DNA from: Lentisphaera marina
GTDB taxonomy: Bacteria > Verrucomicrobiota > Lentisphaeria > Lentisphaerales > Lentisphaeraceae
Reading direction: 5' to 3'
Assembly (NCBI RefSeq): GCF_028745505.1
Contig: NZ_JAQZZL010000001.1
Coordinates: 1,421,818-1,485,817, forward strand
Length of the DNA: 64,000 nucleotides
Shown: piece by piece, positions 1 to 64,000 of the stretch
Layout: each line of letters begins with the position of its first letter
Numbering within the stretch: position 1 is the first letter of the stretch
Position numbers and translations under genes: made by a program
Notes under the pieces: model-generated
Told to the model about the DNA's origin: nothing
Seen by the model: the letters and a program-made list of their open reading frames with translations, nothing else
Databases searched by the model: none

Positions 1-623
1 ACCGCCATGCGGTCAGCAAAATCAAAGGCTTCTTCCTGATTGTGGGTCACTAGAATAGAACTGACGCCTTCTGATTTGAAGATTTGGCGAATTTCATTGC
101 GCAAGCGACGTGCGAGCTTCGCATCGAGATTCGAAAAGGGTTCATCCATGAGTACGAGTGAGGGTTTGATCGCTAAGGTTCTTGCAATGGCAACGCGTTG
201 AAGTTGGCCACCAGAAACTTGGTGAGGCATTTTTTTTGCGTGTTCTTCAAGTCCTAAAAGTGTAAGTAGTCGTTTTAGTGTACTTTGCTTTTGGCTCTTA
301 TCTTTAAGGCCAAAAGTAATATTCTCCTCAATAGACAAATGTGGGAAGATAGCGTAATCCTGAAAGATAAAACCGGTATTTCGCAGGTTAGGGGCGAGGT
401 CGGTTTGATGATCAAAAAAAGTCTGGTCGAGGTGAAGGATATGGCCTTGACTTGGTTTTTCTAAGCCTGCGATCGCGCGCAGTGCCGTTGTTTTGCCACA
501 ACCACTGGAGCCGAGAAGTGCAAAGCACTCTCCAGGCATGAGGTCGAAAGAAATATTATCGACAGCACAGAAAGAACCAAAATGGCAACTGAGTTCTTTG
601 ATGGTGAGTAAGGCTTTAGTCAT
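1..623 (-). CDS. ABC transporter ATP-binding protein (Fe3+/spermidine-type importer ATPase), 5' part of gene only; C-terminus runs off window
   Basis: Reverse-strand translation shows Walker A (LGSSGCGKTT), signature LSGGQLQRVAIAR, Walker B LVLMDEPFSNLD and an H-loop; ATG at 623 overlaps the downstream permease by 8 nt. Confidence 0.8.
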   Translation of the reverse strand, partial: MTKALLTIKELSCHFGSFCAVDNISFDLMPGECFALLGSSGCGKTTALRAIAGLEKPSQGHILHLDQTFFDHQTDLAPNLRNTGFIFQDYAIFPHLSIEENITFGLKDKSQKQSTLKRLLTLLGLEEHAKKMPHQVSGGQLQRVAIARTLAIKPSLVLMDEPFSNLDAKLARRLRNEIRQIFKSEGVSSILVTHNQEEAFDFADRMA

Positions 624-2190
624 TGCTTTTAGTCAATTTTTGATTGAGGATAAAGTATAGAGATATACTACTAATTCCCAATAATAAAAGTGCGGGAGCC
701 GCAACTAGCGAGTATTCGGCTTCATCAATGAGGTTCCATATATTTTGAGTGAGATAAAATTTTCCTGGTTGGGCTAGAAGTAGAGTTATGGGTAGTTCTT
801 TGAGGGTGGAAATAAAAACAAGAGCAAAACCAGCGAGTAAGCCAGGGCGAAGCAGTGGGGCAGTGATGCGAAGCTTAGTGGAGACTGAATCATGGCCTAG
901 CATAAGTGAAGCCTCTTCGAGGCGAGGATTGATTTGGGCGAGTGAGGTTTTTACCGAGCTAACCGCTTGGGGGAGGAAGCGAATAGCACAGCCAAGCACT
1001 GGAAGCCAGAGAGTTTGATAGAAGGAATAACCGAAGAGTTTAAAGCTAACAAAGAAGCTGATAAAGGCTAAGCCAATCACGAGGCCCGGGAACATATTCC
1101 CCAAGAAGCTGATGCGATCTGCGAAAGTCGCAAAGAGACCTTTTTTGCGAAGGGCGCACCAAGCACATGGTACGGCAAATAGAATAGAGATGATGGCAGC
1201 CAAAAAGGCTAGGGTGGCAGAGTTAAAGGATGAATCAAAAAGATTCTTTGGGAAAACGAGTTCACTATTGCGACCTTTGGAAAACCAGTAAAGGATAGTA
1301 AGTAGGGGGAGCAGGCAAGCCATGAAAATTGTCGATGAGTAAAAAATGATAATTAGTAGAAGTTTACTCGGCTTTGCTTTTTTGATGATTTGTCGAGCCT
1401 TGTTGTCAGTGATCCGTCCTTGAGAACGGTTTATCCAGGATTCCAGTTGGAGGAAAATAAAAGCAATGATTATAAGTAGAAGTGAAAAAAATGAGGCCTT
1501 GTCAAAACTGCCTCTATCAAGATGGCGAAAGATATAGTAGGTCATGGTTTTGTAACGCAGAATCGCAGGGGTTCCAAAGTCACTTAAGGTGTAGAGGGCT
1601 ACTAATAACATTCCTGAGGCAATGGGTATCTTAAGGGCAGGTAGTGATATCTTGAAAAAAACTTGTGTGGGATTAAAACCAAGTAGGCGCGCACTTTCTT
1701 CTTGGGAAGGTGATTGCCTTTGTAGAGCGGCGTAAGTCATGAGGAAGATGAGTGGGCTATTGACGAGCGTCATGCTCATCCACGTACCAAAGAGTCCGTT
1801 GCGAATGGGGATGGGGAATGCCATGCCAGTTAGGTTTTGATAAAAGCCCATGTGATCAAAAGCAGCTAAGTAGCTATAAGCAGAGATATAAGAGGGGAAA
1901 ACTAAGGGGAGTATACAAAGAATGAGGATTATTTTTTTCCCAGGGATATGGTAGCGGGCTAAAAACCAAGCTTGTGGTACGGCAATCAAGGCGCCGCCAA
2001 TGGCCGTCAAAGAGGCGAGTAATAAGCTGCGACCAATAGTTGGCCATAAATCACGGGTAGCAAAGAGTAAATTGAGTTCATTTTTTGAATCCAATACATC
2101 TTTGACTGAAACGTATAAAGGCAGCAACATAAAAAATGCTACTGCCAGAATAGTAATTTTCAGAAATAAATCTGAACTTTTAAGCGTCAA
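616..2190 (-). CDS. Iron(III) ABC transporter permease, double permease domain (FbpB/AfuB-like)
   Basis: 524 aa with two repeated 6-TM permease modules; translationally coupled to the ATPase and substrate-binding protein genes. Confidence 0.75.
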   Translation of the reverse strand: MTLKSSDLFLKITILAVAFFMLLPLYVSVKDVLDSKNELNLLFATRDLWPTIGRSLLLASLTAIGGALIAVPQAWFLARYHIPGKKIILILCILPLVFPSYISAYSYLAAFDHMGFYQNLTGMAFPIPIRNGLFGTWMSMTLVNSPLIFLMTYAALQRQSPSQEESARLLGFNPTQVFFKISLPALKIPIASGMLLVALYTLSDFGTPAILRYKTMTYYIFRHLDRGSFDKASFFSLLLIIIAFIFLQLESWINRSQGRITDNKARQIIKKAKPSKLLLIIIFYSSTIFMACLLPLLTILYWFSKGRNSELVFPKNLFDSSFNSATLAFLAAIISILFAVPCAWCALRKKGLFATFADRISFLGNMFPGLVIGLAFISFFVSFKLFGYSFYQTLWLPVLGCAIRFLPQAVSSVKTSLAQINPRLEEASLMLGHDSVSTKLRITAPLLRPGLLAGFALVFISTLKELPITLLLAQPGKFYLTQNIWNLIDEAEYSLVAAPALLLLGISSISLYFILNQKLTKSND

Positions 2191-3243
2191 TTAGAGTGCG
2201 CCGTTCTCTTCGAGTACTTGAATAGTCTCTTCGATTTTATCGAGATCACCGAGGTCGATTTTGATTGGGTCGATTTGATCGAGGGGCTTAAGCTCAGAGA
2301 AAGCACTCACACCAGCCGCAAGTGGATACTCAAAGTTGGAGTCTTTAAAGAATGATTGCGCTTTTTCACTTAGAATCCAGTCGATGAATTTTTGTGCAGC
2401 CGCTTTGTTTTTAGAACTCTTTAGAAGAGCAATTCCAGAAACATTAATGAACATACCAGCATCTCCATCAGCAAAAAAATGATTTTCAGCATCGAGTGCT
2501 TCTTTCATATCCAAGCGGACTTTGTAGAGGTAATAGTGATTCACTAAGCCGGCTGCAACTTTACCTTCAGCAACAGCTTTAACGATGGGAGTGTTTTTAG
2601 GGAAATCTTGAATCTCGTTGGCTTTGAGTGCTTTGATCCATGCAGCAGTTTTTTCCTTGCCGAGAACTTTAATCATTGCCGTGACGTGTGATTGGAAAGA
2701 ACCATTGCCGGGTGCCCAGCCAAGACGACCTTTCCACTTTGGATCAGCTAAGTCTTCAATACTTTTTGGGAGTTCTTCAGCTTTGACCATCTTTTTGTTG
2801 TAAACAAGGACACGAGCACGGCCAGAAGTTCCCACCCAGTCGCCTTTGGGGCCAGTATAACGAGCATCAACTTTTTTTACTGTTTCAGCAGGGAGTACTT
2901 CAAGAACATTTGCTGAAGATAAAGCGCCGAGGTTTGATGAGTCTTGTGCGAAGAAAAGATCTGCAGGAGAGTTGTCGCCCTCGCGTAGAATCGTATTGGC
3001 AAGTTGAGCAGTTTTACCTTCTTTCACAGTGATTTTAATGCCAGTTTCTTTGGTGAATAAATCAAAGAGGGGCTGAGCATACATGGTTTTTCGTCCCGTG
3101 TAAATGAGAAGGGCTTGTTCAGCTTCAGAGTTTTGTTTTACAACTGGTGCATATTCTTTTGCAGTTTCAGCACTAGGAGTCTGAGTTTTGTTATCGCAAG
3201 AGGCAAAGAAAATTGCTAAAGCAGCGATGAGTAGTTTTTTCAT
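2191..3243 (-). CDS. Fe(III) ABC transporter periplasmic substrate-binding lipoprotein (FbpA/AfuA-like)
   Basis: Lipoprotein signal MKKLLIAALAIFFASC; length and fold typical of the iron-binding SBP family; first gene of the SBP-permease-ATPase operon. Confidence 0.7.
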   Translation of the reverse strand: MKKLLIAALAIFFASCDNKTQTPSAETAKEYAPVVKQNSEAEQALLIYTGRKTMYAQPLFDLFTKETGIKITVKEGKTAQLANTILREGDNSPADLFFAQDSSNLGALSSANVLEVLPAETVKKVDARYTGPKGDWVGTSGRARVLVYNKKMVKAEELPKSIEDLADPKWKGRLGWAPGNGSFQSHVTAMIKVLGKEKTAAWIKALKANEIQDFPKNTPIVKAVAEGKVAAGLVNHYYLYKVRLDMKEALDAENHFFADGDAGMFINVSGIALLKSSKNKAAAQKFIDWILSEKAQSFFKDSNFEYPLAAGVSAFSELKPLDQIDPIKIDLGDLDKIEETIQVLEENGAL

Positions 3244-3410
3244 TTGGGGTTCATTCCTAAGTTAATGAGATAAAGTCTCAGTAGAGTACATAGAGATAAA
3301 CTTTATTCAAGAACAAATAGGTGTGAGTCGATAATTTATCATGTAAAATACAAGAGCCCCTCAAAGATAAAATTTGAGAGGCTCCTAAGAATGTTTACTA
3401 TCGACGCGTT

Positions 3411-4670
3411 TTATTTAAATAAATCGCCGATTTTTGACCCGATTGCATAGTCCAGACGAAGCCAAACGTTCATGTCGTCATTGGCATAGCCATCACCACG
3501 GTCGTCATTGCCGACGAAGTAGGCAGCTTTAACTGATGCGGTTAAGTTGTCTGTTAATTTACGTGCGACCAAGGCATTGTATTCCATACCGTAATCATCA
3601 TTGCCAGCAACATCATCGAAGTAGTGGTAGGCAAGAACAACTTTATTACCCATGAAAGAACCTTTAAGGTCAATATAGTAATCTTGGAGACCATCAGCTA
3701 AGTTACCACCATTAGTTCCAAGGAATCGGTCAGACCATCCGTTGAATTTGTGAGCGGTAGAAAAGAGTGTGTCAAAAGCAAAATTTTCATCTCTTTCATC
3801 GATGAACATGTAACCGAGGCCTGGAGTCCAATCACCCATTTTGTAACCACCGTAGAGGTGTGTGAACATGGTTTCGTTATCATCGGAATCAGCATAGTCA
3901 GTTTGATAAGCAAAAGTTGCATCGTAGATAAAGTCATCAAATTTACCATCTACACGAACACCATAAGTAGCAGAATCGTTTGTAGTTGCACCCTTGTGAG
4001 CAGTTCCACCTTTGGCTTTTAAGTCTTCGTCACCGTCTACAAAGTAAGAAAAACCAGTTAGAGTGTGAGTTTCAGCTAATTTGTATTTAGCATTAAACAT
4101 GAGGATATGATCGTATTCTACGCTGTTACCAAAAATGGTATTGACTTTATCGGCATAAGCTGCAAAGAGCTCGAGTTTATCAATAGATTTGTTGGTGATG
4201 CTAACTGCATCAAAAGTTTGCTCGGTTTGTCTCCAACCAATATTACCAATGAAACGAACATCGTTTTGAAGAATTACTTGACGACCAACACGAACTTTAG
4301 TGTCTGGTATGAGAGTGAAATCAGCGTAAACTTGTTGCCAACGAGTTACATCGGGATCAGCTACAACCTCATATTCACCAGCGCCATGGCCCTCAGTATC
4401 ATTATAATCGGATACGACTCGTTGATTCGAATGATATTGTGCATAAAAACTTAAACCGCCAATTTCAGCAGTTCGAAAGCCAACATAGTTAGATAGAGTT
4501 AAGGCATTGGCATCATCATTAGCACTTCCCTGTACAGAAGCATGCTCATAGCCGAGTCTTGCTTTTAGGTCTAGTTCACCTTTCGTAAATATTTCGCCAA
4601 AGTCATTGGCTTTTTCTGCTGCTGTAGCTGCAAGTGCAGACATTAAGAAGCATGTTGCGAATTTTTTCAT
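3411..4670 (-). CDS. Putative outer-membrane beta-barrel porin
   Basis: Signal peptide starting at MKKFATCFLMSALAATA (internal ATG at 4670 with AAGGAA SD 8 nt upstream); alternating hydrophobic/polar pattern; aromatic-rich C-terminal strands. Confidence 0.45.
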   Translation of the reverse strand: MKKFATCFLMSALAATAAEKANDFGEIFTKGELDLKARLGYEHASVQGSANDDANALTLSNYVGFRTAEIGGLSFYAQYHSNQRVVSDYNDTEGHGAGEYEVVADPDVTRWQQVYADFTLIPDTKVRVGRQVILQNDVRFIGNIGWRQTEQTFDAVSITNKSIDKLELFAAYADKVNTIFGNSVEYDHILMFNAKYKLAETHTLTGFSYFVDGDEDLKAKGGTAHKGATTNDSATYGVRVDGKFDDFIYDATFAYQTDYADSDDNETMFTHLYGGYKMGDWTPGLGYMFIDERDENFAFDTLFSTAHKFNGWSDRFLGTNGGNLADGLQDYYIDLKGSFMGNKVVLAYHYFDDVAGNDDYGMEYNALVARKLTDNLTASVKAAYFVGNDDRGDGYANDDMNVWLRLDYAIGSKIGDLFK

Positions 4671-4931
4671 TTTTTCATTCCTTGTTTGACTTAGGGTTAT
4701 CATTCAACATGACTGCGAATAATAGGGATTATTGTATAAAAGCTTAGAGCTTAATGCAAAGGTTTTTATCAAAATTTCATTTGATTAAATTATTTATCTT
4801 AGCTTTAAAAATTTAATCTGATTTATTATAATTAAGTTTAAGGGAAGGTCAATCCCTTTTTTATACAAAATACCAAAAAAGTAATATATAACACAAAAGT
4901 TACAGTTATCGTATGTTTTTTTACTTGCCTT

Positions 4932-4961
4932 AAAAAACCCTCAGTAAATCTTTACTGAGGG
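4932..4961 (-). terminator. Rho-independent terminator downstream of narK
   Basis: Perfect 9-10 bp stem CCCTCAGTA(A)/(T)TACTGAGGG followed on the minus strand by T6. Confidence 0.6.
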
Positions 4962-4983
4962 TTAAAGGAAGAGTAACTTAAGT

Positions 4984-6390
4984 TTAAGCGGGAAGAGCAG
5001 CTTTTAGAGCAGCGGCTTCTTCTTGAGCTTTTTTGGTAGCGACAGCAGCAACTTCTTCATCTTTCGCAGAGAAGCGAACAAAAGCAGTAGCAATACCTGA
5101 GAGTATAATTAACCCACCAAGGATTAAAAAGCTACTTGATATACCAGCTGCTTCAGCAGCTTTTGTAGTGACTTCAGAAACCTGTGTAGGATCAATAGCT
5201 GAATGAGTATTTTTACATTTTTCCCTGATGAGCCAAGCGGCTAAAACAGCACCTGCATTACCACCAGCACCAACGATGCCAGATACAGAACCGACGCATT
5301 TTTTATTGATGAAGGGAACCACTGTAAAGGTTGCTCCTTCGGCCATTTGAACGCTGAGAGAGAAAAGGATTAGAACAACGACGGCGAGTGGGAAGTAAGT
5401 AATTTGTGAGAAAGAAGCTAAAATAATACCTTCGATAACCATGATTAACATGAGGAACTGAACTCGACCTTTAAGACCTTTTTTAATACCGAATTTATCT
5501 CCCAAGAACCCACCAGTAGTACGGGCAAATATGTTCATGAGTGCGAAGCATGCTACGAGTGTTCCTGCTTGACCACGACTTAAAGCAAACTGTGCTTGTA
5601 AGTAATCATCCATTTTGCCATAAACAGTGAGTTCGATACCGAAGCAACCTGCATAAACGAGGAAGAGGATCCAGCTACGGTAGTCTTTTGCAGCCTCAGT
5701 GAAACTACCTGATTTTTTAGCGTCAAGCATTTTACCTGCGGCACGTAGATCTTTGAAGTTACCTTCAGGAGTATCTTGGGTGAATTTGTAGTAGACGAGA
5801 CCCATGATGAAGCAACTCACACCAGCAAAAGCCATAGACCACCTCCATGCTTCTGCTTCAGCAACTCCACACGCAACCACACCTAGTGCAATAATTGGCA
5901 TTATAATTCGATTAGCACCACCACCGAGGTTACCCCAGCCAGCAGAAGTAGCGTTTGCTGTGCCTACACAGTTAGGAGCAAACATGAGAGAAGTGTGAAC
6001 TTGTGTAATAACAAAAGAGGCACCAATAAAACCAATGAGAATACGACAAAAAAGGAACTGTTCAAAATTTTGAACAAAAGCTATTCCGATAACTGGAAGT
6101 GAACCGAGTATAAGCATCCAAGTGTAGCATATTCTTGGACCATATTTGTCGCATAGTTTACCTAAAAGAAGGCGAGCAAAGATAGTGCCGGAAACGGCAG
6201 CAATTACTGAAAGGTTTGCTTGATCACCAGTCATTCCTAAAGATTTTTTTACCGCAGGCATAAATGGAACTATACCGAACCATGAGAAAAAGCACATAAA
6301 GAATGCGATTGCGGTTATCCAGAATGTGCGAATTTGAGGACTCTTAAGATCCGTCAACTTTAATTTTGTGGCTTTGCCAGCTATTTCCAT
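4984..6390 (-). CDS. narK: Nitrate/nitrite transporter, MFS NarK/NasA family
   Basis: 12-TM MFS with the NarK signature GWGNLGGG; start taken at internal ATG 6390 (MEIAGK...) with AAAGGAAG SD. Confidence 0.85.
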   Translation of the reverse strand: MEIAGKATKLKLTDLKSPQIRTFWITAIAFFMCFFSWFGIVPFMPAVKKSLGMTGDQANLSVIAAVSGTIFARLLLGKLCDKYGPRICYTWMLILGSLPVIGIAFVQNFEQFLFCRILIGFIGASFVITQVHTSLMFAPNCVGTANATSAGWGNLGGGANRIIMPIIALGVVACGVAEAEAWRWSMAFAGVSCFIMGLVYYKFTQDTPEGNFKDLRAAGKMLDAKKSGSFTEAAKDYRSWILFLVYAGCFGIELTVYGKMDDYLQAQFALSRGQAGTLVACFALMNIFARTTGGFLGDKFGIKKGLKGRVQFLMLIMVIEGIILASFSQITYFPLAVVVLILFSLSVQMAEGATFTVVPFINKKCVGSVSGIVGAGGNAGAVLAAWLIREKCKNTHSAIDPTQVSEVTTKAAEAAGISSSFLILGGLIILSGIATAFVRFSAKDEEVAAVATKKAQEEAAALKAALPA

Positions 6391-6595
6391 CGTAAACTTC
6401 CTTTTTACATCATCGTAGTATATATACATAAAACGACGATTTTTCGTCTGCGTCAGTAGATTACTTAAATGCTGTGGAATATCAAACAGGAAAAATAACA
6501 AATTTACAAAAAATCTACAAAAAAGTAAAAATATATACCAAAATTACAATTACGTAAAAATATTCAGGGTGATTGTGTAGGTGCTGATAATAATT

Positions 6596-9500
6596 TTAAA
6601 CTTTATTACTTATCCAAGCACATTGGTAAGGGGCCAGTTCAATAACTGCACTTAAATCATCATAAGATTGGTCACTGAGCAAGTCATGCCAAGTTTCTGT
6701 AGCTATTAGGTTAAGTTCGACTAAGGGGATTTTTTGAACTTGGTCACTAATATTATGAATCGCAAAAATATTTTGATGGCGATCTAGGCTCTCTCTCCAA
6801 AAAGCAAAGAGGGTGCTACCTAAGTGTAAAGTATATTGAGTGGCATTTGGATGAAAAGCTGCTTGTTTGCGGCGAATTTTAATTAGTTGCTTGAGTCTAT
6901 TAAAAACCGTCATGTGGTGACTTGAGGGGTCTTGTAGTTTTTCATTTAGTTCATTAATATCCCATTGGCTACGATTGATCGAACGCGCGCGACCCGTTTT
7001 CTCAGCAAATTCGTGATCATTTTGTGTGCCAAGTAAGCTGTGGATATATATAGCAGGGATACCCTCGAGAGCTAACATAATAGTGTGGGCGCATATAAAT
7101 CGATCTAGATGCCACTGATCCGACTCAGAAGAATTGGCCTTAACGGTAGATTTAAGTGCATCAAAAAGTGAAATGTTGACTTCATAAGGTTTGTTTTGAC
7201 CATCGGGAGTCTGTCTCATAGAGATATGACCGCCAAAATTACTTAAGGTCGAAAGCATATTACTCAACTCTGTATCATTTAATAAACCTTCAGCAGGGCG
7301 CACACCTATGCCGTCATGGGAGGCTATAAAGTTAAGATAAGTACGACCTCGTTTGGCAGGAGGCATGGACATCATCCAAGTTTTGAGGTGTGAGCAATCC
7401 CCAGTCAGTAAACTATTAATTAGTAAGGGGGGTAAAGAAAAGTTATAGATCATATGAGCTTCATTATCATTGCCAAAGTAACTTAAATTCTCGCGATTTG
7501 GGACATTAGTTTCAGTGATGATTAAAGCGGATGGCTCGATGTTTTCGAGAACCAAACGGATGAGTTTTATGATTTCATGTGTTTGATGAAGGTGCACGCA
7601 TTCAGTGCCGCTTTCTTTCCACAAAAAGGCAATGGCATCGAGTCTGAAGAGCCTTACGCCATGTTTAAGGTAATCAGCCAAAATACGAATCACTTCAAAT
7701 AGGACTTCAGGATTAGCATAATTGAGGTCGACTTGGTCAGCACTAAAGGTACACCAAACAGATTTTTCCCCTTTTTCAGTTTTGAATTCTGTTAGCAAGG
7801 GGGTCGCTCGAGGTCTTACGACTTTACTGAGATCAATCGAATCTTCAGGGATAATAAAATAGGATTTTCCAGGGGATTTATCCTCGAGGAAATTCTTAAA
7901 CCATTTTGATTGACTTGAACAGTGGTTAATAACAAGGTCGGCCATGAGTTTGAACTCACTGGCAATGGCTTCGACCTCTTGCCAAGTACCGAGGTCAGGA
8001 TTAATGGCATCATAATCAATAACTGAAAAACCGTCATCAGAACTGAAGGGTGAAAAGGGTAAGATGTGAACCGAGTTAACTGTTTTGTTTAGTTCTCTAT
8101 GCAGGAAACGGTGAAGGGTTCGAAGAGGAGGTTCACTTTGGTCAGATTTTTTTATGCTGTCCCCATAGGTGATAAGGACCACATCATCTTCTGACCACTT
8201 ATCCTGTTTAGTGTTTGTCAAAGGGCTAGCAGAAAGATTTAATTGCTCCATGAGTTTATCTGTTAGAGTATTAGTACAAATATCTTTATCTAATGACCCA
8301 TAGATTTCTCTTAAATGTAGAGAAATACGCTCTTTTAAGCGTTGTGTAGAAGGAGAAAGTACCGGCGTTTGTAGTGCGGAAGTGGAAAAATCACGATGAT
8401 CTTTTTCAACGGCATCCACAAGTCGTTCAAAAATATCTGGTACGGCAGCGCTAACGCGTTTCCAGCTAGGCATAAAGGGACTTTCCATAGCTTTTTCAAG
8501 AAAGTCTTGTCCTGCGTGAAGAATGTTTTCGGCAAATAGTTCGACCGCTTGACCTTCTTTATGGCGATCATAGGATAGACCATTAATGAGGGCGTCATTG
8601 TTATAACTATCGATGAGGTCTAGTGCCATACGGTAGTAGGTTGCTTTGATAGTTCGTATTGTCCCGGTAGAAAATACGGTGCCTTGTGTCGCCATCTTGC
8701 GAAAGAGTGATTTCGCGATGTCCGCACTCATTTTAGAAAGACCTTTGGAGCGATCACTTTCAGATAAGATCTGATGTTTATGGTCATAATTGTCAGCAAT
8801 ATCAACTTGGCAGATTTGGTTGCTAGAATAATTGCGTTGCAATTCTGAGAGTACGCCCATTTCAAGTCCCCAATCCGCAGGGATTCGTATATCTTCCAAA
8901 ACATCACTTTTCATAGAGAATTCCCCTGCTAAAGCATAGCGAAAACTATCGAGATAATCCAGGTACTCATTGGGTCCACAAACCTGTTTCATAGCGCGTA
9001 TAAGAGGAGTGACCAGAAGCCTGCAGGCGCGGCCATTTAATTTCTGACTCGCAATGCGCGAGTAAAACCCCTTACAAAATTTATAGCTAAAGTTGGGATG
9101 CACAACAGGGTAAATGAGTCGAGCAAGTAAATCGCGCTTATAGGTGAGGATATCACAGTCGTGAAGGGCGACAGCTTTAGCTTTTTCAGTAGCTAAAATA
9201 TAACCGAACATGTACCAAACATTTCTTCCTTTTCCCGGGTGTGGAGGGGCTAGATCATAGGACTGGAGCAAGGCATCGATGGCGCGGAGTCGAGGTCCAT
9301 CATGCCACATGACTTGAGGTTTTTGCGGGAGGCAATTAAAAAATTGTAGGGCATTGCGGTATTGGTCTTCATCGGCACGGTCCAGTCCGACAACAATTTG
9401 CTTTAAGTAATCCACATCTCTAAGTTCTTCGACAATATTAGCTAATGCGGGACCTTCTAATTCAGAGTAAAGGGAAGGCAATAATAATGCCATTGGTTTT

Positions 9501-9601
9501 TTTTTACTAAAAGTCCTTAGCTCATCTTCTAATTCGTTGATCGGTCGTTGGTTAAGGCTGTGAAGAGTTGTTACAATACCGTGCTGATGAAAATCACCCA
9601 T
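6596..9601 (-). CDS. Bifunctional protein: N-terminal GT-A glycosyl-3-phosphoglycerate synthase-like domain (GpgS/MpgS-like) fused to C-terminal GH13_18 sucrose-phosphorylase-family glycoside phosphorylase
   Basis: N-terminus has a GT-A DxD region (ALHDCDIL); C-terminal half carries sucrose-phosphorylase hallmarks ILPFSPFSSDDGFSVIDY, LVINHCS, FRLDAIAFLWKESGTECVHL, IASHDGIGVRP. Confidence 0.6.
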   Translation of the reverse strand: MGDFHQHGIVTTLHSLNQRPINELEDELRTFSKKKPMALLLPSLYSELEGPALANIVEELRDVDYLKQIVVGLDRADEDQYRNALQFFNCLPQKPQVMWHDGPRLRAIDALLQSYDLAPPHPGKGRNVWYMFGYILATEKAKAVALHDCDILTYKRDLLARLIYPVVHPNFSYKFCKGFYSRIASQKLNGRACRLLVTPLIRAMKQVCGPNEYLDYLDSFRYALAGEFSMKSDVLEDIRIPADWGLEMGVLSELQRNYSSNQICQVDIADNYDHKHQILSESDRSKGLSKMSADIAKSLFRKMATQGTVFSTGTIRTIKATYYRMALDLIDSYNNDALINGLSYDRHKEGQAVELFAENILHAGQDFLEKAMESPFMPSWKRVSAAVPDIFERLVDAVEKDHRDFSTSALQTPVLSPSTQRLKERISLHLREIYGSLDKDICTNTLTDKLMEQLNLSASPLTNTKQDKWSEDDVVLITYGDSIKKSDQSEPPLRTLHRFLHRELNKTVNSVHILPFSPFSSDDGFSVIDYDAINPDLGTWQEVEAIASEFKLMADLVINHCSSQSKWFKNFLEDKSPGKSYFIIPEDSIDLSKVVRPRATPLLTEFKTEKGEKSVWCTFSADQVDLNYANPEVLFEVIRILADYLKHGVRLFRLDAIAFLWKESGTECVHLHQTHEIIKLIRLVLENIEPSALIITETNVPNRENLSYFGNDNEAHMIYNFSLPPLLINSLLTGDCSHLKTWMMSMPPAKRGRTYLNFIASHDGIGVRPAEGLLNDTELSNMLSTLSNFGGHISMRQTPDGQNKPYEVNISLFDALKSTVKANSSESDQWHLDRFICAHTIMLALEGIPAIYIHSLLGTQNDHEFAEKTGRARSINRSQWDINELNEKLQDPSSHHMTVFNRLKQLIKIRRKQAAFHPNATQYTLHLGSTLFAFWRESLDRHQNIFAIHNISDQVQKIPLVELNLIATETWHDLLSDQSYDDLSAVIELAPYQCAWISNKV

Positions 9602-9636
9602 GGTGTTCTCCTTGTTTTAGACATCATTTGTCTTTG

Positions 9637-11421
9637 TTAAAATTGTATTCCATAGAGGGATAGAAAAAGTTCTTTTATGGCTTGCTGCCAAGCGGTGGGC
9701 CCGCTTTCGGTACATTTGATTGTATGAGGGGCAGATATTTCAAATGCAGCATGTTTTTTGTTAGGGATCAAAGCGCCTATGTCAGCTTTATTGAGCATTG
9801 TTTGATCATTAGGGCTATCTCCAAGGGCAACGACTAGCCAATGATCTGAAGTCTGTGTTTTAATATAATGGGATCGTAAGCTTTCAAGGGCGTCGGCTTT
9901 GTCGGCTTGTCCCATGAGGTGGATAAATTGACCGCCACGAATGACTCTGACGCCATGATCTTCGAGGCTCGCTTTGAACTCGGTGAAATTCTCAAAACTA
10001 TCATACCATAAGATAGGTTCAGTGGAATTGCGTTGTTTTGCTAAGTTCGCAGACTGTGGCTTAAGTCCAGTGGCAGAGCTTATTTCTTCCGCAGTCATAT
10101 CACTAAAACCAGTAAATTTATAATTGTGTTTCTGACGTAAGTTATGCGCTAGCTCTAAGATTGATTTTAAATCAATTGAACTTACAGAAATCTTGTAGTT
10201 TTCATGGTCGGGGTAAGCAATGATTCCACCGTTTTCAGCGACGATGGGTGTTGGTGGTGTTTTGAATTGTTGCTGAATTTGTTCAGCTAAAGGGATCATT
10301 TCCACAAGAGTTTTACTTGAATTGAAAATGACAGGGAAAGAAACTTTAGACAATTGTTCTAGGCTTTGATTGGCAGCTGCCCAACTATAGTTTTCATCTA
10401 GTAAGCTAGCGTCGAGGTCAGTAACCACTATGAGTTTAGACTTACTAATGTAGGGCGGCCAGTTTGATTCCTTATAAGATTGAGTATCGATCCCATGATT
10501 TTCGTTGAGATAAAAGGTGAGATCGCTTTTTTGAGGCATATCTTCAAGCATCCATCGAGTCAGCCTTTCATAGTGCATAATAAAGCGTTTCAACTGAGAG
10601 CTATTCATAATTTGAGAACTAGCACTCGGGTCAGTCTGTTGCTTTAATAATCGTTCTTCTTGTTGACTTCGCCATAGGTGAATACGTTCGAAATTGGGTG
10701 CTTTCAGCATAGCTAAATAGTCGAGTTTGCTGAAAAGGGCTTGGTAATCTTCCGTGAGTTGCTCGTTGATGTAGTGGCGCCAATGACCTTCTGGGTCCTC
10801 TAGCTGCTCTAGTTCATTAACATGTTTTTCTAGATGTTCGATGGCTTGTGGCTCGGCGCCAATACACCAACCTTCAAGAATAATGACATCAATAAATTGA
10901 TCTGGTAAATCGTCTCCATCGGGGAAGCGGTCATCTATGGCTTTATTGAATCTTGGGATTTGTATGTTTGAAATCTTTTCATCATCGGGTAGTGCCGTCA
11001 AACTGTCTAAGATTTGCTTAGCGAGTTGAAGGTCATGCGTGCCTGGGACCCCTCGCGTTTTTAAAAGTGGATGAATCGAATCGGCTAATTCGTCTCTTTC
11101 TTTTTTCGTCAAATAGAAATCATCAATGGAAAGAGTGATGACATTAAGGCCGTATTCCTGCAATAATTCTTTGAGTAAATCTGCGAGGGTTGATTTGCCA
11201 GTTCCTTGCGCACCATTGATGCCAAGAACAAAACTTTTCTTTTGCTGAGTTTTCTTTTCTTGTGACCATTGAAGTAAATTTAGGGACAATGGGAGGTAAT
11301 ACTGCCAAGCGGTACTTAAAAAAGAAGAAGGCAGTTCGTTCTTTTTGATGAATTTTTTTATAAAAGCTAAATGTGAGGAGGCTTTTTTACGCTCTGAGTC
11401 AAGCTTTGATTGGTCTTTCAT
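9637..11421 (-). CDS. Bifunctional protein: N-terminal P-loop D-glycerate 3-kinase-like domain (PRK/uridine-kinase fold) fused to C-terminal HAD-IIB glycosyl-3-phosphoglycerate phosphatase-like domain
   Basis: Walker A GINGAQGTGKSTL plus IDDFYLTKKER (glycerate-3-kinase family motif); C-terminus has HAD motif I VVTDLDASLLD and MpgP/GpgP-like cap region. Confidence 0.55.
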   Translation of the reverse strand: MKDQSKLDSERKKASSHLAFIKKFIKKNELPSSFLSTAWQYYLPLSLNLLQWSQEKKTQQKKSFVLGINGAQGTGKSTLADLLKELLQEYGLNVITLSIDDFYLTKKERDELADSIHPLLKTRGVPGTHDLQLAKQILDSLTALPDDEKISNIQIPRFNKAIDDRFPDGDDLPDQFIDVIILEGWCIGAEPQAIEHLEKHVNELEQLEDPEGHWRHYINEQLTEDYQALFSKLDYLAMLKAPNFERIHLWRSQQEERLLKQQTDPSASSQIMNSSQLKRFIMHYERLTRWMLEDMPQKSDLTFYLNENHGIDTQSYKESNWPPYISKSKLIVVTDLDASLLDENYSWAAANQSLEQLSKVSFPVIFNSSKTLVEMIPLAEQIQQQFKTPPTPIVAENGGIIAYPDHENYKISVSSIDLKSILELAHNLRQKHNYKFTGFSDMTAEEISSATGLKPQSANLAKQRNSTEPILWYDSFENFTEFKASLEDHGVRVIRGGQFIHLMGQADKADALESLRSHYIKTQTSDHWLVVALGDSPNDQTMLNKADIGALIPNKKHAAFEISAPHTIKCTESGPTAWQQAIKELFLSLYGIQF

Positions 11422-11495
11422 ACTTTCCCTTCATTTAGTTTTAGATACGATATAGAAGTTCTTGTGTCATCAATTAATACCTATATATCTATTTA

Positions 11496-11520
11496 AAAAG
11501 CGGGCCGAAGCCCGCTTTAT
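11496..11520 (-). terminator. Rho-independent terminator ending the cytochrome operon
   Basis: Perfect stem AAAGCGGGC-cgaa-GCCCGCTTT followed on the minus strand by TTTTT, right after the DUF3365 gene stop. Confidence 0.75.
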
Positions 11521-11528
11521 GTCATATC

Positions 11529-12128
11529 TTAGTTCATTGGAATACGTATAACAACTCCGCCCATGACTTCGCCCATAGCAAAGTCAGTTCTAGGACTATC
11601 TTTGTGATCGTTGTGGCAGTCGATGCATGCATCAGAAACTGCGACGTCCGGATAAACTGCAGTATAGAACTTTTTGCCACCGAGATCTTCAGTACCATAA
11701 AAGTTTTTACCTGGATTAGCACCAATGTATTTCAAGCCTTCTTTCTCCATGGGAGTCTTTGGAGCATTTTGCTTGTTAATAGGCCACTCTGACTGTAAAG
11801 AGTATGTGAAACCAGGGTTTTGTTCCATGGCTAGGTCACGTGCATAGCGGAACATTTGAGCTGGTAGCATGACACCATTTTCTTTGTCTTCCCATTTTTC
11901 GTGGGGTTTAATGATCTTCTTTTCTTTACCTAAGTTTTTAATAACGTGTTTCGTGTAGGCTGTACGAGTACCTTTCATAACGGCAAATAATGCATCGGCC
12001 ATTTTTTCTGGTTTTACACTTTCTTCTGCAGCTGCAGGAGCAGCGGCGGGTTCGGCAGGTTTGTTGCAAGAAGTTAAAAAGCTAGCTCCAAAAGCTAGAG
12101 TTAAACATGTTGTTGTGATGAATTTCAT
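11529..12128 (-). CDS. DUF3365 family haem-binding lipoprotein
   Basis: Lipobox LTSC, single CIDCH haem motif, overall match to the DUF3365 family that accompanies multihaem cytochrome operons. Confidence 0.6.
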   Translation of the reverse strand: MKFITTTCLTLAFGASFLTSCNKPAEPAAAPAAAEESVKPEKMADALFAVMKGTRTAYTKHVIKNLGKEKKIIKPHEKWEDKENGVMLPAQMFRYARDLAMEQNPGFTYSLQSEWPINKQNAPKTPMEKEGLKYIGANPGKNFYGTEDLGGKKFYTAVYPDVAVSDACIDCHNDHKDSPRTDFAMGEVMGGVVIRIPMN

Positions 12129-12222
12129 GATGGTTATTCCTTGAATTGACTATGGTGGTTATGCCTGCAAAATTGTTTTTCTTGTTGAGGTCGATAAATG
12201 TAATGTTTCTATATATGCCTCC

Positions 12223-13494
12223 TTATTCTCGTTCTTTCGCCCATTTGAGCGAGGGGATCTCTTTACTTGGAGATCGATTAAAATTGTGCTGAATGAGCTC
12301 CTCATCAGCAAGAGCGTTAATGGAAAATTCTAAACCGTGGCACTTCATGCACGCACTACGAATCATTTTTTCGTTGGGACGCAGATTATTATTTTGATTA
12401 TGATCGACGATGACCTTGCCATGTTTCTTTATTCGTGGCATGTGACAAGTTGCACAAGAGACACCTTTATTAAATTCGCCCATTTCGCTATCTATTCGCC
12501 AGTATGTGTAGTGCGGCGATTTTTTGTAGTTGAGTGAATGGCTATCATTATGGCATTTTAGGCAGGCATCCATGGCGGCAGTTCTTAAGCTAAAACGGTG
12601 GTCATTGTGGCAACTAATGCAGTTAACTTCGCGGTGTGCAGCAGAGGCTTTCATTTCTAAACGTGCATCAGCAACTTTCATTGCAGGTAGGCCAACACTT
12701 AAACGCATGCCATGGCGACCTTCTTGGAAAGATTTGCTCTCATCTTTATGGCATTTCTGGCAGGTTTGCCAAGGGACTTTATTGTTCCAAGTTTTGTCCT
12801 CTTCATTTTCATGGCATGCACGACAATTCACCCCAGCCGCCGCGTGAGCCGTGGAACTCCAGTCATGAAGGATTTGAGGATTAGGTAATTCGGGTGAATC
12901 GTGTTCTATGAGGGCTTTTTTCTTATCAATTTTTTTGTGGAGCGCCAACTCGCTAGCTGCGTGTAAGTGGTCATCTTCTCCGTAGTGATCGACTAAGAAG
13001 TCTTCGTATAAGGCACGGTTGTCGTGATAGTTGTGACAGCCTGCAGTTGCACAAGTCTGAAAATCTAAACCCTTATGGGATTCACGTTCTTCGCCAATTT
13101 CGCTGTGGCACTCGAGGCAATAATTTTCAGGTAGAGTGACGCCCATTTTCCCTGTAGAGTGAGGTACATGCTCGCTGTGGCAAGTGACGCACTTTCGTCC
13201 ATCTAATTTTTGAACCATTTCAAAATTACGAGGATCATTAAATTTATTAGCAGGGTGAGAATCCTGAGAGTCCTTTAAATCTTGTTGGTGACAATCGATG
13301 CAGGCATTTTCTTTAATACCCATATTGGGAGTATGGCAAGCATCGCATTTTAATTCGATTTGATAGTGACCATGGCTCGTTTCATTAGGTAGAAAGTTGG
13401 GCTTCAGTTCTTCATTGAGCAACTCATTTCCAAAGAAAATAGAAGCGAGGGTGCTGAGGATGATCCAAGCAAGTATGGGGATGAGTGTTTTCAT
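12223..13494 (-). CDS. Periplasmic multihaem cytochrome c (10-11 haem-binding motifs), membrane-anchored
   Basis: Motifs CDACH, CIDCH, CVTCH, CLECH, CATAGCH (CX4CH?), CRACH, CQKCH, CISCH, CLKCH, CATCH, CMKCH; N-terminal signal/anchor MKTLIPILAWIILSTLASIFF; ATG at 13494 overlaps the upstream stop (ATGA). Confidence 0.85.
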   Translation of the reverse strand: MKTLIPILAWIILSTLASIFFGNELLNEELKPNFLPNETSHGHYQIELKCDACHTPNMGIKENACIDCHQQDLKDSQDSHPANKFNDPRNFEMVQKLDGRKCVTCHSEHVPHSTGKMGVTLPENYCLECHSEIGEERESHKGLDFQTCATAGCHNYHDNRALYEDFLVDHYGEDDHLHAASELALHKKIDKKKALIEHDSPELPNPQILHDWSSTAHAAAGVNCRACHENEEDKTWNNKVPWQTCQKCHKDESKSFQEGRHGMRLSVGLPAMKVADARLEMKASAAHREVNCISCHNDHRFSLRTAAMDACLKCHNDSHSLNYKKSPHYTYWRIDSEMGEFNKGVSCATCHMPRIKKHGKVIVDHNQNNNLRPNEKMIRSACMKCHGLEFSINALADEELIQHNFNRSPSKEIPSLKWAKERE

Positions 13495-15434
13495 AATGAG
13501 AAATAGTAGGCTTGTAAGATGTGAAAAGTAATGAGCACGGGAATGGGCCAAAAGACGAGAAAATGAATAAAGGTGATTTGTCGACGCCAACGACGACAGA
13601 AAGCGGCAACTCTATTCGTTCCATAAAATTCAAAACTAGTGGTGAAACCCGTAATAACTCCAAATAAATTCATGGTAGTAAAAGTCCAGAATAAGTAGGC
13701 GTTGATATTTTTTCCTGGGTTGAACCCAGTATGAAGCATAAGGATGATAAGACTAATCAAAGCGAATACAGCATGAGAAACACGCCATAAGTTGTAGTTG
13801 CCAAAGCGGAAAAATTTAAAGCGCTTTCTTAGACTAATAGCAGCGGCAAATAAAGTGAATGCGAGGATTGAGAAACCAGTAATTTGTCTCCATAGGCCCG
13901 AGCGTAAAGTTTGACTGATTTTGTAAGAAGTAGAGTTGTAGGAATCTATATTCCAGTACACAGGAGAGAAATAGATTACAGCAAGAGCGACTACGCAAAG
14001 ACTTGAGAAGATTAGTAAGCCGCGGTTGGGTTTGTTTCGTAATTCAACTTCTTTGCCTGCGAGTTGGGCAATAAGGCCTTCGCAAGATCCACAAGCTGTA
14101 CAGGCACCAGTTTCTTTTTTGAGCGTATCAATATTGTTGTTACAGGTTTTGAAGCACTGAACAATTTCACCTTTAGAAACTTTGAGGCAGTTACAGATGA
14201 TTGTTTCGTCAGGCCATTTTTCAACTGAATCACTTATATTCCAAAAGCTACCCGTTTCTAAAAAGCTATTGATTTCTTCATCTGTTACTAGCATGCGGTT
14301 TTCGATAGCACTTTGAATACGACCAAGATCGGACCATTCACCGATGCCTATAGCGCCAACTAAATGCTTTTTGTCAAAGTTGAGCATGCGATAGCTAGTT
14401 TTATCTTTGTAGACTAAAGATTTAAATGGTTGAAGTGCAGCACCTAAGCTGACGACATTTTCTCCTAAAAGTTTGAGGCGGGTGGAGGTGTCGGCTCCTT
14501 CGAAAGTTTTTTCTTGACCAGAGAAGTTAGCCGCAAGAACTTCGGCCATTTTATAACCTGGAGCAACGAGGCCATAGACCGTGTTTTGGTGGCGAACGCA
14601 CTCACCCATAGCATAAACATTAGCTTCAGAAGTTTTTAGCTGGTCATCACAAATGATGCCTCCGCCAAGAGATACATCAATTTTAGCTTTTTCTGCTACT
14701 TGATGATTGGGACGAATACCTGCCGAAACAACGATGAGGTCACAGTTTATGCTTTCTCCATTTTTAAAGTGAATTTTTAGGCCAGTTTCTCCTCCGGAAA
14801 TTTCTTTACTGGCAGTCCCCGTGTGGACAGTGAAGCCTTTTTGTTCGATGCTTTCTTTTAAGCGTTCAGAGGCTTCGGGGGTTAATTGGCGCGGCATTAA
14901 AAAATCGGCCATTTCTACGATGTGAGTTTCTAAGCCCTGAGCTTGGAGGAAGTCAGCAGCTTCGATGCCTAATAAGCCACCACCAACGACGACGGCGGTC
15001 TTTTTATTTTCGGAAAAAGTGCGGATGGCATCCACGTCTTCGATAGTTCTATAAGTAAAAACACCTTTTTTTTCAACTCCAGGTATGGGAGGGAGAAAGG
15101 CGGATGAACCTGTTGCAAAAATTAGTTCATCATAGGGATACATTTGCCCAGAATCAGTTTTTACTATTTTGCTTTTGGGTTCAATTTGGGCAATGCTCTC
15201 ACCTAAGCGTAATTCAATGTCATTATCCTTAAACCATTTTTCATCACTGAGTTGGATACTTTTGAAATCCTTGTTACGTGCATAAGTTGTCAGTTGCACG
15301 CGATCGTAGGCTAGATGCTTTTCTTTACTGAAAATGATCAATTCATATTTGTTCATGAGACCAAGTTTTACAAATTGGTCACAGAAGTGCTTGGCAACCA
15401 TGCCAAAGCCGATGATGATCATTTTTTCTTTCAT
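13491..15434 (-). CDS. Fusion flavoprotein: NirB-like FAD/NAD(P)H pyridine-nucleotide-disulfide oxidoreductase plus BFD-like [2Fe-2S] domain plus C-terminal ferric-reductase-type (FRD) di-haem transmembrane domain
   Basis: FAD site IIGFGMVA, NAD site VVVGGGLLGIEAA, BFD cysteines CNC...CTACGSC; C-terminus has about 6 TM helices with His pairs spaced 14 residues apart (SHAVFALISLIILMLH; IHFLVFWPIPVLITFH) typical of bis-haem b ferric reductase domains. Confidence 0.7.
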   Translation of the reverse strand: MKEKMIIIGFGMVAKHFCDQFVKLGLMNKYELIIFSKEKHLAYDRVQLTTYARNKDFKSIQLSDEKWFKDNDIELRLGESIAQIEPKSKIVKTDSGQMYPYDELIFATGSSAFLPPIPGVEKKGVFTYRTIEDVDAIRTFSENKKTAVVVGGGLLGIEAADFLQAQGLETHIVEMADFLMPRQLTPEASERLKESIEQKGFTVHTGTASKEISGGETGLKIHFKNGESINCDLIVVSAGIRPNHQVAEKAKIDVSLGGGIICDDQLKTSEANVYAMGECVRHQNTVYGLVAPGYKMAEVLAANFSGQEKTFEGADTSTRLKLLGENVVSLGAALQPFKSLVYKDKTSYRMLNFDKKHLVGAIGIGEWSDLGRIQSAIENRMLVTDEEINSFLETGSFWNISDSVEKWPDETIICNCLKVSKGEIVQCFKTCNNNIDTLKKETGACTACGSCEGLIAQLAGKEVELRNKPNRGLLIFSSLCVVALAVIYFSPVYWNIDSYNSTSYKISQTLRSGLWRQITGFSILAFTLFAAAISLRKRFKFFRFGNYNLWRVSHAVFALISLIILMLHTGFNPGKNINAYLFWTFTTMNLFGVITGFTTSFEFYGTNRVAAFCRRWRRQITFIHFLVFWPIPVLITFHILQAYYFSL

Positions 15435-15533
15435 TATATAGATAAATTCAATTTAAAGTTTATTATAAAGAAGTCCCCGGGCCACCTCAGTGGAAGTTTG
15501 CAGGCGAAAACCAAGGCAGCCCGGGAGATTGTT

Positions 15534-16334
15534 TTATGCGTGCTTTTTCTTTAATTCTTCTTGTTCTTCTAAGAATGAAATCAAGTGCTCGCGGTAAGGG
15601 TAATAATCTGGATGATTTAGCAGTGTTTGACGGTCTCTAGGGCGAGGGAGGTCATTAATTAAAATATCTCCTAAAGTTGCCTTCGGACCATTAGTCATCA
15701 TAATGACACGGTCTGATAAATAGAGGGCCTCATCAACATCATGTGTCACCATAAGTGTAGTGAGTTTGTGTTCAGCATGAAGTTTAACGATAAGATCTTG
15801 TAGTTCGTACTTTGTGAGTGCATCGAGCATGCCTAAAGGCTCATCGAGTAACATGATTTTTGGCTTGAGGGCAAAAGCTCGGGCAATACCAACGCGTTGA
15901 CGCATGCCACTGGAAAGCTCTTTTGGTTTTTTCTCGATAGCTCCACCTAAACCCACGGCGTGAAGGTAATGCATAACAATTTCTTCTTTTTCTTTAGCTG
16001 ATGCATGTGGGTAAACTTTTTTTACACCGAGCATGACATTGTCATAAGCACTGAGCCAAGGAAGGAGGCTTGGAGCTTGGAAAACGACGCCACGATCAGG
16101 GCCAGGGCCATTGATTTCTTTATCGGCAACTGCAACAGAACCTTTGGTAATGTCGTTGAGCCCTGCGGCCATAGAGAGGATAGTTGACTTGCCACAGCCT
16201 GAGTGTCCGATGAGGCAAACAAATTCTGATTCTGGTATCTGTAAACTAAAGTCTTCTAAAACGACAAAAGGGCCTTTTTTAGTTTCGTAAACTTTACTTA
16301 AATTTGATAGGTCTAAATAACGGTTTTTATCCAT
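15534..16334 (-). CDS. Nitrate/bicarbonate-type ABC transporter ATP-binding protein (NrtD/CmpD-like)
   Basis: Walker A GHSGCGKST, signature LSSGMRQRVGIARA, Walker B IMLLDEP. Confidence 0.8.
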   Translation of the reverse strand: MDKNRYLDLSNLSKVYETKKGPFVVLEDFSLQIPESEFVCLIGHSGCGKSTILSMAAGLNDITKGSVAVADKEINGPGPDRGVVFQAPSLLPWLSAYDNVMLGVKKVYPHASAKEKEEIVMHYLHAVGLGGAIEKKPKELSSGMRQRVGIARAFALKPKIMLLDEPLGMLDALTKYELQDLIVKLHAEHKLTTLMVTHDVDEALYLSDRVIMMTNGPKATLGDILINDLPRPRDRQTLLNHPDYYPYREHLISFLEEQEELKKKHA

Positions 16335-16343
16335 GGTTTAACC

Positions 16344-17195
16344 TTAAATTGCTGCTGGAGCGATGTCAGGTAGCGGGTAACTGTTGCTATCTGTCGTCTC
16401 GTTTAATTTTTCTTTGCGCTTTTCTTCGTTTAAGAAGCTAATAACTTCTGCACGTAAGCGACGGAATTCTTCGTTTTTATTGAGAGTTTTACGATCTCTG
16501 GGGCGAGGAATATTGATTTCAAATGATGGGCCTAAAGTGGCATTTGGACCGATGCTTATAGGTATGATTCTGTCGGCCATGTAGAGGCCTTCATCCACAT
16601 CATTAGTGATGAGAACAATAGTCTTGCCAGTGGATTTCCAAATATCGAGGATTTGATCTTGAAGAACCGAACGAGTTAGGGCATCTAGAGCACTTAAAGG
16701 CTCGTCCATGAGCAAGATATCCGGATCCATAGAGAGGGCGCGTGCCACAGATACGCGTTGGCGCATCCCTCCTGATAACTCTTTAGGTTTTTTGTGAATC
16801 GCTGGGCTTAAGCTTACCATATCGACATACTTTTCAATGATGGCTTGTCGTTCAGTCTTTGATTTGTCTTTGTATATTTGGTTGACTGCTAAGCCCACAT
16901 TGCCCTCAACTGATAACCAAGGAAGTAGGGAGTAGTTTTGAAAAATAACACCACGGTCTGGTGCAGGACCAGTGACAGGTTCACCTTTACTTCTCACTTC
17001 ACCTTCACTTGGCTCGAGTAAGCCACCCATGAGGTTGATGAGTGTGGATTTGCCCATTCCAGAAAAACCTACGATGGCAACAAATTCCCCCTTTTTAATT
17101 TGAAGGTTAATATCTTTAAGGATTTCGGCGCGATTTTCCTTTTCGCCAAAATGTCTTGAGACATTATTGAGTTCTAAAATATAATCCATTTTCAA
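16344..17195 (-). CDS. Nitrate/bicarbonate-type ABC transporter ATP-binding protein (NrtC/CmpC-like, single domain)
   Basis: Walker A GFSGMGKST, signature LSGGMRQRVSVARA, Walker B LLMDEP. Confidence 0.8.
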   Translation of the reverse strand: MKMDYILELNNVSRHFGEKENRAEILKDINLQIKKGEFVAIVGFSGMGKSTLINLMGGLLEPSEGEVRSKGEPVTGPAPDRGVIFQNYSLLPWLSVEGNVGLAVNQIYKDKSKTERQAIIEKYVDMVSLSPAIHKKPKELSGGMRQRVSVARALSMDPDILLMDEPLSALDALTRSVLQDQILDIWKSTGKTIVLITNDVDEGLYMADRIIPISIGPNATLGPSFEINIPRPRDRKTLNKNEEFRRLRAEVISFLNEEKRKEKLNETTDSNSYPLPDIAPAAI

Positions 17196-17202
17196 ATCCA
17201 GG

Positions 17203-18720
17203 TTAGGCTGCTACGTCGTCGTTAAAACTCACGAGTTTTTGGAAGACTGACATGATGCGGTCGAGCACGGCTCCAATGAGGCCAATGATAAAGATACATA
17301 CGATAATATTAGCGAGAGACTCAACTTTATTGTTTTGGTATTCTTGGTCAATAAACCAACCGAGTCCGCGTGAAGTTGCCATCATTTCTGCAACAATGAG
17401 TACCATCCAGCCCACACCGAGTGTAATGCGAAGTCCTGTGAAGATGTAAGGGATTGCAGATGGGATGACAATTTTGAAAATGCGATCAAACCAGTTGAGC
17501 TTAAGAACTTTTGCTACGTTCATGTGATCTGGATCCACAGAGCTTACACCAAGTGCAGTGTTAGAGAGTGTCGCCCACATAGAGCAGAGCGCTACCGTGA
17601 TACCAGCGTGAAGGAAGGTGTTCTTTAAAATTTCTCCAGTTAGAGCATTGTCACCCACAAAAATACCGTCGATAATTTGGATTGTGATTAATACCCAAGC
17701 AAGAGGGGAAACAGGACGGAAAGTTTGGATCAGTGGGTTTAAAGCAGTCATGATAGAAGGACTCAGCCCACATAGGATACCCATGGGGATAGCAATACCT
17801 GCGGCTAGACAGAAGCCAAAGATTACAGTCGTGATACTGAGCTTAATATAGTCAACAATACTACCATTAGAGTTGTATTCCTTTCCTTTGAAAATTTGCT
17901 TTTCAAAAGCGTCGAGTTTCTTCTTGTTAGAGATGATTTTCTTCTCGAGTTCATCTTTATTGAGTGCGGCTTGGTAGGCGATGTCCTGTTGGTAGTAGGT
18001 ATCAATTTTTTCGATTTTCTTAATCAGGCTTTTTGCCGTGTTTTCACTGCTTTTGTAAATGCGAACCAAGTTGCCTTCGAATACAGCTACGCGACGGTTA
18101 TTTATATTAGCTAGTTTAGATAGACTTTCATCAGAGAGTTTAGGTTTTCCATCAGGGCCTAAAACAGCTTTGTTATTTTCGTCAAAGACAAATTTTTTGA
18201 GAGAGTTTAGCTGAGTTGTCATAGCTGTGACTTGCGCTTTTTTATCCGCTTCAGCTTTGTCTACTATTGCCTGATTAACCTTGATCTCGTTTTCGAGTTG
18301 ACTTAAGTGTTTAAGTATTACGGCCTTAATAGAGTTGATTTTAGAAGTTAAACTCTTTTTTGTTTCTAAAGAAGTCGTTTTTTGTCTTTGCTCAATGAGT
18401 TCAGCGACACTGATTCGCAATTCTTCGTTAGTTTTAAATTCTTCTTTATTAAATTTTTCGCTCTTGTGGGTGGCCCACATAGCTTTGGCCTGACTTAATA
18501 CGTATGAGGGTCCAGGAAGTTGGCCAACAGATGTTTTGATTTTTGTTGAGCAGTAGCTCCAAATCATAAAAAAGCTTACCATTGCGGCAAGGGGTAGGGC
18601 TATTTGACGAGAAAGATCGCCGATTTGTTCTTTTGGGTCGTCCCCCGTGCATAGTCGCACAATAGGGATGAACCATGTAAGTCCAGTTAATTCGAAAAAG
18701 TTAATGAGCTTTTGTTTCAT
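17203..18720 (-). CDS. NrtB/CmpB-like ABC permease with a ~250-aa coiled-coil insertion between TM1 and TM2
   Basis: N-terminal TM1 and C-terminal permease core with the EAA-like region (AIPYIFTGLRITLGVGWMVLIVAEMMATSRGLGW) are split by a long K/E-rich predicted coiled coil. Confidence 0.65.
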   Translation of the reverse strand: MKQKLINFFELTGLTWFIPIVRLCTGDDPKEQIGDLSRQIALPLAAMVSFFMIWSYCSTKIKTSVGQLPGPSYVLSQAKAMWATHKSEKFNKEEFKTNEELRISVAELIEQRQKTTSLETKKSLTSKINSIKAVILKHLSQLENEIKVNQAIVDKAEADKKAQVTAMTTQLNSLKKFVFDENNKAVLGPDGKPKLSDESLSKLANINNRRVAVFEGNLVRIYKSSENTAKSLIKKIEKIDTYYQQDIAYQAALNKDELEKKIISNKKKLDAFEKQIFKGKEYNSNGSIVDYIKLSITTVIFGFCLAAGIAIPMGILCGLSPSIMTALNPLIQTFRPVSPLAWVLITIQIIDGIFVGDNALTGEILKNTFLHAGITVALCSMWATLSNTALGVSSVDPDHMNVAKVLKLNWFDRIFKIVIPSAIPYIFTGLRITLGVGWMVLIVAEMMATSRGLGWFIDQEYQNNKVESLANIIVCIFIIGLIGAVLDRIMSVFQKLVSFNDDVAA

Positions 18721-18785
18721 AGTGATTTATTCCTGCAAGTTTCCGCTTAGTGTGTCCCTCCCGCAGGAGGGACTGGTTTTATTAT

Positions 18786-20150
18786 TTAAGGTGCTTTGAT
18801 TTCGAAACTATCGATGTAGTCGTTGGGTTTAGTGCCATCATAGGCTTTGCCGTCAATGAAAATGTCTTCTGCAGTTACAGGTTTGAAACCAGTTTCGTCA
18901 TCTCCAGGAATTTCGCTTTCTTCAATATTGCCTTCTTCAACGAGGAGCTTGGCCGCTTCCATGTAGAGGTCTGGTTTGTAGATTTTTTCAGCTGTCTTCT
19001 TGTACCATTCGTCAGATTGATCTTCTTTGAGCTGCCCCCATCTGCGCATTTGAGTGAGGAACCAAACACAATCAGAGTAGAAGGGGTAAGTGGCGTTATA
19101 TCGGAAGAATACGTTAAAGTCAGGCATTTCTCTGCGATCACCGCGTTCGTAAACAAAAGAACCAGTCATTGAGTTACGAAGAATTTTAGCTTCTGCACCT
19201 ACATAGTGTGATCTAGAAAGGATTTGAACAGCTTCTTCACGATTTTCCATAGAAGCATCTAACCATTTACCAGCACGAATGAGCGCTTTCAGAACTGCAG
19301 TGTGAGTTTTTGGGTGTTTTTTAGCCCATTCTTCAGTGACACCAAATACTTTTTCAGGATTGTTTTTCCAGATTTCATAGTTAGTTACGACAGGTACACC
19401 GAGTTGCTTACCATCTTTTTCAGCAAATACAGCTTTCTGGTTCCATGGTTCACCTACGCAGTAACCGAGGATGGCGCGACTGTTGAGGTAAGAAGGCATG
19501 AGTGGTGGCGCATTAGGAGAAATAATAACTTCTGCATCGGTATGGCCTTTAGAATCAGATTCAGTATAGAAGCCTGGGTGAATTCCTGCAGCCGCTAGCC
19601 AATAACGCAGTTCATAGTTGTGAGTAGATACGGGGAATACCATGCCCATGTTGAAAGGTCCATCCCATTCTTCAAGAACTGGCTTGAGGGCATCGGCTTT
19701 AATAGGGTGAATTGGCTTGCCATCGGCATCCTTGGGAACGTGCTCTTTCATTTGTTCCCACACATCAGTTGCCATTGTGATACCATTACCATTCAGGTCC
19801 ATGCTGAAAGCTGTAATAACATTAGCTTTTTGGCTTACACCTACTGTAGCACCAATAGGTTGACCAGCGAGCATGTGAGCGCCATCCAAAGCGCCTTTAA
19901 TAACGTTGTCCAAAAGAATAACCCAGTTTTTTTGAGCCGTTAATTTTACATTGAGGCCTTCTGCTTCAAAGAAGCCTTTCTCTTTAGCAATAACAAGTGA
20001 AGCACAGTCAGTGAGCTTAATGAAGCCAAAGTGAAGGTTAGTTTTTTCAACATCCAAAGGGATGGTGTTTTCGTCGACGCTCTCCGCCATTGTAGGGATG
20101 GTGCAAAATAGGAAAAAGCTTAAAAAGGCTTTTCTGATTTTATGTTTCAT
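18786..20150 (-). CDS. NrtA/CmpA-like periplasmic substrate-binding protein of a nitrate/bicarbonate ABC transporter
   Basis: 454 aa (size of NrtA/CmpA, not TauA/SsuA); signal peptide; first gene of the four-gene ABC operon. Confidence 0.7.
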
Positions 20151-20434
20151 TCTTTATTCTCTCTTTTTACGATTATGTAATTAATAGTTAATTACTTACT
20201 ATTTTGTAACTAAGCATAAACTATTAACCTATTTTTGAAATTCAAGTTAAGATCCAGAGGAAAGTCATAAAAATAAAAAATATTTATCTAAATCATTGTA
20301 TTTGAATAATTTATAAAATAATATATGGGAGTCTAGCTTGTTTTTAACCTTATTATTATAGTCAAGTATAATTATCGGAGGCTAAATAACTTACAAAAAT
20401 AAAAGCTCAGCTTTGTGTGATTCGGACACAAAAA

Positions 20435-20470
20435 AACCTCATGTAAGGCGTAGCTTAAATGAGGTTTTTT
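20435..20470 (-). terminator. Rho-independent terminator downstream of pspF
   Basis: Stem ACCTCAT...ATGAGGT flanked by A7 / T6 runs (bidirectional potential). Confidence 0.6.
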
Positions 20471-20488
20471 AGGTGAGTTCTATTTGAA

Positions 20489-21427
20489 TTAGGGGCAGTA
20501 CTTTTGGTAGAAGTGACGGAATTGGTTGTAGGTCATTTGTAACTGTCGTGCTGCCTCGCTCTGATTGCCTGCGCAATCTTCGTAGGCTTTTAAAATTAGT
20601 TTGCGTTTAAAGTTCTCTACTCGTTCGTCATAGCTTAAACCCAAGTAATCAGCACCCGAAATAATAGCGGGGAGTTCATGTTCTTCTATATATGGCGTAT
20701 CACCAAAGAGGTAGAGTCGTTCAACAATATTTTTGAGCTCTCGAATATTACCTGGCCAATAATAGTCCATGAGAATCTCTATTGTATTACTACGGAATTT
20801 ACGTTCCTGCAAAGAAGGCATTTCTTCGTGAAGTAATTTTACGAAATGAACAATGAGCGCCGGAATATCATCCTTTCTTTGACGTAGAGAAGGGAGTTCG
20901 ATTTCAGCAAAAGTGAGACGGTCATATAAGTCGCGACGAAAAAGCTTTTCCTCCATGAGTTCTTCGAGATTTGCGTTTGTCGCAGAAATGAGGCGAACGT
21001 CAACTTGGATGGCTTTGGAGCTACCGACACGTTCAAAAGTTTGGTACTCAACCGCACGTAAGATTTGTTCTTGGAAATTCATCGGCATAATACCGACCTC
21101 ATCCATAAAGAGACTTCCTTTATCAGCCTGCTCCATACGACCAATTCGTCTTTCATTCGCTCCCGTGAAAGCGCCTTTTTCATGACCAAACATTTCCGAA
21201 GCAATAAGCTTTTCGGTAAAAGCTGCACAGTTTATGGTGACAAAATTTTCTTGAGCACGTGAACTAGCGCGGTGAATATAATTCGCCATCAGTTCTTTAC
21301 CTGTTCCCCGTTCACCTCTAATTAAAATAGGGCGAGGGACCTTAGCGATTTTTGCGACTTTCGCAAGTAATTTTTGCATCACTTTTGATTGTGCGATTCC
21401 AGTATATTCCATAATTGTAGCTCCCAT
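20489..21427 (-). CDS. pspF: Sigma-54-dependent transcriptional activator lacking an N-terminal receiver/sensor domain (PspF-like)
   Basis: AAA+ sigma-54 interaction domain with GERGTGKE Walker A, GAFTGA motif, WPGNIRELKN, C-terminal HTH; about 312 aa with no regulatory domain; divergent from pspA as in the enterobacterial psp locus. Confidence 0.8.
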   Translation of the reverse strand: MGATIMEYTGIAQSKVMQKLLAKVAKIAKVPRPILIRGERGTGKELMANYIHRASSRAQENFVTINCAAFTEKLIASEMFGHEKGAFTGANERRIGRMEQADKGSLFMDEVGIMPMNFQEQILRAVEYQTFERVGSSKAIQVDVRLISATNANLEELMEEKLFRRDLYDRLTFAEIELPSLRQRKDDIPALIVHFVKLLHEEMPSLQERKFRSNTIEILMDYYWPGNIRELKNIVERLYLFGDTPYIEEHELPAIISGADYLGLSYDERVENFKRKLILKAYEDCAGNQSEAARQLQMTYNQFRHFYQKYCP

Positions 21428-21603
21428 TAATCTCTTTATGGCTATACAAATAGAGCCGATTTACAGACTTTCAAGAATGTGGGGTTTTTCAATAAGTCAT
21501 CTATTGAGAAACCATAATTTATTTGCGCTTGATTAATTATTCAAAATAAATTAATTAATGTAAGTGTTTATTTATAAATATTTTATGTATTTTGATTGGT
21601 GGT

Positions 21604-21619
21604 TTGGCACGGGTTTCGT
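21604..21619 (+). promoter_or_regulatory. Candidate sigma-54 (-24/-12) promoter for the pspA operon
   Basis: TTGGCACGGGTTTCGT: good -24 element (TGGCACG), degenerate -12 element (TTCG rather than TTGC); lies about 45 bp upstream of pspA ATG, divergent from a PspF-type activator gene. Confidence 0.4.
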
Positions 21620-21662
21620 TCTATGTTCACCATCTCAACAAAAATAAACGAGGAAACAAAAA

Positions 21663-22361
21663 ATGAATATCTTCAAAAGAGTAAGCAATATTATTAGTAG
21701 CAAGATTGATGACTTAATCGCTGGTTATGAAGATCCTGAAATGGCATTGGATTCTCTTATTCAAGATATGGAGAAGGGGATAGCTGAACTAAGAACTAAT
21801 GCCGCTAGTTGCATCAGTCAGAAAAAAATGACTGAGAAAAAATTAGCAAGCGCCGAAGCTGAAGTGAAGAAATGGCAGAACAATGCCATTGCTGCTTTAG
21901 AGAAAAGTAATGAGGACTTAGCTCGCAAGGCTTTGGAGCGTAAGAAAAGTTCTGAAGAAGAGCGTTTGGCATTAACGGCTCAATTAGCTGAAGAAACAGC
22001 ACTTGTTGATAAGATTAAGACCCAACTTCATCAAGTTGAAGATAAGATTCAAGAAGCTCGCAAGAAGCGCGATACGCTCATAATTAAAAAGCGTGCCGCA
22101 GATGCTCGTAAGAAAATGGCTGAAACTTCTCAAGCGCTTGATACGGGTATTAGCTCGAGTACAGATTCAGTATTGAATGGCTTCGCGGAATTCAATAAGT
22201 ACGAAGAGAAAATTGAGCGCGATGTCGCTATGTCTGAGGCGATGATGGAAGTCAATAAAGTTTCTGTCGATGACTTAGAAGAGCAATTCAAAGAATTACA
22301 GGCAGATGATGAAATCTCTGCTGAGCTTGAAGCACTAAAAGCTCAAGTTAAGAAGAAGTAA
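21663..22361 (+). CDS. pspA: Phage shock protein A (PspA/IM30/Vipp1, ESCRT-III superfamily)
   Basis: Collinear with E. coli PspA over its full length (e.g. NEDLARKALERK vs REDLARAALIEK; FKELQADDEISAELEALKAQV vs [21 protein letters not shown]); SD GAGGA 9 nt upstream. Confidence 0.85.
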   Translation: MNIFKRVSNIISSKIDDLIAGYEDPEMALDSLIQDMEKGIAELRTNAASCISQKKMTEKKLASAEAEVKKWQNNAIAALEKSNEDLARKALERKKSSEEERLALTAQLAEETALVDKIKTQLHQVEDKIQEARKKRDTLIIKKRAADARKKMAETSQALDTGISSSTDSVLNGFAEFNKYEEKIERDVAMSEAMMEVNKVSVDDLEEQFKELQADDEISAELEALKAQVKKK

Positions 22362-22374
22362 GTTCAGAGAAGGT

Positions 22375-22818
22375 ATGAATCCACAGATTTCTCAGATTTT
22401 CACAGAGCTGAGAATGATGTGGTTTGATGAAGGAGAAGGGGTGAATTATTCAAAACAGGATGATCCAGAAACTTATGAAGTGATTGGAGCAGCTTATAAA
22501 GTGCATGGAGAGTTAGGTCATGGTTTTTTAGAGGCCGTTTATCAAGATGCTTTAGAGGTGGAGTTATTAAAACAAGAGATTCCGTATCAAAGGGAATTGA
22601 AGTTGGATATTTATTATTCAGGAGAAAAGTTAAATTCTTTTTACAAAGCGGACTTTATTTGTTATGGAACTTTGCTAGTAGAATTGAAGGCATTAACGAA
22701 GTTGAGTGGAGCCGAAGAATCTCAAGTTTTAAATTATCTAAAAGCTACTGGTCTTAAAAAAGCTCTATTAATCAACTTTGGATCAAGCTCAATCCAAATA
22801 AAACGTTTTGTTCTGTGA
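22375..22818 (+). CDS. GxxExxY family protein (PD-(D/E)xK-like fold)
   Basis: Core ETYEVIGAAYKVHGELGHGFLEAVYQDALEVEL matches the GxxExxY signature; gene starts 13 bp after the pspA stop. Confidence 0.65.
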   Translation: MNPQISQIFTELRMMWFDEGEGVNYSKQDDPETYEVIGAAYKVHGELGHGFLEAVYQDALEVELLKQEIPYQRELKLDIYYSGEKLNSFYKADFICYGTLLVELKALTKLSGAEESQVLNYLKATGLKKALLINFGSSSIQIKRFVL

Positions 22819-23021
22819 GAATCTGAGGAATCTGTGGATGAATTTTAAAAAATTCTTGCGAGGGACAAAAACAAGACACTTTAGCAAAATTAGTCATCCA
22901 CCAAGATAAAGTTGCAGGTTTTTGGCTGCAGTGACAGGAATCTTGAAACATGTTCAAAAACTCAGTGTTGATTTAGATCGAGAACAAGTCATAGTTAATT
23001 ATTATTTATTAGGAGTGAGTA

Positions 23022-23657
23022 ATGTCTGAAATATTAGATTATGCCATGCGGCTACATATCTTTCCATTTAGTGCTTTGTTGGTGCTAATGATACTGTTTT
23101 GGTTAACAGTCATTATTGGAGCTGCCGATGTGTCTCTCTTTGACTTTGATTTGGACGTCGATGTAGATGCTGACCTTGATATAGATGCGAGCTCCGAATC
23201 GAGCCCGAGTTTCTTTCGATCACTTGCAGATTTTCTCAATTTGGCTGAGGTCCCCTTTATGGTGGTACTTACTTTCTTTGTGCTCTTTTCATGGGCGGGC
23301 TTAGTCTATGCTGAGTCATTAGTCAATGTGTCAGGCGAGGGCTTTATTCAATGGATCAGTTACGTACCAATTTTATTAGGGGCTTTGATTATCTCAAAAT
23401 ATATTTCATCACCTTTTGGTAAAGTTGTTAAAGTTTTAAACAACAACCCAGAAGACCAGGATACTGCGGTGGGAAACATGGGAGTACTTTTACAAGATGT
23501 GAATGAAGAGCACGGACGTGCAAGTATTGAAACAAAATCCGCACCCATAGAAATTCTTTGTTATACAGAAAATGAAAAAATAAAAAAGGGGGAGAAGGTT
23601 TTAGTTTTAAGCTGGAATGAGGGAAGGCGAAAATTTTTAGTTACAAAATATTCATAA
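23022..23657 (+). CDS. YqiJ-like inner-membrane protein with C-terminal NfeD-type OB-fold
   Basis: N-terminal TM, acidic DxD repeat segment (FDFDLDVDVDADLDIDA), two more TMs, and a C-terminal beta-rich tail like NfeD/YqiJ; directly upstream of a flotillin gene as in E. coli yqiJK. Confidence 0.55.
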   Translation: MSEILDYAMRLHIFPFSALLVLMILFWLTVIIGAADVSLFDFDLDVDVDADLDIDASSESSPSFFRSLADFLNLAEVPFMVVLTFFVLFSWAGLVYAESLVNVSGEGFIQWISYVPILLGALIISKYISSPFGKVVKVLNNNPEDQDTAVGNMGVLLQDVNEEHGRASIETKSAPIEILCYTENEKIKKGEKVLVLSWNEGRRKFLVTKYS

Positions 23658-23682
23658 ATTTATATAAAAGAAAAAAATAGGA

Positions 23683-25821
23683 GTGATTATGGAATCATTA
23701 TTAAACGTATTTGTTGCCGCAGGTAACGTAGTGGGTCTCGTTGTAGTCGGGGTCATATTATTATTATTGGTAGGCTTTTTCTTTATGCTTGCCAGTTGGT
23801 TCAAAAAAGTGCCGCAGGGTAAAGCTATTATTAGAACGGGTCTAGGTAAAACCAAAGTATCATTTACTGGTATTTATATTGTACCAGTCGCTCACAGACT
23901 CGAGCTCATGGATATCGCCGTGAAAAGAATTGAAATAAATCGTCGTGCATCAGATGGTCTGATCTGTAAAGACAATATGCGAGCAGATATTACAGTAGCA
24001 TTTTTCGTACGTGTGAATAAAACAGAGCACGACGTACTTTCTGTAGCGAGTATGATTGGTGTTGAACGTGCATCTGATCAGTCTGCCTTAGTAGAACTTT
24101 TTGATGCCAAATTCTCTGAGGCCTTAAAAACTGCGGGTAAAATGTTCGATTTTGAAGATCTTTACACACAACGCCAGCAATTCAAAGATGAGATTATCCA
24201 GATTATTGGTACTGACCTTAATGGATATAGTCTTGAGGATGCCGCGATTGACTACCTTGAGCAAACGCCAAAAGAGATGCTGAGTTCAGATAATATTCTC
24301 GATGTTGTTGGTCTAGAAAAGATTGCGACTATTACTCGTGAGAAAAAAGTTAATATTAATGAACAAGAACGCGAAGAAGAAAAAGCGATTACTCGTCAGA
24401 ATGTTGATGCACGTGAAAAAATCCTCGACATGGAAAAAGAGTTAGCTGAAGCAGAAGAAAAACAAAAACTCGAAATTGCAAACATCGAAGCGAGAACCAA
24501 AGCCGAAGCTGAAGTCGTTTCTCAGCAGGAACTCAAGCGTTCAGAAGAAGCGCGTATTCGTACGCAAGAAGACGTTCAAGTTGCTGAAGAGAACAAAGAT
24601 CGTCAGATCATTGTCGCTCAGAAAAATAAAGAACGTACTGAAGCAGTTGAACAAGAACGTGTCATTCGTGATCGCGATTTAGAAGCTACAGAGCGTGAGC
24701 GCGTGGTAACTCTTGCGGATATCGCAAAAGAAAAAGCGGTGGAAGTTGAAAAGAAAAATATTCAAGAAGTCATCCGTGAGCGTGTTACTGTAGAACGCAG
24801 TGTTGTGGAAGAAGAAGAGAAAATTAAAGATACCAAAGAATTTGCTGAAGCAGAACGTCACAAAGGCGTTGAAATCACTAAGGCAGAGGAAGAGGGTAAA
24901 AGTACTCTGATTCGTGAAGAACAAATTGCCGCCGCACATAAACGTGCAGCAGAACTCAAGGCCGAAGAAGAAAAAATTGTTGAAGTTACGGCTGCAGAAG
25001 CTCGCAAACGTTCGGCAGAACTTTGGGCTGAACAAGAAGTTATTGAAGCGGAAGCGCGTTTTGAAGCCAGCACGAAAGATGCTGAAGCCAAGAAAAAACT
25101 TGCTGAAGGTGTAACTGCGGAAGAAGCTGCAGTTGGTTATGCAGAAGCGAATGTAAAAACTGCCATGGCAGATGCACTCGAGAAAGAGGGTACTGCAGAG
25201 GCTAAAGTCATTGGTATGAAAGGCTCTGAAGAAGCTAAAGTTATCGGCCTTAAGGGTGAAGAAGAAGCGAAAGCTACTGGCGCGATGTACACTGTAGAAG
25301 CAGAAGGTACACATGCTAAAGCCGAAGCAATGAAAGCCCTTGATGGTGTGGGTAAAGAACACGAAGAGTTCAAACTCCGACTCAATAAAGAGAAAGAAGT
25401 GGAACTCGCGGAAATTCGTATCCAGGCAGAAATTGCCGATGCACAAGCAAGTGTGCTTAAATCAGGTCTCGAAAATAGTAAGATCGAGATTGTCGGTGGC
25501 GAAAGTATGTTCTTTGACAGCATGCTTCAGTCAATCACCAAAGCTCGTCAGACTGATCAGCTCATTGGTAAATCAGAAGTTCTTACAGATGTTAAAGAAA
25601 CTTTCTTCAATGACGATAAGAGCTTTAAAGAAAGCTTAGCTGACTTTGTCGATAAATTTGGTGTGAGTTCTGAGGATCTCAAGAATTTATCTGCAGCAGC
25701 GCTTTTAACTAAGCTTTCAGGTCAGGCTTCAGGCGGAGATAAAAGCCTAATTGATGGCTTGCTCAGTAAAGTTGAAGCACTGGGCTTAGGTAGCCAGAAC
25801 GCTGGCAAGTTCCTTAAATAG
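23683..25821 (+). CDS. Flotillin-like SPFH/Band-7 protein (YqiK-like) with long E/A/K-rich coiled-coil tail
   Basis: N-terminal TM, SPFH core (VPQGKAIIRTGLGK...), then about 300 aa of charged heptad repeats typical of flotillins. Confidence 0.8.
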   Translation: MIMESLLNVFVAAGNVVGLVVVGVILLLLVGFFFMLASWFKKVPQGKAIIRTGLGKTKVSFTGIYIVPVAHRLELMDIAVKRIEINRRASDGLICKDNMRADITVAFFVRVNKTEHDVLSVASMIGVERASDQSALVELFDAKFSEALKTAGKMFDFEDLYTQRQQFKDEIIQIIGTDLNGYSLEDAAIDYLEQTPKEMLSSDNILDVVGLEKIATITREKKVNINEQEREEEKAITRQNVDAREKILDMEKELAEAEEKQKLEIANIEARTKAEAEVVSQQELKRSEEARIRTQEDVQVAEENKDRQIIVAQKNKERTEAVEQERVIRDRDLEATERERVVTLADIAKEKAVEVEKKNIQEVIRERVTVERSVVEEEEKIKDTKEFAEAERHKGVEITKAEEEGKSTLIREEQIAAAHKRAAELKAEEEKIVEVTAAEARKRSAELWAEQEVIEAEARFEASTKDAEAKKKLAEGVTAEEAAVGYAEANVKTAMADALEKEGTAEAKVIGMKGSEEAKVIGLKGEEEAKATGAMYTVEAEGTHAKAEAMKALDGVGKEHEEFKLRLNKEKEVELAEIRIQAEIADAQASVLKSGLENSKIEIVGGESMFFDSMLQSITKARQTDQLIGKSEVLTDVKETFFNDDKSFKESLADFVDKFGVSSEDLKNLSAAALLTKLSGQASGGDKSLIDGLLSKVEALGLGSQNAGKFLK

Positions 25822-25963
25822 AAAGCTTTAGAGGAAGAGTTTAGGCTCTTCCTCAAGCTTCATAACTTGTTCGAATAGCCTCTGATTCGAAAGGATTTGG
25901 ATTAGAGGCATTATTGAATAACAAAGTTAATAAAATTTAGGGATAAATTAGAGAGGAGAGTCT

Positions 25964-28900
25964 ATGTCAGAAGAAGAAAAAACAGAGCAACTTGGGGGTG
26001 GAACCTACGAGCTACTAAAAGGTCGTATCGATACTCAGGTTAAAGATTTACAGGGCCGCATGGAGGGGCTCAATGAGCAGCGAAAAGAAGTCTTTGGCTC
26101 TATTGCGACATCACTTATTGGAAGTGATAAAATTACGACGCCAAACAATTGCATTGCACAAGATTTTTGTACGATAGGTCAGAACTTTATTTTTGGTTAC
26201 AATGTAACTTTAGGGCTTAAGAGCCACACGAGTTTAGAGGACGTCTTTGCGATTTATTTATACGAAGATGGACGTTTTCACGAACAAAATTTAGAGCTTA
26301 TACAAAGCGACGAATTTCTAGACAAATTTGCCGACCTCTACAAATACTATAAAAAAGCGCAGTTTGTGCGTTTTTCGACTCGTGGGCACAAGCTTTACAT
26401 GGTCTTTCGCATTGGCGAAGATATTGATGATCTCAAGGTTTTTAAGTGGACGATTAATGAAGGTTCATTGACTTATGTTGATGACCGTAGTGTGCACGAA
26501 TACAGTTATCCCCCACAGCATGAATTTGAATGGCAGCGTACGACCCGCGACATGCACGTAGAAGGCGATCACCCGCACGTTTCCATTGATGATCGCGTTT
26601 TTGTAGAGACAGTTGGTGGTGACTTGACGATCAAAGTAGAAAATAATACTGGTGATGGCAGTGGTATCTACGAAGAAGATGTGGAAAACAAAGACCAAAC
26701 TTTAGACGATGGCGATATTAATTACGCAGTATTAGATAATCTAATTATGCTAAAAATACGTCCTTATCAAGAGAAAGAGGACCGTTATATTGTCTATAAT
26801 GACAAGTTGAAAGAAGCGGTTAGGATTGATCGAATCCGCAATTCATGCGTGCTTTTGCCAGAAGGACACGGGATTATATTTTCCAATGGTTACTACCTGC
26901 AAAATGGTGAGTATAAGCTCTTTGATCTCGATGTAAATAATTTAAAATTTGACCGTAAGCAAGCTTCTCCAAATGGCGAAGATATGCTTTACGTTTTTTA
27001 TAATCGTGAACAGGGCGTGTATGTTCTGCAGTTTTATAATCTAATTGATCAGCGTGTGTCGACTCCGATTATTTGTCATGGTTTTTCACTATTCCCCGAT
27101 GGTAAGATGGTTTACTTCAAGTCAGAGGATGAACCACGTAAGCACCATACGATTCAAGTTTGGCAAACCCCATTTACTGCTGCTGATTTTATACCAGAAG
27201 TGAGTGAAGAACAGGCACAGAGTCAGATTTATAAAATTGGCAATAAAGAAGTTGTCAGTTGCATGGCGGAATGTCAGGAAGTTATCAATTTACTTTCCCG
27301 TGGCGAGAGTTACGCCGACCTCTATGTCGATGTCGTCAAAAAATCGACAGATATTCTCGATGGTTACTTTTGGTTGAAAGAAGAGGGCGTGGGTAATTTA
27401 GCTGACCCACTTGATGGCATTCGCTTGGCTTCGACCACGGCAATTGACGAATACGAGAAAGTCAAAAAACTTCGTAAAGAAACGGATAAAATGACCAAAG
27501 AGGTTGCGGCTGAGGCTGAAGAATTATTCCGCCAAATTCCCTATACCGCCTTTGATCATATAGATAAATTTGTTGGGAAACTTAGTGAGTTACGTCAGTT
27601 GCGTTCACATGTGATTGAACTCAAAGAACGCGCTTATGCAGATATTAACTTTTGTGATGAAATCGAAAAAGAAATCTTAGAGAACTCGGACAAAATTTCT
27701 GGACGTTGCATCGATTTCCTTGCCGATGAAAAATCACTCGATCCCTATCGTGAGCAAATTTCAGCTCACGAAGAGCAACTTGCGGTTTTTGCAAAAGTGA
27801 TGGAAGGCAAAGAACTCGAGGAAAAGCTTGCGGAGACCGCAAGTCAGCTTGAGATGTTAATTGAAACAGTTTCGAATTTAAAAATCGATGACCCGACGCG
27901 GACCACGCAAGTCATTGATTCCATCTCTAGTGTTTTTACTATACTGAACCAAACGAAAGGCAAGCTCAAAAACCGTATCAAAGACTTGATGTCTGTGGAA
28001 GGGAAAGCCGAGTTTAATGCACAGCTCAAATTACTCAATCAAGGTGTGGTCAATTACTTAGATGTGGCGAATGAACCAGCTGTGGTAGAAGAATATTTGA
28101 CTAAGGCGATGGTGCAGTTAGAGGAACTTGAGAGTCGTTTTTCTGAGTTTGATGAATTCATCCCCGTCTTAGCTGAAAAACGCGATGAAATTCAAAATGC
28201 GTTTGAGCAACGCCGTATTTTCCTTAGTGAAGAGCGTGCAAGAAAAGCAGAAGCCTACATGGCCGCTGCCGACCGAATTTTAAAATCCATTAGCAATCGC
28301 TTAAAGAACTTTAAAGAAGTTAAGGAGATTTCTTCTTATTTCGCCGCGGATATGATGGTGGATAAACTACGTGATTTAGTTGGTAAACTACGTGATGCGG
28401 GTGATTCAGTTCGCGCAGATGACTTGGAAAGTCGTTTGAAAAGTCTTAAAGAAGAAGCGATTCGTCAGCTCAAGGATAAGACTGAACTCTATGTTGAAGG
28501 AGAAGATGCAGTACGTTTTGGTAAGCATGTTTTCTCGGTCAATAAACAGGATCTCAAACTCACCTTAGTTTCGCGTGAAGGCGACTTTTATTACCATTTA
28601 ACAGGAACTCGCTTTTTCGAGAAAGTTGAATCAGAAGAACTAGAAGAGACACGTGAAGTCTGGAGCATGGAATGTGTTTCGGAGAATAGCGAAGTCTATC
28701 GAGCAGAGTTTTTGGTTAAAGCCATAATTGATGACTTAGAAGAGAAAGACTTAGCTGAACTTATTGCTAAAAGTGATGAAGAATTAGTAGAGTACGTTCG
28801 CCAATTTATGGCACCGCGTTACGAGGAGAATTATACCAAGGGTATTCATGACCATGATGCCGCTTTAATTCTCCGACAAGTGCTCATCCTCATGCGCGAT

Positions 28901-31165
28901 ATGGATTTACTTAACTTCTCGCCAATGGTTAGATCTGCAGCACAGCTCTTTTGGTTGAGTTTGGAAGAAGGTGAAGACAAAGAAAAACTCCTGAGCCGCA
29001 TTAAGAATTTTGGCATTATGTATCAGTTATTCCCCGGTCGTAAGCCAGGTCAAGATTTAGTTGATGATTTGAGGGAGTCTTTTGATGTGTCTTTAGCGAG
29101 TGAACTATGTTCCGAACTCGAGAGAGGCGAAGCGGTGGACTACCTCATACGCGAATTGGGACGTCATGATCACTTCATTATTTCTCATGCGGCGAGTCAA
29201 TTGCATCACGCATTTGAAGCCCATTTGAAGTCGGCGCGTTTTAAGCTCAAATTAGACGAATCCTTGGATGCTCAATTTGCGGGCAATATTTCTCAACGTT
29301 TTGAAATTGTCAGCGAATGGATGAAGGCGTTTATCGAAATGAAAGGGGATGAATTTAATTCTGCTTACCTCAATGAAGCCGCTTTAATTTTTGCTGCCCA
29401 GAGTTTTAATCCTCTGCACGTGATTCAGGCCGAGATGGAAAAAGAAATCGCAGATATGGTCGGTTCACATTCACTTCTTAAAGAAGGTGGAATTTATAGC
29501 TTAGATTTCCAAGACTTTTCAAAGCGCTTAGATAGTTTCGTACATATAACGGCACCAAAATATCGTCGCTATGTGGATCTAAAGCACGAATTAAGTGAAC
29601 AGCAAAAAAGCTTCATGCGCCTAGATGAATTTAAGCCACGTGTTTTGAGCTCATTTGTTCGTAACCGTTTAATTAACGAAGTTTATCTCCCCATGGTTGG
29701 CGATAACCTAGCGAAACAAATGGGGACCCTAGGTGAGAATAAGCGTACTGACCTTATGGGGATGTTGCTTTTGATTTCACCTCCAGGTTACGGTAAGACG
29801 ACTCTGATGGAATACATTTCCTCATGCTTAGGCTTAGTCTTTATGAAGATTAACGCTCCAGCCATTGGTCATGCCGTCACTTCTCTAGATCCTGCGGAGG
29901 CACCCAATGCGTCTGCAGCGGAAGAACTCAAGAAATTGAATTTGGCTTTCGAGATGGGAGATAATGTGATGATTTATCTTGATGATATTCAGCACTCCAA
30001 TCCCGAGCTCTTACAGAAATTCATTTCCCTCTGTGATGGTCAAAGAAAAATTGAAGGTGTCTACAAAGGGCAGCCAAAGACTTATGACCTACGTGGACGT
30101 AAAGTTTGTGTGATTATGGCGGGTAACCCCTATAATGAATCGGGTGAAAAATTCCAGATTCCAGATATGCTTTCCAACCGTGCAGATACCTATAATTTGG
30201 GTGACATTATCGGCGATACCAAAGAGGCCTTCTATTCGTCTTACTTAGAAAACTCATTAACATCTAATCCTGCACTTGCGAAACTCGCAACCGCAGGTCG
30301 AAAAGATGTGGAATCCTTTATTGCCGCGGCTGAAAAAGGAAGTAGTCAGGGGGTTAGTATTGAGGGTGATTTCTCAACGGCTGAAATGAACGATATTATT
30401 GAAGTTTTAAAGAAATTACTCGTCGTCCGCGATGCTATTGCGGCAGTCAACTTAGAATATATTCGTTCAGCTTCTATTCAGGATGATTACCGTACAGAAC
30501 CTTCCTTCAAACTACAGGGTTCATACCGTAATATGAATAAGATTACTGAGAAGGTATTGCCCATTATGAATGATGAAGAATTGGATACACTGATTCAAAG
30601 TCATTATAATAATGAATCGCAGACGCTAACGGGTGATGCTGAATTTAACTTACTCAAATTCCGTGAACTCACCGATCATTTGAGTGATGAAGATATTCAG
30701 AGAATTGGCGATATTCGCAATACTTTTGGTCGTAATCAACTCTTTGCGAATGCAGATGAGAATGATCCAGTGTCGCAAGTTGTGGTTCAGCTCGGTCAAT
30801 TTTCTGAAAAACTTAGTCAGATTAGCGAAGTTATTGCTGCGGCCTCCGCAAGTAATTCCAAAAAGTCTGGTTTTAGTTTAGATGAAGATACCATGGCTAA
30901 GTTGACGAAATTATTCTATCCAGATGAAAAGGATAAACGTGATCGTCATGTTGTTGTTCCTGGTAAGGTAGAGATCGTCAATAATGTTCCAGACTTTTTC
31001 TCTCACATCCTCAAGGATCAATTTGAGGTCATGAAGAATTGGATTAAGCCCTTGATGGCAGACAACATGATCGAACGCGATGATATTGCCGACCTCAAGA
31101 ATTCAATGCTCGACCTTTCAGCTAATTACCAACAGCTACTCGAGCGCATGGGCCAAGACGAATAG
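25964..31165 (+). CDS. Giant (1733 aa) uncharacterized protein with a single C-terminal MoxR/AAA_5-class AAA+ ATPase domain
   Basis: Continuous 5.2 kb ORF. Walker A LLLISPPGYGKTTL near residue 1290, Walker B MIYLDDIQHSNPELLQKF, sensor-1-like VCVIMAGNPYNESGEKFQIPDMLSNRADTY resembling the MoxR ATQNP...LDRF block. The about 1250 N-terminal residues are mostly helical/coiled-coil with no motif I recognise. Confidence 0.7.
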   Translation: MSEEEKTEQLGGGTYELLKGRIDTQVKDLQGRMEGLNEQRKEVFGSIATSLIGSDKITTPNNCIAQDFCTIGQNFIFGYNVTLGLKSHTSLEDVFAIYLYEDGRFHEQNLELIQSDEFLDKFADLYKYYKKAQFVRFSTRGHKLYMVFRIGEDIDDLKVFKWTINEGSLTYVDDRSVHEYSYPPQHEFEWQRTTRDMHVEGDHPHVSIDDRVFVETVGGDLTIKVENNTGDGSGIYEEDVENKDQTLDDGDINYAVLDNLIMLKIRPYQEKEDRYIVYNDKLKEAVRIDRIRNSCVLLPEGHGIIFSNGYYLQNGEYKLFDLDVNNLKFDRKQASPNGEDMLYVFYNREQGVYVLQFYNLIDQRVSTPIICHGFSLFPDGKMVYFKSEDEPRKHHTIQVWQTPFTAADFIPEVSEEQAQSQIYKIGNKEVVSCMAECQEVINLLSRGESYADLYVDVVKKSTDILDGYFWLKEEGVGNLADPLDGIRLASTTAIDEYEKVKKLRKETDKMTKEVAAEAEELFRQIPYTAFDHIDKFVGKLSELRQLRSHVIELKERAYADINFCDEIEKEILENSDKISGRCIDFLADEKSLDPYREQISAHEEQLAVFAKVMEGKELEEKLAETASQLEMLIETVSNLKIDDPTRTTQVIDSISSVFTILNQTKGKLKNRIKDLMSVEGKAEFNAQLKLLNQGVVNYLDVANEPAVVEEYLTKAMVQLEELESRFSEFDEFIPVLAEKRDEIQNAFEQRRIFLSEERARKAEAYMAAADRILKSISNRLKNFKEVKEISSYFAADMMVDKLRDLVGKLRDAGDSVRADDLESRLKSLKEEAIRQLKDKTELYVEGEDAVRFGKHVFSVNKQDLKLTLVSREGDFYYHLTGTRFFEKVESEELEETREVWSMECVSENSEVYRAEFLVKAIIDDLEEKDLAELIAKSDEELVEYVRQFMAPRYEENYTKGIHDHDAALILRQVLILMRDMDLLNFSPMVRSAAQLFWLSLEEGEDKEKLLSRIKNFGIMYQLFPGRKPGQDLVDDLRESFDVSLASELCSELERGEAVDYLIRELGRHDHFIISHAASQLHHAFEAHLKSARFKLKLDESLDAQFAGNISQRFEIVSEWMKAFIEMKGDEFNSAYLNEAALIFAAQSFNPLHVIQAEMEKEIADMVGSHSLLKEGGIYSLDFQDFSKRLDSFVHITAPKYRRYVDLKHELSEQQKSFMRLDEFKPRVLSSFVRNRLINEVYLPMVGDNLAKQMGTLGENKRTDLMGMLLLISPPGYGKTTLMEYISSCLGLVFMKINAPAIGHAVTSLDPAEAPNASAAEELKKLNLAFEMGDNVMIYLDDIQHSNPELLQKFISLCDGQRKIEGVYKGQPKTYDLRGRKVCVIMAGNPYNESGEKFQIPDMLSNRADTYNLGDIIGDTKEAFYSSYLENSLTSNPALAKLATAGRKDVESFIAAAEKGSSQGVSIEGDFSTAEMNDIIEVLKKLLVVRDAIAAVNLEYIRSASIQDDYRTEPSFKLQGSYRNMNKITEKVLPIMNDEELDTLIQSHYNNESQTLTGDAEFNLLKFRELTDHLSDEDIQRIGDIRNTFGRNQLFANADENDPVSQVVVQLGQFSEKLSQISEVIAAASASNSKKSGFSLDEDTMAKLTKLFYPDEKDKRDRHVVVPGKVEIVNNVPDFFSHILKDQFEVMKNWIKPLMADNMIERDDIADLKNSMLDLSANYQQLLERMGQDE

Positions 31166-31237
31166 TCGCAGTTCAATCATAATAATAAAAAGACTCTAAT
31201 TACAGAGCAATAATAAAATTAACAGGAGAGGAGATAT

Positions 31238-32764
31238 ATGTTTATATTTGTATTGGGATTAATGGTACTAGCTCTAGGAGCGGTTATACCCATTCTTTTA
31301 GGCGATAAAATGGATGGGGTGATTAAAGTATTCTTCCGTGTTTCGGCAGGAGTGATTGCTTTGGTGTTAATTGTAGCTTCGACTGCAATTTATGTAGAAG
31401 ATGATCAAGCGGGAATTGTGATTGTTAAATTTGGTAAAGATTTACCTGTGGGGCAAATTATTGCCACCAAGGGAGAAAAAGGACCACAAGCCCAAGTATT
31501 GCCTCCAGGCTGGCACTTTTTATACTGGCCTTGGTTATATGATCTAAAAACAGTCGATAACATGACGATCCCCCAAGGAAATGTAGGTGTTGTAGAAGCG
31601 ATGGACGGAGCCAATTCTTTGCCTAAAGGAGAAATATTTGCTCAAGAATGGGAGAACCCCGTTGATATGCTCAATGCTCAGATGTTCATGGAGAAAGGAA
31701 ATAAAGGACCTCAATTAACTGTATTAACGCCAGGTCAATACCGCTACAACCCACGCCTTTTTAAGATTACGGTGAAAAAAGCCTTAGAGGTGCCCATTGG
31801 TACCGTTGCCGTTATTAAAGCGAATGCGGGTAAACCTTATGAAATCACAGAGAAAGTGGAGATGGTTAATGGCGTGCCAATTGTACCCAAAGGTTTTAGA
31901 GGGATTTGGAATAAAGCACTTTCACCTAATGCGTATTACCTGCATCCTGATGCCTTTGTTGTGACTTTAGTTCAGACAACCAATCGAGTTTATAATTACG
32001 TTCAAAAGAATAGCATTACGGTTAAAACGAGTGATTCATTTGAGTTCCCAGTGGATGTTCGTGTATCAGTGAAAATATCAGCTGAAGACGCTCCCTATGT
32101 CGTTGCAATGTTGGCAAATCCTGACGCCGACTTGGACCGTAATGGTTTTGTCGTACTTGAAGACCGCGTCATTCTCCCCACTATTCGTGCTATTTTTAGA
32201 AATAATGCTGAATCGCGTGGAGCAATTCAGTATGTTCAGGAACGTTCTCAGATCGAAGAAAGTGCGACGGCCACGTTTGCAGAAAAGTTAGCGACATACC
32301 GAGTGACTACGGATGGAGTCTATGTGGCAGATATTGGTATTCGTGATACTGAAGAAGGCAAGAAGCTCTTGTCGACTCAAACTGATAAAGAAGTTGCTAA
32401 GCAAGAAGTAGATACTTTTAAAGTACAGCAAACAGCTGAAATTGAGCGTGCACAAGTAGTAAAAGCTAAAGAAGATGCGGAACAAGAGCAGTTAAAAGCT
32501 AAAGCAAGAGCCAAAGTGGATATTGCTGAGCAGGAGGCTCAGGCTGAGATTAAATTGGCGGAAGGGCGAGCTCAAGCTTACATGAAAAAAATGGAAGCAC
32601 TTGGAGGTGTTGATAATTTTGTTAAACTAGAAATGCTTCGCTTAGCGATGGAGCAGTGGGACGGTAAAGTCCCAGAAATTCTTCTCATGGGTGGAGGTGA
32701 TTCAAGTAGTGCAGAAGCAGTGAACTCATTGATAATGAAAAAGCTTCAAGCAGATAAGAAATAA
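31238..32764 (+). CDS. Second SPFH/Band-7 family membrane protein with coiled-coil C-terminus
   Basis: Two N-terminal TMs, SPFH-like core, then Q/E/A/K-rich coiled coil (QEVDTFKVQQTAEIERAQVVKAKEDAEQEQLKAKARAK). Confidence 0.6.
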   Translation: MFIFVLGLMVLALGAVIPILLGDKMDGVIKVFFRVSAGVIALVLIVASTAIYVEDDQAGIVIVKFGKDLPVGQIIATKGEKGPQAQVLPPGWHFLYWPWLYDLKTVDNMTIPQGNVGVVEAMDGANSLPKGEIFAQEWENPVDMLNAQMFMEKGNKGPQLTVLTPGQYRYNPRLFKITVKKALEVPIGTVAVIKANAGKPYEITEKVEMVNGVPIVPKGFRGIWNKALSPNAYYLHPDAFVVTLVQTTNRVYNYVQKNSITVKTSDSFEFPVDVRVSVKISAEDAPYVVAMLANPDADLDRNGFVVLEDRVILPTIRAIFRNNAESRGAIQYVQERSQIEESATATFAEKLATYRVTTDGVYVADIGIRDTEEGKKLLSTQTDKEVAKQEVDTFKVQQTAEIERAQVVKAKEDAEQEQLKAKARAKVDIAEQEAQAEIKLAEGRAQAYMKKMEALGGVDNFVKLEMLRLAMEQWDGKVPEILLMGGGDSSSAEAVNSLIMKKLQADKK

Positions 32765-32817
32765 TTCAAATTTATCGGTGCTAGAGTTTTTTAGCACTGA
32801 CGAGTTTTGGGAGGGAT

Positions 32818-33309
32818 ATGAAATATATAATGAAGGATAAGTTTTTTTCTCTTGGTGATAATTACGAGATTAAAACCGAGGATGAAAAATTAGCTTATAC
32901 AGTGAAAGGCAAATTTCTGAGTTTTGGAAATAAGCTCGATGTTTTTGATCACTCAGGTAAAAATGTTGCCTTTATTGAACAAAAGTTATTATCAATGATG
33001 CCCTGTTATCGTTTGTACAAAGGAGGGCTTATGTTTGCCGAAGTCATGCAAAAATTTGCTTGGTTTAAAAAGAATTTTCTTTTGGATGTTCCAGGACCAA
33101 ACGATTACACTATAAAAGGTGATTTTTGGGGACATAAATACAAATTTTATCGTTCGGGAAAAGTTGTGGCAAGAGTTGATAAGAAAATGTTTACTTGGGC
33201 CGATAGCTATGGAGTTGATATCGTCGAAGGAGAAGATGATCTTTCAATTATCTCAACAGTCATCATTATTGATCTAGTGAGTAATAATAATAGTGGTTCA
33301 GAGTTCTAA
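32818..33309 (+). CDS. LURP-one-related / tubby-C-terminal-like (DUF567, scramblase-like fold) protein
   Basis: 163 aa; pattern DKFFSLGDNYEIKTEDEKLAYTVKGKFLSFGNKLDVFDHSGKNVAFIEQKLLSM...FKKNFLLDVPG matches the LOR/DUF567 family repeating beta-hairpin motif. Confidence 0.5.
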   Translation: MKYIMKDKFFSLGDNYEIKTEDEKLAYTVKGKFLSFGNKLDVFDHSGKNVAFIEQKLLSMMPCYRLYKGGLMFAEVMQKFAWFKKNFLLDVPGPNDYTIKGDFWGHKYKFYRSGKVVARVDKKMFTWADSYGVDIVEGEDDLSIISTVIIIDLVSNNNSGSEF

Positions 33310-33392
33310 TACAACAATAGCATTTTGATGAATGTAGGCCATGGAAGTGGGCTTATGAACAACTAGTAATTAGCCATAGATGATAGTAAAAA

Positions 33393-33426
33393 AAGACGAA
33401 CTTGTGAAAGTTCGTCTTTAGTTTTT
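33393..33426 (+). terminator. Rho-independent terminator ending the pspA operon (bidirectional)
   Basis: Stem AAGACGAACT-tgtgaa-AGTTCGTCTT followed by TAGTTTTT; preceded by A7, so it can also terminate the convergent minus-strand gene. Confidence 0.75.
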
Positions 33427-33787
33427 AGGGACCTACAAGCTTAAAACAGAGTTGTTTGGTTAAGGTGTCTTGGGGCCCAGAATCTTTTCGAGATAGCAAA
33501 GTTTCTCCATTGTGATTATAGTAGTTGAGCTGGTTGAGCTTACAGAAGTCAATAAAGGCTTCGCAATGAAAATCTTGATCACAATTAATGACGGCCCAGA
33601 AATTTTTGAGTGAGTGTTCAACTTTTTTGAAATTTTTTCCCAGATAATTAAATGAATACTTTTTGGCGATGTTTTTGAGCTGAGGTGCTGCACCTACAAT
33701 GCTCACATCCATACCTTGTTTAAATGCTTTTTTAAGAATTGCTTTACCACGTTTTGTTACGCTGCCAAGTATAAGTATCTTTTTCAT
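33425..33787 (-). CDS. Small hypothetical protein, possibly truncated NAD(P)-binding Rossmann-like domain
   Basis: 120 aa; N-terminus MKKILILGSVTKRGKAIL resembles a dinucleotide-binding beta-alpha-beta; too short for a complete SDR/NmrA protein. Confidence 0.3.
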   Translation of the reverse strand: MKKILILGSVTKRGKAILKKAFKQGMDVSIVGAAPQLKNIAKKYSFNYLGKNFKKVEHSLKNFWAVINCDQDFHCEAFIDFCKLNQLNYYNHNGETLLSRKDSGPQDTLTKQLCFKLVGP

Positions 33788-33987
33788 TTAGACTATTCCT
33801 CTTTAGGTTTAGATCTTATAAAATAATGCCAAAACTTACTTGAAAGCAAACTTTTTTACTTGCTAATTGTGAGTATGATTAATTAAATTTACTCATGGGC
33901 TCTGAAAATGAATACATGACGACAATGAGTGCCAATTTTATGGGAGTTTAGCTATTAGTAAATTCTAATATTGAGAGGTCAAAGTGA

Positions 33988-34905
33988 TTATTTGAAGTCT
34001 TTTTTATGAAAACTTTGTATGGCTTGAGAGATTTCTTCTGAACTGGCATAGAGAACACCTTCGTGGTTCATGAAAGTGGAATCTGTGCGGTTGAGATCAA
34101 GCTTATTGCCATGAATATTTGAAGCTGGTTTCTGAGCTTCTTGGAATAGGTTGGCACTTGCAGCAAAATCCCATAAACTCCCGCCACCTAAACTTACTTT
34201 AGGTAACTTGAAATAGCAGGCGTGTTTATGACTTAGCGTCAAAACTGCATTCATGGCTCCGCCACCTTGGTGTAGGATTTTTAGTTTATTACAGCCCAAT
34301 TTTTCACTTAAACTGTGGATGAATTTTTTGGCAGTGGCAAAATTTTTGTTTTCATAAAAGCTACGATCACACATGAAGTAGAATGTGCTCTCTGAAGATT
34401 CATTCGTGAGTTTCCACGGGAGTTGATTTTTAAAGATACCTTGCTCTTTAATAGCGTGATATAGATCGTCTTTTACGGGGTCGTAAATGACTCCAATCAA
34501 AGGGCTGCCATCTTTTGCGACGAGAGCAATGCTGACCGAATAACCATGAATACCTTCAGTGAAGGGTAGCGTTCCATCCAGGGGATCTATGCACCAAAAA
34601 GCATCTTTGATATGTCGTTGTCCATCATCAGTACTTTCTTCGGCGAGCAATGCGAGGTCGAATTTTTCTAAGCTTGGTTTGAGGGTTTCTATAATGATTT
34701 TTTCGGCTTTGAGGTCAACTTCAGTGAAAATTTCTGAAGCTTTGGAACTCGCACCAAGTTTAAATTCATGTGTGAGTGCTTTGCCAGTATAAGATTGAAT
34801 GAGCTGGCCAGCTTCTTTAGCTGCTTGAATAGCTAATTTGCTGAGTTCGCAAAGTTGATCTTGATTGAGTCTCATGAGTTCAGCTCTTGAATGACTTGTC
34901 GGCAA
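33988..34905 (-). CDS. Inositol monophosphatase / CysQ-family phosphatase
   Basis: Metal-binding motifs EESTDD and WCIDPLDGT, and a C-terminal GGG...D region characteristic of the IMPase/FBPase/CysQ superfamily. Confidence 0.7.
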
Positions 34906-35852
34906 ATGCGTTCACTATATGAATTTATTTTCCAATGTCCTGGACTCCATCCTTTGAGGAAGCGATGGAAATCTGCCCAAGCGTAGTGATAAAGCTCTCG
35001 CCAGTTATTTTTGAGTTCATTTAAATCGACATCTTTTTGATAGAGAGTGCAAGCTTTGCGGAGTTCGTAAAAATAAAAATTGAGAATTTCTTTTTCCATT
35101 GATTCACAATCTTCTTCATTAAGACAACTACCGACAAAATAGGCGAGGTCTTTCATTCCACAGCCGTGGCCGACGTATTGAAAGTCTACCGCAGCGACAC
35201 GGCTAGCATCTGGACTAAAGCAGAAATTCGCGAGTTTAGCATCGCCGTGAATAATAGTTTGATATGGTGATGATTTGAGCTTGTGATCAATGGCTTTAGC
35301 AGCTTTTTTGAGGGGAAGATCATCGAGAACTTCTAATTCATCGGGACGAGTTTCTAGATGCCAGTATGAACCGCTTTCCCAGAGACCAGTTGAGTTATTT
35401 TGAAGGAATTTAGCATGGAAATGTGCTAGCCAAGTTAAGCAGACTTCGAGTGAAGTTTGATTAATAGTATTCAAACGTTTTGGGAAGCCAATGGCATCCA
35501 TATCTTCTAAGATAATTAAAAAGTCATCATCGTTTTGCTCACAGGCAATGAGTTTTGGAACGGGAGCCATTTTAGGGCATAGTTCACTAAAGTTCTTGTA
35601 CCAAGAAGACTCAACGCGGTAGGATTTTAGTTTGCGTTGGTGGGAAATATCACTATTCCAACCTCGCGGATGATTTTTGTTGTTGGGTGGATTGACGTGC
35701 TTAACAATCAGTGATTCATACTCAGAAGATTTGAGCTTGATTCTAAGTATCTGGCCGTACCCACTCCACAATGACTGAACGAGTTCTGTAGATGTAATTT
35801 CAACAGGGCCAATCAGTCTTAGGAGTCGAGCTTTTAAATCTTTATCTAGCAT
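34872..35852 (-). CDS. Protein-kinase-like phosphotransferase (APH / fructosamine-kinase / choline-kinase-like fold)
   Basis: Catalytic-loop-like [11 protein letters not shown] and DFQYVGHG (DFG-like) motifs. Confidence 0.55.
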
Positions 35853-35880
35853 AGAGTTTATCCTCTAAGCATAGTCGTTT

Positions 35881-36633
35881 TTATTGCTTAGTGATGAGTA
35901 CGGAGCCACTTTTGTCTGGCATAGGTACAGGAAGTTCGGGCTTATCGGCAAAAAAGTCATCGACCGCTTTACGGGCACCAATCCAAGCATTGTAATCATG
36001 GACGAGAATAATACCCTTTTTGGACATGCGTTCATAGAAGTATTTTAGACCTTCGAAAGTTGGCTCATAGAGGTCGGCATCTAGGTGTACAAAGGCGAAT
36101 TTTTGTTCTGGGAAGTCATCAGGAAGACTATCTGGGAAGTAGCCTTTATGAAAGTGAACGTTGTCATTTTGTGGAGCAATATGAGCGCGGACTTTTCCCA
36201 TTGAGGTATCGGAGAACTTACTGCCTTTAGTTTGGAATTCAGTATGACCTTTTTCAGCCGTTACACTGCGATCGGTAAAACCTTCAAAAGTATCGAAAAG
36301 GTGAAAAGGTCGCTCCGGCATATAGTTGTGAATAAGCTTCGAAGTGTTGCCTTTGTAGACGCCAAGCTCGGCCATGCTGCCTTCAATTTTTTTATCAATG
36401 AGGGTGCGGAGCATGAGTGTGATCATGTCGCGGCGAGTGTTATCCCATGCCTCGAGGTTATTGATACAGCGTTTCACCGATGTTTCTTTTGGGTAAAAGC
36501 CACCAGTCTCTTTTTGAAGATCGGGATTAGTCCAACGCGATTTCGGGTTTATATCCATTTGCCCCTGCATAAAAAAGGAGGTATTTTGGAAAATTGGGGT
36601 AAATTTCTTTAAAATTGACTTAGCGAGTTTCAT
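35881..36633 (-). CDS. Class I SAM-dependent O-methyltransferase, TylF/MycF (macrocin-O-methyltransferase) family
   Basis: MAELGVYKGNTS SAM-binding motif, FDTFEGF and HLDADLYEPT motifs typical of the TylF family. Confidence 0.65.
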   Translation of the reverse strand: MKLAKSILKKFTPIFQNTSFFMQGQMDINPKSRWTNPDLQKETGGFYPKETSVKRCINNLEAWDNTRRDMITLMLRTLIDKKIEGSMAELGVYKGNTSKLIHNYMPERPFHLFDTFEGFTDRSVTAEKGHTEFQTKGSKFSDTSMGKVRAHIAPQNDNVHFHKGYFPDSLPDDFPEQKFAFVHLDADLYEPTFEGLKYFYERMSKKGIILVHDYNAWIGARKAVDDFFADKPELPVPMPDKSGSVLITKQ

Positions 36634-36773
36634 CCGAATCCTAATAATTAAAACTTTTTTTCTATTTTAGCAGTGAGACAAGTTTTAGGCAAATCTCTTT
36701 TGCTTATTGCGCTCGGTTTTGACTCTAAAAAGAGATAAATAAAACCTGAAGTTATCCATCTTAAGTCCAAGCT

Positions 36774-36808
36774 TAAAAGATCCTTAGTTCGTACAGCTTA
36801 AGGATCTT
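36774..36808 (-). terminator. Possible terminator after the lemA-TPM operon
   Basis: 10 bp stem AAGATCCTTA/TAAGGATCTT with a 12 nt loop, followed by only a short T3 tract on the minus strand. Confidence 0.35.
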
Positions 36809-36836
36809 GAGATTAAGTTTTTAAGTCGATTTATAG

Positions 36837-37556
36837 CTACCAACTTCCTGATGAACCACCACCAGAGAAACCGCCACCGCCGCCTCCCCAGCAACCACCG
36901 CCGCCAGAGAAACCACCACCATGTCCACTGCCCATGATGAAGATGCCACCGCCACGTCTGCCTCTAGAAGTGAAATTGAGGATGAAGACAATGATAATGA
37001 TAACTAAAAAGATGAAATCACCAGCAGTTTTTTTCTTCTTTCTAGCGGGCTTGACTTTAGTATTAATCTTCCCACCAGAAGCTTCTGCGCAACTCGCAAT
37101 AATCATTACGGTGCCACCAAAAAAGTCTCCTGTTTTGAAGTAGGGAGGTAGTGCACGTAAGAAATCGCCAGCTTTTGCGTCTGGAATATCACCTTCTAAA
37201 TTTCGTCCGACTTCTAAGCGAGTTTTACGGTCGTTTTTTGAGATGATGAATAAGAGGTCAGATTTATAAGGCGTTTTAAAGGTTTTATCTTTTTCCCATT
37301 CGTCAACGGTTCTAATAGAAAAACTCTCGATAGCTTCCCCTTCAAGACTTTTGATGGTGAGGATAGTCATCGTAATATTGGCTGACTGATGATATTGCTT
37401 TAGAAAAGTAGAGAGTTGCTTTTCTTCTTTATCTGAAAATAATTGCGCTTGGTCAATTATATGAGAATCTAAAGCGGGTCTTTTAGGGATTGCGATTTCA
37501 GCAAAAGTTACATTTGCTAGCACGAACAGAATAAGAGAGAAAAGTTTAATCTTCAT
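36837..37556 (-). CDS. TPM-domain protein (YgcG-like), secreted or membrane-anchored, with Gly-rich C-terminal tail
   Basis: Signal peptide MKIKLFSLILFVLANVTFA; TPM domain; TM; C-terminal GGGFSGGGG repeats; start ATG at 37556 overlaps upstream gene codons. Confidence 0.65.
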   Translation of the reverse strand: MKIKLFSLILFVLANVTFAEIAIPKRPALDSHIIDQAQLFSDKEEKQLSTFLKQYHQSANITMTILTIKSLEGEAIESFSIRTVDEWEKDKTFKTPYKSDLLFIISKNDRKTRLEVGRNLEGDIPDAKAGDFLRALPPYFKTGDFFGGTVMIIASCAEASGGKINTKVKPARKKKKTAGDFIFLVIIIIVFILNFTSRGRRGGGIFIMGSGHGGGFSGGGGCWGGGGGGFSGGGSSGSW

Positions 37557-37974
37557 GAATGATCTCGTTAGATAGTTCATTGACATCATCAGATTGATAA
37601 GGGAAATGAACTTTAAGCTTCTCTCCAATCATTTGTATACCTTCACTTAGGCCATCTGTATAAGCACCATCTTTGAATTGAGTAATCATATGACTGATGA
37701 CATCGTCCCAAAAACAGTCTTCAACGACTTTGTTAATACCTTCATCTCCTAAGACGGCGAGTTTATGGTCTTGGTAACAGAGGGCAATTAGTACGCCATT
37801 TCTTTGTTCAGTTTGATAGAGTTCTTTCTTGTTAAAAACTTCTTGTGCATGCTCATAAATATCGCCTTTGCACTTCTTGCAGAGGTAGAGGACAACTTCA
37901 CCTGAAGTGTTTAATTCAGCAGCACTGATGGCCTCTCCAATCTGAGCTTGTTGCTCTTTGCTGAGAAAATTCAT
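37546..37974 (-). CDS. Cytoplasmic TPM-domain protein
   Basis: 142 aa TPM/DUF477-like domain; ATGA overlap with lemA upstream. Confidence 0.6.
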   Translation of the reverse strand: MNFLSKEQQAQIGEAISAAELNTSGEVVLYLCKKCKGDIYEHAQEVFNKKELYQTEQRNGVLIALCYQDHKLAVLGDEGINKVVEDCFWDDVISHMITQFKDGAYTDGLSEGIQMIGEKLKVHFPYQSDDVNELSNEIIHED

Positions 37975-38549
37975 GATTCGAAATCGACTTTAGGAACTTC
38001 TTTATCCTCAGGGTTTTCAATTTCGAAGAAATCTCGTTTCTCGTAGCCTTGCATGTTAGCGACAATAGATTTAAAGAATTGCCTAATGGCTGTGTTGTAT
38101 GCTTTGACGGTTTCGTTATAGCGTGTTCTAGCAACCGCAATACGGTTTTCTGTGCCAGTGAGTTCATCTTGTAGGCGAATGAAGTTTTGATTGGCTTTTA
38201 GGTCGGGATATTTTTCTACGACTACAAGTAGGCGACTTAAAGCACTATCCATCATGGATGATGCAATAGATTTTTGTTTGACAGTTTTTGCTGAACCGAT
38301 TTTTGCACGAGCTTCGGCAACGGCGGTGAAAATTTCTTTTTCGTGTTTAGCGTAACCTTTTACTGTATTGACCAAATTTGGAAGTAGATCAGCACGACGT
38401 TTTAGCATGTTGTCAATTTCTGATAGTTGCGTGTCACAAGCGACGTCGAGTTTTACAAGTTTGTTGTGTGACATCCAGAAAGTTAAGCCAAGAATGCCAA
38501 GAATTGCTAATGGAGCAATAAAGCAGATTGCAATAATAATTTTTTTCAT
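37971..38549 (-). CDS. lemA: LemA family membrane protein
   Basis: N-terminal TM plus conserved LemA core (RRADLLPNLVNTVKGYAKHEKEIFTAVAEARA...); forms the canonical lemA-TPM-TPM triad. Confidence 0.8.
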   Translation of the reverse strand: MKKIIIAICFIAPLAILGILGLTFWMSHNKLVKLDVACDTQLSEIDNMLKRRADLLPNLVNTVKGYAKHEKEIFTAVAEARAKIGSAKTVKQKSIASSMMDSALSRLLVVVEKYPDLKANQNFIRLQDELTGTENRIAVARTRYNETVKAYNTAIRQFFKSIVANMQGYEKRDFFEIENPEDKEVPKVDFES

Positions 38550-38632
38550 TTAATTTCCCTCGTTTAGTTTTGAGGATTTTACTGCTTCAACAAAACTTTT
38601 CTATATTAGATAAGTAGATAAATGTGAGGATT

Positions 38633-39712
38633 TTAAAAAGTTAGTCCTAAACGTAGGAAATATTTGGTGTCATCTTTTGATCTCGTGCCATTTGGGTGGC
38701 TGACGTACTCTTGATCCATTCCCATATTTAAACTGAGTTTTAGGGTGTCATCCATGGTGAAAGGAATCTCATAACCACTTTCCTGATTGATTATGTAATG
38801 ATTGAAATCATCTATGGCCGGATTGTAGCGTACTTTGCTATAAATGGCGCCCCAAATTTTGGTTTGCCTTTTGAAGCTGACTTCCATTTCTAGACCGTGG
38901 CCAGTGTTATTTCGTTCACTTTCCTTTTGGTAATCTTCGTGGCGCATTGCTAATCCCAGTCGGCTTCGCAGAATATGGCGTTCATCATCTAAAAAATAAT
39001 AGCCCATACCACCCGCTAAATCATAGCGGTTTTGTATGTCTTCAAAACGGTCTTTTTCCCAGCGTGAACGAAGATAGATGGAACTCGGGTCATTTAGGGC
39101 TTTCGGATGCTCATAGTCTGATCCGAGAACGTATTCCTCTTCGTTATTTACTTTATTGTTTTCACCAAGAATGAATGAACCATAATTGAGTAATTTGACA
39201 CCGTCTCGCTCCCAGCCAATTGATCCACCGCCACGATAATTTTCTTTATCGGAGTTGCCGGTTTGTTTCGCCAAGTTTAAATAGAGCTTATACTCCCAAG
39301 GACTGACAGGTTTTAAGTAAGAAGGGTGGTTAGCACCGAGTTCCCACAAAGAGAGAATTGATTGAGTTTGTATATTATCTAAGTCATTAGGCACAAAGAC
39401 AGATTCTTGCTCCAGTAATTCGTCTTTGGATGGGAGGATTAAAGTGTTTTCAATAGTGTATTTTATATTGCCTTGAGTGGTTTCGTGCTCATCGTATTCA
39501 ATGTTTTTCGGAGAGTCAGTTTCGTAAGAGTCAACATGAACCACAGGCACAATAATAAGCCCACTAAATGCCGTTTCTATACTGAGCTGATCTTTATAAA
39601 CTTTTTTGATAGTACCAAAAATTCTTGAACCATCAGTTAATCGAATTATATCAGCATTTATTTGCGAGCTTACGCATAAGAAAAATAATAATTGAAAAAA
39701 CTTTCCAAGCAT
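38633..39712 (-). CDS. DUF481-family (YdiY-like) putative outer-membrane protein with N-terminal extra domain
   Basis: Signal peptide; N-terminal about 70 aa beta-rich domain (IRLTDGSRIFGTIKKVYKDQLSIETAFSGLIIVPV); C-terminal DUF481-like beta-barrel ending in F. Confidence 0.45.
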   Translation of the reverse strand: MLGKFFQLLFFLCVSSQINADIIRLTDGSRIFGTIKKVYKDQLSIETAFSGLIIVPVVHVDSYETDSPKNIEYDEHETTQGNIKYTIENTLILPSKDELLEQESVFVPNDLDNIQTQSILSLWELGANHPSYLKPVSPWEYKLYLNLAKQTGNSDKENYRGGGSIGWERDGVKLLNYGSFILGENNKVNNEEEYVLGSDYEHPKALNDPSSIYLRSRWEKDRFEDIQNRYDLAGGMGYYFLDDERHILRSRLGLAMRHEDYQKESERNNTGHGLEMEVSFKRQTKIWGAIYSKVRYNPAIDDFNHYIINQESGYEIPFTMDDTLKLSLNMGMDQEYVSHPNGTRSKDDTKYFLRLGLTF

Positions 39713-40830
39713 TAGAAATTAAGCAAAAGTTTTAGATAGAATTCGTTATCAGCTTTTTCACTTTCGTCAGAAGGCATGCTGGTATATTCACGGTTGTAGC
39801 CGACTTTTAAACTGAGTGTCATTGTCTCCGACAATTTGAACGGCAATTCATGGCTGATATCTAAATAATAAATATAATCTTCATTGGGATCTTCAAAAAC
39901 AGGTGCATATAAGGCTTCTGTCCTAAATTTCCCCCATTGTCCAAAGTTTTTAATAAAGAGTGCCTGGAAATCACCAGCGAGTTTTTCATTGTCGGCACTA
40001 TCGTTTTCACGGTAGCGTTCGACCCTTTCAGCTATACCTGCACGAGTTCTAAGTGTTATATCTTTTTCATCACGTAAAAAATAATGACTGTAACCACCAG
40101 CTAATGTATGTCGGGCTTCTAGATCATCAAAACGGTCTTTTTCCCAGCGATAACGTGCATACCATGCTTGCATGTGGTCTAGGCTGATTGGTGTTTTGTA
40201 GTCAAAACCGCCAGTATACTCTTCGTCGGTATTGGCACCATTTTTATTGCCTAAATCGAAGGCGGCAAAGAGTTCGAATACTGTTCCATCTTTTTCATAT
40301 TTGGCTTTAAATCCCCCTTCGTATTCATCTTCATCGGTATTGCCAGTTTCTTTGAGTATATTAAGGTCAATTGTGTAATTCCATAATTTCAGAGGTTTGA
40401 CGTAATCTGGGTGTTTACTGCCTATAGGCCACAAGTTTTTAAAATCTTCAGTGGAAAGGATAGGCTCAAGTGCATCAACTTTTGTTGTTTCGTTTTCTTT
40501 CTTTGGGGCGGTGTCGGATTTCTTGAAATCTTTCTCGTTAACTTGTTTTTTTGGAGTGATCAGGGCTTGGCCATCATGATATTTCACTAAGCCAACAGCA
40601 GTTTGTCTGTTGTCGAATTCTAGGTTGGCTTCTTTTTCAGTTTTAAAAGATTCAACTTTGCTAAGTTGAATGATGATTTCACCAGCAAAATCAGTTTGAA
40701 AGGTAATTGAGCCTTTGGTGATTTTTGTGATGGTTCCTGGAAGAGTTGCACCATTTTTCAGGGTAACTTCGTCGGCATTTAGTGTGCAAAAACTTAGTAT
40801 AAGTAATAAACTTATTAATTTGAAATACAT
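39712..40830 (-). CDS. DUF481-family putative outer-membrane protein (tandem paralogue)
   Basis: Same architecture as the downstream gene (N-terminal VTLKNGATLPGTITKITKGSITFQTDFAGEIIIQL domain plus DUF481-like barrel ending LLLNF). Confidence 0.45.
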   Translation of the reverse strand: MYFKLISLLLILSFCTLNADEVTLKNGATLPGTITKITKGSITFQTDFAGEIIIQLSKVESFKTEKEANLEFDNRQTAVGLVKYHDGQALITPKKQVNEKDFKKSDTAPKKENETTKVDALEPILSTEDFKNLWPIGSKHPDYVKPLKLWNYTIDLNILKETGNTDEDEYEGGFKAKYEKDGTVFELFAAFDLGNKNGANTDEEYTGGFDYKTPISLDHMQAWYARYRWEKDRFDDLEARHTLAGGYSHYFLRDEKDITLRTRAGIAERVERYRENDSADNEKLAGDFQALFIKNFGQWGKFRTEALYAPVFEDPNEDYIYYLDISHELPFKLSETMTLSLKVGYNREYTSMPSDESEKADNEFYLKLLLNF

Positions 40831-40909
40831 ATTCTATCCATGGAATGATTTTTAATTTTTTGCAACTGTACTTGCAGTCTAAGCTTTAGGCAAGAATAAA
40901 ATATTTTTT

Positions 40910-41665
40910 TTATGATTGTAGCACAATGAGGGTGGGCCAAATCAAAGCGAGATCGTATTGGAAATGAGACGCATGGATTTTTTTTGCAAATAAAATATGA
41001 ATGAGTGCTAAAGCAAAGCCCCATTCGTTTAAATAAACGCAGAGAATGACATAAATAGAGCATAATAAATAAATGTAAGCGTTCGCTTGTTCAGAAGTGT
41101 TGGCAAGTGTTTTTATCTTGTTCTTGGAGTCGCCTTTTTGGTCTAATTGATCACAGGCAATGACGTTGATGAAGGCCAAAATAAAACAAAGGATAAAAAG
41201 TTTGAAGTTAAGTTCTGGATAAGGTAAAACGGCCGTGATTAATGCCCATGAAAAGGCAATACTAAATTCTTTAGCTAGAAAAATCTCTTTCAGTCTTTTT
41301 TTTGAGAAATAGAGTTTTGGGGAAAGATAGAGAAATGTGGGGATGCTGGCAATGATCAAAGCTAATATTTGAAATTTTGATAGGAAGAAAACAAAATATG
41401 AGCAAGCTAATATAGATAGGAAACAGGTATATCGAATAGTCGTTTGATTCTTTTGTAAATAAATACGACGTTGAGGATGGTTGATTATATCTTCTGGGGA
41501 TTTTTGATAAACACGCTCAATATTGTAGGTGAAAAAACAAGCGAAGTAAATGAAAAACATTAAGTACCATTGCGTAGGCTCTCTATTGTATGCATAAAGG
41601 CTTGTTACAATACAGGTGATTTGGCTAGTGTGGATAAAAGTAGCTTTTGCTTTGCTAAACCACAT
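40910..41665 (-). CDS. Polytopic integral membrane protein of unknown function
   Basis: About 7 predicted TM helices; a DQLDQKGD Asp-rich patch is weakly reminiscent of UbiA-type prenyltransferases, but the protein is short. Confidence 0.35.
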   Translation of the reverse strand: MWFSKAKATFIHTSQITCIVTSLYAYNREPTQWYLMFFIYFACFFTYNIERVYQKSPEDIINHPQRRIYLQKNQTTIRYTCFLSILACSYFVFFLSKFQILALIIASIPTFLYLSPKLYFSKKRLKEIFLAKEFSIAFSWALITAVLPYPELNFKLFILCFILAFINVIACDQLDQKGDSKNKIKTLANTSEQANAYIYLLCSIYVILCVYLNEWGFALALIHILFAKKIHASHFQYDLALIWPTLIVLQS

Positions 41666-42823
41666 TTAGTTAATTTGTTTTAGTATTTCTTCTTTGCTAA
41701 AGCCTTCGATTTGAAGGATTGCGGAGCGATCTAAAATATGGCGAAATTCAGGGCTAGGTTTTATATTCATTTTATGAAGGTCACCTCCATTAATTAGCGG
41801 CTTGTTTATAGCCTCATAAATTTGATCGAGTTTTTCTAGTGTTTGATCAAGGGTAGGGGTCGCTTGTGAATGTTGAATCACATTTTGAAGATAATTGATC
41901 AGGCGTGGGGCGTTATCACCACATGCTTTTAATATTTGATATGAATTCTCAAGAGAAAACTCTTCATGCATAAAATAGGGGGCATGTTGTACTAGTTGGC
42001 AGGAGAAACGAATGATTGATCGACTAAGTTTGTATTCGCGACAAACTTCTTCAACGCGATCTCTATTAGCAATTGGGCGAAAGAGGGACGCGAAATAACT
42101 TTCTACGTCAAACTGAGCTGCACGGCCAACTTCTTCCCACCAAAGTTCATTTGCATGGTGATCGCTAGTTCGTTTAAAGAGGTTTTCTAAAATATTCATC
42201 GAATAGAGAACTTTTAGAAATTCTTTTGCGTGTGCTTGAGCTTTTTTAAATTCATCACTAATACGTTCAACTGAAACATGTTCGATGATTTTTGGAGCAA
42301 GGTGTTTAGCTGCGATCAAGAGTTCAGTATCAATGGACATGTTAAGTCGGGAGGCAAAGCGGGCAGCTCGAATAATGCGTAAATAGTCTTCTGAGAAACG
42401 TTCTTCAGCTAGGCCGACTGTTTTGAGGATTTTATTTTCTAAATCTTGCTGTCCCTGAAAAGGGTCGATAATTTCATTTCGGAGTAGGGCAATTGCATTG
42501 ATAGTGAAATCTCGGCGAGAGAGATCTTCTTCAATTGTTTTTGAAAAGCTGACATTCGCATTGCGACCATCGCAAGAAACATCAGTTCTGAAAGTGGTGT
42601 GTTCGTAGGCTTTACCATCAATTAAAACTGTGACAGTGCCATGCTCAATACCCGTGTCAAAAGTTTTGTGCCCAAGACTCTTACAAAGTTTCTTGAAGTC
42701 GTGAGGGTGAATTGCAGAAGCAATATCTACATCACAAACATCAATCCCTAAAAGCTGGTCACGAACGGCGCCACCGACAATATAGATATCCTGATCAAAA
42801 ATTTTACAAAAATCAGGGAACAT
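41666..42823 (-). CDS. cca: CCA-adding tRNA nucleotidyltransferase / poly(A) polymerase family protein
   Basis: Pol-beta-type motif IVGGAVRDQLLGIDVCDVDIA, RRDFTINA motif and downstream tRNA-NT head/neck helices. Confidence 0.8.
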   Translation of the reverse strand: MFPDFCKIFDQDIYIVGGAVRDQLLGIDVCDVDIASAIHPHDFKKLCKSLGHKTFDTGIEHGTVTVLIDGKAYEHTTFRTDVSCDGRNANVSFSKTIEEDLSRRDFTINAIALLRNEIIDPFQGQQDLENKILKTVGLAEERFSEDYLRIIRAARFASRLNMSIDTELLIAAKHLAPKIIEHVSVERISDEFKKAQAHAKEFLKVLYSMNILENLFKRTSDHHANELWWEEVGRAAQFDVESYFASLFRPIANRDRVEEVCREYKLSRSIIRFSCQLVQHAPYFMHEEFSLENSYQILKACGDNAPRLINYLQNVIQHSQATPTLDQTLEKLDQIYEAINKPLINGGDLHKMNIKPSPEFRHILDRSAILQIEGFSKEEILKQIN

Positions 42824-43420
42824 TCAGAGACTCTCCAAAGTGAAGACAGAGAATTCCGAGAATAAATTTTTATTGAAGGACCTTAGGAAGTGTTCACCGC
42901 CTGGGCAGACATTGGTAATACGAAAGTCTTCTTTTTCACACATGGAGTAAAAGTCGCGTATGGAACCTAAATGGATGTTGGGTGTGTTATACCACTCGTA
43001 GGGGAGGTGCTTGGTGTTGGGCATCATACCTCTTAGCATGATTTGAAGTCTTGATTTCCAATAAGCTAAATTATGCACTGAGACAATGACTTTTTTACCA
43101 ACTCGTAATGCTTCACGAATAAGTTTATCGGGATTATGTACTTGTTGCATAGTTTGGCTAATGACGACAAAATCAAAACTCTTGTCTTGGAAAAAACTCA
43201 TACCTTCTTCTAGATCCAGCTGTAGGACAGGCACGGCATTGGCAATACAGTCAATCACTTCTTGCTGACTTACATCAATTCCTTGGACTTCACATTTTTT
43301 TTCGAGTTTGAGGTGCTTAAGAAGTTTGCCTTTTCCGCAACCAAGATCAAGGACACGTGATTTTTTATCAATGAGTGACGTGATGATGGAGAAGTTGGCG
43401 TCTAGTAACTGTTTATGCAT
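42824..43420 (-). CDS. metW: Methionine biosynthesis protein MetW (SAM-dependent methyltransferase fold)
   Basis: LDLGCGKGKLL SAM motif, about 198 aa, immediately downstream of and overlapping metX as in metXW operons. Confidence 0.75.
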   Translation of the reverse strand: MHKQLLDANFSIITSLIDKKSRVLDLGCGKGKLLKHLKLEKKCEVQGIDVSQQEVIDCIANAVPVLQLDLEEGMSFFQDKSFDFVVISQTMQQVHNPDKLIREALRVGKKVIVSVHNLAYWKSRLQIMLRGMMPNTKHLPYEWYNTPNIHLGSIRDFYSMCEKEDFRITNVCPGGEHFLRSFNKNLFSEFSVFTLESL

Positions 43421-44570
43421 CAGCGAAACTCTCTTGTTGTTGAGCGAGGAAGTTACTGATGATGGGAGCTAAAATATCAACCTCAAGTAAAAAAGCGTCG
43501 TGGCCTGCATCACTTTTAATATTACAGTATGTTGCAGTGCGATGATTCTCGGCGAGTGCATTGACGATTTCGACTGATTGATAAGGGGGGAATAGCCAAT
43601 CGCTTGAAAAAGAGACAATACAAAACTGACAGAGACTCTTAGCTAAAGCGTGAGCAAGAGTCTTTTTCTCTCCTTCTTCAGCCAGATTGAAGTAATCCAT
43701 AGCACGGGTGATGTAGAGGTAGGCATTGGCGTCAAAGCGATTGACGAACTGTCGACCTTGATAGTTAAGGTAGCTTTCTACTTGGAAATTATGGCTAAAT
43801 TCGTAATTGACGTCGTCCATTTCTTGAAGTTTACGTCCAAATTTATTTTGCATTGAGGCATCAGATAAGTAAGTCATGTGTGCAATCATCCGTGCAATAG
43901 ACAAGCCTTTCTCGGGTTGACTGCCACTTGGGTAATTGCCTTCTTGGAAGTTTTCATCTTTTCTGATTGATTCACGCCCGACCCAGTTAAAGCCGATACT
44001 TAATGGCGAGCATTGTGCGGCCGTGGCAATGGGAATGCATGAGTGAACTTTGTCAGGGTAAGATACAGCCCATTGCAATGCTTGCATGCCCCCCAAGGAA
44101 CCACCAGCAACGGCGAGCCATTTATCAATCTCAAGGTGTTTCATGAGTTCGTGCTGAACATTGACCATGTCGTGTATTGTGGTCATGGGAAAATCGAGAT
44201 TATAAGCTTCGCCAGTTTCGGGGCAGATAGACTGTGGGCCTGTAGTGCCATAGCATGAGCTCAAGATGTTGCTGCAGACAATGAAATATTTATTCGTGTC
44301 AAAGCTTTTGCCAGGACCAATCATTTCATCCCACCAGCCGGGTTTGCGGTCATCCTCTGAATGACGTCCTGCGGCATGGGCGGAACCAGTTAGGGCATGG
44401 CAAATGAGAACAGCATTATTTTTTTCGGCATTGAGTTGGCCGTAACTTTCAAAGCACACGTCAACTTTACTGAGGCTTTTGCCGCAGCGAAGTTGAAAGG
44501 CTTGCTCTTTTGAAGCAAAGCTAAAAAACTGTTCTTTAACAAGCATTAACCGCAAGTGCTTGGGGCACAA
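43413..44570 (-). CDS. metX: Homoserine O-acetyltransferase
   Basis: Alpha/beta-hydrolase with MetX hallmarks (NAVLICHALTGSAHAAG; nucleophile elbow GGSLGGMQALQWA; C-terminal DxxH region). Confidence 0.85.
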   Translation of the reverse strand: MCPKHLRLMLVKEQFFSFASKEQAFQLRCGKSLSKVDVCFESYGQLNAEKNNAVLICHALTGSAHAAGRHSEDDRKPGWWDEMIGPGKSFDTNKYFIVCSNILSSCYGTTGPQSICPETGEAYNLDFPMTTIHDMVNVQHELMKHLEIDKWLAVAGGSLGGMQALQWAVSYPDKVHSCIPIATAAQCSPLSIGFNWVGRESIRKDENFQEGNYPSGSQPEKGLSIARMIAHMTYLSDASMQNKFGRKLQEMDDVNYEFSHNFQVESYLNYQGRQFVNRFDANAYLYITRAMDYFNLAEEGEKKTLAHALAKSLCQFCIVSFSSDWLFPPYQSVEIVNALAENHRTATYCNIKSDAGHDAFLLEVDILAPIISNFLAQQQESFADA

Positions 44571-45652
44571 CCTTCAGCTTTAGTAGTTTTTGGGTTGAGA
44601 ATAGAAGGGTTGTCATCAATAGAGAATTTTTGTGATGAAGCTTCATCATCTTCAATATTAAAAGCTTCTTCATTTTCAATCTCAAAGCCAGCATCTTTAA
44701 TGAGGCGGAAAACTTTGTTTTTACGGTCGCCACGAGTCACTAAGTAACCTTCGACAAAAACTGAGTTAGCAGCATAGAGTGCGAGACTTTGAAGTCCGCG
44801 TAAATGACCTTCACGACCACCGCCCATACGTATTTCGGCTTTTGGGTTGAGGAATCTGAAGAGACATAAGATGCGAACGCAACGGATAGGATCTAATTGA
44901 TCAAAGTCAAAAATACGATTGCCTTCAACAGGGACTAGGAAATTGACTGGGATAGAGGGGACGCCGAGACGACGAACTTCTAGAGCTACATCAACGACAT
45001 CATTATCACTTTCGCCCATGCCAGCAATCATACCAGAGCAGTTTTCCAAGCCAGCTTTACGTGAATTACGCAAAGTTTCTAGGCGGTCTTCGTATGTGTG
45101 AGTTGTGACAATCTCTGGAGTGTGAGACTCTGAGGTGTTGAGATTGTGATTGAGGCGATCAAGTCCAGCTTCTTTAAGCTTTTTAGCTTGCTCATATTCA
45201 ACAAATCCAGCCGATAGGCAAGTCTTGATGCCAACTTCGTCTTGGATGCGTTTAATGATGTTGGCAAATTGGTCGGTACGTTTTTCGTTTAAGCCAGTTC
45301 CAGATGATACCATGCAGTAACGGTAAACGCCACGTTCTTTAGCTTGACGTGCTTCTTCAACAATTTCATCTTCTGGTTTAAGAGCGTACTTATTGACTGG
45401 TAGGTCAGAATCTTTTGATTGACCACAATAACCACAGTCTTCAGGACAAAGGCCATTTTGTACATTGTTGATTTGATGGATTTTCACTTTTTTACCAAAA
45501 GTTTTTGTGCGGACATCACCTGCTGCCGAAGCGAGCTTGAGAAGGTCAAGTTCCGGAGATGCGAGGATTTCTAAGCATTCTTCACGAGTGAAGTCCTCAT
45601 TAGCGAGAGCTTTACTAGTCCATAATTGATATTTGCTTGACTCTGAAGTCAT
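44546..45652 (-). CDS. bioB: Biotin synthase (radical SAM) with acidic C-terminal extension
   Basis: CxxxCxxC radical-SAM cluster motif CPEDCGYCGQS, YCMVSSG and downstream BioB core; about 40 aa D/E-rich tail ending CAPSTCG. Confidence 0.85.
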   Translation of the reverse strand: MTSESSKYQLWTSKALANEDFTREECLEILASPELDLLKLASAAGDVRTKTFGKKVKIHQINNVQNGLCPEDCGYCGQSKDSDLPVNKYALKPEDEIVEEARQAKERGVYRYCMVSSGTGLNEKRTDQFANIIKRIQDEVGIKTCLSAGFVEYEQAKKLKEAGLDRLNHNLNTSESHTPEIVTTHTYEDRLETLRNSRKAGLENCSGMIAGMGESDNDVVDVALEVRRLGVPSIPVNFLVPVEGNRIFDFDQLDPIRCVRILCLFRFLNPKAEIRMGGGREGHLRGLQSLALYAANSVFVEGYLVTRGDRKNKVFRLIKDAGFEIENEEAFNIEDDEASSQKFSIDDNPSILNPKTTKAEGCAPSTCG

Positions 45653-45654
45653 TG

Positions 45655-46905
45655 TTACTTCCTAATGATTTTATATTTATCCATATGGAAAACTGGGCGC
45701 GACCAACCTTCCTTACGTTTTTTTATTCCAGTCATGGCGATCTCCTGCTCATATAAAGTATGCAGGTTTTCTACCTTGCCGATTACATAGCACAGAGGAT
45801 AATACTCTTTGTCAATTTTTACAGCCAAAGCGAAATCAACTATTTGTCTATCTTCACTTCTGACGGGCATGATAATACCTTTGACCGCCGTTTGTCCTTG
45901 TCTAATAGTGAGTGTTACTTCGTCTATGCTACCTAACTCTGCCGTGATCTCTTCCACGGCTTGGCTTTCGAATTCATCGCGGCTTATATCGTTTTTAGCA
46001 TTATTAATGACTTCTATTATTTCTTTACCTCTAAGTATGTCTTCATTTTTATCGTAAATTTCTTTTTCAGCTTGATTGATTTCACTGATTTTACTTTCAT
46101 TATTTTTTTGTAGTTCAGTCAATTTTTTTTCTAGGGCATCCCGCTCTTTTTCAGCAGCGGCAATTTCGTCTCGAAATTCTTGTTTAACTTTTTTGAGCTC
46201 GGCTCGACGCTCCTCGAAATCATAACTTTTTTTAATGGCTGTATTAACTTCTTGGCTCACCTCGTTGTCTGCTGTAGGGTTTGTTGATCTTATAGGTATG
46301 GGCCTAATGTCTTTTGCAGATTTATCTTCAACTTGAGCAATGGATTCTTGCTTCTTTTCAAGTTTGACAAACTGTTTACTAACCCAAGCATGCATCCAGT
46401 TTTGTGCTTTGATTTTAAGCCAAGTGTTATCTTTGCGATAGAGGATCTCGACTCGGGTATTGATAGGAGCTGTACCAAGAGGCGAGAACTCAATGCCAGC
46501 GCCAGCATAGGCCTGTACATTACTTTTGGTGATTTTTCCTTCTTCGTCTACGTTGCTAGCGGCAATCCACGCAGCACTATGTTCAGGAGCGACAATTTGT
46601 AGCCATGATTCTGTTTCTTTGATGACTTCTACCTTGCTGTCGCGTTTGATTCGGTCAATGATTTCAAAACGAACGGAAGGGCGAGCGCGAACATTTAGGC
46701 GATTTGTACTTACGATTCCTTCAATTTTCTCTAATTTGATTTCGGGTATTTCTGAGTTGGCTGGTTTGGCTTCTTTTTCAGCCGAAACTTCTTTTTGAGT
46801 TTCAGTAGCAGTTTTGGGTGCTTCTATCCCCTCGATAGCGGGTTGTTCATAAGGAAAACTTGTGAAGTGGAATATGAGGAAAAGGCTTGTGAATAGATGT
46901 TTCAT
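45655..46905 (-). CDS. Secreted protein with two bacterial SH3-like domains and a central coiled coil
   Basis: Signal peptide; two segments with SH3b-like pattern (RLNVRARPSVRFEIIDRIKRDSKVEVIKETESWLQI; RVEILYRKDNTWLKIKAQNWMHAWV); K/E-rich coiled coil. Confidence 0.4.
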   Translation of the reverse strand: MKHLFTSLFLIFHFTSFPYEQPAIEGIEAPKTATETQKEVSAEKEAKPANSEIPEIKLEKIEGIVSTNRLNVRARPSVRFEIIDRIKRDSKVEVIKETESWLQIVAPEHSAAWIAASNVDEEGKITKSNVQAYAGAGIEFSPLGTAPINTRVEILYRKDNTWLKIKAQNWMHAWVSKQFVKLEKKQESIAQVEDKSAKDIRPIPIRSTNPTADNEVSQEVNTAIKKSYDFEERRAELKKVKQEFRDEIAAAEKERDALEKKLTELQKNNESKISEINQAEKEIYDKNEDILRGKEIIEVINNAKNDISRDEFESQAVEEITAELGSIDEVTLTIRQGQTAVKGIIMPVRSEDRQIVDFALAVKIDKEYYPLCYVIGKVENLHTLYEQEIAMTGIKKRKEGWSRPVFHMDKYKIIRK

Positions 46906-46914
46906 TTAAAAATC

Positions 46915-47613
46915 CTATTTGAGAATAATGAGTGCCAAGCATAATGAGGTTAGCTCTAAGTATTCTCTATGACTATTGATTTGATCTTCAAAATCAAGTT
47001 TTTGAAGCTTGGAACTTATATAGGGAGATGCGAAATAGATAGCGGCAAAGCAAAGAGCGACTGGGATTATCTCTTGAGTGAAAAAGCAGGGTATAACTGC
47101 GAGACCAATAGTTACATAAAGGCACATGTTTTGTAGGTTGGAATCTTTGTTCTGCAGTTCAGTTAAAAACCTAGTACTTAGAGTATAAGCGGGGAATAGT
47201 GGGATGAGGATGAGCCACCAAGTAAGGCCACTGTGAAGTAGGTAGGCAACAGCTACGAGGCGAAAAAGTATGACAACTTGAGTGATGGCAGTTGGCGCTT
47301 GAGCGAGTTTTAAGTTATGAGCCTTGTTAATCGCGTCGCCAAATTTTAGGATATGAAAATTATTAGACCAAGAGAGTAAAGCATTAATTAGAAAACTACC
47401 GACAATAATGGCGCCGGCATTGGATTGTTGTTGGAAAAACAGAATGAACTGAGCACAAAACCACAAAGCGAGCCCATTGAGAAAGCCAGCAAGCGGTAAG
47501 TAAACACAATCCCCGCAATTGAATTCACTGACTTGGTCACGTTTATGGCCAGAGAAAATTGCCCAAGAGCGCTGAAGTGATTCTAAGTGCGTTTTATTTT
47601 CGAAAGTTTTCAA
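46915..47613 (-). CDS. Integral membrane protein of unknown function
   Basis: 232 aa, about 6 TM helices; no motif recognised. Confidence 0.35.
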   Translation of the reverse strand: MKTFENKTHLESLQRSWAIFSGHKRDQVSEFNCGDCVYLPLAGFLNGLALWFCAQFILFFQQQSNAGAIIVGSFLINALLSWSNNFHILKFGDAINKAHNLKLAQAPTAITQVVILFRLVAVAYLLHSGLTWWLILIPLFPAYTLSTRFLTELQNKDSNLQNMCLYVTIGLAVIPCFFTQEIIPVALCFAAIYFASPYISSKLQKLDFEDQINSHREYLELTSLCLALIILK

Positions 47614-47826
47614 GATTGGCTATCTCCATAATGTTTTCGCTAAAGTAGCATAAGGACTTTGTTTATCACCTAAAGAAATTCTCGCTTTCTTGAAAAAAGC
47701 TTAGAAAGTAAGCTCTCTCGTCCAGCGAATGAAGCTTTTTAATCTTTACCGTGGCTTTTTGCACTTGAGAATTGATATATTCAGCCAGTCTTCCATATTT
47801 AGGCTAATTAAATTAAAGGACTTCAA

Positions 47827-50643
47827 ATGGAAGATATTTTTATTAAAGGAGCTCGTCATCACAATCTGAAAAATGTTGATGTGCGCATTCCGCGAAATAA
47901 ACTAGTAGTTGTAACGGGGTTGAGTGGCTCAGGGAAATCTTCCCTGGCGTTTGATACTCTATATGCAGAAGGGCAAAGACGTTATGTCGAGAGTCTTTCA
48001 TCCTATGCGCGTCAGTTTATGGATCAAATGGAAAAACCCGAAGTGGAGCAGATTACAGGTCTTTCACCTGCCATTGCCATTGAGCAGCGAGGGGGCGTTG
48101 GTAGTCCTCGTTCCATAGTAGCAACTAGTACGGAAATTTATGATTATTTGCGTCTCATGTACGCTCACGTCGGAAAGCGTCATTGTCCCCAATGTGGTGA
48201 ACGAGTGCAGAGCCAGAGTGCCGAAGCGATTGTGCGCAAAGCGCAAAGTTTTCCAGATGGAAAAAAAATGATGATCTTGGCGCCTTTAATAGAAGGGCGC
48301 AAAGGCAAGCATAAGGAAGTTTTTGAAAAAGCCGTTCGAGATGGTTTTGCACGAGTTCGCGTTGACGGAGAAATGTGCCGTCTCGAAGATGTTCCTGATT
48401 TAGATAAGAATTTTAAACACAGCATTGATTTAGTAGTCGATCGTATTAAAACAGGTTCTAAAAGTAGTCGATTGACAGACTCTGTTGAAACAGCACTTAC
48501 CTATGGTGGTGGATCAATAATTTTTCAGGTCGAAAATGAAGGTAGCGATTGGGATGAGCATAAATTATCGGAGCACCTCGCCTGTGATGCTTGTAGTATT
48601 AGTTTTTCAGAGCTTCAACCTAGAGATTTCTCTTTTAATAGTCCCTATGGTGCTTGTGGTGAATGTCATGGTTTAGGATCTGTTCAAACACTTGATATAG
48701 ACATGATTGTCCCCGACAAGCATAAGGCAGTAAAAGATGCTTTCCCCTTTTGGAAAAAAGGGCCTCGTCGCTTGGTCTTTTACTATAAAAACCTTTTAGA
48801 ATCAGTCGGGAAAGCTTATGATTTTGAATTGACCACACGCTTCGAAGACTTGTCGGAGAAGCAACGAGATGTCTTGTTGTACGGCACCGGGAAAGCCATT
48901 CGCATGGTTTACAAAAATGCCGGGCGTTGGTATGACGTCAATAAACCCTTTGAAGGAGTCGCAAGAAATATTACTCGTCGTATGAATGAGACTGGGTCAG
49001 AGCGACAACGTGAAAAAATTCTTAGTCTTATGGTGCGTCGCGAATGTAATTCTTGTCATGGCGATCGCCTGAAACCGGAATCCTTAGCCGTTACCGTAAA
49101 GGATATGCCAATTAATCATTTTTTACGCATGTCTATTGCAGAGGCTGCCGATTTTATTAAGAATTTGGATTTTAATGAAACTGAAAAAGTTATTGCTGGG
49201 GAAGTGAGTCGTGAAATAGATTCGCGCTTGGGCTTTCTCAATTCAGTTGGACTCAATTATCTTAACTTAAATCGCGAATCTTCATCCTTGTCGGGTGGTG
49301 AAGCACAGCGAATTCGTTTGGCGACGCAATTAGGAGCTGGATTGGTAGGGGTACTGTACATCTTGGATGAACCGAGTATTGGCCTTCACCAAAGGGATAA
49401 TGATCGTCTGTTAGCGACTTTGGAACATTTACGTGCCCTTGGAAATACCGTGGTAGTCGTGGAGCATGATACAGATACAATTTTGCGTGCAGACTACTTA
49501 ATTGACATGGGCCCCATGGCGGGGCGTCTAGGCGGTGAGATTGTTTTTGCGGGACCTCCAAAAGATATCATGAAAGCAGATACATTGACGGCTCAATACA
49601 TGAGTGGTCGCAAAGAGATTGCGGTTCCCGCAAAAAGAGAAAAAGGCAATGGCAAAAGTATCAAAATTAAAGCAGCTGAGTCTAACAACTTACAAAAAGT
49701 GAATGTCAGTGTTCCCTTAGGACGTTTTGTCTGTGTTACAGGTGTCTCGGGTTCAGGGAAATCGACTCTAGTGCATGAGATCTTAAAGAAGAGTATAAAT
49801 AAACATTTGGGTATTGGTAGAGAACGCCCAGGAAAAGTACGCTCTGTTGAGGGCCTTGAAGAGATAGATAAACAAATTGTGATTACTCAGTCTCCCATAG
49901 GCAAAACTCCACGTTCGAATCCGGCGACATATACGGGTGCCTTTGATCACATTCGAACTCTTTATGCTTCCACACCAGATGCAAAAGCACGCGCCTATAA
50001 GCCTGGACGTTTCAGTTTTAATGTTAAGGGTGGGCGTTGCGAAGAATGCAAAGGTGATGGTTATCGCAAAATTGAAATGAATTTCCTCCCAGATGTTTTT
50101 GTTGAATGTGAAGTTTGTCGTGGACGACGTTATAATACCGAGACCTTGAGTGTGCTTTATAAAGGACGTAGTATTGCTGATGTTCTAGAAATGACCATAG
50201 ACGAAGCTTATGAGTTTTTTGACAAAGTACCCAAACTCAAAAAGATTTTAGGGACATTGGAAGAAGTCGGCTTGGGGTATCTGCACATGGGGCAGGCTGC
50301 GACTACTTTGTCCGGTGGAGAAGCTCAGCGAGTGAAATTAGCTTCGGAGTTATGTCGTATTCCTCGTGGTCACACTATGTATATTCTCGATGAACCGACA
50401 ACGGGTTTACATATCGCTGATATTGACCGTCTTTTACAGGTACTTCACCGTTTGCGTGATGCAGGCAATAGTTTAATTGTCATTGAGCACAACCTTGACG
50501 TAATAAAAACGGCAGACTGGATCATAGATATGGGTCCAGAGGGTGGTGCTGGCGGAGGTCAAGTGATGGTCAGTGGGACTCCAGAAAAAGTTGCAAAATG
50601 CGCAGGATCTCATACGGGGCATTACTTAAAAGAGATCCTCTAG
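47827..50643 (+). CDS. uvrA: Excinuclease ABC subunit A
   Basis: 938 aa; two ABC ATPase modules ([14 protein letters not shown]; [11 protein letters not shown]), zinc-finger cysteines (CPQCG, CDAC, CGEC..HG, CEEC..C..CRG) and overall UvrA collinearity. Confidence 0.95.
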
Positions 50644-50700
50644 GAAAATGTATCAGCTTCTTTTTTTTCTAGAATTTATCTAGGGATTATGTAAATAAAA

Positions 50701-50733
50701 AGCCTTCAATGATTACTCATTGAAGGCTTTTTT
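50701..50733 (+). terminator. Bidirectional rho-independent terminator between convergent uvrA and the K/E-rich repeat gene
   Basis: Stem AGCCTTCAATG-attact-CATTGAAGGCT followed by T6 and preceded by A5. Confidence 0.8.
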
Positions 50734-50749
50734 GTGATAATTATAAATC

Positions 50750-51214
50750 TTAGGGGCGTTGAGGTTCAATACCTTCAGGCTTTACATCATTATTTGCTTT
50801 AGGCCCTTTTTTCCCATCTTTCCCTTTTTCACCATTCTCTCCTCGTTTCTTTTTCATTTCTTCAAAGAAAGCCTTTTTCTCTTCGTCACTCATGCCTTCG
50901 AGTTTTTTCTTTATTTCTTCTTTGCCTTTCCCATCCATGCCGCCTTTTCCGCCACGCTTCTCTCGCATTTCTTTGATGAACGCTTGCTTCTCTTCGGCGC
51001 TCATATTTTTCATCTTCTCTTGTATTTCTGCGCGACGTTTTTGCATTTTTTCTTTGAAGGCAGCTTTTTCTTCATCACTCATGCCCTGCATGCGTTTTTC
51101 CATGGCAGCTTTGCGATCACCGCCTTTTTTTCCTTTGCCTTTTTTCTTTTCTTCTTCAGCAAAAATATTGAAACTAAGGAGAAGTGATATGGTAAGGATA
51201 ATTATTTTATTCAT
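50750..51214 (-). CDS. Secreted lysine/glutamate-rich tandem-repeat protein (possible Spy/CpxP-like periplasmic chaperone)
   Basis: Signal peptide MNKIIILTISLLLSFNIFA; three copies of about 25-aa repeat MSxEEKxAFxxEMxxKRxE; AAGGAA SD; the + strand ORFs over the same DNA are Phe-rich antisense artefacts. Confidence 0.45.
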   Translation of the reverse strand: MNKIIILTISLLLSFNIFAEEEKKKGKGKKGGDRKAAMEKRMQGMSDEEKAAFKEKMQKRRAEIQEKMKNMSAEEKQAFIKEMREKRGGKGGMDGKGKEEIKKKLEGMSDEEKKAFFEEMKKKRGENGEKGKDGKKGPKANNDVKPEGIEPQRP

Positions 51215-51298
51215 GATGGCGTTCCTTTTAATTAAATTGTTTAAAGCTATATCGCAGTAAAAAACTCTAATCTTTCAGCAAAATTGAAAAAATCCTAT

Positions 51299-52639
51299 TT
51301 ACATTAATATGTCTGTTGCAACATCGCCATATACATCGGTAGGACGAAAGTCCCGTCCAGCGTATTTATAAGTTAATTTTTCATGATTTAAGCCCATTAA
51401 ATGAAGTATCGTGGCATGCCAATCATGAATTGATAAACGACCGCTTACGGCCTCGTAGCCAAATTCATCGGTAGCACCATAGCGAAAACCACCCTTGACT
51501 CCGCCACCAGCCATCCAAGTTGTAAAACCTTTAGGGTTATGATCGCGACCATCCATATTTGGTGATTCAGGAGTGCGACCAAATTCCGTGCACCAAACAA
51601 TGAGGGTGTCTTTTAATAGTCCCCTTTGTTTCAGATCTGTGAGTAGGCCTGCAATAGGTTTATCAATTTCGCTACATCTTGCAGTTAGATCATTTTTAAG
51701 GTTTGAGTGATGATCCCAACCGCCATGGCCAAGTTCAATATAGCGGGCTCCCGCTTCAGCAAAGCGACGAGCTAAAAGGCATTGACGCCCGACCTTTGAA
51801 CTATTCTCATTATCGATTCCATAGAGTGATAACATCTTCTTTGATTCTTTACTGATGTCAAGTATTGCTGGCATCGAACTTTGCATACGAAAAGCCATTT
51901 CGTAGGAATCTTGGATAGCGCTGACTCCAGGGTTATACCTGTCTTTCTGAAGTTTTTTCTTGTTTAGATTGGAGATAAAGTTGAGCTGTTTACTCTGAAG
52001 CTTTGTTGAGAAAGACTCATTTTTAATGTTTGGAAATGAGCTTGGGTCGCCTGAAGCTCGGTTGCCACGAATCGGACTGCCGACTGCAGTCCCCTGATAC
52101 TTTGAGGGTAAGAAGGCGCTGCTGAAATGAGCCCCATCACCAGCCCCAGGGTTTAAGGAAATGAAGCCCGGTATGGATTTATTTTCACTTCCGAGACCAT
52201 ACATTACCCAAGCTCCTAATGAAGGACGTGCAAACTGTACATTGCCAGTATGTATTTTTGTTTGTGCTTGAGGATGATTTGGTTGATCTGTTGAGTGACC
52301 GTGGAGTAAGCAGAGTTCATCGGCATGTTTTCCTAGCTCAGGAAAAAGAGTGGAGATGGGCAGGCCGCTTTTGCCGAAGCGCTTAAACTCCTTTATGGGT
52401 GGCATGAGCTTGCGCCCATATTTTCCGCGCTCACCAGCTTTTTTAATTAAATTTACTTTGTAATCAAATGTATCTACATGAGAAGTGGCTCCTCCCATAT
52501 TAATAACTATGATGCGTTTAGCTCGAGCGTTGAAGTGCGGTTTTTGTGAGCTTTGCCCATTGGCGAAAATATTTAAATTGAGGCCAGTGAGTGCGGCTGT
52601 GGAACCTAGGTTTATAAATTGTCTGCGATTAAAATTCAT
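51299..52639 (-). CDS. DUF1501 family protein (sulfatase-like fold) with Tat signal
   Basis: N-terminal twin-arginine motif NRRQFINLGSTAALTG; conserved DUF1501 blocks (HSTDQPNHP, GGWDHH); pairs with the DUF1553 protein as in PVC-superphylum genomes. Confidence 0.75.
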   Translation of the reverse strand: MNFNRRQFINLGSTAALTGLNLNIFANGQSSQKPHFNARAKRIIVINMGGATSHVDTFDYKVNLIKKAGERGKYGRKLMPPIKEFKRFGKSGLPISTLFPELGKHADELCLLHGHSTDQPNHPQAQTKIHTGNVQFARPSLGAWVMYGLGSENKSIPGFISLNPGAGDGAHFSSAFLPSKYQGTAVGSPIRGNRASGDPSSFPNIKNESFSTKLQSKQLNFISNLNKKKLQKDRYNPGVSAIQDSYEMAFRMQSSMPAILDISKESKKMLSLYGIDNENSSKVGRQCLLARRFAEAGARYIELGHGGWDHHSNLKNDLTARCSEIDKPIAGLLTDLKQRGLLKDTLIVWCTEFGRTPESPNMDGRDHNPKGFTTWMAGGGVKGGFRYGATDEFGYEAVSGRLSIHDWHATILHLMGLNHEKLTYKYAGRDFRPTDVYGDVATDILM

Positions 52640-52648
52640 GGGTCTCTC

Positions 52649-55099
52649 CTAATTGAGGTAGCGGAATTCTGAGCTGGCAAAAAGTGCTTGAACGACAGCG
52701 GCGAGTGATTTAGCTTTTCTTTCATTTGTGGTCTTTTGACGCATCTCTGAGCTTTGATAAAAATTTTGATAGAGTTGTCGGGCTCCAATGAGTTCACCAG
52801 AGTCAGCTTGTCGTGCGAGACAAATGATAAAAGCGGTTTGGATCTGTTTGTCCAGATCGGAATTATGTTTGATGAGCCTTTGTGCCGTGAGTTCGCTACT
52901 TGTAATAACAAAGTCATTATTGAGCATATATAGAGCTTGAGCTGCATTATTGTTGATTTCTCTTTTACTTGCGGTGGTCATTGATTCGGGAAAATCGAAA
53001 GTTTTGAGAAAATCAGGTAGGAAATCTCGAACCACAGGTAGATAGATGGAGCGATAAGGGGCACTAATATCTATGGTGAGTTGACCTGCTCGACCAATGG
53101 TGGTCTGGCCTTTCTCAGCAACTTGAGAACCAATGGGTTGAGAAATAATAATTTCACCTGAGATTTGTAGAATGGCATCGCGGATGGATTCCGCTTCTAT
53201 TCGTCGTTTATCGATTCTCCAAAACTGCTCATTATCAGGGTCAATTTTGAAGTTATTGGCATTGTATTCAGAACTACTGCGGTAGGCTCTACTAAGTACG
53301 ATGTTTTTAATAATACCTTTAAGTGACCAATTATTTGTCATGAATTTAAGAGCTAAAAAGTCGAGGAGTTCTTGATTGGTAGGAGCGGTCCCGGTGAGGC
53401 CAAAGTTGTCCGTGCTACGAACGATGGCTTGACCCATGAGTTTCATCCAAATGCGATTTACCATAACACGTGCGGTTAGAGGGTTGTCTTTTGAGGTGAT
53501 CCATTGAGCTAGTTCTAAACGGCCATTTGAACTTTGATTAATCGTCATGTCATATGGAGCAACAAGCTTAATAAATCCACGTGCAACTTCCTGGCCAGGA
53601 CGATGAACTTCGCCACGTTCAAGGATTTTTGCATTTTGCAGTTCCCCAGGTTGAGTACCCATGCAGTAGGCGATAGGACGTCCGTTACTGTCCACGGAAT
53701 TAATCTTTTCTTGTATGGCAAAATATTGATTTTGTGAACGAGCAATGTCGCGTTGGATTTGGTTGTTGTCAACGTTTTGCATATTGCGAGAATTTCTGCG
53801 AGCCATGCGAGCTACTTGCATATCCTCCTGGGCTTTTGTGAGTTGTTCTTTGATTTGACTTATATCACTGGGGCTCATGGGGGCTGTGATATTCCTTTCC
53901 ATATACACGGGAAGTTTTATGTGCGTACTGGGGTGTTTATTTTGAGCATTAGGTGTTGTGCCATAGAAGGTTTTTGTACTTTGAAAAATGCCTGCAAGAG
54001 CATAATAATCACTTTGAGGTATGGCGTCGAATTTGTGGTCATGGCAGCGTGCACAGGCAACGGAAATCCCCATGATCCCACGTGTCACCAAATCAATTTG
54101 TTCATCTACCATTTCAGCATTGAATTTGCGTTGGTCATCTTCGGGTAAAGCTTTAGAGCCCATGGCCAAAAAAGAAGTGGCGATTAAATTCTCGGCCCAT
54201 TTTTGATCGCTCGTGGTTTTGATTAAATCCCCTGCAATTTGCTCACGAATAAATTGATCATAGGGCTTGTCTTGATTAAAAGATTCAATCACATAATCCC
54301 GATAACGCCAAGCATGGGGGTAGGTCATATTTCTACCTTGTCCAGTGGATTCCGCATAGCGTGCAATGTCGAGCCAGTGGCGTCCCCATTTTTCCCCAAA
54401 ATGAGGGCTTTTTAAGAGTTCATCAACTGTATTATAAATAGTGGACTCAGCGTTCTTTTCATAGTTAGTGTTGAATTTGTTGATTTCACCAGGTGAAGGG
54501 GGGAGGCCTATTAAATCAAAATAAAGTCTTCTAACAAGTGTCTGGGAGCTCGCTTCAGGTGTGATTTGTAGATTGTTTTCTTGGAGATGGAAGTAAACAT
54601 ATCTATCAATTTCAAGTTGATTCCATTGTGAATTATTATTGCTAGGAGAAGGTGAATATTTTGGTTTCTGCATAGACCAAAATTCTCGTCCTTCTCGAAT
54701 ATCATTTCTCGTCACGGTGCTTTTTACAACAATTTTTTCTTGCTCACGGGGGTCCGGTGCTCCCATGAGAATCCATTTTTTGAAGTCCGCAATCACACTA
54801 TCCGGCATCGGCTCTTTGGGAGGCATTTCGGATACTTCATAGGTGATCGCTAGCCAAAGTTCACTATCATCTAATTTGCCTGGTACAATGGCTGGACCAG
54901 AATCTCCTCCGACTAAAAGGCCATGTTTAGAATCGAGAACTAAGCCACCTTTAACTTTATTCTCTTTATCGGAGTGACAGCGATAGCAGTATTTTTCTAA
55001 AGCTGGGCGGATTTTCTTTTCAAAAAACACTATGCCTTCATTTGCTCGTAGCAAAGGAGAAGAAATTAGCATCGCAGTGATAAGGGATATGTATTTCAT
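52649..55099 (-). CDS. Planctomycete-type cytochrome c (PSCyt) / DUF1549 / DUF1553 multidomain protein
   Basis: Signal peptide from MKYISLITAMLISSPLLRA (ATG 55099; the six-frame ORF extends to 55237); haem motif CYRCH in the N-terminal PSCyt-like domain; large DUF1549/DUF1553-like body. Confidence 0.7.
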   Translation of the reverse strand: MKYISLITAMLISSPLLRANEGIVFFEKKIRPALEKYCYRCHSDKENKVKGGLVLDSKHGLLVGGDSGPAIVPGKLDDSELWLAITYEVSEMPPKEPMPDSVIADFKKWILMGAPDPREQEKIVVKSTVTRNDIREGREFWSMQKPKYSPSPSNNNSQWNQLEIDRYVYFHLQENNLQITPEASSQTLVRRLYFDLIGLPPSPGEINKFNTNYEKNAESTIYNTVDELLKSPHFGEKWGRHWLDIARYAESTGQGRNMTYPHAWRYRDYVIESFNQDKPYDQFIREQIAGDLIKTTSDQKWAENLIATSFLAMGSKALPEDDQRKFNAEMVDEQIDLVTRGIMGISVACARCHDHKFDAIPQSDYYALAGIFQSTKTFYGTTPNAQNKHPSTHIKLPVYMERNITAPMSPSDISQIKEQLTKAQEDMQVARMARRNSRNMQNVDNNQIQRDIARSQNQYFAIQEKINSVDSNGRPIAYCMGTQPGELQNAKILERGEVHRPGQEVARGFIKLVAPYDMTINQSSNGRLELAQWITSKDNPLTARVMVNRIWMKLMGQAIVRSTDNFGLTGTAPTNQELLDFLALKFMTNNWSLKGIIKNIVLSRAYRSSSEYNANNFKIDPDNEQFWRIDKRRIEAESIRDAILQISGEIIISQPIGSQVAEKGQTTIGRAGQLTIDISAPYRSIYLPVVRDFLPDFLKTFDFPESMTTASKREINNNAAQALYMLNNDFVITSSELTAQRLIKHNSDLDKQIQTAFIICLARQADSGELIGARQLYQNFYQSSEMRQKTTNERKAKSLAAVVQALFASSEFRYLN

Positions 55100-55502
55100 T
55101 GTAACCTTGAGTTTATATGTCTTTATATTCTCAATCGTGTCAATGAAAGGAAATCTTTCATGAAAAACAATATATTTTATGAGATATAACTTTACTAGGT
55201 TTTTATAAACTGGCTGGAAAATTTTTTTCAAACTCAAAATACTATTGAGATTAGTTTGAGAATGACTGTTTGGTTTAAAGAAATCGTTAGTTTGGAGTAG
55301 TCTATCAAGACTGAGCCGGGCATGTTTTGTGTATTCTTAATTATAAAATGTAGTTTAAATATTTTGACGTATTTGATTAATGAAAATGTGCCAAGCTTTA
55401 TAAGAGAGTAGGGTATACTCGATAATAGGCTTGGCATAATTTTTTAACAGCTCTTGAATATGAACTGTTCTGATGAGTTACTTGTATTGTAGCTAGAGAT
55501 TT

Positions 55503-56468
55503 TTACTTAATGCTAGCAGTGGCTGTTTCTACGGGGGCTGAAAAGTGTATGGAGCAATCTTGAGCTATTTTTCCGCCGCTAGCTGTAACAGTGAGCTCAA
55601 ATTTTTTCAAGTTAGTTAAGTCGATACCTGGGTTGAGGACTAGTTTGCCAGACTTTATTGAACATAGGCTTGCATCTGGGCCACTAAGTTTAAATTCGGT
55701 GTCGAAACCAAAGTTGAGAGAACTGAGTTTGATCTCGGCAATTTGAATTTCTTTCTCAATTAAACGAGCAGGTAGGCTAAGGCTTTTAGACTTAAAGCTA
55801 ATAAGTGGGCTGTCCCAATATTCAATATTATCAATAAGCCCTTTGAAGTTGGCTGTGCCTACGGTACTTGATCCGATACTAAGTTTGGATTTTGCTGCTT
55901 TGTATTCAGTATATGTATCCACTTTTAGTTCACCATTTTGCCAGATTTGTAAACGACCTTGATCAAGGTTTTCTGGGTTCACATCATCGGCATTATATGA
56001 AATGAGAAACTGTTCCCATTGATTTTCTACTACCGGGGCAATCTGGTTTTTTGTCCAAGTCATCCCACCGCCTTTTGTCCAAAGCTCCCAGTTTCCACGA
56101 GGGCTCATGTAGAGTGCAAATCCATCCCTTTCTCTAGCGTAGAAAATAGCACGATATTTTCCGTCCTTTTTAATAACCGGCTTTGCGTGAGCTAACAAGC
56201 TAAAGGATGGAGTATTAAAATCTTCATGAGCAGTAATGAGCATCATGCTATCTTCGACACCACTAAATTCAGCAGCAAACTTAGTTCTTGCATCAAAACC
56301 CTTTTTGCCAAATTTAGCAGCAGGGCCAATCATTTTAATATGATGGCCTCTAGAGTTAGAGTCATCTAGCTTTTTTTTACTACTGTCAAATTTCCAGCTG
56401 GAAATTTGACCAGCAAAAATTTGAGTACTTAAGCCAATTAGGCATAAAATAAATTTATTTGATTTCAT
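55503..56468 (-). CDS. Secreted hypothetical protein, probable concanavalin-A/LamG-like jelly-roll plus Ig-like C-terminal domain
   Basis: Signal peptide MKSNKFILCLIGLSTQIFA; beta-rich composition; no catalytic motif identified. Confidence 0.35.
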   Translation of the reverse strand: MKSNKFILCLIGLSTQIFAGQISSWKFDSSKKKLDDSNSRGHHIKMIGPAAKFGKKGFDARTKFAAEFSGVEDSMMLITAHEDFNTPSFSLLAHAKPVIKKDGKYRAIFYARERDGFALYMSPRGNWELWTKGGGMTWTKNQIAPVVENQWEQFLISYNADDVNPENLDQGRLQIWQNGELKVDTYTEYKAAKSKLSIGSSTVGTANFKGLIDNIEYWDSPLISFKSKSLSLPARLIEKEIQIAEIKLSSLNFGFDTEFKLSGPDASLCSIKSGKLVLNPGIDLTNLKKFELTVTASGGKIAQDCSIHFSAPVETATASIK

Positions 56469-56741
56469 AATATTTAATTCTTATGTTTTGACGTTATATA
56501 AAATGTTATTCATTTCTTAATACGGTTGGTAAACAACAAATCTTTCCTGTGGCAACAAGAAATATTAAATTTTTCTTAAAAAAATTATAAAACCTTCATC
56601 TTTACACCTCTCTTTTCTCCATTTCCCACCCAAAAAATTCTTTTACAGATAAGTATAGTTTTATGTGTGGTGGAGTCAAAAATTCTTTTGTAAGAAAAGT
56701 GTAAAGTTTGTATTAAGGGATGAAGTCGTTGTGAAATGCTC

Positions 56742-56775
56742 AAAAAAAAATCCCCTCATTTAAAATGAGAGGAGA
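56742..56775 (-). terminator. Rho-independent terminator downstream of queA
   Basis: Minus-strand stem CCTCTCAT-tttaaa-ATGAGGGG followed by T9. Confidence 0.65.
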
Positions 56776-56813
56776 TGAAAAAACAAGCTGACTTAATGTG
56801 TAGTAGGCAAAGC

Positions 56814-57851
56814 TTATACAATGAGCATGCAGTCGCCATAACTAAAAAAGCGCATTTGTTCTTTAACTGCTTGTTCATAGGCTTCTAGTACTTGTTCCCT
56901 TGGGAAGAAGGTCGAGACGAGCATTAGCAAAGTTGACTTAGGTAGGTGAAAATTGGTTAAAAGACAATCAGTTACTTGTGGTACTTTGGGAGGGTAAAGA
57001 AATATTTGTGTTTTGCCTTTTCCAGGATTAATGAAATTTACGGGGTCAGCACATGTTTCAAGTGTACGAACTGAAGTCGTTCCAATGGCAAAAATACGCC
57101 CACCATTTTTTTTAGTTTGACGAATTTTTTCTGCAGTAGAATTGTTGAGTTCATAAAACTCACTATGCATTTGGTGTTCGGATAAATCCTCACATGAAAC
57201 GGGTTGAAAGGTTCCAATTCCCGTATGAAGAGTGACATCAGCAAAATCAGCACCGTTCTCGGCACATTGAGAAAAAATATCTTCTGTGAAATGTAAGCCC
57301 GCAGTGGGAGCTGCGACGGCACCTGGTTGATCTGCAAAAACAGTTTGATAGCGTTTGCGATCTTGGGCATCATCTTCCCGATTCATATAAGGGGGGAGGG
57401 GGATGTGGCCAAATTTATCAAGTATGTCAAGTACGTCGGGATTTGAGAATTGTATCAGATAAGTTCCGTCATCAAGTTTTTCTTTGACGGTAAAATATTC
57501 TTCATGTGAATTTTCAATGAGGATTTGAGTTCCTGCCCGTAGACGTCGACCAGGTTTGAGCATTGCTTGCCATAAACCTGTGTTGCGCTCTTCGCAAAGA
57601 AGAGCTTGGACTTTGCCTCCAGAATCCTTTTTGGTACCAAAAAGACGCGCAGGAATAACTTTGGTATTATTTCGAATGATTAAGTCACCTTGTCTTAAGA
57701 AACTAGGGAAGTTTTCAAAGGGCATGATTTCTCTACGAGATTTTTGCCTATCGATTACCATCATTCGCGATTGTTGGCGCTCTGCGGGAGGGCGCTGAGC
57801 AATGAGTTCTTCGGGTAAATGAAAGTTGTAGTCACTAAGGTGAGTACTCAT
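56814..57851 (-). CDS. queA: S-adenosylmethionine:tRNA ribosyltransferase-isomerase
   Basis: N-terminal YNFHLPEELIAQRP...R motif and full-length QueA collinearity (345 aa). Confidence 0.9.
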   Translation of the reverse strand: MSTHLSDYNFHLPEELIAQRPPAERQQSRMMVIDRQKSRREIMPFENFPSFLRQGDLIIRNNTKVIPARLFGTKKDSGGKVQALLCEERNTGLWQAMLKPGRRLRAGTQILIENSHEEYFTVKEKLDDGTYLIQFSNPDVLDILDKFGHIPLPPYMNREDDAQDRKRYQTVFADQPGAVAAPTAGLHFTEDIFSQCAENGADFADVTLHTGIGTFQPVSCEDLSEHQMHSEFYELNNSTAEKIRQTKKNGGRIFAIGTTSVRTLETCADPVNFINPGKGKTQIFLYPPKVPQVTDCLLTNFHLPKSTLLMLVSTFFPREQVLEAYEQAVKEQMRFFSYGDCMLIV

Positions 57852-57854
57852 GAT

Positions 57855-59156
57855 CTAATCAGTCCCAAACCATTCGTTTTTGTATTTTTTCTCATAAATA
57901 TCAATGAGCTCAGGTACTGGTGTTTCTTCTAGTGTGTTGGTGTCAATGAGGCGTGTATGCTTTAGACAGTCGATGATAGCCTCGCTAGCCTCGTACCTGC
58001 GTTCTTGGTCTTCTAGGAGTCTAGGGTTACCGTTGGTTGCAGGTTTGCCTGGGGCAAAAGTCGTACAAGAATCGGCACATTGAATATTGGAGACCTCAAA
58101 AGTACCGGCTTTTTCGGCAATCGTAATAACTTCATTTTTATCCATGCAAACTAGGGGGCGTAGAACTAAGGTGTTTGTGGCGCGATTAATGGTATCCATA
58201 TTGGCAAGAGTTTGTGATGCAACTTGACCAACGGCTTCTCCTGTTAAAAGTGCTTTGGTCTTTAGATGATCGGCAAGAACAGTTGAAACGCGCATCATAA
58301 TTCTACGATAAAGAATGGTTCTAAAACGCTCTGAGCAATTATCGCGAATCATCTTTTGGGATTCGGCCATGTTACAGGCATAGAATTTTGCTGGATGGTC
58401 TTGGAATTTATCTAAGATGTTTTGTAGGTTTGCCACTTTATCAATTAATTCGGGTTGTGTGTAGGGGAAACTTTCAAAAGTGATAGAATTGACATGGCTA
58501 CCACGTTGCATAGCTTTGAATGCGGCAACTGGGGAATCAATACCTCCTGATAAAAGACATAATACGGGGTCGCTAGAGCCTACTGGTAAACCACCTAAGC
58601 CTTTGTGGTCTTGGAAATGGACAAAGGCAATATCTGGGCGAACTTCAACGCCAATTGTTAAATGAGCTTTCTTGAGGTTGACTTTTAAGTCCTCATATTT
58701 GGGGAGGACTCGATCAGCAATGGCGATTTCCATTTCTTTAGAAGTATACGGAAATTTTTTCCAGCTGCGACGGCAACGAACACGACAAGTATAATCTTGC
58801 ATAGGTAAGAGTTGGTTTTTACCGATCTGGTAAGCAGTGTCGAAATGTTTTTCTATGAGCTCAAAAATAGTGTCAGCATCAGGATCAGTGAAAATGCCTG
58901 GTGCATATGATTCGAGGCCAAAGGTTCTATCGAGTGCTTCTGTCGCAATTTTAATTTCTTTGGCGGAGAAAAAACTATTATCGCGTTTTTTGAGTGCAAA
59001 ACGACCTTGGTCGCGATAGTAATTAAATTCACTTCTTTTGGTGAGTTGGCGAGAGATGTTATTCAGTAATTTTTGTTCAAATTGCCAACGATTTTTACCT
59101 TTAGTTCCAATTTCGTTGTAGCGAAGTAGGAAGCAGTTCACTGGAATGTCTGACAT
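57855..59156 (-). CDS. thiI: tRNA 4-thiouridine synthase (THUMP plus PP-loop ATP pyrophosphatase)
   Basis: PP-loop SGGIDSPVAA, THUMP-like N-terminus; 433 aa with no rhodanese domain. Confidence 0.8.
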   Translation of the reverse strand: MSDIPVNCFLLRYNEIGTKGKNRWQFEQKLLNNISRQLTKRSEFNYYRDQGRFALKKRDNSFFSAKEIKIATEALDRTFGLESYAPGIFTDPDADTIFELIEKHFDTAYQIGKNQLLPMQDYTCRVRCRRSWKKFPYTSKEMEIAIADRVLPKYEDLKVNLKKAHLTIGVEVRPDIAFVHFQDHKGLGGLPVGSSDPVLCLLSGGIDSPVAAFKAMQRGSHVNSITFESFPYTQPELIDKVANLQNILDKFQDHPAKFYACNMAESQKMIRDNCSERFRTILYRRIMMRVSTVLADHLKTKALLTGEAVGQVASQTLANMDTINRATNTLVLRPLVCMDKNEVITIAEKAGTFEVSNIQCADSCTTFAPGKPATNGNPRLLEDQERRYEASEAIIDCLKHTRLIDTNTLEETPVPELIDIYEKKYKNEWFGTD

Positions 59157-59240
59157 AGATAATATCCTTAAGGGTTCTTTAATTGCGCGGAATATAGTCG
59201 CATCTATTTAAAAGAACAGTAGGGAATTAGAGTCAATGAA

Positions 59241-61184
59241 TTAGGTGGTAGGACTCGAGCTTTTAGAGAAATCTGGTGAGCTGTCTATGGAAGGGGAGGC
59301 GGAGTCTTTGTTAGAAAAGAAACTTTTATAAATTCTAGGAGATAGGTATTTGATAATAGAAGCTGCGGGTACACCGAAAATCGCGCCGCCAATTCCAGCT
59401 GTGATTCCCCCAAGTAAAACAACGATAATGGTTTCGAGTAAGGTTAAGCCCAAAGAAGCGCCTACGAGTTTGGGGTAGAGGAAAAAGCCTTCGAGTAGGG
59501 TGACAATTAAAAAGTATGCAAGAGCTAGACCTAAGTAAAACGCTGGGTCAGTGATACCGTTAAATAAGCATGTCCCAAAAGTTAAAGCAATGGCAATGAT
59601 AGGGCCAAGGAAGGGGAGTAAGACCTGTAAACTAGAGATGATGGCAAGAGGGATTGCATAAGGGACACCCATGACACTAAAAATGATTAGGAATATGGGG
59701 AGTTCAATGAGAATGATGAACATACATCCACGAACCCAACGCTGCATTTTGTCGATAACGACATCTAGGATTGAAATAGCTTCTTGTTTAGTTTCTGAAT
59801 TAAGACTTGGGGTCCAGGTACTATTAAATATGCCATCAATTATGTACTGGCCAGTGGATTGACCACCTGATACGAGTTGAAATAAAGCCATTTTCTTGAG
59901 GAAAAAGATGAAGAAGAAGAGGCCCATAAAAATATCTAAAACTATATTGATGAAAGTCCCTGCCATAACTTGAAGTGTCCCTAATAAGCCACCAGAAGCT
60001 TTGGTGATTTTGGCAGCAATGGCATTGAGGTTTTGCTTGTCTTCGAGAGCCAAGGATAATTGAGTCGTAAAAGCAGACAATATGGGAAATTCCTGAAGTT
60101 TAACTTCGAGTTCTTTGACTTCTTGACGGATCCAGTTTACATAAGTTTGAGATACTTGCGTGGTTTGACCATCTGTAGCTGTGTTAGAATCGGAGATTTC
60201 TCCTTCTAATGGAAGGGAAGTATTACTTGAGTTAGTTTGTTCAGTAAGCTCTCCTTCGTCTTGTTGCTCAATGGTCTTTTGGTCAATGTTTTTATCTTGT
60301 TGCTGGTGATGCTCTAAACGTTCTTGTTTAATGGTGACTATTTTTTTCTGGGTGTCCTTAAGGAAAGTGTAACTAGCCGTAGTAAAAAGAGATATAACTA
60401 AAATGAAACCCAAAAAAACAGAAGCAATAGTTAGGTTACAGGCGATGTTCATTTTCTTGTTTGCGCGTTTTTCTAAGATTTTACAATCATCTAAACTACG
60501 GCGCTGTGGTTTTAGCTCCATGATTCGTTGAACAGCTTTATTATTCATGAACTTTTTAAGGTAGAACTGCTGCAGAGGTAGGAAAAAATAAGCTAAAGCA
60601 ACGCCAATGAGAACCGATTTAAGATAAATAGCTGTGATAATAAAAAGGATTGAAACGAGAAGGATAGCTAGTACACCGGCTAATGATAGGGCGCGTTTTT
60701 TCTTTTTGTCTTCACTTTCAAAAACTTCTTCTTCAATGGCTTTGTGTTTGTTTTTTGATATTTTTAAATGTTGAGCGAGCCGTTTGATGAATAACTTTTC
60801 TTCTTCTGGATACTCTCCTTCAGAATAGGCAATTTTAATGAATGACTTGAGTAAATTAGTCCTGTCTTGTGTAGAAAAAAGTAAGAGTGCTTTGCAAGTA
60901 ATGTTCCAGTCAAGTTCATGTTCGCGAGTAATTTCTTGAGAGAATTTTTGTAAGGCAGCGTCGCCAAAACTTTCATGTAAGTAATTGCGGACGGATTTTA
61001 TTTGGCTGAGGCGGCTTCTTTTTGATTGTTTCATCAATTCAGCGGCTAAAATAATGACTGAGTCAATCGCTTCGCTATGTTCTTTGTCACCTACAGAGTG
61101 AAAAGCTAGTGAATCAAAACTAGCTTCAATGGCATGAGTTAGTGGTGATGTAAATTTGTTGAGTAAGTCGTGTTTGTTTTTCAT
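59241..61184 (-). CDS. AI-2E family (PerM-like) membrane transporter fused to an N-terminal TerB-like soluble domain and a Q/E-rich linker
   Basis: C-terminal about 330 aa with 7-8 TMs and AI-2E-like blocks; N-terminal about 150 aa helical domain resembling TerB/co-chaperone-like modules; central low-complexity linker. Confidence 0.5.
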   Translation of the reverse strand: MKNKHDLLNKFTSPLTHAIEASFDSLAFHSVGDKEHSEAIDSVIILAAELMKQSKRSRLSQIKSVRNYLHESFGDAALQKFSQEITREHELDWNITCKALLLFSTQDRTNLLKSFIKIAYSEGEYPEEEKLFIKRLAQHLKISKNKHKAIEEEVFESEDKKKKRALSLAGVLAILLVSILFIITAIYLKSVLIGVALAYFFLPLQQFYLKKFMNNKAVQRIMELKPQRRSLDDCKILEKRANKKMNIACNLTIASVFLGFILVISLFTTASYTFLKDTQKKIVTIKQERLEHHQQQDKNIDQKTIEQQDEGELTEQTNSSNTSLPLEGEISDSNTATDGQTTQVSQTYVNWIRQEVKELEVKLQEFPILSAFTTQLSLALEDKQNLNAIAAKITKASGGLLGTLQVMAGTFINIVLDIFMGLFFFIFFLKKMALFQLVSGGQSTGQYIIDGIFNSTWTPSLNSETKQEAISILDVVIDKMQRWVRGCMFIILIELPIFLIIFSVMGVPYAIPLAIISSLQVLLPFLGPIIAIALTFGTCLFNGITDPAFYLGLALAYFLIVTLLEGFFLYPKLVGASLGLTLLETIIVVLLGGITAGIGGAIFGVPAASIIKYLSPRIYKSFFSNKDSASPSIDSSPDFSKSSSPTT

Positions 61185-62068
61185 GATCTCAGTGGGATAG
61201 TGAGCCCTTCTCGTGCCCAGATGACCTGCATTGCTGGAGTTAATGATTCATATTGTTGCATGTACTTATGCGACAAGTCTTCTAAAATACTATCAGTATG
61301 CATTGGGTCATGGTGATATATAACTAAATTTTTTACACCAGCGGCGTAGGCAACTTTGTGTATTAAGCTTAATGAGGTGTGGCCCCAGCCGACTTTATCG
61401 AGGTATTCTTCATCAGTGTATTGGCCGTCGGCAATAAGGTAATCGACAGCTGAGATGAAGTTGAAGTAGCGTTGGCCCATTTTATTTTTTGGAGTTCCAT
61501 CACTATTAAATTGTAAATCTAGTTCATTGTCTGTGGCGTAAACAAAAGTACGGTCTTTGTCTAAAATGGTTTTGAAAGCAGTTGAGCCTCCTGGGTGATC
61601 TTGGTCCGTTGAAGAAATTTTCACTCCATGAATATCGATAGCATGAAGATCAACATGAACATTTAAGTCCGCGTTTAATTGGGACATTGGCACGGGGAAA
61701 TAGACGGAATTCATTTGCCCTGACAAAGTTTTTTCTAGCATTTCATCTTGGTTTTCAGATCCGTAGATATTAAGCTTAAATCGCGAGTCGTAGGCAGGTT
61801 GAAAAAAAGGTAGTCCTTGAATGTGATCCCAGTGTGTATGGCTGAGGAATATATTGAGTTCAATTGGCTCGCCATCATAATGATCCTCGACGAAGTCCAT
61901 GAGCTCAACACCTAAGCCACGAATGCCTGTGCCAGCGTCAAAAATGTAGTATGCGTTATCATATTTTAAACAGATACAGGAAGTGTTGCCCCCATAACGC
62001 TCCGTAGATCGACCAGGAGTCGCAATGGAGCCGCGACAACCCCAAAAAGTAATAAAGGCGTTTTTCAT
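61181..62068 (-). CDS. MBL-fold metallo-hydrolase
   Basis: HxHxDH motif LSHTHWDHIQG, downstream His/Asp ligands; overlaps upstream and downstream genes (operon). Confidence 0.7.
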   Translation of the reverse strand: MKNAFITFWGCRGSIATPGRSTERYGGNTSCICLKYDNAYYIFDAGTGIRGLGVELMDFVEDHYDGEPIELNIFLSHTHWDHIQGLPFFQPAYDSRFKLNIYGSENQDEMLEKTLSGQMNSVYFPVPMSQLNADLNVHVDLHAIDIHGVKISSTDQDHPGGSTAFKTILDKDRTFVYATDNELDLQFNSDGTPKNKMGQRYFNFISAVDYLIADGQYTDEEYLDKVGWGHTSLSLIHKVAYAAGVKNLVIYHHDPMHTDSILEDLSHKYMQQYESLTPAMQVIWAREGLTIPLRS

Positions 62069-62458
62069 TTAGGAAATAAGCTCTTCGCGTTCATAGTAAA
62101 AAATATGGGTTTCTCCAATTTCTATAACATCATTTGGGTGTAATACGCATTTTGCAATACTAATTCCATTCACGAATGTGCCATTGGTCGACTCTAGATC
62201 TTCAATTAGGTAGGAGTCATTGGAGAAAGAGATCTTAGAGTGGTGACGTGAGATATTGGGAAAAGAAAGTTGTATCGGATTGTCGCTAGTACGTCCGATA
62301 ATGACATCTGTTTCTTGAAGTTTGTAAGTTTGAACTTGTTCGTTGACACGTTTGATATCAAGGAATGAGACGCGACGTTTTTTCATTCCACGCATGACAC
62401 TAGATCGTGATATAGCTAAAGTCCGTACATCCCCTTCTAGATGGTTTACATCAGTCAT
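62069..62458 (-). CDS. FHA-domain protein
   Basis: GR..x(n)..SRHH..x..L.DL.S.NGTFVNG pattern (IGRTSDNPIQLSFPNISRHHSKISF...IEDLESTNGTFVNG). Confidence 0.7.
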   Translation of the reverse strand: MTDVNHLEGDVRTLAISRSSVMRGMKKRRVSFLDIKRVNEQVQTYKLQETDVIIGRTSDNPIQLSFPNISRHHSKISFSNDSYLIEDLESTNGTFVNGISIAKCVLHPNDVIEIGETHIFYYEREELIS

Positions 62459-62715
62459 TTATTATTCCAAGTTTATTGAATGGCTCTTTCGTTTAACTAT
62501 ACACAGGCACTGTTTTAAAATCAATAATATAGTTTGAAGCTCTTGTGAAAAATAGAGAAATATTGTGTCTCTAAAGCTTCAAAAGTTGATAAAGTAATAA
62601 GCAAAAATAATTTTTGTTGACTTATGCTTGAAAGAAAAAGCGTTTCCAGTGAGACAATAGAGCTTTTCGATTTAACTTGAAAAGAAAAAAATGTATAGCA
62701 AGGAAATGTAATTTA

Positions 62716-64000
62716 GTGGATAAAGAACAGAACGTAGAGCGCCTTAATTTTGGAGATCGAGAAGTTATTCTTATCGGTACGGCTCATGTATCGAAGGCGA
62801 GTGCGGAGCAGGTGATACGGGTTATTGAAGAAGAGCAGCCTGACGCGGTATGTGTAGAGTTGTGTGACGCACGCTACCAGAAGATCAAAGATCCTGATTC
62901 ATGGAAAAATATGGATTTAGTGAAAATTCTTAAAGAGGGTAAATTAATACTCTTTATAATTAATTTGGTACTTGCTTCACATCAGAAAAAAATTGCTGAA
63001 AAAATGGGAATTAATCCAGGGCAAGAAATGTTGAATGCTATTACTTCAGCCGAAGAGTATGATATGAGTTTGGAATTAATTGATCGCGATGTGAAAATAA
63101 CTCTAAATCGTACTTGGGGGCTGATGTCTTTAAGTAACAAGGCCAAGTTACTGGCTTCCATGTTAGGGACTCTGACGATTGTGGCGTGGAGTGCGTCCTT
63201 GGTGCTTTTTCTTGTTCATCAAATGAGTGATGTTTTTATAGGTTATGATAAAATTATAAATATCGTGACTGTTGCCCTGTTCCTCGTGCCCTTTTTTCTC
63301 CCTGAAAATGGAGCGAAAGAAGATGAGGTTACAGAGGAAAGTTTAGAGAAGCTAAAAGAACAAGATATGCTTGAGAATTTACTGGCTGAAATGGGAGACA
63401 ATTTACCTGATGTTAAGAAACGTTTGATTGATGAACGTGACCTATATATGGTGAAAAAATTGCAAAATTGTGAAGCAAAAAAAATGGTTGCAGTTGTAGG
63501 GGCGGGGCACGTGCCTGGTATGCTTCGTCACTGGAATGATGAAATTGACTTAGCCTCTTTGGAAGAATTGCCTAAGCCTGGTCTCGTATCAAAGTTTTTC
63601 AAATATGCTTTTCCTGCGGCCTTAATTGCAGTGGGAGTTGCGGGGATGTTTTTTCTTGATTTAGATAAAATTAAAGATTTGATTGTCTCGTACATTTTGA
63701 TTACAGGTGGAGGCGCTGCAATTGGTGCGGTAGCCGTGTTGAGTCATCCATGGTCAATTTTTCTTGCATTCATTTCAGCTCCTATCACTATATTGCATCC
63801 TGCTTTAGGTGTGGGAATGATAACAGGTGTGAGTGAGGCCGTAAAAAGAAAACCAACTGCAGGTGATTTTGAAAGCTTGCTGGATGATTTTGGCTCGGTA
63901 AAGGGCTGGATTAAAAACCGTGTAACTAGGGTCTTATTGACTTCAGTGGCAAGTTCAATCGGCGCGATTTTAGGTTTACTTTATTTTTGCCATAAGCATG
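62716..64000 (+). CDS. TraB/GumN family protein; 3' end beyond window
   Basis: GTG start at 62716 with AGGAAA SD; N-terminal TraB motif REVILIGTAHVSKASAEQV, later GAGHVPG, C-terminal TM helices; not in the ORF track because no in-window stop. Confidence 0.6.
   Translation, partial: MDKEQNVERLNFGDREVILIGTAHVSKASAEQVIRVIEEEQPDAVCVELCDARYQKIKDPDSWKNMDLVKILKEGKLILFIINLVLASHQKKIAEKMGINPGQEMLNAITSAEEYDMSLELIDRDVKITLNRTWGLMSLSNKAKLLASMLGTLTIVAWSASLVLFLVHQMSDVFIGYDKIINIVTVALFLVPFFLPENGAKEDEVTEESLEKLKEQDMLENLLAEMGDNLPDVKKRLIDERDLYMVKKLQNCEAKKMVAVVGAGHVPGMLRHWNDEIDLASLEELPKPGLVSKFFKYAFPAALIAVGVAGMFFLDLDKIKDLIVSYILITGGGAAIGAVAVLSHPWSIFLAFISAPITILHPALGVGMITGVSEAVKRKPTAGDFESLLDDFGSVKGWIKNRVTRVLLTSVASSIGAILGLLYFCHKH

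Follow-up and report, generated by a model that had tools for sequence, protein, structure and literature searches.

The window analysed here, a stretch of 64,000 nucleotides from Lentisphaera marina, contains two neighbouring genes that each encode a protein of two domains. Both open reading frames were confirmed within positions 6596-11421 of the minus strand, the strand of all features described below, exactly where a first-pass annotation had placed them. Gene 1 (9637-11421, 594 aa) combines a D-glycerate 3-kinase-like domain with a phosphatase domain (GLYK::GpgP), and gene 2 (6596-9601, 1001 aa) combines a synthase domain with a phosphorylase domain (GpgS::GGaP); the RefSeq names of their products are 'HAD-IIB family hydrolase' and 'alpha-amylase family glycosyl hydrolase', respectively. 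The two genes are separated by a spacer of 35 nt (9602-9636) with an AAGGAG ribosome-binding site inside it, and they read as a single transcription unit. A GC-rich hairpin followed by a T-run (AAAGCGGGC-TTCG-GCCCGCTTT; 11495-11518) was located directly 3′ of the upstream Tll0287-like gene, and it is conserved in L. profundi. This hairpin was recognised by direct reading, as the pattern scan had not flagged it, and it is likely an intrinsic terminator that sets the two genes apart from the nitrate and cytochrome genes on their upstream side.

The operon is embedded in a cluster of nitrate-uptake genes. Directly downstream and co-directional is the gene of a NarK-family nitrate/nitrite MFS transporter (4984-6501), which scored 287.8 bits with TIGR00886, just under the cutoff of 311.7. 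Upstream, and again co-directional, a nitrate ABC transporter is encoded, with an NrtA-like binding protein, an NrtB permease and two NrtC/D ATPases (15534-20150). The same synteny, NarK downstream and NrtABCD upstream, was observed in L. profundi. NrtABCD was also found directly upstream and co-directional in two related loci (L010 and L026) and adjacent in another (L001), such linkage being seen in only about 4 of 80 other loci; this recurrent nitrate-uptake link is one addition of the present analysis. Co-regulation with nitrate uptake is at most a possibility, since the conserved hairpin terminator stands between the operon and the nitrate genes upstream of it.

Domain composition of the two proteins

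The kinase domain of gene 1 (residues ~39-295; 10537-11307) had been proposed to be glycerate 3-kinase-like, with a uridine or pantothenate kinase as the refuting alternative, and comparison with known structures agreed with that proposal. The top PDB matches (6ckg, 1.9e-22; 7xpc, 5.9e-18; 1odf, 3.6e-17) were all GLYK or GLYK-like, whereas pantothenate kinase structures matched at about 1e-4 (9e-5 or weaker). Residues 39-292 could be aligned with the GLYK structures, and the motifs SIDDFYLT, RGVPGTHD, EGW and WRsQQE were common to both. The P-loop spans G67-T78 (11188-11223), and the motifs quoted in the first-pass annotation for this gene, GINGAQGTGKST and SIDDFYLT, were present. The kinase motifs were invariant in 18 homologues, and several homologues of gene 1 are named D-glycerate 3-kinase by JGI. 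Pfam has no GLYK model; the assignment was made through PDB homology and motifs. On these grounds the domain appears to be D-glycerate 3-kinase-like (class III), and we infer from the family that it would convert glycerate to 3-PGA rather than 2-PGA.

The second domain of gene 1 (residues 326-587; 9661-10446) is a HAD-IIB phosphatase with motif I at D335-x-D337 (10411-10419) and motifs II-IV at S369-K-T371, K508 and G534-D535...N538-D539, all of them invariant among homologues. Its earlier description as glycosyl-3-phosphoglycerate phosphatase-like was borne out by TIGR01486 (MPGP family), which it passed with 184 bits (cutoff 164.75). The best PDB match was YedP (1xvi, 2.1e-27). The best NCBIfam names were mannosyl-3-phosphoglycerate phosphatases, and the domain fell below every MpgP equivalog cutoff (e.g. 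199 vs 353). Genomic context points to glucosyl-3-phosphoglycerate (GPG) as the probable substrate, since gpgS follows directly downstream in 77 of 80 related loci.

Residues 1-408 of gene 2 (8378-9601) form a GT-A domain of GT81 type, with a DxD motif at D148-C-D150 (9152-9160) and the segments PGKG, KGFYSR, GRACRL, AGEF, WGLEMG and DHKHQ aligning with mycobacterial GpgS. The model NF040724 (GpgS_Meth) was matched over positions 2-401 of 402 with 363.5 bits, under the equivalog cutoff of 700, and PRK13915 gave 58.5 bits against a cutoff of 262; the domain is therefore GpgS-related but no equivalog by NCBI threshold. A profile built from 29 family members matched only GT81 GpgS/MpgS structures in the PDB (1.2e-15 to 1.2e-11), one of which is an MpgS (3f1y). 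The possibility, raised at the outset, that a different GT-A enzyme had been mistaken for a glycosyl-3-phosphoglycerate synthase thus failed, and these matches support a GpgS-type GT81 enzyme with putative activity on NDP-glucose and 3-PGA. The GpgS of M. burtonii, P. marina and R. baltica type (NF040724), itself distantly related to mycobacterial GT81 GpgS, resembles the domain in its full-length match of ~400 aa, its DxD motif and its 3-PGA-site motifs; the gene 2 synthase differs in its score below the equivalog cutoff and in being fused to a phosphorylase.

The remainder of gene 2 (residues 415-1001; 6599-8359) belongs to GH13_18, its best PDB matches being phosphorylases of this subfamily, and it contains the quoted motifs ILPFSPFSSDDGF, RLDAIAFLWKE and IASHDGIG. 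The nucleophile is D655 in RLDA (7637-7639), the acid/base is E697 in the TETN motif (IITETNVP, T696-N699; 7505-7516), and H762-D763 lie at 7313-7318; these residues were invariant in 18 fusion homologues. The Glu of 'WKE' was considered as catalytic acid/base and rejected in favour of E697. TETN was also invariant in E. coli YcjM and two stand-alone relatives, and the Glu of loop A (Y806-E807 in the PYEVN loop; 7181-7186) was invariant as PYE(V/I)N among the compared sequences. TETN and the loop-A Glu, which is Gln in other GH13_18 clades, have been defined as signatures of strict GGaPs (PMC7178133). In sucrose and glucosylglycerol phosphorylase structures TETN was absent and the loop-A position was Gln, the aligned loop reading YQVN in 7qqi and YQL in the glucosylglycerol phosphorylase 7xdq. 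The domain was 41% identical over its full length to the characterised YcjM, and the sucrose_gtfA model stayed below its equivalog cutoff (199 vs 334). The first-pass annotation had described this half as a GH13_18 phosphorylase with sucrose-phosphorylase hallmarks; the subfamily stood, but TETN, the loop-A Glu and the identity to YcjM speak against a sucrose phosphorylase. The same features support the prediction of a glucosylglycerate phosphorylase type (EC 2.4.1.352).

Distribution and origin of the fusions

Homologues were counted as clusters at 90% identity, which gave at least 120 clusters of full-length homologues for gene 1 and at least 117 clusters of full-length fusion homologues for gene 2. 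A full-length GpgS::GGaP was found in the genomes of at least 80 species, most of them marine Verrucomicrobiota and Kiritimatiellota, and the idea that the fusions are peculiar to the L. marina genome was rejected given these widespread homologues of both genes. Among 18 fusion homologues of gene 2 (62-92% identity), every catalytic residue was kept in both halves. Judged from the sequences, chance or an assembly artefact can be excluded as the source of the architecture, because full-length homologues of both fusions are many and none of the four domains shows variation in its catalytic motifs.

The GpgS::GGaP fusions form a single clade; after clustering at 50% identity all fused GpgS collapsed into one representative among 312 relatives, which are mostly of ~400 aa. 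In 77 of the 80 loci the gene immediately upstream of the fusion is a gpgP-like HAD gene. GLYK is present in 34 of them, fused to the HAD domain in 5 and encoded separately in 27, where the genes overlap or lie no more than 15 nt apart. Of the 80 related loci, just 5 (Pontiellaceae, Haloferula) combine both fusions, and in 35 GLYK is absent beside the module, so local glycerate recycling is no universal part of it.

Gammaproteobacteria harbour the closest unfused relatives, in which GLYK::GpgP, GpgS and GGaP are encoded by adjacent genes. In Alkalimarinus and Methylophaga they stand side by side as [GLYK::GpgP][gpgS][ggaP], and the Methylophaga locus also has a GalU-like gene whose product would turn Glc1P into UDP-glucose. 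Stand-alone GpgS (407-408 aa) is 64% identical to residues 1-408 of gene 2, and stand-alone GGaP, from its residue 1-5 onwards, is 53-57% identical to residues 415/422-1000. The fusions probably originated by head-to-tail joining of already neighbouring genes in an ancestral glyK-gpgP-gpgS-ggaP operon. An AF2 model (pLDDT 70, with residues 165-279 below 50) was too weak for inter-domain contacts.

A predicted glucosylglycerate cycle and its alternatives

Taken together, the two bifunctional proteins of the operon probably supply the four enzymes of glucosylglycerate (GG) metabolism and would both make and recycle GG. The GpgS domain of gene 2 would join NDP-glucose and 3-phosphoglycerate to glucosyl-3-phosphoglycerate, and the HAD domain (GpgP) of gene 1 would dephosphorylate this to GG. 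In the recycling arm, the GGaP domain of gene 2 would cleave GG with Pi to alpha-glucose-1-phosphate and D-glycerate, and the GLYK domain of gene 1 would return glycerate to 3-PGA, so that both breakdown products of GG would be direct precursors for resynthesis. Such a cycle had been put forward for an unspecified glycosyl group; it is stoichiometrically coherent, and the GGaP-type phosphorylase narrows the sugar to glucose. A full turn would cost about two NTP and therefore require reciprocal control of both arms in vivo. Each fusion would couple one synthetic with one recycling activity; along the pathway, one step would fall to one protein and the next to the other, so that enzymes of consecutive steps are not fused in either. 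The module likely serves a nitrogen-free anionic compatible solute pool tuned to osmotic and nitrogen status, a role consistent with the placement of the operon among nitrate-uptake genes. GG accumulation under nitrogen limitation has been documented in other bacteria (PMC5381378).

The phosphorylase half might instead be synthetic in vivo, converting Glc1P and D-glycerate to GG and Pi, which would give two parallel GG routes. The GGaP reaction is reversible and has been used for GG synthesis in vitro (PMC11009771), a third, phosphorylase-based GG route has been proposed for gpgS-linked 'SPase' genes (PMC3736172), and the 35 loci without a neighbouring GLYK are in its favour. We regard this as unlikely, since a glycerate kinase belongs to the module here (fused) and in 33 other genomes, where it would drain glycerate and pull the reaction toward phosphorolysis. 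Typical cellular Pi/Glc1P ratios favour phosphorolysis as well. Furthermore, transcript data from Prochlorococcus have been interpreted as recycling (bioRxiv 10.1101/2024.05.01.591941).

It is quite unlikely, too, that the module chiefly serves catabolism of exogenous picocyanobacterial GG, with GGaP and GLYK feeding Glc1P and 3-PGA into glycolysis and GpgS/GpgP being secondary. Marine picocyanobacteria contain GG as a major solute, its exchange between phototrophs and heterotrophs has been proposed (bioRxiv 10.1101/2024.05.01.591941), and the hosts of the fusion are mostly marine heterotrophs of the PVC group. However, no conserved sugar or solute transporter adjoins the module in the 80 loci, where the neighbours beyond GLYK and HAD are unrelated housekeeping genes, and strong constraint acts on the active sites of synthase and phosphatase, which do not vary, the phosphatase gene being the most conserved neighbour of all.

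A product other than free GG, such as mannosylglycerate, mannosylglucosylglycerate (MGG) or a GG primer for polysaccharide, seems decidedly improbable. The mannosyl-3-phosphoglycerate phosphatase names of the HAD domain and the MpgS within GT81 would fit it, as would a GT4-like gene directly upstream in 8 of the 80 related loci, which could be MggA-like, and R. baltica makes MGG from GPG (PMC3736172). Against this, GH13_18 enzymes act on alpha-glucosides and the domain here has both strict-GGaP signatures, GpgS is by far the best match of the GT domain, and neither L. marina nor L. profundi has a GT4 gene beside the operon. That the gene 1 kinase has nothing to do with glycerate and acts on nucleosides or pantothenate instead, which would make the closed cycle an over-reading, is scarcely credible: the NCBIfam matches are weak and generic (nucleoside/nucleotide kinase family, 38 bits; panK_bact, 33 bits) and Pfam offers no model, but the three top PDB matches lie 13 to 18 orders of magnitude beyond PanK, family-specific GLYK motifs align, and 34 of the 80 GG loci, as well as GG operons of Gammaproteobacteria, have the domain next to gpgP or fused with it.

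Relation to known systems

The predicted cycle of GG synthesis and recycling is in itself known, its logic and the clustering of gpgS, gpgP, ggaP and glycerate kinase genes having been published (PMC7178133; bioRxiv 10.1101/2024.05.01.591941; PMC10873239). We looked for literature reports of GpgS::GGaP or GLYK::GpgP fusions and found none, and what appears to be undescribed is the architecture of the fusions alone. Unfused GG clusters, for example Synechococcus PCC 7002 A2021-A2023, the Prochlorococcus GG operon, Marinobacter and Meiothermus silvanus (Franceus et al. 2017), share with the L. marina operon the same four activities, the same pathway logic and a phosphorylase with the same GGaP signatures. 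Their enzymes are separate polypeptides, whereas L. marina has two bifunctional proteins inside a nitrate-uptake cluster. YcjM of E. coli and the GGaPs of M. silvanus and S. thermophila likewise have TETN, the loop-A Glu and the ~50-aa N-terminal extension that was found in gene 2; they are stand-alone proteins of ~560 aa, while the GGaP of gene 2 bears a complete GpgS at its N-terminus, and in E. coli ycjM has no linked gpgS.

Precedents for the fusion of compatible-solute enzymes are the bifunctional MpgS/MpgP (Dehalococcoides-type, NF011072) and the fused GgpPS of Marinobacter and Stenotrophomonas, in whose system a GH13_18 glucosylglycerol phosphorylase adjoins the synthesis genes. Those fusions combine the consecutive synthase and phosphatase steps; in L. 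marina, by contrast, the synthase is joined to a degradative phosphorylase and the phosphatase to a recycling kinase. The plant, cyanobacterial and fungal GLYKs (6ckg, 7xpc, 1odf) have the same P-loop kinase fold and family motifs as gene 1, but they work as separate proteins in photorespiration or serine metabolism, and that of gene 1 is fused to a HAD domain in a putative osmolyte operon.

Domain composition of the two fused proteins

The region 6596-11421 was found to hold exactly two co-directional ORFs on the minus strand, gene 1 (9637..11421, 594 aa) and gene 2 (6596..9601, 1001 aa), and all the motifs quoted for this pair in the first-pass annotation were present in them. Each protein matched a Lentisphaera marina RefSeq entry at 100% identity; these entries carry only the names "HAD-IIB family hydrolase" (gene 1) and "alpha-amylase family glycosyl hydrolase" (gene 2). 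The closest PDB structures to the N-terminal half of gene 1 were D-glycerate 3-kinases (GLYK; 6ckg at 1.9e-22 and 7xpc at 5.9e-18), and the yeast GLYK-like 1odf matched it at 3.6e-17. These alignments covered residues 39-292, with the motifs SIDDFYLT, RG.PGTHD, EGW and WR.QQE in common. A uridine or pantothenate kinase identity was rejected, because the GLYK structures scored far better and pantothenate kinases reached only about 1e-4. Residues 326-587 scored 184 bits against TIGR01486, the mannosyl-3-phosphoglycerate phosphatase family and home of the gpgP-type enzymes, which exceeded its curated cutoff of 164.75; all four HAD motifs were invariant in 18 fused homologues of gene 1.

The Methanococcoides-type model of GpgS, the synthase of glucosyl-3-phosphoglycerate (GPG), is about 400 aa long and was matched over its full length by residues 3-404 of gene 2, with 363 bits, below the 700-bit equivalog cutoff. 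When a profile of 29 family members was compared with the PDB, it matched exclusively GT81 GpgS/MpgS structures (1e-15 to 1e-11), and the DxD motif and the acceptor-site motifs aligned. The remainder, residues 415-1001, was a GH13_18 phosphorylase. Strict glucosylglycerate phosphorylases (GGaP) were reported to differ from sucrose phosphorylases and their relatives by (T/S)ETN at beta-strand 5 and by a loop-A Glu replacing Gln (PMC7178133, review), and gene 2 carries both signatures (IITETNVP and PYEVN). They were invariant across the fusion family and also occur in YcjM, a characterised GGaP of E. coli with 41% identity to the gene 2 phosphorylase domain, whereas sucrose and glucosylglycerol phosphorylase structures have a loop-A Gln and lack TETN. 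Either of the latter two identities was rejected for this domain, their signatures being absent. The predicted acid/base catalyst is E697 within TETN and not the Glu of "WKE".

The first-pass assignments of a glycerate 3-kinase-like kinase, a HAD-IIB glycosyl-3-phosphoglycerate phosphatase-like domain (GpgP) and a glycosyl-3-phosphoglycerate synthase-like N-terminus of gene 2 all held in these comparisons. Its GH13_18 assignment also stood, but the "sucrose-phosphorylase hallmarks" did not, TETN and the loop-A Glu being those of GGaP. The observation was therefore confirmed, and its interpretation, as corrected, is supported at the level of sequence.

An AlphaFold2 model of gene 2, made from an 18-sequence alignment, had a mean pLDDT of 70, falling below 50 at residues 165-279 in the GpgS half; used as a Foldseek query against the PDB, it matched GH13 structures only. 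This model was too poor for inter-domain geometry or channelling, and no conclusion was drawn from it.

Distribution and origin of the fusions

Full-length homologues of gene 2 formed at least 117 clusters at 90% identity, each of about 990-1008 aa. When one genome per species was scanned, 80 loci were returned, every one of which carried the complete GpgS::GGaP fusion (57-68% identity). Their hosts were mostly marine Verrucomicrobiota (Opitutia/Puniceicoccaceae, Akkermansiaceae/Rubritalea, Luteolibacter) and Kiritimatiellota (Pontiella), and a few were MAGs from other phyla. GLYK::GpgP formed at least 120 clusters, including Alkalimarinus, Methylophaga, Bermanella and Gilvimarinus, and is common outside the GpgS::GGaP loci. 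With more than 100 independent full-length homologues for each fusion, a frameshift or assembly artefact was rejected as their source.

When the hits of an exhaustive search were clustered at 50% identity, a single representative stood for every fused GpgS, and the GpgS::GGaP fusion is therefore one clade; nearly all of the other 311 strong relatives had a length of about 400 aa or less and were thus stand-alone GpgS or fragments. The closest unfused relatives were found in the Gammaproteobacteria Alkalimarinus and Methylophaga, where GLYK::GpgP, gpgS (407-408 aa) and ggaP (580-584 aa) are consecutive genes. The stand-alone gammaproteobacterial GpgS aligned end-to-end with residues 1-408 of gene 2 (64% identity), and the stand-alone GGaP aligned from its first residues with residues 415/422-1000 (53-57% identity). 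The two units are joined directly, head to tail, through a junction of about six residues, as would be expected if the stop codon between adjacent genes had been lost. In Methylophaga sp. OBS4 (locus L083), a gene for a GalU-like UTP-glucose-1-phosphate uridylyltransferase lies immediately 3' of ggaP (12867-13721, + strand); its product would convert Glc1P to UDP-glucose, completing the sugar side of the cycle within the cluster.

A gpgP-like HAD gene lay immediately upstream of the fusion in 77 of the 80 loci. GLYK was present upstream of the HAD gene in 34 loci; the two were separate genes, overlapping or no more than 15 nt apart, in 27, and fused in only five (four Pontiellaceae and one Haloferula), while 35 loci had the HAD gene without GLYK. 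Layouts of GLYK, HAD, GpgS and GGaP are thus varied, and the L. marina double fusion is the most compact among interchangeable arrangements of one conserved module. Two further genes were seen beside the module, each in eight of the loci. A GT4-like glycosyltransferase gene (Glyco_trans_1_4, ~398 aa; 6070-7266, + strand, in the fusion locus L020) lies directly upstream of gpgP and could be MggA-like, extending GPG to mannosylglucosylglycerate in those lineages. The other, for a DUF6172 protein of ~99 aa (11820-12119, + strand, in the fusion locus L013), lies directly downstream of GpgS::GGaP on the same strand.

The predicted glucosylglycerate cycle

From the domain assignments, GpgS of gene 2 would join NDP-Glc and 3-PGA into GPG, which GpgP of gene 1 would hydrolyse to glucosylglycerate (GG) and Pi; GGaP of gene 2 would then split GG with Pi into Glc1P and glycerate, and GLYK of gene 1 would return glycerate to 3-PGA with ATP. 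The four activities would close a loop, with an NDP-sugar pyrophosphorylase reactivating Glc1P. By our own stoichiometry one turn would cost about two NTP, and the synthetic and recycling arms would therefore have to be reciprocally controlled. Such a cycle is not new, as GG synthesis and recycling operons have been published: in Synechococcus PCC 7002, GpgS, GGaP and GpgP are A2021-A2023 (PMC10873239), and the Prochlorococcus GG operon was described as combining synthesis with [quoted passage not shown] (bioRxiv 10.1101/2024.05.01.591941). The first-pass view that the fusions are non-standard was right as to the pairing; the closed cycle that it proposed was already known. The known compatible-solute fusions MpgS/MpgP and GgpPS join two synthetic steps, whereas those of L. 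marina pair synthase with phosphorylase and kinase with phosphatase. A full-text literature search found no report of a GpgS-GGaP or GLYK-GpgP fusion, though a passing mention elsewhere is possible.

GGaP has been described as the only known possible GG sink in many producers, its in vivo role still awaiting experimental confirmation (PMC7178133). The joining of GpgS and GGaP in one protein is strong "Rosetta-stone" evidence that synthase and phosphorylase serve a common solute pool within a single cell, and the argument applies equally to the partner protein of recycling kinase and GPG phosphatase. Three other readings have less support than this synthesis and recycling of one pool: a phosphorylase acting synthetically, breakdown of GG taken up from outside, and a product that is some other glycosyl-glycerate.

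Successive steps alternate between the proteins (kinase in protein 1, synthase in protein 2, phosphatase in protein 1, phosphorylase in protein 2), and each polypeptide has one synthetic and one recycling activity. Intra-chain channelling is not expected, as consecutive steps would never share one polypeptide. Fused opposing activities also raise the question of how futile cycling is avoided. The parsimonious reading is a merger of neighbouring genes that fixes enzyme stoichiometry. It is rather unlikely, though conceivable, that both proteins form one four-activity complex running GG as a regulated substrate cycle, with synthetic and degradative functions paired as in PFK-2/FBPase-2, one signal (ionic strength, Pi or nitrogen status) flipping the whole module between accumulation and recycling, and genomic placement coupling it to nitrate.

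The fused arrangement is an architectural variant of the known GG system. It is widespread but unannotated and uncharacterised, and its link to nitrogen is plausible. Generic names ("alpha-amylase family glycosyl hydrolase", "HAD-IIB family hydrolase") are used for the fusions in the genomes of Lentisphaera and at least 80 other species, so that the occurrence of GG metabolism among marine heterotrophs has probably been underestimated. Groups making GG enzymatically may also take an interest in one 1001-aa polypeptide predicted to combine GpgS and GGaP activities.

Operon boundaries and the nitrate-gene neighbourhood

Genes 1 and 2 are separated by 35 nt, with an AAGGAG ribosome-binding site before gene 2. 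Just upstream of gene 1, after the stop codon of the preceding gene, a GC-rich hairpin and T-run (AAAGCGGGC-TTCG-GCCCGCTTT, then Ts; 11495-11518, minus strand) was read directly from the sequence as a clear predicted terminator, and its stem is kept in the sister species L. profundi. Given the short gap and the conserved hairpin, the pair looks like its own two-gene operon. A promoter/terminator consensus pattern scan gave nothing above shuffled expectation and overlooked this hairpin, and an Rfam scan of the whole window found neither a riboswitch nor any other RNA family. By inspection, no sigma-54-type or other recognisable nitrogen-regulated promoter was seen in the 75 nt upstream of gene 1, where conservation with L. 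profundi was limited to the terminator and the ribosome-binding site region.

Nitrate-uptake genes lie on both sides of the operon, all on the same strand, with identical synteny in L. profundi: upstream a nitrate ABC transporter (an NrtA-like protein, NrtB and two NrtC/D ATPases; 15534-20150, minus strand), and downstream a NarK-family transporter (4984-6501, minus strand). In other phyla, NrtABCD is directly upstream of and co-directional with gpgP-gpgS::ggaP in the fusion loci L010 and L026, and adjoins the module in L001. Nitrogen limitation leads to GG accumulation in cyanobacteria, mycobacteria and others (PMC5381378); the recurrent nitrate-uptake neighbourhood fits this known link of GG to nitrogen scarcity and would extend it to the PVC superphylum. 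Among the 80 other loci, only about 4 showed the linkage, and some of these may share ancestry. It is suggestive, but does not establish co-regulation, and the predicted terminator intervenes here.

An unusual trio (11529-15434, minus strand), also present in L. profundi, separates the nitrate ABC transporter from the GG operon and may serve assimilatory nitrite reduction as a non-canonical module. It comprises a NirB-like flavoprotein of 647 aa, which matches only the N-terminal ~468 of 794 NirB-model positions (FAD/NAD and BFD 2Fe-2S, without the sirohaem domain) and whose C-terminal ~180 residues looked hydrophobic by eye; a multihaem cytochrome c of 455 aa with a cytochrome-c552-like C-terminus; and a Tll0287-like protein of 199 aa with a CxxCH motif. 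Downstream of NarK is a gene for an Alginate_exp-family outer-membrane porin (3411-4703, minus strand), for which anions or nitrate are plausible substrates; next come an ABC binding protein and permease of the iron(III) type (616-3243, minus strand). These genes are co-directional with the nitrate and GG genes, and a homologous porin adjoins the Nrt genes in L001.

Follow-up and report, generated by a model that had tools for sequence, protein, structure and literature searches.

A putative NADH-driven electron-export module with an 11-haem cytochrome c beside nitrate transport genes in Lentisphaera marina

Three genes on the minus strand of the Lentisphaera marina genome, at positions 11529 to 15434 of the 64,000-nucleotide stretch analysed here (the window), encode a flavoprotein fused to a membrane domain, a multihaem cytochrome c and a DUF3365 lipoprotein. 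They represent a conserved module that is widespread but apparently undescribed. The reading that we favour, with a probability of about one half, is that the module exports electrons from NADH to a reductase of N-oxides in the periplasm, as an accessory to nitrate assimilation that detoxifies or salvages these compounds. The features of the region, all on the minus strand, are as follows.

13491 to 15434, minus strand: fusion gene, 647 aa, NirB-like flavoprotein with BFD 2Fe-2S domain and di-haem membrane domain (open reading frame, Pfam, NCBIfam, full-length homologues)
14583 to 15422, minus strand: FAD/NAD(P)H-binding pyridine-nucleotide-disulphide-oxidoreductase domain, residues 5-284 (Pyr_redox_2, E 7e-53; NirB model TIGR02374)
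14295 to 14486, minus strand: rubredoxin-reductase-type C-terminal domain, residues 317-380 (Rubredoxin_C, PF18267, E 1e-10)
14061 to 14201, minus strand: BFD-like [2Fe-2S] domain, residues 412-458 (Fer2_BFD of Pfam, profile match to Bfd, conservation)
13503 to 14024, minus strand: five-helix membrane domain, residues about 471-644, with His554 and His568 on TM3 and His624 and His638 on TM5 (AF2 model, conservation, charge count)
12223 to 13494, minus strand: cytochrome c gene, 423 aa, signal-anchored, 11-haem (ATGA overlap, haem motifs, Pfam, fold and profile matches)
11529 to 12128, minus strand: sCache_haem (DUF3365/Tll0287-like) lipoprotein gene, one CxxCH (PF11845, 71 bits; alignment)
11492 to 11518, minus strand: intrinsic terminator at the operon end (sequence and fold)
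15534 to 20150, minus strand: nitrate/nitrite-type ABC transporter, comprising an NMT1_2 binding protein, a permease and two ATPases (context)
4984 to 6501, minus strand: NarK-family nitrate/nitrite MFS transporter (TIGR00886; context)

Operon structure and genomic company

The ATG of the cytochrome gene overlaps the TGA of the fusion gene (ATGA, within cattATGAaa), as the initial annotation had described, and this overlap places the cytochrome start at 13494 rather than at the TTG of a 455-aa open reading frame. The third gene, with its lipobox (LTSC) and single CxxCH, is followed by a 9-bp GC-rich hairpin and then a T-run. The hairpin folds at -16 kcal/mol (z = -4.6), a value equalled by none of 200 shuffles. 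The previously noted lipoprotein and terminator both stand. The ABC transporter lies directly upstream of the fusion gene on the same strand, 99 bp away, an arrangement repeated in Lentisphaera profundi, whilst the NarK-family gene lies downstream, again on the same strand (E 1e-85, 288 bits against a curated cut-off of 312). These matches agree with the narK gene and nitrate importer annotated earlier. An importer that brings nitrate into the cytoplasm is unexpected company for a reductase in the periplasm, and this speaks against the favoured reading. Within the 64-kb window, NirA, NirB and NasA were sought and none was found.

More than 100 protein clusters contain the fusion at full length (97-100% coverage), as do all relatives examined, and it is thus a genuine gene and not a frameshift artefact. 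A scan of species-representative genomes for the same fusion gave 397 confirmed matches in four phyla, Lentisphaerota, Verrucomicrobiota, Planctomycetota and Proteobacteria. Its companions recur with it. In 80 of 83 loci (96%) the cytochrome gene lies directly 3' of the fusion in the same orientation (median gap 10 bp), and a Cache_haem gene is present in 71 (86%). A monohaem cytochrome c lipoprotein is added in 42% of loci. Of the 83 loci, 39 (47%) have nitrate-assimilation genes within 10 kb and the other 53% have none, and a nitrate-type ABC transporter is nearby in 36%. At one locus (L007) the module sits inside an nrt operon. No NapC/NrfH/CymA-like gene recurs in 85 loci, in keeping with the original observation that such a quinol dehydrogenase is missing here.

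Two associations were overlooked in the initial annotation. A cytoplasmic globin is encoded in 53 of 83 loci (64%), either an S-type single-domain protein, in loci with no other dedicated reductase, or a truncated haemoglobin, the form seen in Gammaproteobacteria, which is accompanied by a Fer2-FNR reductase of its own. In 11 loci a NirA-type sirohaem reductase lies directly beside the module. Both associations argue for a role in detoxification or salvage and against one as the main assimilatory nitrite reductase.

The fused flavoprotein and its membrane domain

The N-terminal 460 or so residues of the fusion are homologous to NirB, the large subunit of NADH-nitrite reductase, and collinear with positions 1-468 of the 794 in the NirB model, at 442 bits (family cut-off 578). 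The FAD, NAD and BFD 2Fe-2S domains are common to both, as had been proposed, whereas the sirohaem/4Fe-4S catalytic half of NirB (NIR_SIR) is replaced by the membrane domain. Two Rossmann motifs, GFGMVA and GGGLLG, can be read from the translation, and the second beta-strand of this region ends in an acidic residue, E174, which suggests a preference for NADH over NADPH. Of the three domain models expected to match, Pyr_redox_2 does so clearly and Fer2_BFD at the borderline (25.5 bits with the whole protein and 26.1 with the C-terminal fragment, against a cut-off of 26), but Ferric_reduct does not match the fusion at all. The solved Bfd is matched by the family profile (E 1.8e-8), and Cys414, 416, 448 and 451 of this domain are invariant in 114 full-length homologues. 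Some variants carry a flexible linker of 400-600 aa, which shows that the BFD and membrane domains are not docked rigidly together.

The membrane domain is predicted to have five helices (AF2, pLDDT 89), not the six given originally. The two histidine pairs, H554/H568 and H624/H638, with partners spaced by 14 positions, were correctly recognized, and all four histidines are invariant in the same 114 homologues (34-89% identity). Lysine and arginine number 14 in the cytoplasmic segments and three in the periplasmic segments, a positive-inside distribution that fits the expected cytoplasmic location of the flavoprotein. The domain would hold two haems b, probably ligated by H554 and H624 towards the cytoplasm and by H568 and H638 towards the periplasm.

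Structural comparison gives a di-haem-cytochrome-b-like bundle. A ferric-reductase-type domain had been proposed, but this is not supported, with no membership of Ferric_reduct detectable: besides the helix count, the relatives' domains give sub-threshold matches only, scattered over DUF4405, Ni_hydr_CYTB (12 of 31 relatives) and Ferric_reduct (5 of 31), the best membrane-haem neighbour is CybB and not NOX5, and hhalign comparison with Escherichia coli MsrQ and YodB gave no match. Among 1.84 billion proteins the domain occurs solely at the C-terminus of this architecture, in 546 representatives. It represents a divergent kind of di-haem cytochrome b domain that is unclassified.

The cytochrome and the lipoprotein

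The 10 to 11 haems initially counted in the signal-anchored cytochrome can be fixed at 11 sites, 10 CxxCH and one CxxxxCH. Five lie in a c3-like N-terminal half, modelled with low confidence, and six in a C-terminal half with the HAO/NrfA/ONR fold. HAO is the top Foldseek match, and every structural relative is an N-oxide enzyme. The family profile matches NrfA (E 1e-9) and ONR (E 6e-9), although these matches are to local motifs (E 1e-9 to 1e-6 over the HAO/NrfA/ONR group) and the haem registers of the NrfA and ONR alignments conflict. Every member of this homologous group reduces nitrite or NO in vitro (PMC9250108). The cytochrome has no CxxCK motif, and comparison with the group does not identify a catalytic haem or active-site residues. 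Eleven non-motif histidines are invariant amongst the homologues, enough for all 11 haems to be bis-His, and a five-coordinate catalytic haem is thus only putative.

The lipoprotein is a stand-alone member of the sCache_haem/Tll0287 family with its defining CxxCH; redox roles have been proposed for this type (bioRxiv 10.64898/2026.02.01.703092). The distal Cys ligand found in Tll0287 and in a Pseudomonas putida protein, which is typical of the redox-inert type, is absent from the module-linked proteins in an alignment of 73 homologues. Conserved candidates for the distal position are Met189, Tyr58, Tyr109 and Tyr159. The same study describes NO-binding members of the family and a ready reduction of O2 to superoxide by Cache_haem proteins in vitro. 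The lipid anchor and the fixed operon with an electron-export chain form a context that does not appear there.

Proposed electron path, alternative roles and known systems

In the proposed scheme, the NirB-like FAD domain would oxidize NADH, or possibly NADPH, in the cytoplasm and pass electrons to the BFD-type [2Fe-2S] cluster, from which two haems b on the four invariant histidines of TM3 and TM5 would carry them across the membrane to the anchored cytochrome, presumably independently of quinones. The C-terminal half of the cytochrome would then reduce a periplasmic nitrogen oxide, probably NO, nitrite or hydroxylamine. The Cache_haem lipoprotein, and likewise the monohaem lipoprotein where present, may be a further redox partner or a ligand-binding site. 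Such a chain could detoxify or salvage reactive N-oxides leaking from nitrate or nitrite reduction, with the cytoplasmic globin, presumed to be an NO dioxygenase, working beside it in most genomes. An N-oxide role is supported by the repeated nitrate-assimilation context, the globin and the N-oxide-enzyme fold; against it, 15 of the 83 loci have neither globin nor assimilation gene within 10 kb, and the window's own operon lacks a globin gene.

The module might itself be an assimilatory reductase of nitrite (or hydroxylamine) to ammonium, with cytoplasmic nitrite exported, for example by NarK, reduced in the periplasm with NADH electrons, and the ammonium re-imported. The co-directional transporter, the nearby narK, the lack of NirA, NirB and NasA in the window, the NirB-derived flavoprotein and a cytochrome of the group that makes ammonium from nitrite all fit this role. 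However, it is unlikely, since the module would be superfluous as a nitrite reductase where NirA adjoins it, more than half of the loci have no assimilation gene nearby, the strongest accessory association, with globins, points to NO, and export followed by re-import is wasteful. It is distinctly less probable that the membrane domain works as a cytochrome b reacting with quinones, whether the fusion is an NADH:quinone oxidoreductase or the domain oxidizes quinol for the cytochrome as CbcL, NrfH and CymA do. The nearest structural neighbours, CybB, HyaC and FdnI, are all quinone-reactive, so a quinone site is conceivable, and the Ni_hydr_CYTB matches lean the same way; but these are no stronger than those to DUF4405 or Ferric_reduct, the NADH flavoprotein and 2Fe-2S domain fused in every member make an extra quinol input needless, and the domain is always paired, often with translational coupling, with a periplasmic cytochrome.

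A general NAD(P)H-to-periplasm exporter, in which the multihaem cytochrome is only a wire to ferric iron or other metals, to peroxide or oxygen species, or to a periplasmic repair enzyme, would share the logic of NOX, ferric reductases and MsrQ. All-bis-His haems, the typical shuttle provided by the monohaem lipoprotein and the superoxide chemistry of Cache_haem proteins are compatible with such an exporter. It is nevertheless improbable, given the module's repeated place in nitrate-assimilation clusters across phyla, the globins, the kinship of the cytochrome with N-oxide enzymes only, its better conservation across phyla than that of the flavoprotein (about 50% against about 37% identity), and the finding that no metal-uptake or peroxidase genes recur near module loci. 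Least credible is a mainly cytoplasmic Flp-like NAD(P)H reductase for assimilatory nitrate reductase and/or the globin, tethered or regulated by its membrane domain. The Flp of Bradyrhizobium is a precedent (PMC4724949), and the S-type globins without a reductase and the long-linker variants can be cited for it, yet an anchor alone would not hold four histidines invariant at haem-ligating geometry, nor would it have to be coupled almost obligatorily to a periplasmic cytochrome with 11 haems. An Flp-like role and electron export are compatible, not mutually exclusive.

Electron export as favoured here has parallels amongst known systems. In NOX, ferric reductases (FRE) and MsrQ, electrons pass from NAD(P)H to a flavin, then through a stacked pair of haems b in the membrane, and finally to an acceptor at its outer face. 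The fusion would follow the same working logic, and its histidine pairs are likewise on TM3 and TM5, with both helices running inside to outside after a cytoplasmic N-terminus. It differs in having five helices rather than six, an N-terminal flavoprotein of the two-dinucleotide-fold NirB/rubredoxin-reductase type with a 2Fe-2S cluster, whereas that of NOX is C-terminal and FNR-like, and a multihaem cytochrome c as acceptor. As proposed for the module, NrfH, CymA, NapC, CbcL and ImcH pass electrons from the inner membrane to a periplasmic multihaem cytochrome, and in CbcL, too, a di-haem b domain is joined by a multihaem c domain; these feeders draw on the quinol pool, in contrast to the fused NADH flavoprotein, and none of their homologues recurs in the 85 module loci. 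The periplasmic N-oxide enzymes of the HAO, epsilon-HAO, IhOCC, ONR and NrfA group share local motifs with the cytochrome but have five or eight haems, lack its N-terminal anchor and are partnered by NrfH, NrfBCD or cytochrome c554 instead of an NADH-linked membrane flavocytochrome. [quoted passage not shown] Flp is soluble, whilst the module adds a membrane haem domain, periplasmic cytochromes and a Cache_haem protein.

A three-gene operon and its surroundings

The three genes of the module lie on one strand, in the order fusion, cytochrome, Cache_haem lipoprotein:

13491-15434, minus strand: ORF of the fusion, 647 aa (NirB-like flavoprotein, BFD 2Fe-2S domain and di-haem membrane domain)
12223-13494, minus strand: ORF of the 11-haem cytochrome c, with an ATG start, 423 aa
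11529-12128, minus strand: ORF of Cache_haem, the sCache_haem/DUF3365/Tll0287-like lipoprotein, 199 aa

The stop codon of the fusion overlaps the ATG of the cytochrome gene (cattATGAaa), and a longer ORF of 455 aa beginning at a TTG therefore overstates the length of the cytochrome. Twenty bases 3' of the Cache_haem gene is a 9-bp GC-rich hairpin with a T-run (-16 kcal/mol, z = -4.6), which was missed by a consensus terminator scan but confirmed by folding, none of 200 shuffles giving an equally good fold. An Rfam scan of the whole 64-kb window returned no family at its gathering score. The arrangement read from the sequence in the initial annotation, three genes with an ATGA overlap and a terminator, is thus borne out, as is the proximity of a nitrate-type ABC importer and narK: the four genes of an ABC transporter whose binding protein is of the NMT1_2 (NrtA/CmpA) type lie 99 bp upstream of the module on its strand, and a NarK-family transporter lies downstream.

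Other genes of the window deserve mention. Between the module and narK are two large genes (6596-11421, minus strand), one encoding a protein of 1001 aa whose alpha-amylase domain resembles sucrose phosphorylase and the other a 594-aa protein with a P-loop and a HAD-phosphatase domain. Lentisphaera profundi and two gammaproteobacterial loci have the same pair beside their module (L001, L038, L060); the two look like compatible-solute synthesis genes and are possibly members of a nitrogen-limitation regulon. An Alginate_exp-type outer-membrane beta-barrel (3411-4703, minus strand) recurs across phyla beside the module or a nitrate-type ABC transporter, in 24 of 85 loci, and is a candidate anion (nitrate/nitrite) channel. 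Upstream of the transporter, pspA and the gene of a sigma-54 activator that lacks a receiver domain are divergent, with a YqiJ-like gene following (20489-22361). The PspF-like activator was considered as a nitrate regulator and rejected, the segment looking like a PspF-PspA stress module. Further away are a PSCyt1/PSCyt2/PSD1 (DUF1549/DUF1553) protein with a DUF1501 protein (51299-55237, minus strand), a pair common in the PVC group as the 'planctomycete cytochrome' pair, a 1733-aa ORF (25964-31165, plus strand) and a 712-aa ORF with no Pfam match (23683-25821, plus strand).

The fusion and its membrane domain

[quoted passage not shown] The protein is collinear with positions 1-468 of the 794 in the NirB model TIGR02374 (NCBIfam), and its score of 442 bits falls below the cut-off of 578 because the sirohaem half is missing; the NIR_SIR Pfam domain of full-length NirB found no match in it. 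The BFD-like [2Fe-2S] model PF04324 scores 26.1 bits on the fusion fragment (cut-off 26) and matches all 31 relatives (best E 2.9e-12), the family profile matches the solved bacterioferritin-associated ferredoxin (Bfd; E 1.8e-8), and the four BFD cysteines are invariant in an alignment of 114 full-length homologues with 34-89% identity.

The fusion is genuine, as first annotated, and is not two genes in its relatives: more than 100 clusters and 84 loci carry it at full length, which rules out a frameshift or assembly artefact. Relatives of 980-1262 aa were considered as other fusions and rejected, since their architecture is identical except that 400-600 aa of low-complexity linker separate the BFD and membrane domains; rigid attachment of the 2Fe-2S domain is therefore unnecessary. 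In six such long variants from other genomes (P0107, P0109, P0115, P0116, P0120, P0380) the linker is rich in Pro, Ser and Arg.

The C-terminal 180 residues of the fusion belong to no Pfam family. In an AlphaFold2 model of residues 405-647 (pLDDT 89), the small BFD domain is followed by five long helices, and the first outer loop of the membrane domain carries a short amphipathic helix. H554 and H568 on TM3 and H624 and H638 on TM5 are invariant in the 114 homologues, so the pairs of putative haem-ligating histidines 14 residues apart that had been described stand. H554 with H624 would hold a haem b on the cytoplasmic side and H568 with H638 one on the periplasmic side. Lysine and arginine number 14 in the predicted cytoplasmic segments and three in the periplasmic ones, a distribution that fits a cytoplasmic flavoprotein, the location expected for it, with the histidine helices running from inside to outside and a periplasmic C-terminus.

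The label 'ferric-reductase-type 6-TM' holds only as an analogy. Set against the NOX-type six-helix arrangement, the two invariant histidine pairs are placed on TM3 and TM5 with the expected orientation, but five helices are predicted, and the histidine spacing is 14/14, where NOX2 has 14/13. This predicted position and orientation are shared with NOX, FRE and MsrQ, but membership of their family is undetectable: Ferric_reduct (PF01794) does not match the window fusion even at E <= 10 and is scored by only five of the 31 relatives, under the cut-off (best E 0.0019), and hhalign against E. coli MsrQ gives a probability of 0.3%. Ni_hydr_CYTB (PF01292) reaches E 0.0039 with the window fusion (17.4 bits, cut-off 30.1) and sub-threshold scores in 12 of the 31 relatives. 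The membrane domain gave no match in hhalign to E. coli YodB, and its histidine pattern differs from that of the cytochrome b561/Ni_hydr_CYTB group (CybB, HyaC, FdnI), the haem ligands of FdnI being divided among three helices. DUF4405 (PF14358) matches 16 of the 31 (best E 0.0043), in every case below its 26.7-bit cut-off. The sub-threshold matches of the relatives thus scatter, over DUF4405 (16), Ni_hydr_CYTB (12), Ferric_reduct (five) and others, and these families belong to one Pfam clan of two-haem cytochromes. Among 1.84 billion representative proteins there were 546 matches to the membrane domain, always at the extreme C-terminus; short matches that might have been stand-alone versions were N-terminally truncated fragments. 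From the family scores, the profile comparisons and this C-terminal-only distribution, the membrane domain can be placed in the di-haem cytochrome b fold class as a separate and unclassified member, known only from the fusion.

The cytochrome and the Cache_haem lipoprotein

The cytochrome, initially annotated with 10-11 haems, has 11 haem sites (10 CxxCH and one CxxxxCH). Its N-terminal hydrophobic helix of about 20 residues, modelled with high confidence and without an obvious cleavage site, is read as a signal anchor. Homologues are about 50% identical across phyla, compared with about 37% for the flavoprotein, and all 11 haem motifs and 11 further histidines are invariant; the spare histidines could permit bis-His ligation of every haem. 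The N-terminal half, with five haems, is poorly modelled and matches cytochrome c3-type Pfam models. The C-terminal half, with six haems, is well modelled and has the HAO/ONR/IhOCC fold (Foldseek probability 1.0 to HAO), although members of that octahaem family have eight haems, one of them five-coordinate and catalytic, and the window cytochrome has 11. The family profile matches NrfA (E 1e-9), TvNiR (E 6e-9), E. coli NrfA (E 3e-7) and MccA (E 2e-4). The CxxCK motif of pentahaem NrfA is absent from the 11 haem motifs, and the PF02335 match is partial (residues 357-419 to model positions 228-283, 32.4 bits). Haem 9 aligns with the catalytic haem of NrfA (CxxCK) and TvNiR in weak segments that are insignificant alone, and local alignments to NrfA and ONR give conflicting haem registers. 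Every member of the NrfA/HAO/ONR homologous group reduces nitrite or NO in vitro (PMC9250108).

The third gene product is, as first described, a DUF3365 CxxCH lipoprotein: it has a lipobox and scores 71.1 bits with the Tll0287-like/DUF3365 model (PF11845; cut-off 24.1). A 2026 preprint recasts this family as haem-c-containing Cache domains, in which members fused to signalling domains bind NO tightly and stand-alone, Cys/His-ligated members resemble redox proteins (bioRxiv 10.64898/2026.02.01.703092). Among 73 module-linked members the CxxCH is kept in 99-100%, and the lipobox cysteine and a set of Tyr, Arg and Met residues are conserved, but a distal cysteine is not. The mature window protein has no cysteine beyond the CxxCH, and an extra cysteine, nowhere conserved, is found in only 20 of the 73. 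A different, possibly exchangeable, sixth haem ligand is therefore likely in the module-linked proteins.

Distribution and proposed role of the module

A search for the fusion in other genomes, proposed in the initial annotation, gave at least 397 confirmed matches in species-representative genomes, including Verrucomicrobiota, Planctomycetota and Proteobacteria. Lentisphaera profundi carries it with identical synteny, and it is also present in Planctomycetota, a metagenomic contig and Poribacteria. For the neighbour counts, all ORFs of 85 loci were clustered and one duplicate record and one locus without a called fusion ORF were removed, leaving 83. A nitrate-assimilation gene is here a binding protein, permease, NirA-type sirohaem reductase, ANTAR/NasT-type regulator or NarK.

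Taxa of the best 80 of at least 397 matching loci, assigned by hand
Gammaproteobacteria: 25
Verrucomicrobiota: 23
Planctomycetota: 21
Betaproteobacteria: 4
Lentisphaerota: 2
Alphaproteobacteria: 2
Group unassigned: 3

Genes near the fusion in 83 loci
Multihaem cytochrome (same strand, median gap 10 bp): 80
Cache_haem: 71
Any globin: 53
Any nitrate-assimilation gene: 39
Monohaem cytochrome c lipoprotein: 35
NrtA-type binding protein or its permease: 30
NirA: 11

A cytoplasmic single-domain globin occurs in 48 of the 85 clustered loci. Five gammaproteobacterial loci (L038, L044, L060, L061, L082) instead have a truncated haemoglobin (PF01152) with a Fer2-FAD-NAD reductase, a non-orthologous substitution by which the module keeps a globin. 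At one locus (L007) the module is inserted within the nrt operon, and several Planctomycetota have it immediately after NirA and a CysJ-like flavoprotein. A protein in which a 4Fe-4S dicluster domain is fused to a DmsC-like membrane anchor is encoded in nitrate-assimilation clusters (L007, L025, L026, L032, L042, L053, L084), where it adjoins a CysJ-like flavoprotein and reductases of the NirA type; it may serve assimilatory nitrite reduction as an electron donor linked to the membrane.

The conserved parts plausibly, and quite probably, form the architecture of an electron path from NADH to the cytochrome. NADH would reduce the FAD of the fusion, and electrons would pass to the [2Fe-2S] cluster, to the inner-side and then the outer-side haem b, and on to the 11-haem cytochrome, which could pass them to Cache_haem or the monohaem cytochrome, or straight to the substrate. 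Flow from NADH to the outside is downhill and is helped by the membrane potential, so outward transfer would be the sole thermodynamically sensible direction. No NapC/NrfH/CymA-like cytochrome is recurrent among the 85 loci, in agreement with the initial annotation. A membrane domain acting as a quinone-coupled cytochrome b seems improbable.

Globins are typically NO dioxygenases. Together with the HAO/NrfA-type fold and the recurrent nitrate-assimilation setting, the globin partner points to NO, nitrite or hydroxylamine as the substrate; a nitrogen-unrelated electron exporter, with the cytochrome merely a wire, is distinctly unlikely. Nor is the module likely to be a true periplasmic assimilatory nitrite reductase, since NirA adjoins it in 11 loci and globins are its commonest accessory, and on the same grounds detoxification or salvage of N-oxides arising from nitrate assimilation is favoured over primary nitrite reduction. 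The narK-bjgb-flp-nasC cluster of Bradyrhizobium, which serves NO removal, offers a precedent that has been characterised: there, too, nitrate assimilation is coupled to a flavoprotein and a globin (PMC4724949). A Flp-like cytoplasmic reductase with a membrane tether is the least probable reading of the fusion. The electron path together with the N-oxide role, taken as a whole, is given a probability of about 0.5.

A wider proposal can be made only tentatively: that the module is an unrecognised, widespread, quinone-independent and NADH-driven periplasmic reductase of aerobic marine and soil heterotrophs, belonging to the nitrate-assimilation regulon, converting nitrite, NO or hydroxylamine to ammonium (or N2O), and following NOX-like logic with unrelated parts. 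If so, 'nirB' and 'nrfA/hao-like' genes in Planctomycetota, Verrucomicrobiota, Lentisphaerota and many Gammaproteobacteria would mark a third nitrite/NO route, neither respiratory DNRA nor cytoplasmic sirohaem assimilation, and stand-alone Cache_haem would be a ligand-binding or terminal site of a reductase system. These proteins gain a concrete genomic and physiological setting, and the module offers a testable link between nitrate assimilation and the control of nitrosative stress in aerobes.

Full-text searching of the literature turned up no account of either the fusion or the module. The nearest literature is the Cache_haem preprint, the Bjgb-Flp paper (PMC4724949), a paper on multihaem evolution and a Phycisphaerae genomics paper, which notes 'hao-like octahaem' genes without a partner; HAO models appear to catch related cytochromes in Phycisphaerae. 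Public labels for the fusion are 'FAD-dependent oxidoreductase' or 'nitrite reductase (NADH) large subunit', and for the cytochrome 'cytochrome c3 family' or 'ammonia-forming cytochrome c nitrite reductase / NrfA'. With such labels, gene-centric surveys of the nitrogen cycle are likely to give wrong counts of assimilatory nitrite reduction, DNRA and 'hao' for the marine heterotrophs of the PVC group and the Gammaproteobacteria, which are abundant.

Every component is of a kind already known, and the module would operate on the principle of NOX, FRE and MsrQ; what is new is the way the parts are combined, together with the family of the membrane domain. The module would be a bacterial means of quinone-free electron transfer from NAD(P)H across the membrane, analogous to the NOX enzymes, ferric reductases and MsrQ but built from a NirB-type flavoprotein, a BFD cluster and an unclassified di-haem domain.

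What the first reader, a model, noticed from the sequence alone, without database searches (positions are those of the whole stretch)
20489..33426. Expanded PspF/sigma-54-controlled pspA operon with two SPFH/flotillin proteins, a YqiJ/NfeD protein, a giant MoxR-type AAA+ protein and a LOR/tubby-like protein
The sequence shows a PspF-type sigma-54 activator with no sensor domain, divergently transcribed from pspA. A TGGCACG-containing promoter-like site lies between them. Six further tightly spaced plus-strand genes follow pspA and end at one strong terminator (33393-33426). Their products are a GxxExxY protein, a YqiJ-like NfeD membrane protein, a YqiK-like flotillin, a 1733-aa AAA+ protein, a second SPFH protein and a LOR/DUF567 protein. 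The classical psp operon (pspABCDE) has no SPFH, NfeD or AAA+ partner, and no pspB/pspC signal-transducer genes are visible here. PspA belongs to the ESCRT-III superfamily, which in archaea and eukaryotes works with the AAA+ ATPase Vps4. SPFH scaffolds and tubby/scramblase-like folds are lipid- and membrane-domain binders. I infer a sigma-54-inducible membrane repair/remodelling module, or possibly an abortive-infection-type membrane defence system. In it the giant AAA+ protein may supply the disassembly or force-generating role for PspA and flotillin assemblies.
Basis: partly seen in the sequence, partly recalled or inferred. Interest (0 to 1): 0.85.

Follow-up and report, generated by a model that had tools for sequence, protein, structure and literature searches.

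The report
PspF-controlled PspA–flotillin–giant ATPase operon
In the marine bacterium Lentisphaera marina, a phage-shock (PspF/PspA) membrane-stress switch sits directly upstream of a widespread but untested flotillin plus giant-ATPase gene trio. This is a new regulatory wiring of a gene association already described by comparative genomics, not a new kind of system.

Summary
All eight genes, the sigma-54-type promoter and the terminator are present as described. The window is Lentisphaera marina.

The core is a three-gene module: yqiJ (NfeD-like), flotillin and a 1733-aa ATPase (DUF3686 beta-rich domain, coiled coil, AAA+). NCBI names the ATPase "DNA repair ATPase". A flotillin gene lies directly upstream of the ATPase gene in 69 of 80 genome loci from at least seven phyla.

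A PspA gene lies beside the module in 23-24 of those 80 loci, in four different arrangements. Ravi et al. 2024 (mSystems) already described the PspA + Band-7/flotillin + YqiJ + beta-propeller-AAA+ operon and drew the same ESCRT-III/Vps4 analogy.

Three things are particular to Lentisphaera:
- a PspF-like sigma-54 activator and a classical-type PspA, instead of a CesT/Tir–YjfJ-type dyad; none of the 80 other loci has this
- a LOR/YxjI-like gene at the end of the operon
- a second SPFH gene, absent in L. profundi

The GxxExxY gene is a decaying cassette flanked by inverted repeats. A conserved block upstream of yqiJ suggests a second, internal promoter. The ATPase co-occurs with flotillin far more consistently than with PspA, and its fold is closer to MoxR/HCLR ATPases than to Vps4. 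There is no evidence for phage defence.

Verdict: a new variant of a known, experimentally uncharacterised kind. Interest is moderate.

The parts
20489..21427 (-). PspF-like sigma-54 enhancer-binding protein: AAA+ domain with GAFTGA, lid and Fis-type HTH, no N-terminal sensor domain. The true start is probably M6 at 21412, because the orthologues are 307 aa.
   Evidence: The E. coli PspF residues that dock PspA (Y51, L52, W56) are R, A, A here (alignment; residue roles from PMC3791423).
21483..21513 (.). Conserved palindrome GGTTTTTCAATA-N7-TATTGAGAAACC. It is the candidate binding site (UAS) for the PspF-like activator. Its centre is about 109 bp upstream of the -24 GG and 56-86 bp upstream of the pspF start.
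   Evidence: 12-nt arms, 92% complementary, conserved in three species. Its function is inferred.
21604..21620 (+). Sigma-54-type -24/-12 promoter TTGGCACGGGTTTCGTT. The GG lies at 21606-7 and the -12 element reads GT rather than GC.
   Evidence: It is unique in the window and invariant in three species apart from two bases in the spacer.
21663..22361 (+). pspA, classical type and full length. It is 91-97% identical among the three Lentisphaera species.
   Evidence: (TIGR02977 130 bits, below the 243-bit cutoff).
22375..22839 (+). GxxExxY / PD-(D/E)XK cassette. The ORF is 22375-22818, bracketed by 28-nt inverted repeats at 22379-22406 and 22812-22839. It is a probable selfish insertion and not a working part of the system.
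   Evidence: Only fragments of 53 aa and 78 aa remain in L. araneosa and L. profundi.
22955..23021 (+). Conserved block directly upstream of yqiJ. It contains a candidate internal sigma-70-type promoter: TTGATT at 22968-22973, 16 nt, then CATAGT at 22990-22995.
   Evidence: It is conserved in four Lentisphaera-level lineages while the rest of the spacer diverges. Promoter function is inferred.
23022..23657 (+). YqiJ/YuaF-type (NfeD-like) membrane protein, the usual upstream partner of flotillin.
   Evidence: YqiJ_N 1.8e-9. A homologue sits upstream of flotillin in 45 (tblastn) to 53 (clustering) of the 80 loci.
23683..25821 (+). Flotillin-like protein: TM segment, divergent SPFH domain, long Glu/Ala/Lys-rich coiled coil and a C-terminal domain.
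   Evidence: Orthologues are 46-54% identical across phyla and lie directly upstream of the ATPase gene in 69 of 80 loci.
25964..31165 (+). Giant ATPase: N-terminal helix, beta-repeat (propeller-like) DUF3686, helical/coiled-coil region with DUF7902, then an AAA+ module at about aa 1230-1500. Walker A is GYGKT, Walker B is an invariant LDDIQH, and a beta-hairpin precedes sensor 1.
31238..32764 (+). Second SPFH protein with two TM segments and an SPFH domain. It is an accessory gene, absent in L. profundi, and its family occurs in unrelated contexts elsewhere.
32818..33309 (+). LOR / YxjI-like (tubby/scramblase-like fold family) protein. It is a lineage-specific last gene, linked to the ATPase gene in Lentisphaera and in one 81%-identity metagenomic relative.
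   Evidence: Planctomycete homologues lie in unrelated contexts.
33392..33419 (.). Bidirectional intrinsic-terminator-like hairpin (12-bp stem) between the LOR gene and a convergent 120-aa ORF.

Best explanation
**What it is.** The locus is a stable chromosomal fusion of two membrane-maintenance modules, found only in the genus Lentisphaera.
- Module 1 is a PspF-like sigma-54 activator gene divergent from a classical-type pspA. Between them lie a conserved -24/-12 promoter and a conserved palindromic upstream site.
- Module 2 is the widespread trio yqiJ (NfeD-like), flotillin and giant ATPase (beta-propeller-like domain, coiled coil, AAA+).
- Lineage-specific extras were added: a LOR/YxjI-like protein, a second SPFH protein in two of the three species, and a decaying GxxExxY cassette.

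**Proposed mechanism (inferred).**
1. Membrane stress frees the sensor-less activator.
2. Sigma-54 RNA polymerase then transcribes pspA and reads through into the flotillin module. That module probably also has its own basal promoter.
3. The flotillin/YqiJ pair forms a membrane scaffold that helps place PspA, as the SPFH protein YdjI does in Bacillus subtilis.
4. The giant ATPase docks on the scaffold through its propeller-like and coiled-coil parts. It uses ATP to remodel or recycle the flotillin assembly first, and the PspA assembly only secondarily.

**Shown:** gene content, domain identities, conservation of the sites, and neighbourhood statistics.
**Inferred:** induction, co-transcription, physical contacts and the ATPase substrate.
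For: - The domain calls are. The organism and the family size (more than 4596 homologues with E<=1e-10) are.
- The yqiJ-flotillin-ATPase trio is conserved in Planctomycetota, Bacteroidota, Verrucomicrobiota, Desulfobacterota, Clostridia, Kiritimatiellota and Omnitrophota.
- A PspA-family gene lies beside the trio in 23-24 of 80 loci. There are four distinct arrangements, with different regulators:
  - Bacteroidota: HTH_3(-) || CesT_Tir_1-PspA upstream of the trio.
  - Phycisphaerae: PspA downstream of the ATPase gene.
  - Kiritimatiellota: a CII-like regulator followed by PspA, upstream of the trio.
  - Lentisphaera: PspF || PspA upstream of the trio.
  Repeated independent juxtaposition argues for a functional link.
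- The order is conserved in L. araneosa, L. profundi and a metagenomic relative.
- The promoter and the palindrome are conserved.
- No terminator-like site lies in any plus-strand intergenic gap before 33392.
- Literature: the same operon class and the same inference appear in PMC11237479. In B. subtilis the SPFH protein YdjI is required to link PspA to the membrane (PMC8581546).
Against: - There are no expression data.
- The -12 element is non-consensus (GT).
- The presence of rpoN in this genome was not checked.
- The residues of E. coli PspF that dock PspA (Y51, L52, W56) are not conserved. PspA-mediated repression therefore cannot simply be assumed.
- A conserved sigma-70-like block upstream of yqiJ means the trio may be expressed independently of PspF.
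- 203 bp and a decaying cassette separate pspA from yqiJ.
- Both structure models are of only medium confidence (pLDDT 62-65).
- No member of the ATPase family has been studied experimentally; searches for DUF3686, PF12458 and 'DNA repair ATPase' + flotillin found no papers.
Confidence: 0.55

Rival explanations
1. There are two adjacent but separate transcription units. One is a small sigma-54 pspF||pspA divergon. The other is an independent yqiJ-flotillin-ATPase-(SPFH)-LOR operon driven by its own sigma-70 promoter. On this reading the PspF link to the ATPase module is only positional.
For: - A block of about 70 bp is conserved upstream of yqiJ and contains TTGATT-16-CATAGT.
- A 203-bp spacer with a decaying cassette and long inverted repeats separates pspA from yqiJ.
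- The trio stands alone, without PspA, in most loci, including Lentisphaerales relatives at 55% identity.
Against: - PspA has been placed next to the trio independently in four lineages.
- No terminator-like site lies between pspA and yqiJ on the plus strand.
- The adjacency is kept in four Lentisphaera-level genomes.
- An internal promoter and read-through are not mutually exclusive.
Confidence: 0.25
2. The giant ATPase is the Vps4 equivalent for PspA (bacterial ESCRT-III), and PspA polymers are its primary substrate.
For: - PspA belongs to the ESCRT-III superfamily, and the literature proposes the analogy (PMC11237479).
- PspA lies next to the trio in 23-24 of 80 loci.
Against: - The ATPase gene is next to flotillin in 69 of 80 loci, whether or not PspA is nearby.
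- No MIT-like domain was detected.
- The model shows a beta-hairpin before sensor 1. From general knowledge of AAA+ classification, classical Vps4-type AAA domains lack this hairpin.
Confidence: 0.12
3. The locus is an abortive-infection or anti-phage membrane defence system induced through PspF.
For: - The name and history of the phage-shock response.
- The closest homologue of the second SPFH protein outside Lentisphaera lies on a jumbo-phage-like contig, and one IMG/VR contig carries a relative.
- A PD-(D/E)XK-family gene is present.
Against: - PspA, YqiJ, flotillin, the ATPase, the second SPFH protein, LOR and GxxExxY give no PADLOC hits.
- The flanking genes are transporter and metabolic genes, in the same order in three species.
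- The GxxExxY gene is decaying.
- The ATPase family is very large and occurs in a stable chromosomal context.
Confidence: 0.04
4. The giant protein is a DNA repair ATPase, as named in Pfam and NCBI, and its membrane neighbours are coincidental.
For: - The database names.
- Weak P-loop similarity to RuvB.
Against: - The gene is consistently next to flotillin and YqiJ across phyla.
- No DNA-binding or nuclease domain was detected.
- No literature supports the name.
Confidence: 0.03

Closest known systems
[quoted passage not shown] 2024, mSystems, PMC11237479; prototype in Bacteroidetes)
   Same: The three core genes are the same, in the same order, with a PspA-family gene upstream. I recovered the published arrangement in 20 Bacteroidota loci. 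The functional inference is also the same: ATP-dependent dynamics beneath the membrane.
   Different: - There is no CesT/Tir chaperone gene.
- PspA is of the classical type, not the YjfJ type. phmmer with the window PspA (E<=0.01) does not reach the Bacteroidota PspAs.
- The regulator is a PspF-like sigma-54 activator, not an XRE-HTH protein, and none of the 80 other loci has one.
- A LOR gene and a second SPFH gene are added, and there is no PLD gene.
Classical proteobacterial pspF || pspABC(DE) system
   Same: A sensor-less bEBP with GAFTGA is divergent from pspA. A -24/-12 promoter is present, with a palindromic site upstream in the shared intergenic region.
   Different: - No pspB or pspC is found in the window.
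- The YLW/W56 PspA-docking patch of PspF is replaced by R, A, A.
- Both proteins score below the NCBIfam equivalog cutoffs.
- The genes downstream are a flotillin-ATPase module.
Bacillus subtilis pspA-ydjGHI and yuaF-floT; E. coli yqiJ-yqiK
   Same: An NfeD-like gene is paired with a flotillin/SPFH gene. In B. subtilis an SPFH protein is needed to place PspA at the membrane (PMC8581546).
   Different: These operons have no giant ATPase and no sigma-54 control, and their SPFH proteins have a different architecture.
MoxR-family AAA+ ATPases (NorQ, CbbQ)
   Different: - The protein has 1733 aa, with large N-terminal beta-repeat and coiled-coil regions.
- There is no VWA-domain partner.
- Walker B is DD rather than DE.

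Membership tests
Classical Psp system (PspF/PspA) | PspA/IM30 domain protein | tested here: met
   PF04012 9.4e-42 over the full length. The NCBIfam equivalog TIGR02977 scores only 130.4 bits against a cutoff of 242.95.
Classical Psp system (PspF/PspA) | bEBP with no N-terminal regulatory domain, with GAFTGA and a C-terminal HTH, divergent from pspA | tested here: met
   The NCBIfam pspF equivalog scores 322.6 bits against a cutoff of 443.55, so it does not reach equivalog level.
Classical Psp system (PspF/PspA) | Sigma-54 -24/-12 promoter upstream of pspA with upstream activator sites | tested here: met
   The promoter-like sequence and the palindrome are both present and conserved in three species. 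This is a sequence-level test only; activity was not tested.
Classical Psp system (PspF/PspA) | PspA-docking YLW (W56-loop) patch on PspF | tested here: not met
   The E. coli sequence HYLSSRWQGPF aligns with HRASSRAQENF here. The role of the patch is described in PMC3791423.
Classical Psp system (PspF/PspA) | PspB/PspC signal transducers in the operon | tested here: not met
   tblastn of the window gave a best E-value of 1.3. The query sequences were recalled from memory, and the rest of the genome was not examined.
PspA-flotillin-YqiJ-AAA+ operon (Ravi et al. 2024) | Beta-propeller + coiled-coil + AAA+ ATPase | tested here: met
   - DUF3686 4.1e-182, DUF7902 and AAA are all present.
- The model shows beta-hairpin repeats at aa 65-400 followed by long helices.
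- The top Foldseek hits are mostly propellers but are weak, with no match at E<=0.001.
- Orthologues in Bacteroidota lie in the published operon.
PspA-flotillin-YqiJ-AAA+ operon (Ravi et al. 2024) | [quoted passage not shown] | tested here: met
   Band_7 is detected in four of 18 orthologues but not in this copy.
PspA-flotillin-YqiJ-AAA+ operon (Ravi et al. 2024) | CesT/Tir-like chaperone paired with a YjfJ-type PspA | tested here: not met
   There is no CesT_Tir gene here. It is present in the Bacteroidota loci (PF22550 2.9e-58). The PspA here is of the classical type.
MoxR AAA+ | MoxR-type AAA+ fold (inserts in helix 2 and before sensor 2) and a VWA-domain partner | tested here: inconclusive
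Vps4-type classical AAA | N-terminal MIT domain and a classical-clade AAA fold | tested here: not met
Known anti-phage defence systems | Match to a PADLOC model for the effector or structural genes | tested here: not met
   Only the generic AAA-HTH part of the activator matches RtcR/PspF models. The other seven proteins give no hits.

The most novel reading that the evidence does not exclude
The PspF/sigma-54 wiring would show that the flotillin-YqiJ-giant ATPase trio is a stress-induced effector arm of the Psp response. The giant ATPase would then be the missing ATP-driven machine that assembles or recycles bacterial SPFH scaffolds and PspA (ESCRT-III) polymers. The LOR/tubby-like protein would act as a lipid-binding adaptor or damage sensor. 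This is a bacterial analogue of ESCRT-III/Vps4, built from an unrelated AAA+ clade.
Probability: 0.25. Interest if true: 0.7.

Novelty: new variant of a known kind. Interest (0 to 1): 0.4.

Why it matters
The giant ATPase family is very large: more than 4,500 homologues were scored, across many phyla. Databases call it a "DNA repair ATPase", and it has never been studied experimentally, although it is almost always encoded next to flotillin.

How bacterial PspA polymers and SPFH scaffolds are taken apart or recycled without a Vps4 is an open question. The Lentisphaera arrangement does not raise that question for the first time. It does offer a practical handle on it: a simple, sensor-less sigma-54 activator and one promoter that should switch the module on under membrane stress, in a genus with cultured strains such as L. 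araneosa HTCC2155.

The neighbourhood statistics also redirect the hypothesis. Flotillin, not PspA, is the constant partner of the ATPase.

Tried and rejected
- **PADLOC scan of all eight proteins.** Only generic AAA-HTH matches for the activator.
- **PDB sequence searches.** For the ATPase only weak Rix7/RuvB P-loop matches. Nothing for the flotillin, and one weak QmcA hit with its profile. For the second SPFH protein only weak prohibitin matches.
- **N-terminal fold search.** No match at E<=0.001. The weak list is mostly beta-propellers, so it is consistent with a propeller but does not prove one.
- **LOR as a general partner of the trio.** Rejected. None of the 80 loci has it, and planctomycete homologues sit in unrelated contexts.
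- **Second SPFH as a general partner.** Rejected. None of the 80 loci has it, it is absent in L. profundi, and its homologues lie in unrelated or phage-like contexts.
- **A 157-aa ORF after the ATPase gene in L087.** It is a frameshifted tail of the ATPase, not a LOR protein.
- **Metagenome scan with PspA.** It returned only one short contig, but that contig confirmed the order PspA-YqiJ-flotillin.
- **Viral-contig scan with the single SPFH protein.** Nothing found.
- **Rfam scan of 20000-34500.** No RNA family matched.
- **Junction alignment to decide whether the second SPFH gene was inserted or lost.** Uninformative.
- **Literature searches.** DUF3686, PF12458 and 'DNA repair ATPase' + flotillin returned no papers.

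Full report
**1. Observation**

- 20489-21427(-): a 312-aa sigma-54 enhancer-binding protein (Sigma54_activat 1.9e-64, AAA_lid_14, HTH_8). It has no N-terminal sensor domain and an intact GAFTGA motif.
- 21663-22361: PspA (PF04012, 9.4e-42).
- 22375-22818: a GxxExxY / PD-(D/E)XK protein (TIGR04256, 1.2e-40).
- 23022-23657: a YqiJ_N membrane protein.
- 23683-25821: a 712-aa protein with a TM segment and a long coiled coil.
- 25964-31165: a 1733-aa protein with DUF3686 (4.1e-182), DUF7902 and an AAA domain.
- 31238-32764: a 508-aa Band_7 protein.
- 32818-33309: a 163-aa LOR protein.

The 712-aa protein gives no Pfam hit of its own. Four of 18 orthologues hit Band_7 (best 9.3e-11), and so does the L. 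araneosa orthologue. Orthologues keep 46-54% identity across phyla, so 'flotillin-like' is acceptable.

A 12-bp-stem hairpin at 33392-33419 can act as a terminator in both directions. No terminator-like site lies in any plus-strand intergenic gap before it. The gaps are 13, 203, 25, 142, 72 and 53 bp, so 'tightly spaced' is only partly true.

**2. Control region**

TTGGCACGGGTTTCGTT at 21604-21620 is the only such site in the window (0.09 expected by chance). In an alignment with L. araneosa and L. profundi it is invariant except for two spacer bases, while the surrounding AT-rich DNA diverges. The -24 GG and the -12 G are at the canonical spacing. The -12 dinucleotide reads GT rather than GC. 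From memory, the E. coli pspA promoter shows the same deviation.

About 109 bp upstream of the -24 GG lies a palindrome, GGTTTTTCAATA-N7-TATTGAGAAACC (21483-21513). It is again conserved in all three species. It is the obvious candidate binding site for the activator. It also lies 56-86 bp from the pspF start, as expected for autoregulation. Both roles are inferred.

One detail departs from the E. coli paradigm. PspA docks on E. coli PspF through residues Y51, L52 and W56 (PMC3791423). In this protein they are R, A and A (alignment to the PDB PspF chain). Both the activator and PspA score below the NCBIfam equivalog cutoffs.

**3. Organism and family**

The giant protein is 100% identical to a Lentisphaera marina protein named 'DNA repair ATPase'. 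More than 4,596 homologues scored E<=1e-10 among the candidates examined, and most carry the same three Pfam domains.

A profile scan of one genome per species returned at least 568 loci, of which the best 80 were kept. They come from Planctomycetota, Bacteroidota, Verrucomicrobiota, Desulfobacterota, Clostridia, Kiritimatiellota and Omnitrophota.
- tblastn and clustering of the flanks show a flotillin orthologue directly upstream of the ATPase gene in 69 of 80 loci. Most exceptions are contigs that end there.
- A YqiJ orthologue lies upstream of flotillin in 45 (tblastn) to 53 (clustering) loci.
- What follows the ATPase gene is highly variable and is often a convergent gene.

The conserved unit is therefore the trio yqiJ-flotillin-ATPase.

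**4. PspA and the trio**

A PspA profile finds a PspA-family gene beside the trio in 23-24 of the 80 loci. It occurs in distinct arrangements.
- In 20 Bacteroidota loci: an HTH_3 regulator on the opposite strand, then CesT_Tir_1, PspA, YqiJ, flotillin and the ATPase. A PLD or DUF4178 gene is sometimes added.
- In two Phycisphaerae loci: PspA directly downstream of the ATPase gene.
- In one Kiritimatiellota locus: a phage-CII-like regulator, then PspA, then the trio.

None of the 80 loci has a sigma-54 activator, a relative of the 508-aa SPFH protein or a LOR protein. Independent juxtaposition in several lineages is good evidence that PspA and the trio work together. The constant partner of the ATPase, however, is flotillin.

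**5. Within Lentisphaera**

- L. araneosa (87% identical ATPase) has the same order. Its GxxExxY gene is reduced to a 53-aa fragment, and an IS110 element sits between the second SPFH gene and the LOR gene.
- L. profundi (89%) has PspF||PspA, a 78-aa GxxExxY fragment, the trio and the LOR gene. It has no second SPFH gene.
- A marine contig at 81% identity has YqiJ, an extra short SPFH gene, flotillin, the ATPase and LOR.
- Another contig shows PspA (88%), about 570 bp of spacer, YqiJ and flotillin.
- Lentisphaerales relatives at about 55% identity carry only the trio.
- The flanking transporter and metabolic genes are the same in the three species, so this is a stable chromosomal locus.
- PspA is 91-97% identical among the three species.

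The 'expanded operon' is therefore a mosaic. It has an old core, a genus-level fusion to PspF/PspA, a LOR gene acquired in the same clade, a variable second SPFH gene and a decaying cassette.

**6. Accessory genes**

The GxxExxY ORF is bracketed by 28-nt inverted repeats that are 93% complementary. The repeats are also present at the decayed copies. Intact GxxExxY genes sit between the flotillin and ATPase genes in four Verrucomicrobiota loci. This looks like a recurrent selfish insertion, not a working part of the system.

LOR homologues in Planctomycetota lie in unrelated contexts.

The 508-aa SPFH family is widespread. Its closest homologue outside Lentisphaera (68% identity) lies on a 195-kb contig with ribonucleotide reductase, inteins, an RNA ligase and many small ORFs, which looks like a jumbo phage. 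One IMG/VR contig carries a 39%-identity relative. A Lentisphaeria MAG copy stands alone.

**7. Is it one transcript?**

The roughly 70 bp directly upstream of yqiJ are nearly invariant in four Lentisphaera-level lineages, while the rest of the spacer is not. The block contains TTGATT-16-CATAGT (22968-22995). This is a plausible internal sigma-70 promoter. I therefore expect basal expression of the trio plus stress-induced read-through from the sigma-54 promoter. This is an inference.

**8. The ATPase**

- No solved structure is related by sequence beyond weak P-loop matches to Rix7 and RuvB.
- The model of residues 1-700 (pLDDT 64.7) has an N-terminal helix, beta-hairpin repeats from about residue 65 to 400, and then long helices. 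Its weak Foldseek hits are mostly beta-propellers, and none reaches E<=0.001. This agrees with the published description 'beta-propeller + coiled-coil + AAA-ATPase'.
- The model of residues 1150-1733 (pLDDT 62.5) has an AAA+ core with a beta-hairpin immediately before the sensor-1 strand.
- Walker A is GYGKT. Walker B is an invariant LDDIQH, that is DD rather than DE.

'MoxR-type' is thus weakly supported. A Vps4-type classical AAA fold is not. No VWA partner gene is present.

**9. Comparison with what is known**

Ravi et al. [quoted passage not shown] They note that abbreviated flotillin-YqiJ(-ATPase) operons are widespread, and they propose ATP-dependent membrane dynamics comparable to Snf7/Vps4. 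Popp et al. 2022 (PMC9239133) report PspA-band 7-FloT-NfeD links. Scholz et al. 2021 (PMC8581546) show that an SPFH protein is needed to link PspA to the membrane in B. subtilis.

Neither comparative paper mentions Lentisphaerae or a PspF/sigma-54-linked version, and neither mentions a LOR partner. Searches for DUF3686, PF12458 and 'DNA repair ATPase' + flotillin found no experimental paper on the ATPase family.

**10. Verdict**

- The membrane-remodelling reading is the best available one, but it is not new.
- The ATPase is more likely a flotillin-scaffold remodeller that also serves PspA than a dedicated PspA disassemblase.
- The defence reading has no support.

What is new is the regulatory wiring (a PspF-like sigma-54 activator with a classical-type PspA), the LOR gene and the second SPFH gene, all confined to one genus. 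This is a new variant of a known, experimentally untested kind. Its main value is as a tractable, inducible entry point for studying the giant ATPase.

Noticed in passing
window 22375-22839: The GxxExxY ORF is bracketed by 28-nt inverted repeats (22379-22406 and 22812-22839, 93% complementary). The left arm lies inside the 5' end of the ORF and the right arm overlaps the stop codon. The same repeats flank the decayed copies in L. araneosa and L. profundi, and the left arm is duplicated in L. profundi. In an mRNA they could form a long stem enclosing the ORF.
   Followed up: partly
L025 9489-9896, L045 9498-9773, L061 8500-8856, L075 9553-9909: In four Verrucomicrobiota loci an intact GxxExxY gene sits between the flotillin and giant ATPase genes. 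This small gene has therefore entered the same operon at a different position in another phylum.
   Followed up: no
window 22955-23021: The roughly 70 bp upstream of yqiJ are nearly invariant in four Lentisphaera-level lineages, while the rest of the spacer diverges. The block contains TTGATT-16-CATAGT and is a candidate internal promoter.
   Followed up: partly
L090 (8001-9560) and L092 (6001-7533): The closest homologue of the 508-aa SPFH protein outside Lentisphaera (68% identity) lies on a 195-kb contig with ribonucleotide reductase, inteins, GIY-YIG, an RNA ligase and many small ORFs, which looks like a jumbo phage. A 154-kb IMG/VR contig carries a 39%-identity relative.
   Followed up: partly
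window 20489-21427 (residues ~52-62 of the activator): The hydrophobic YLW patch that docks PspA on E. coli PspF is R, A, A here (HRASSRAQENF against HYLSSRWQGPF). If PspA represses this activator, it must do so through a different surface.
   Followed up: partly
window 25964-31165 (residues 1336-1344): The Walker B motif of the giant ATPase is LDDIQH, with an invariant Asp-Asp in all aligned homologues instead of the usual Asp-Glu. From memory, this resembles the DnaA/DnaC-type motif and may indicate a slow, switch-like ATPase.
   Followed up: no
L081 17276-18355: In L. araneosa an IS110-family transposase gene is inserted, in the opposite orientation, between the second SPFH gene and the LOR gene.
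   Followed up: no
window 33425-33787 (-): A convergent 120-aa ORF immediately after the terminator is conserved at the same position in all three Lentisphaera species and has no Pfam match.
   Followed up: partly
window 61919-61934 (-): A second TGGCAC-N5-TTCGT-like site (TGGCACAGGCATTCGT) lies inside the ORF 61181-62068(-). It is probably a chance match.
   Followed up: no
L029, L039, L052, L053: Small phage-CII-like (Phage_CP76) HTH genes lie next to the trio in Verrucomicrobiota and Kiritimatiellota. They may be yet another lineage-specific regulator of the same module. Only the L039 copy was scanned against Pfam.
   Followed up: partly
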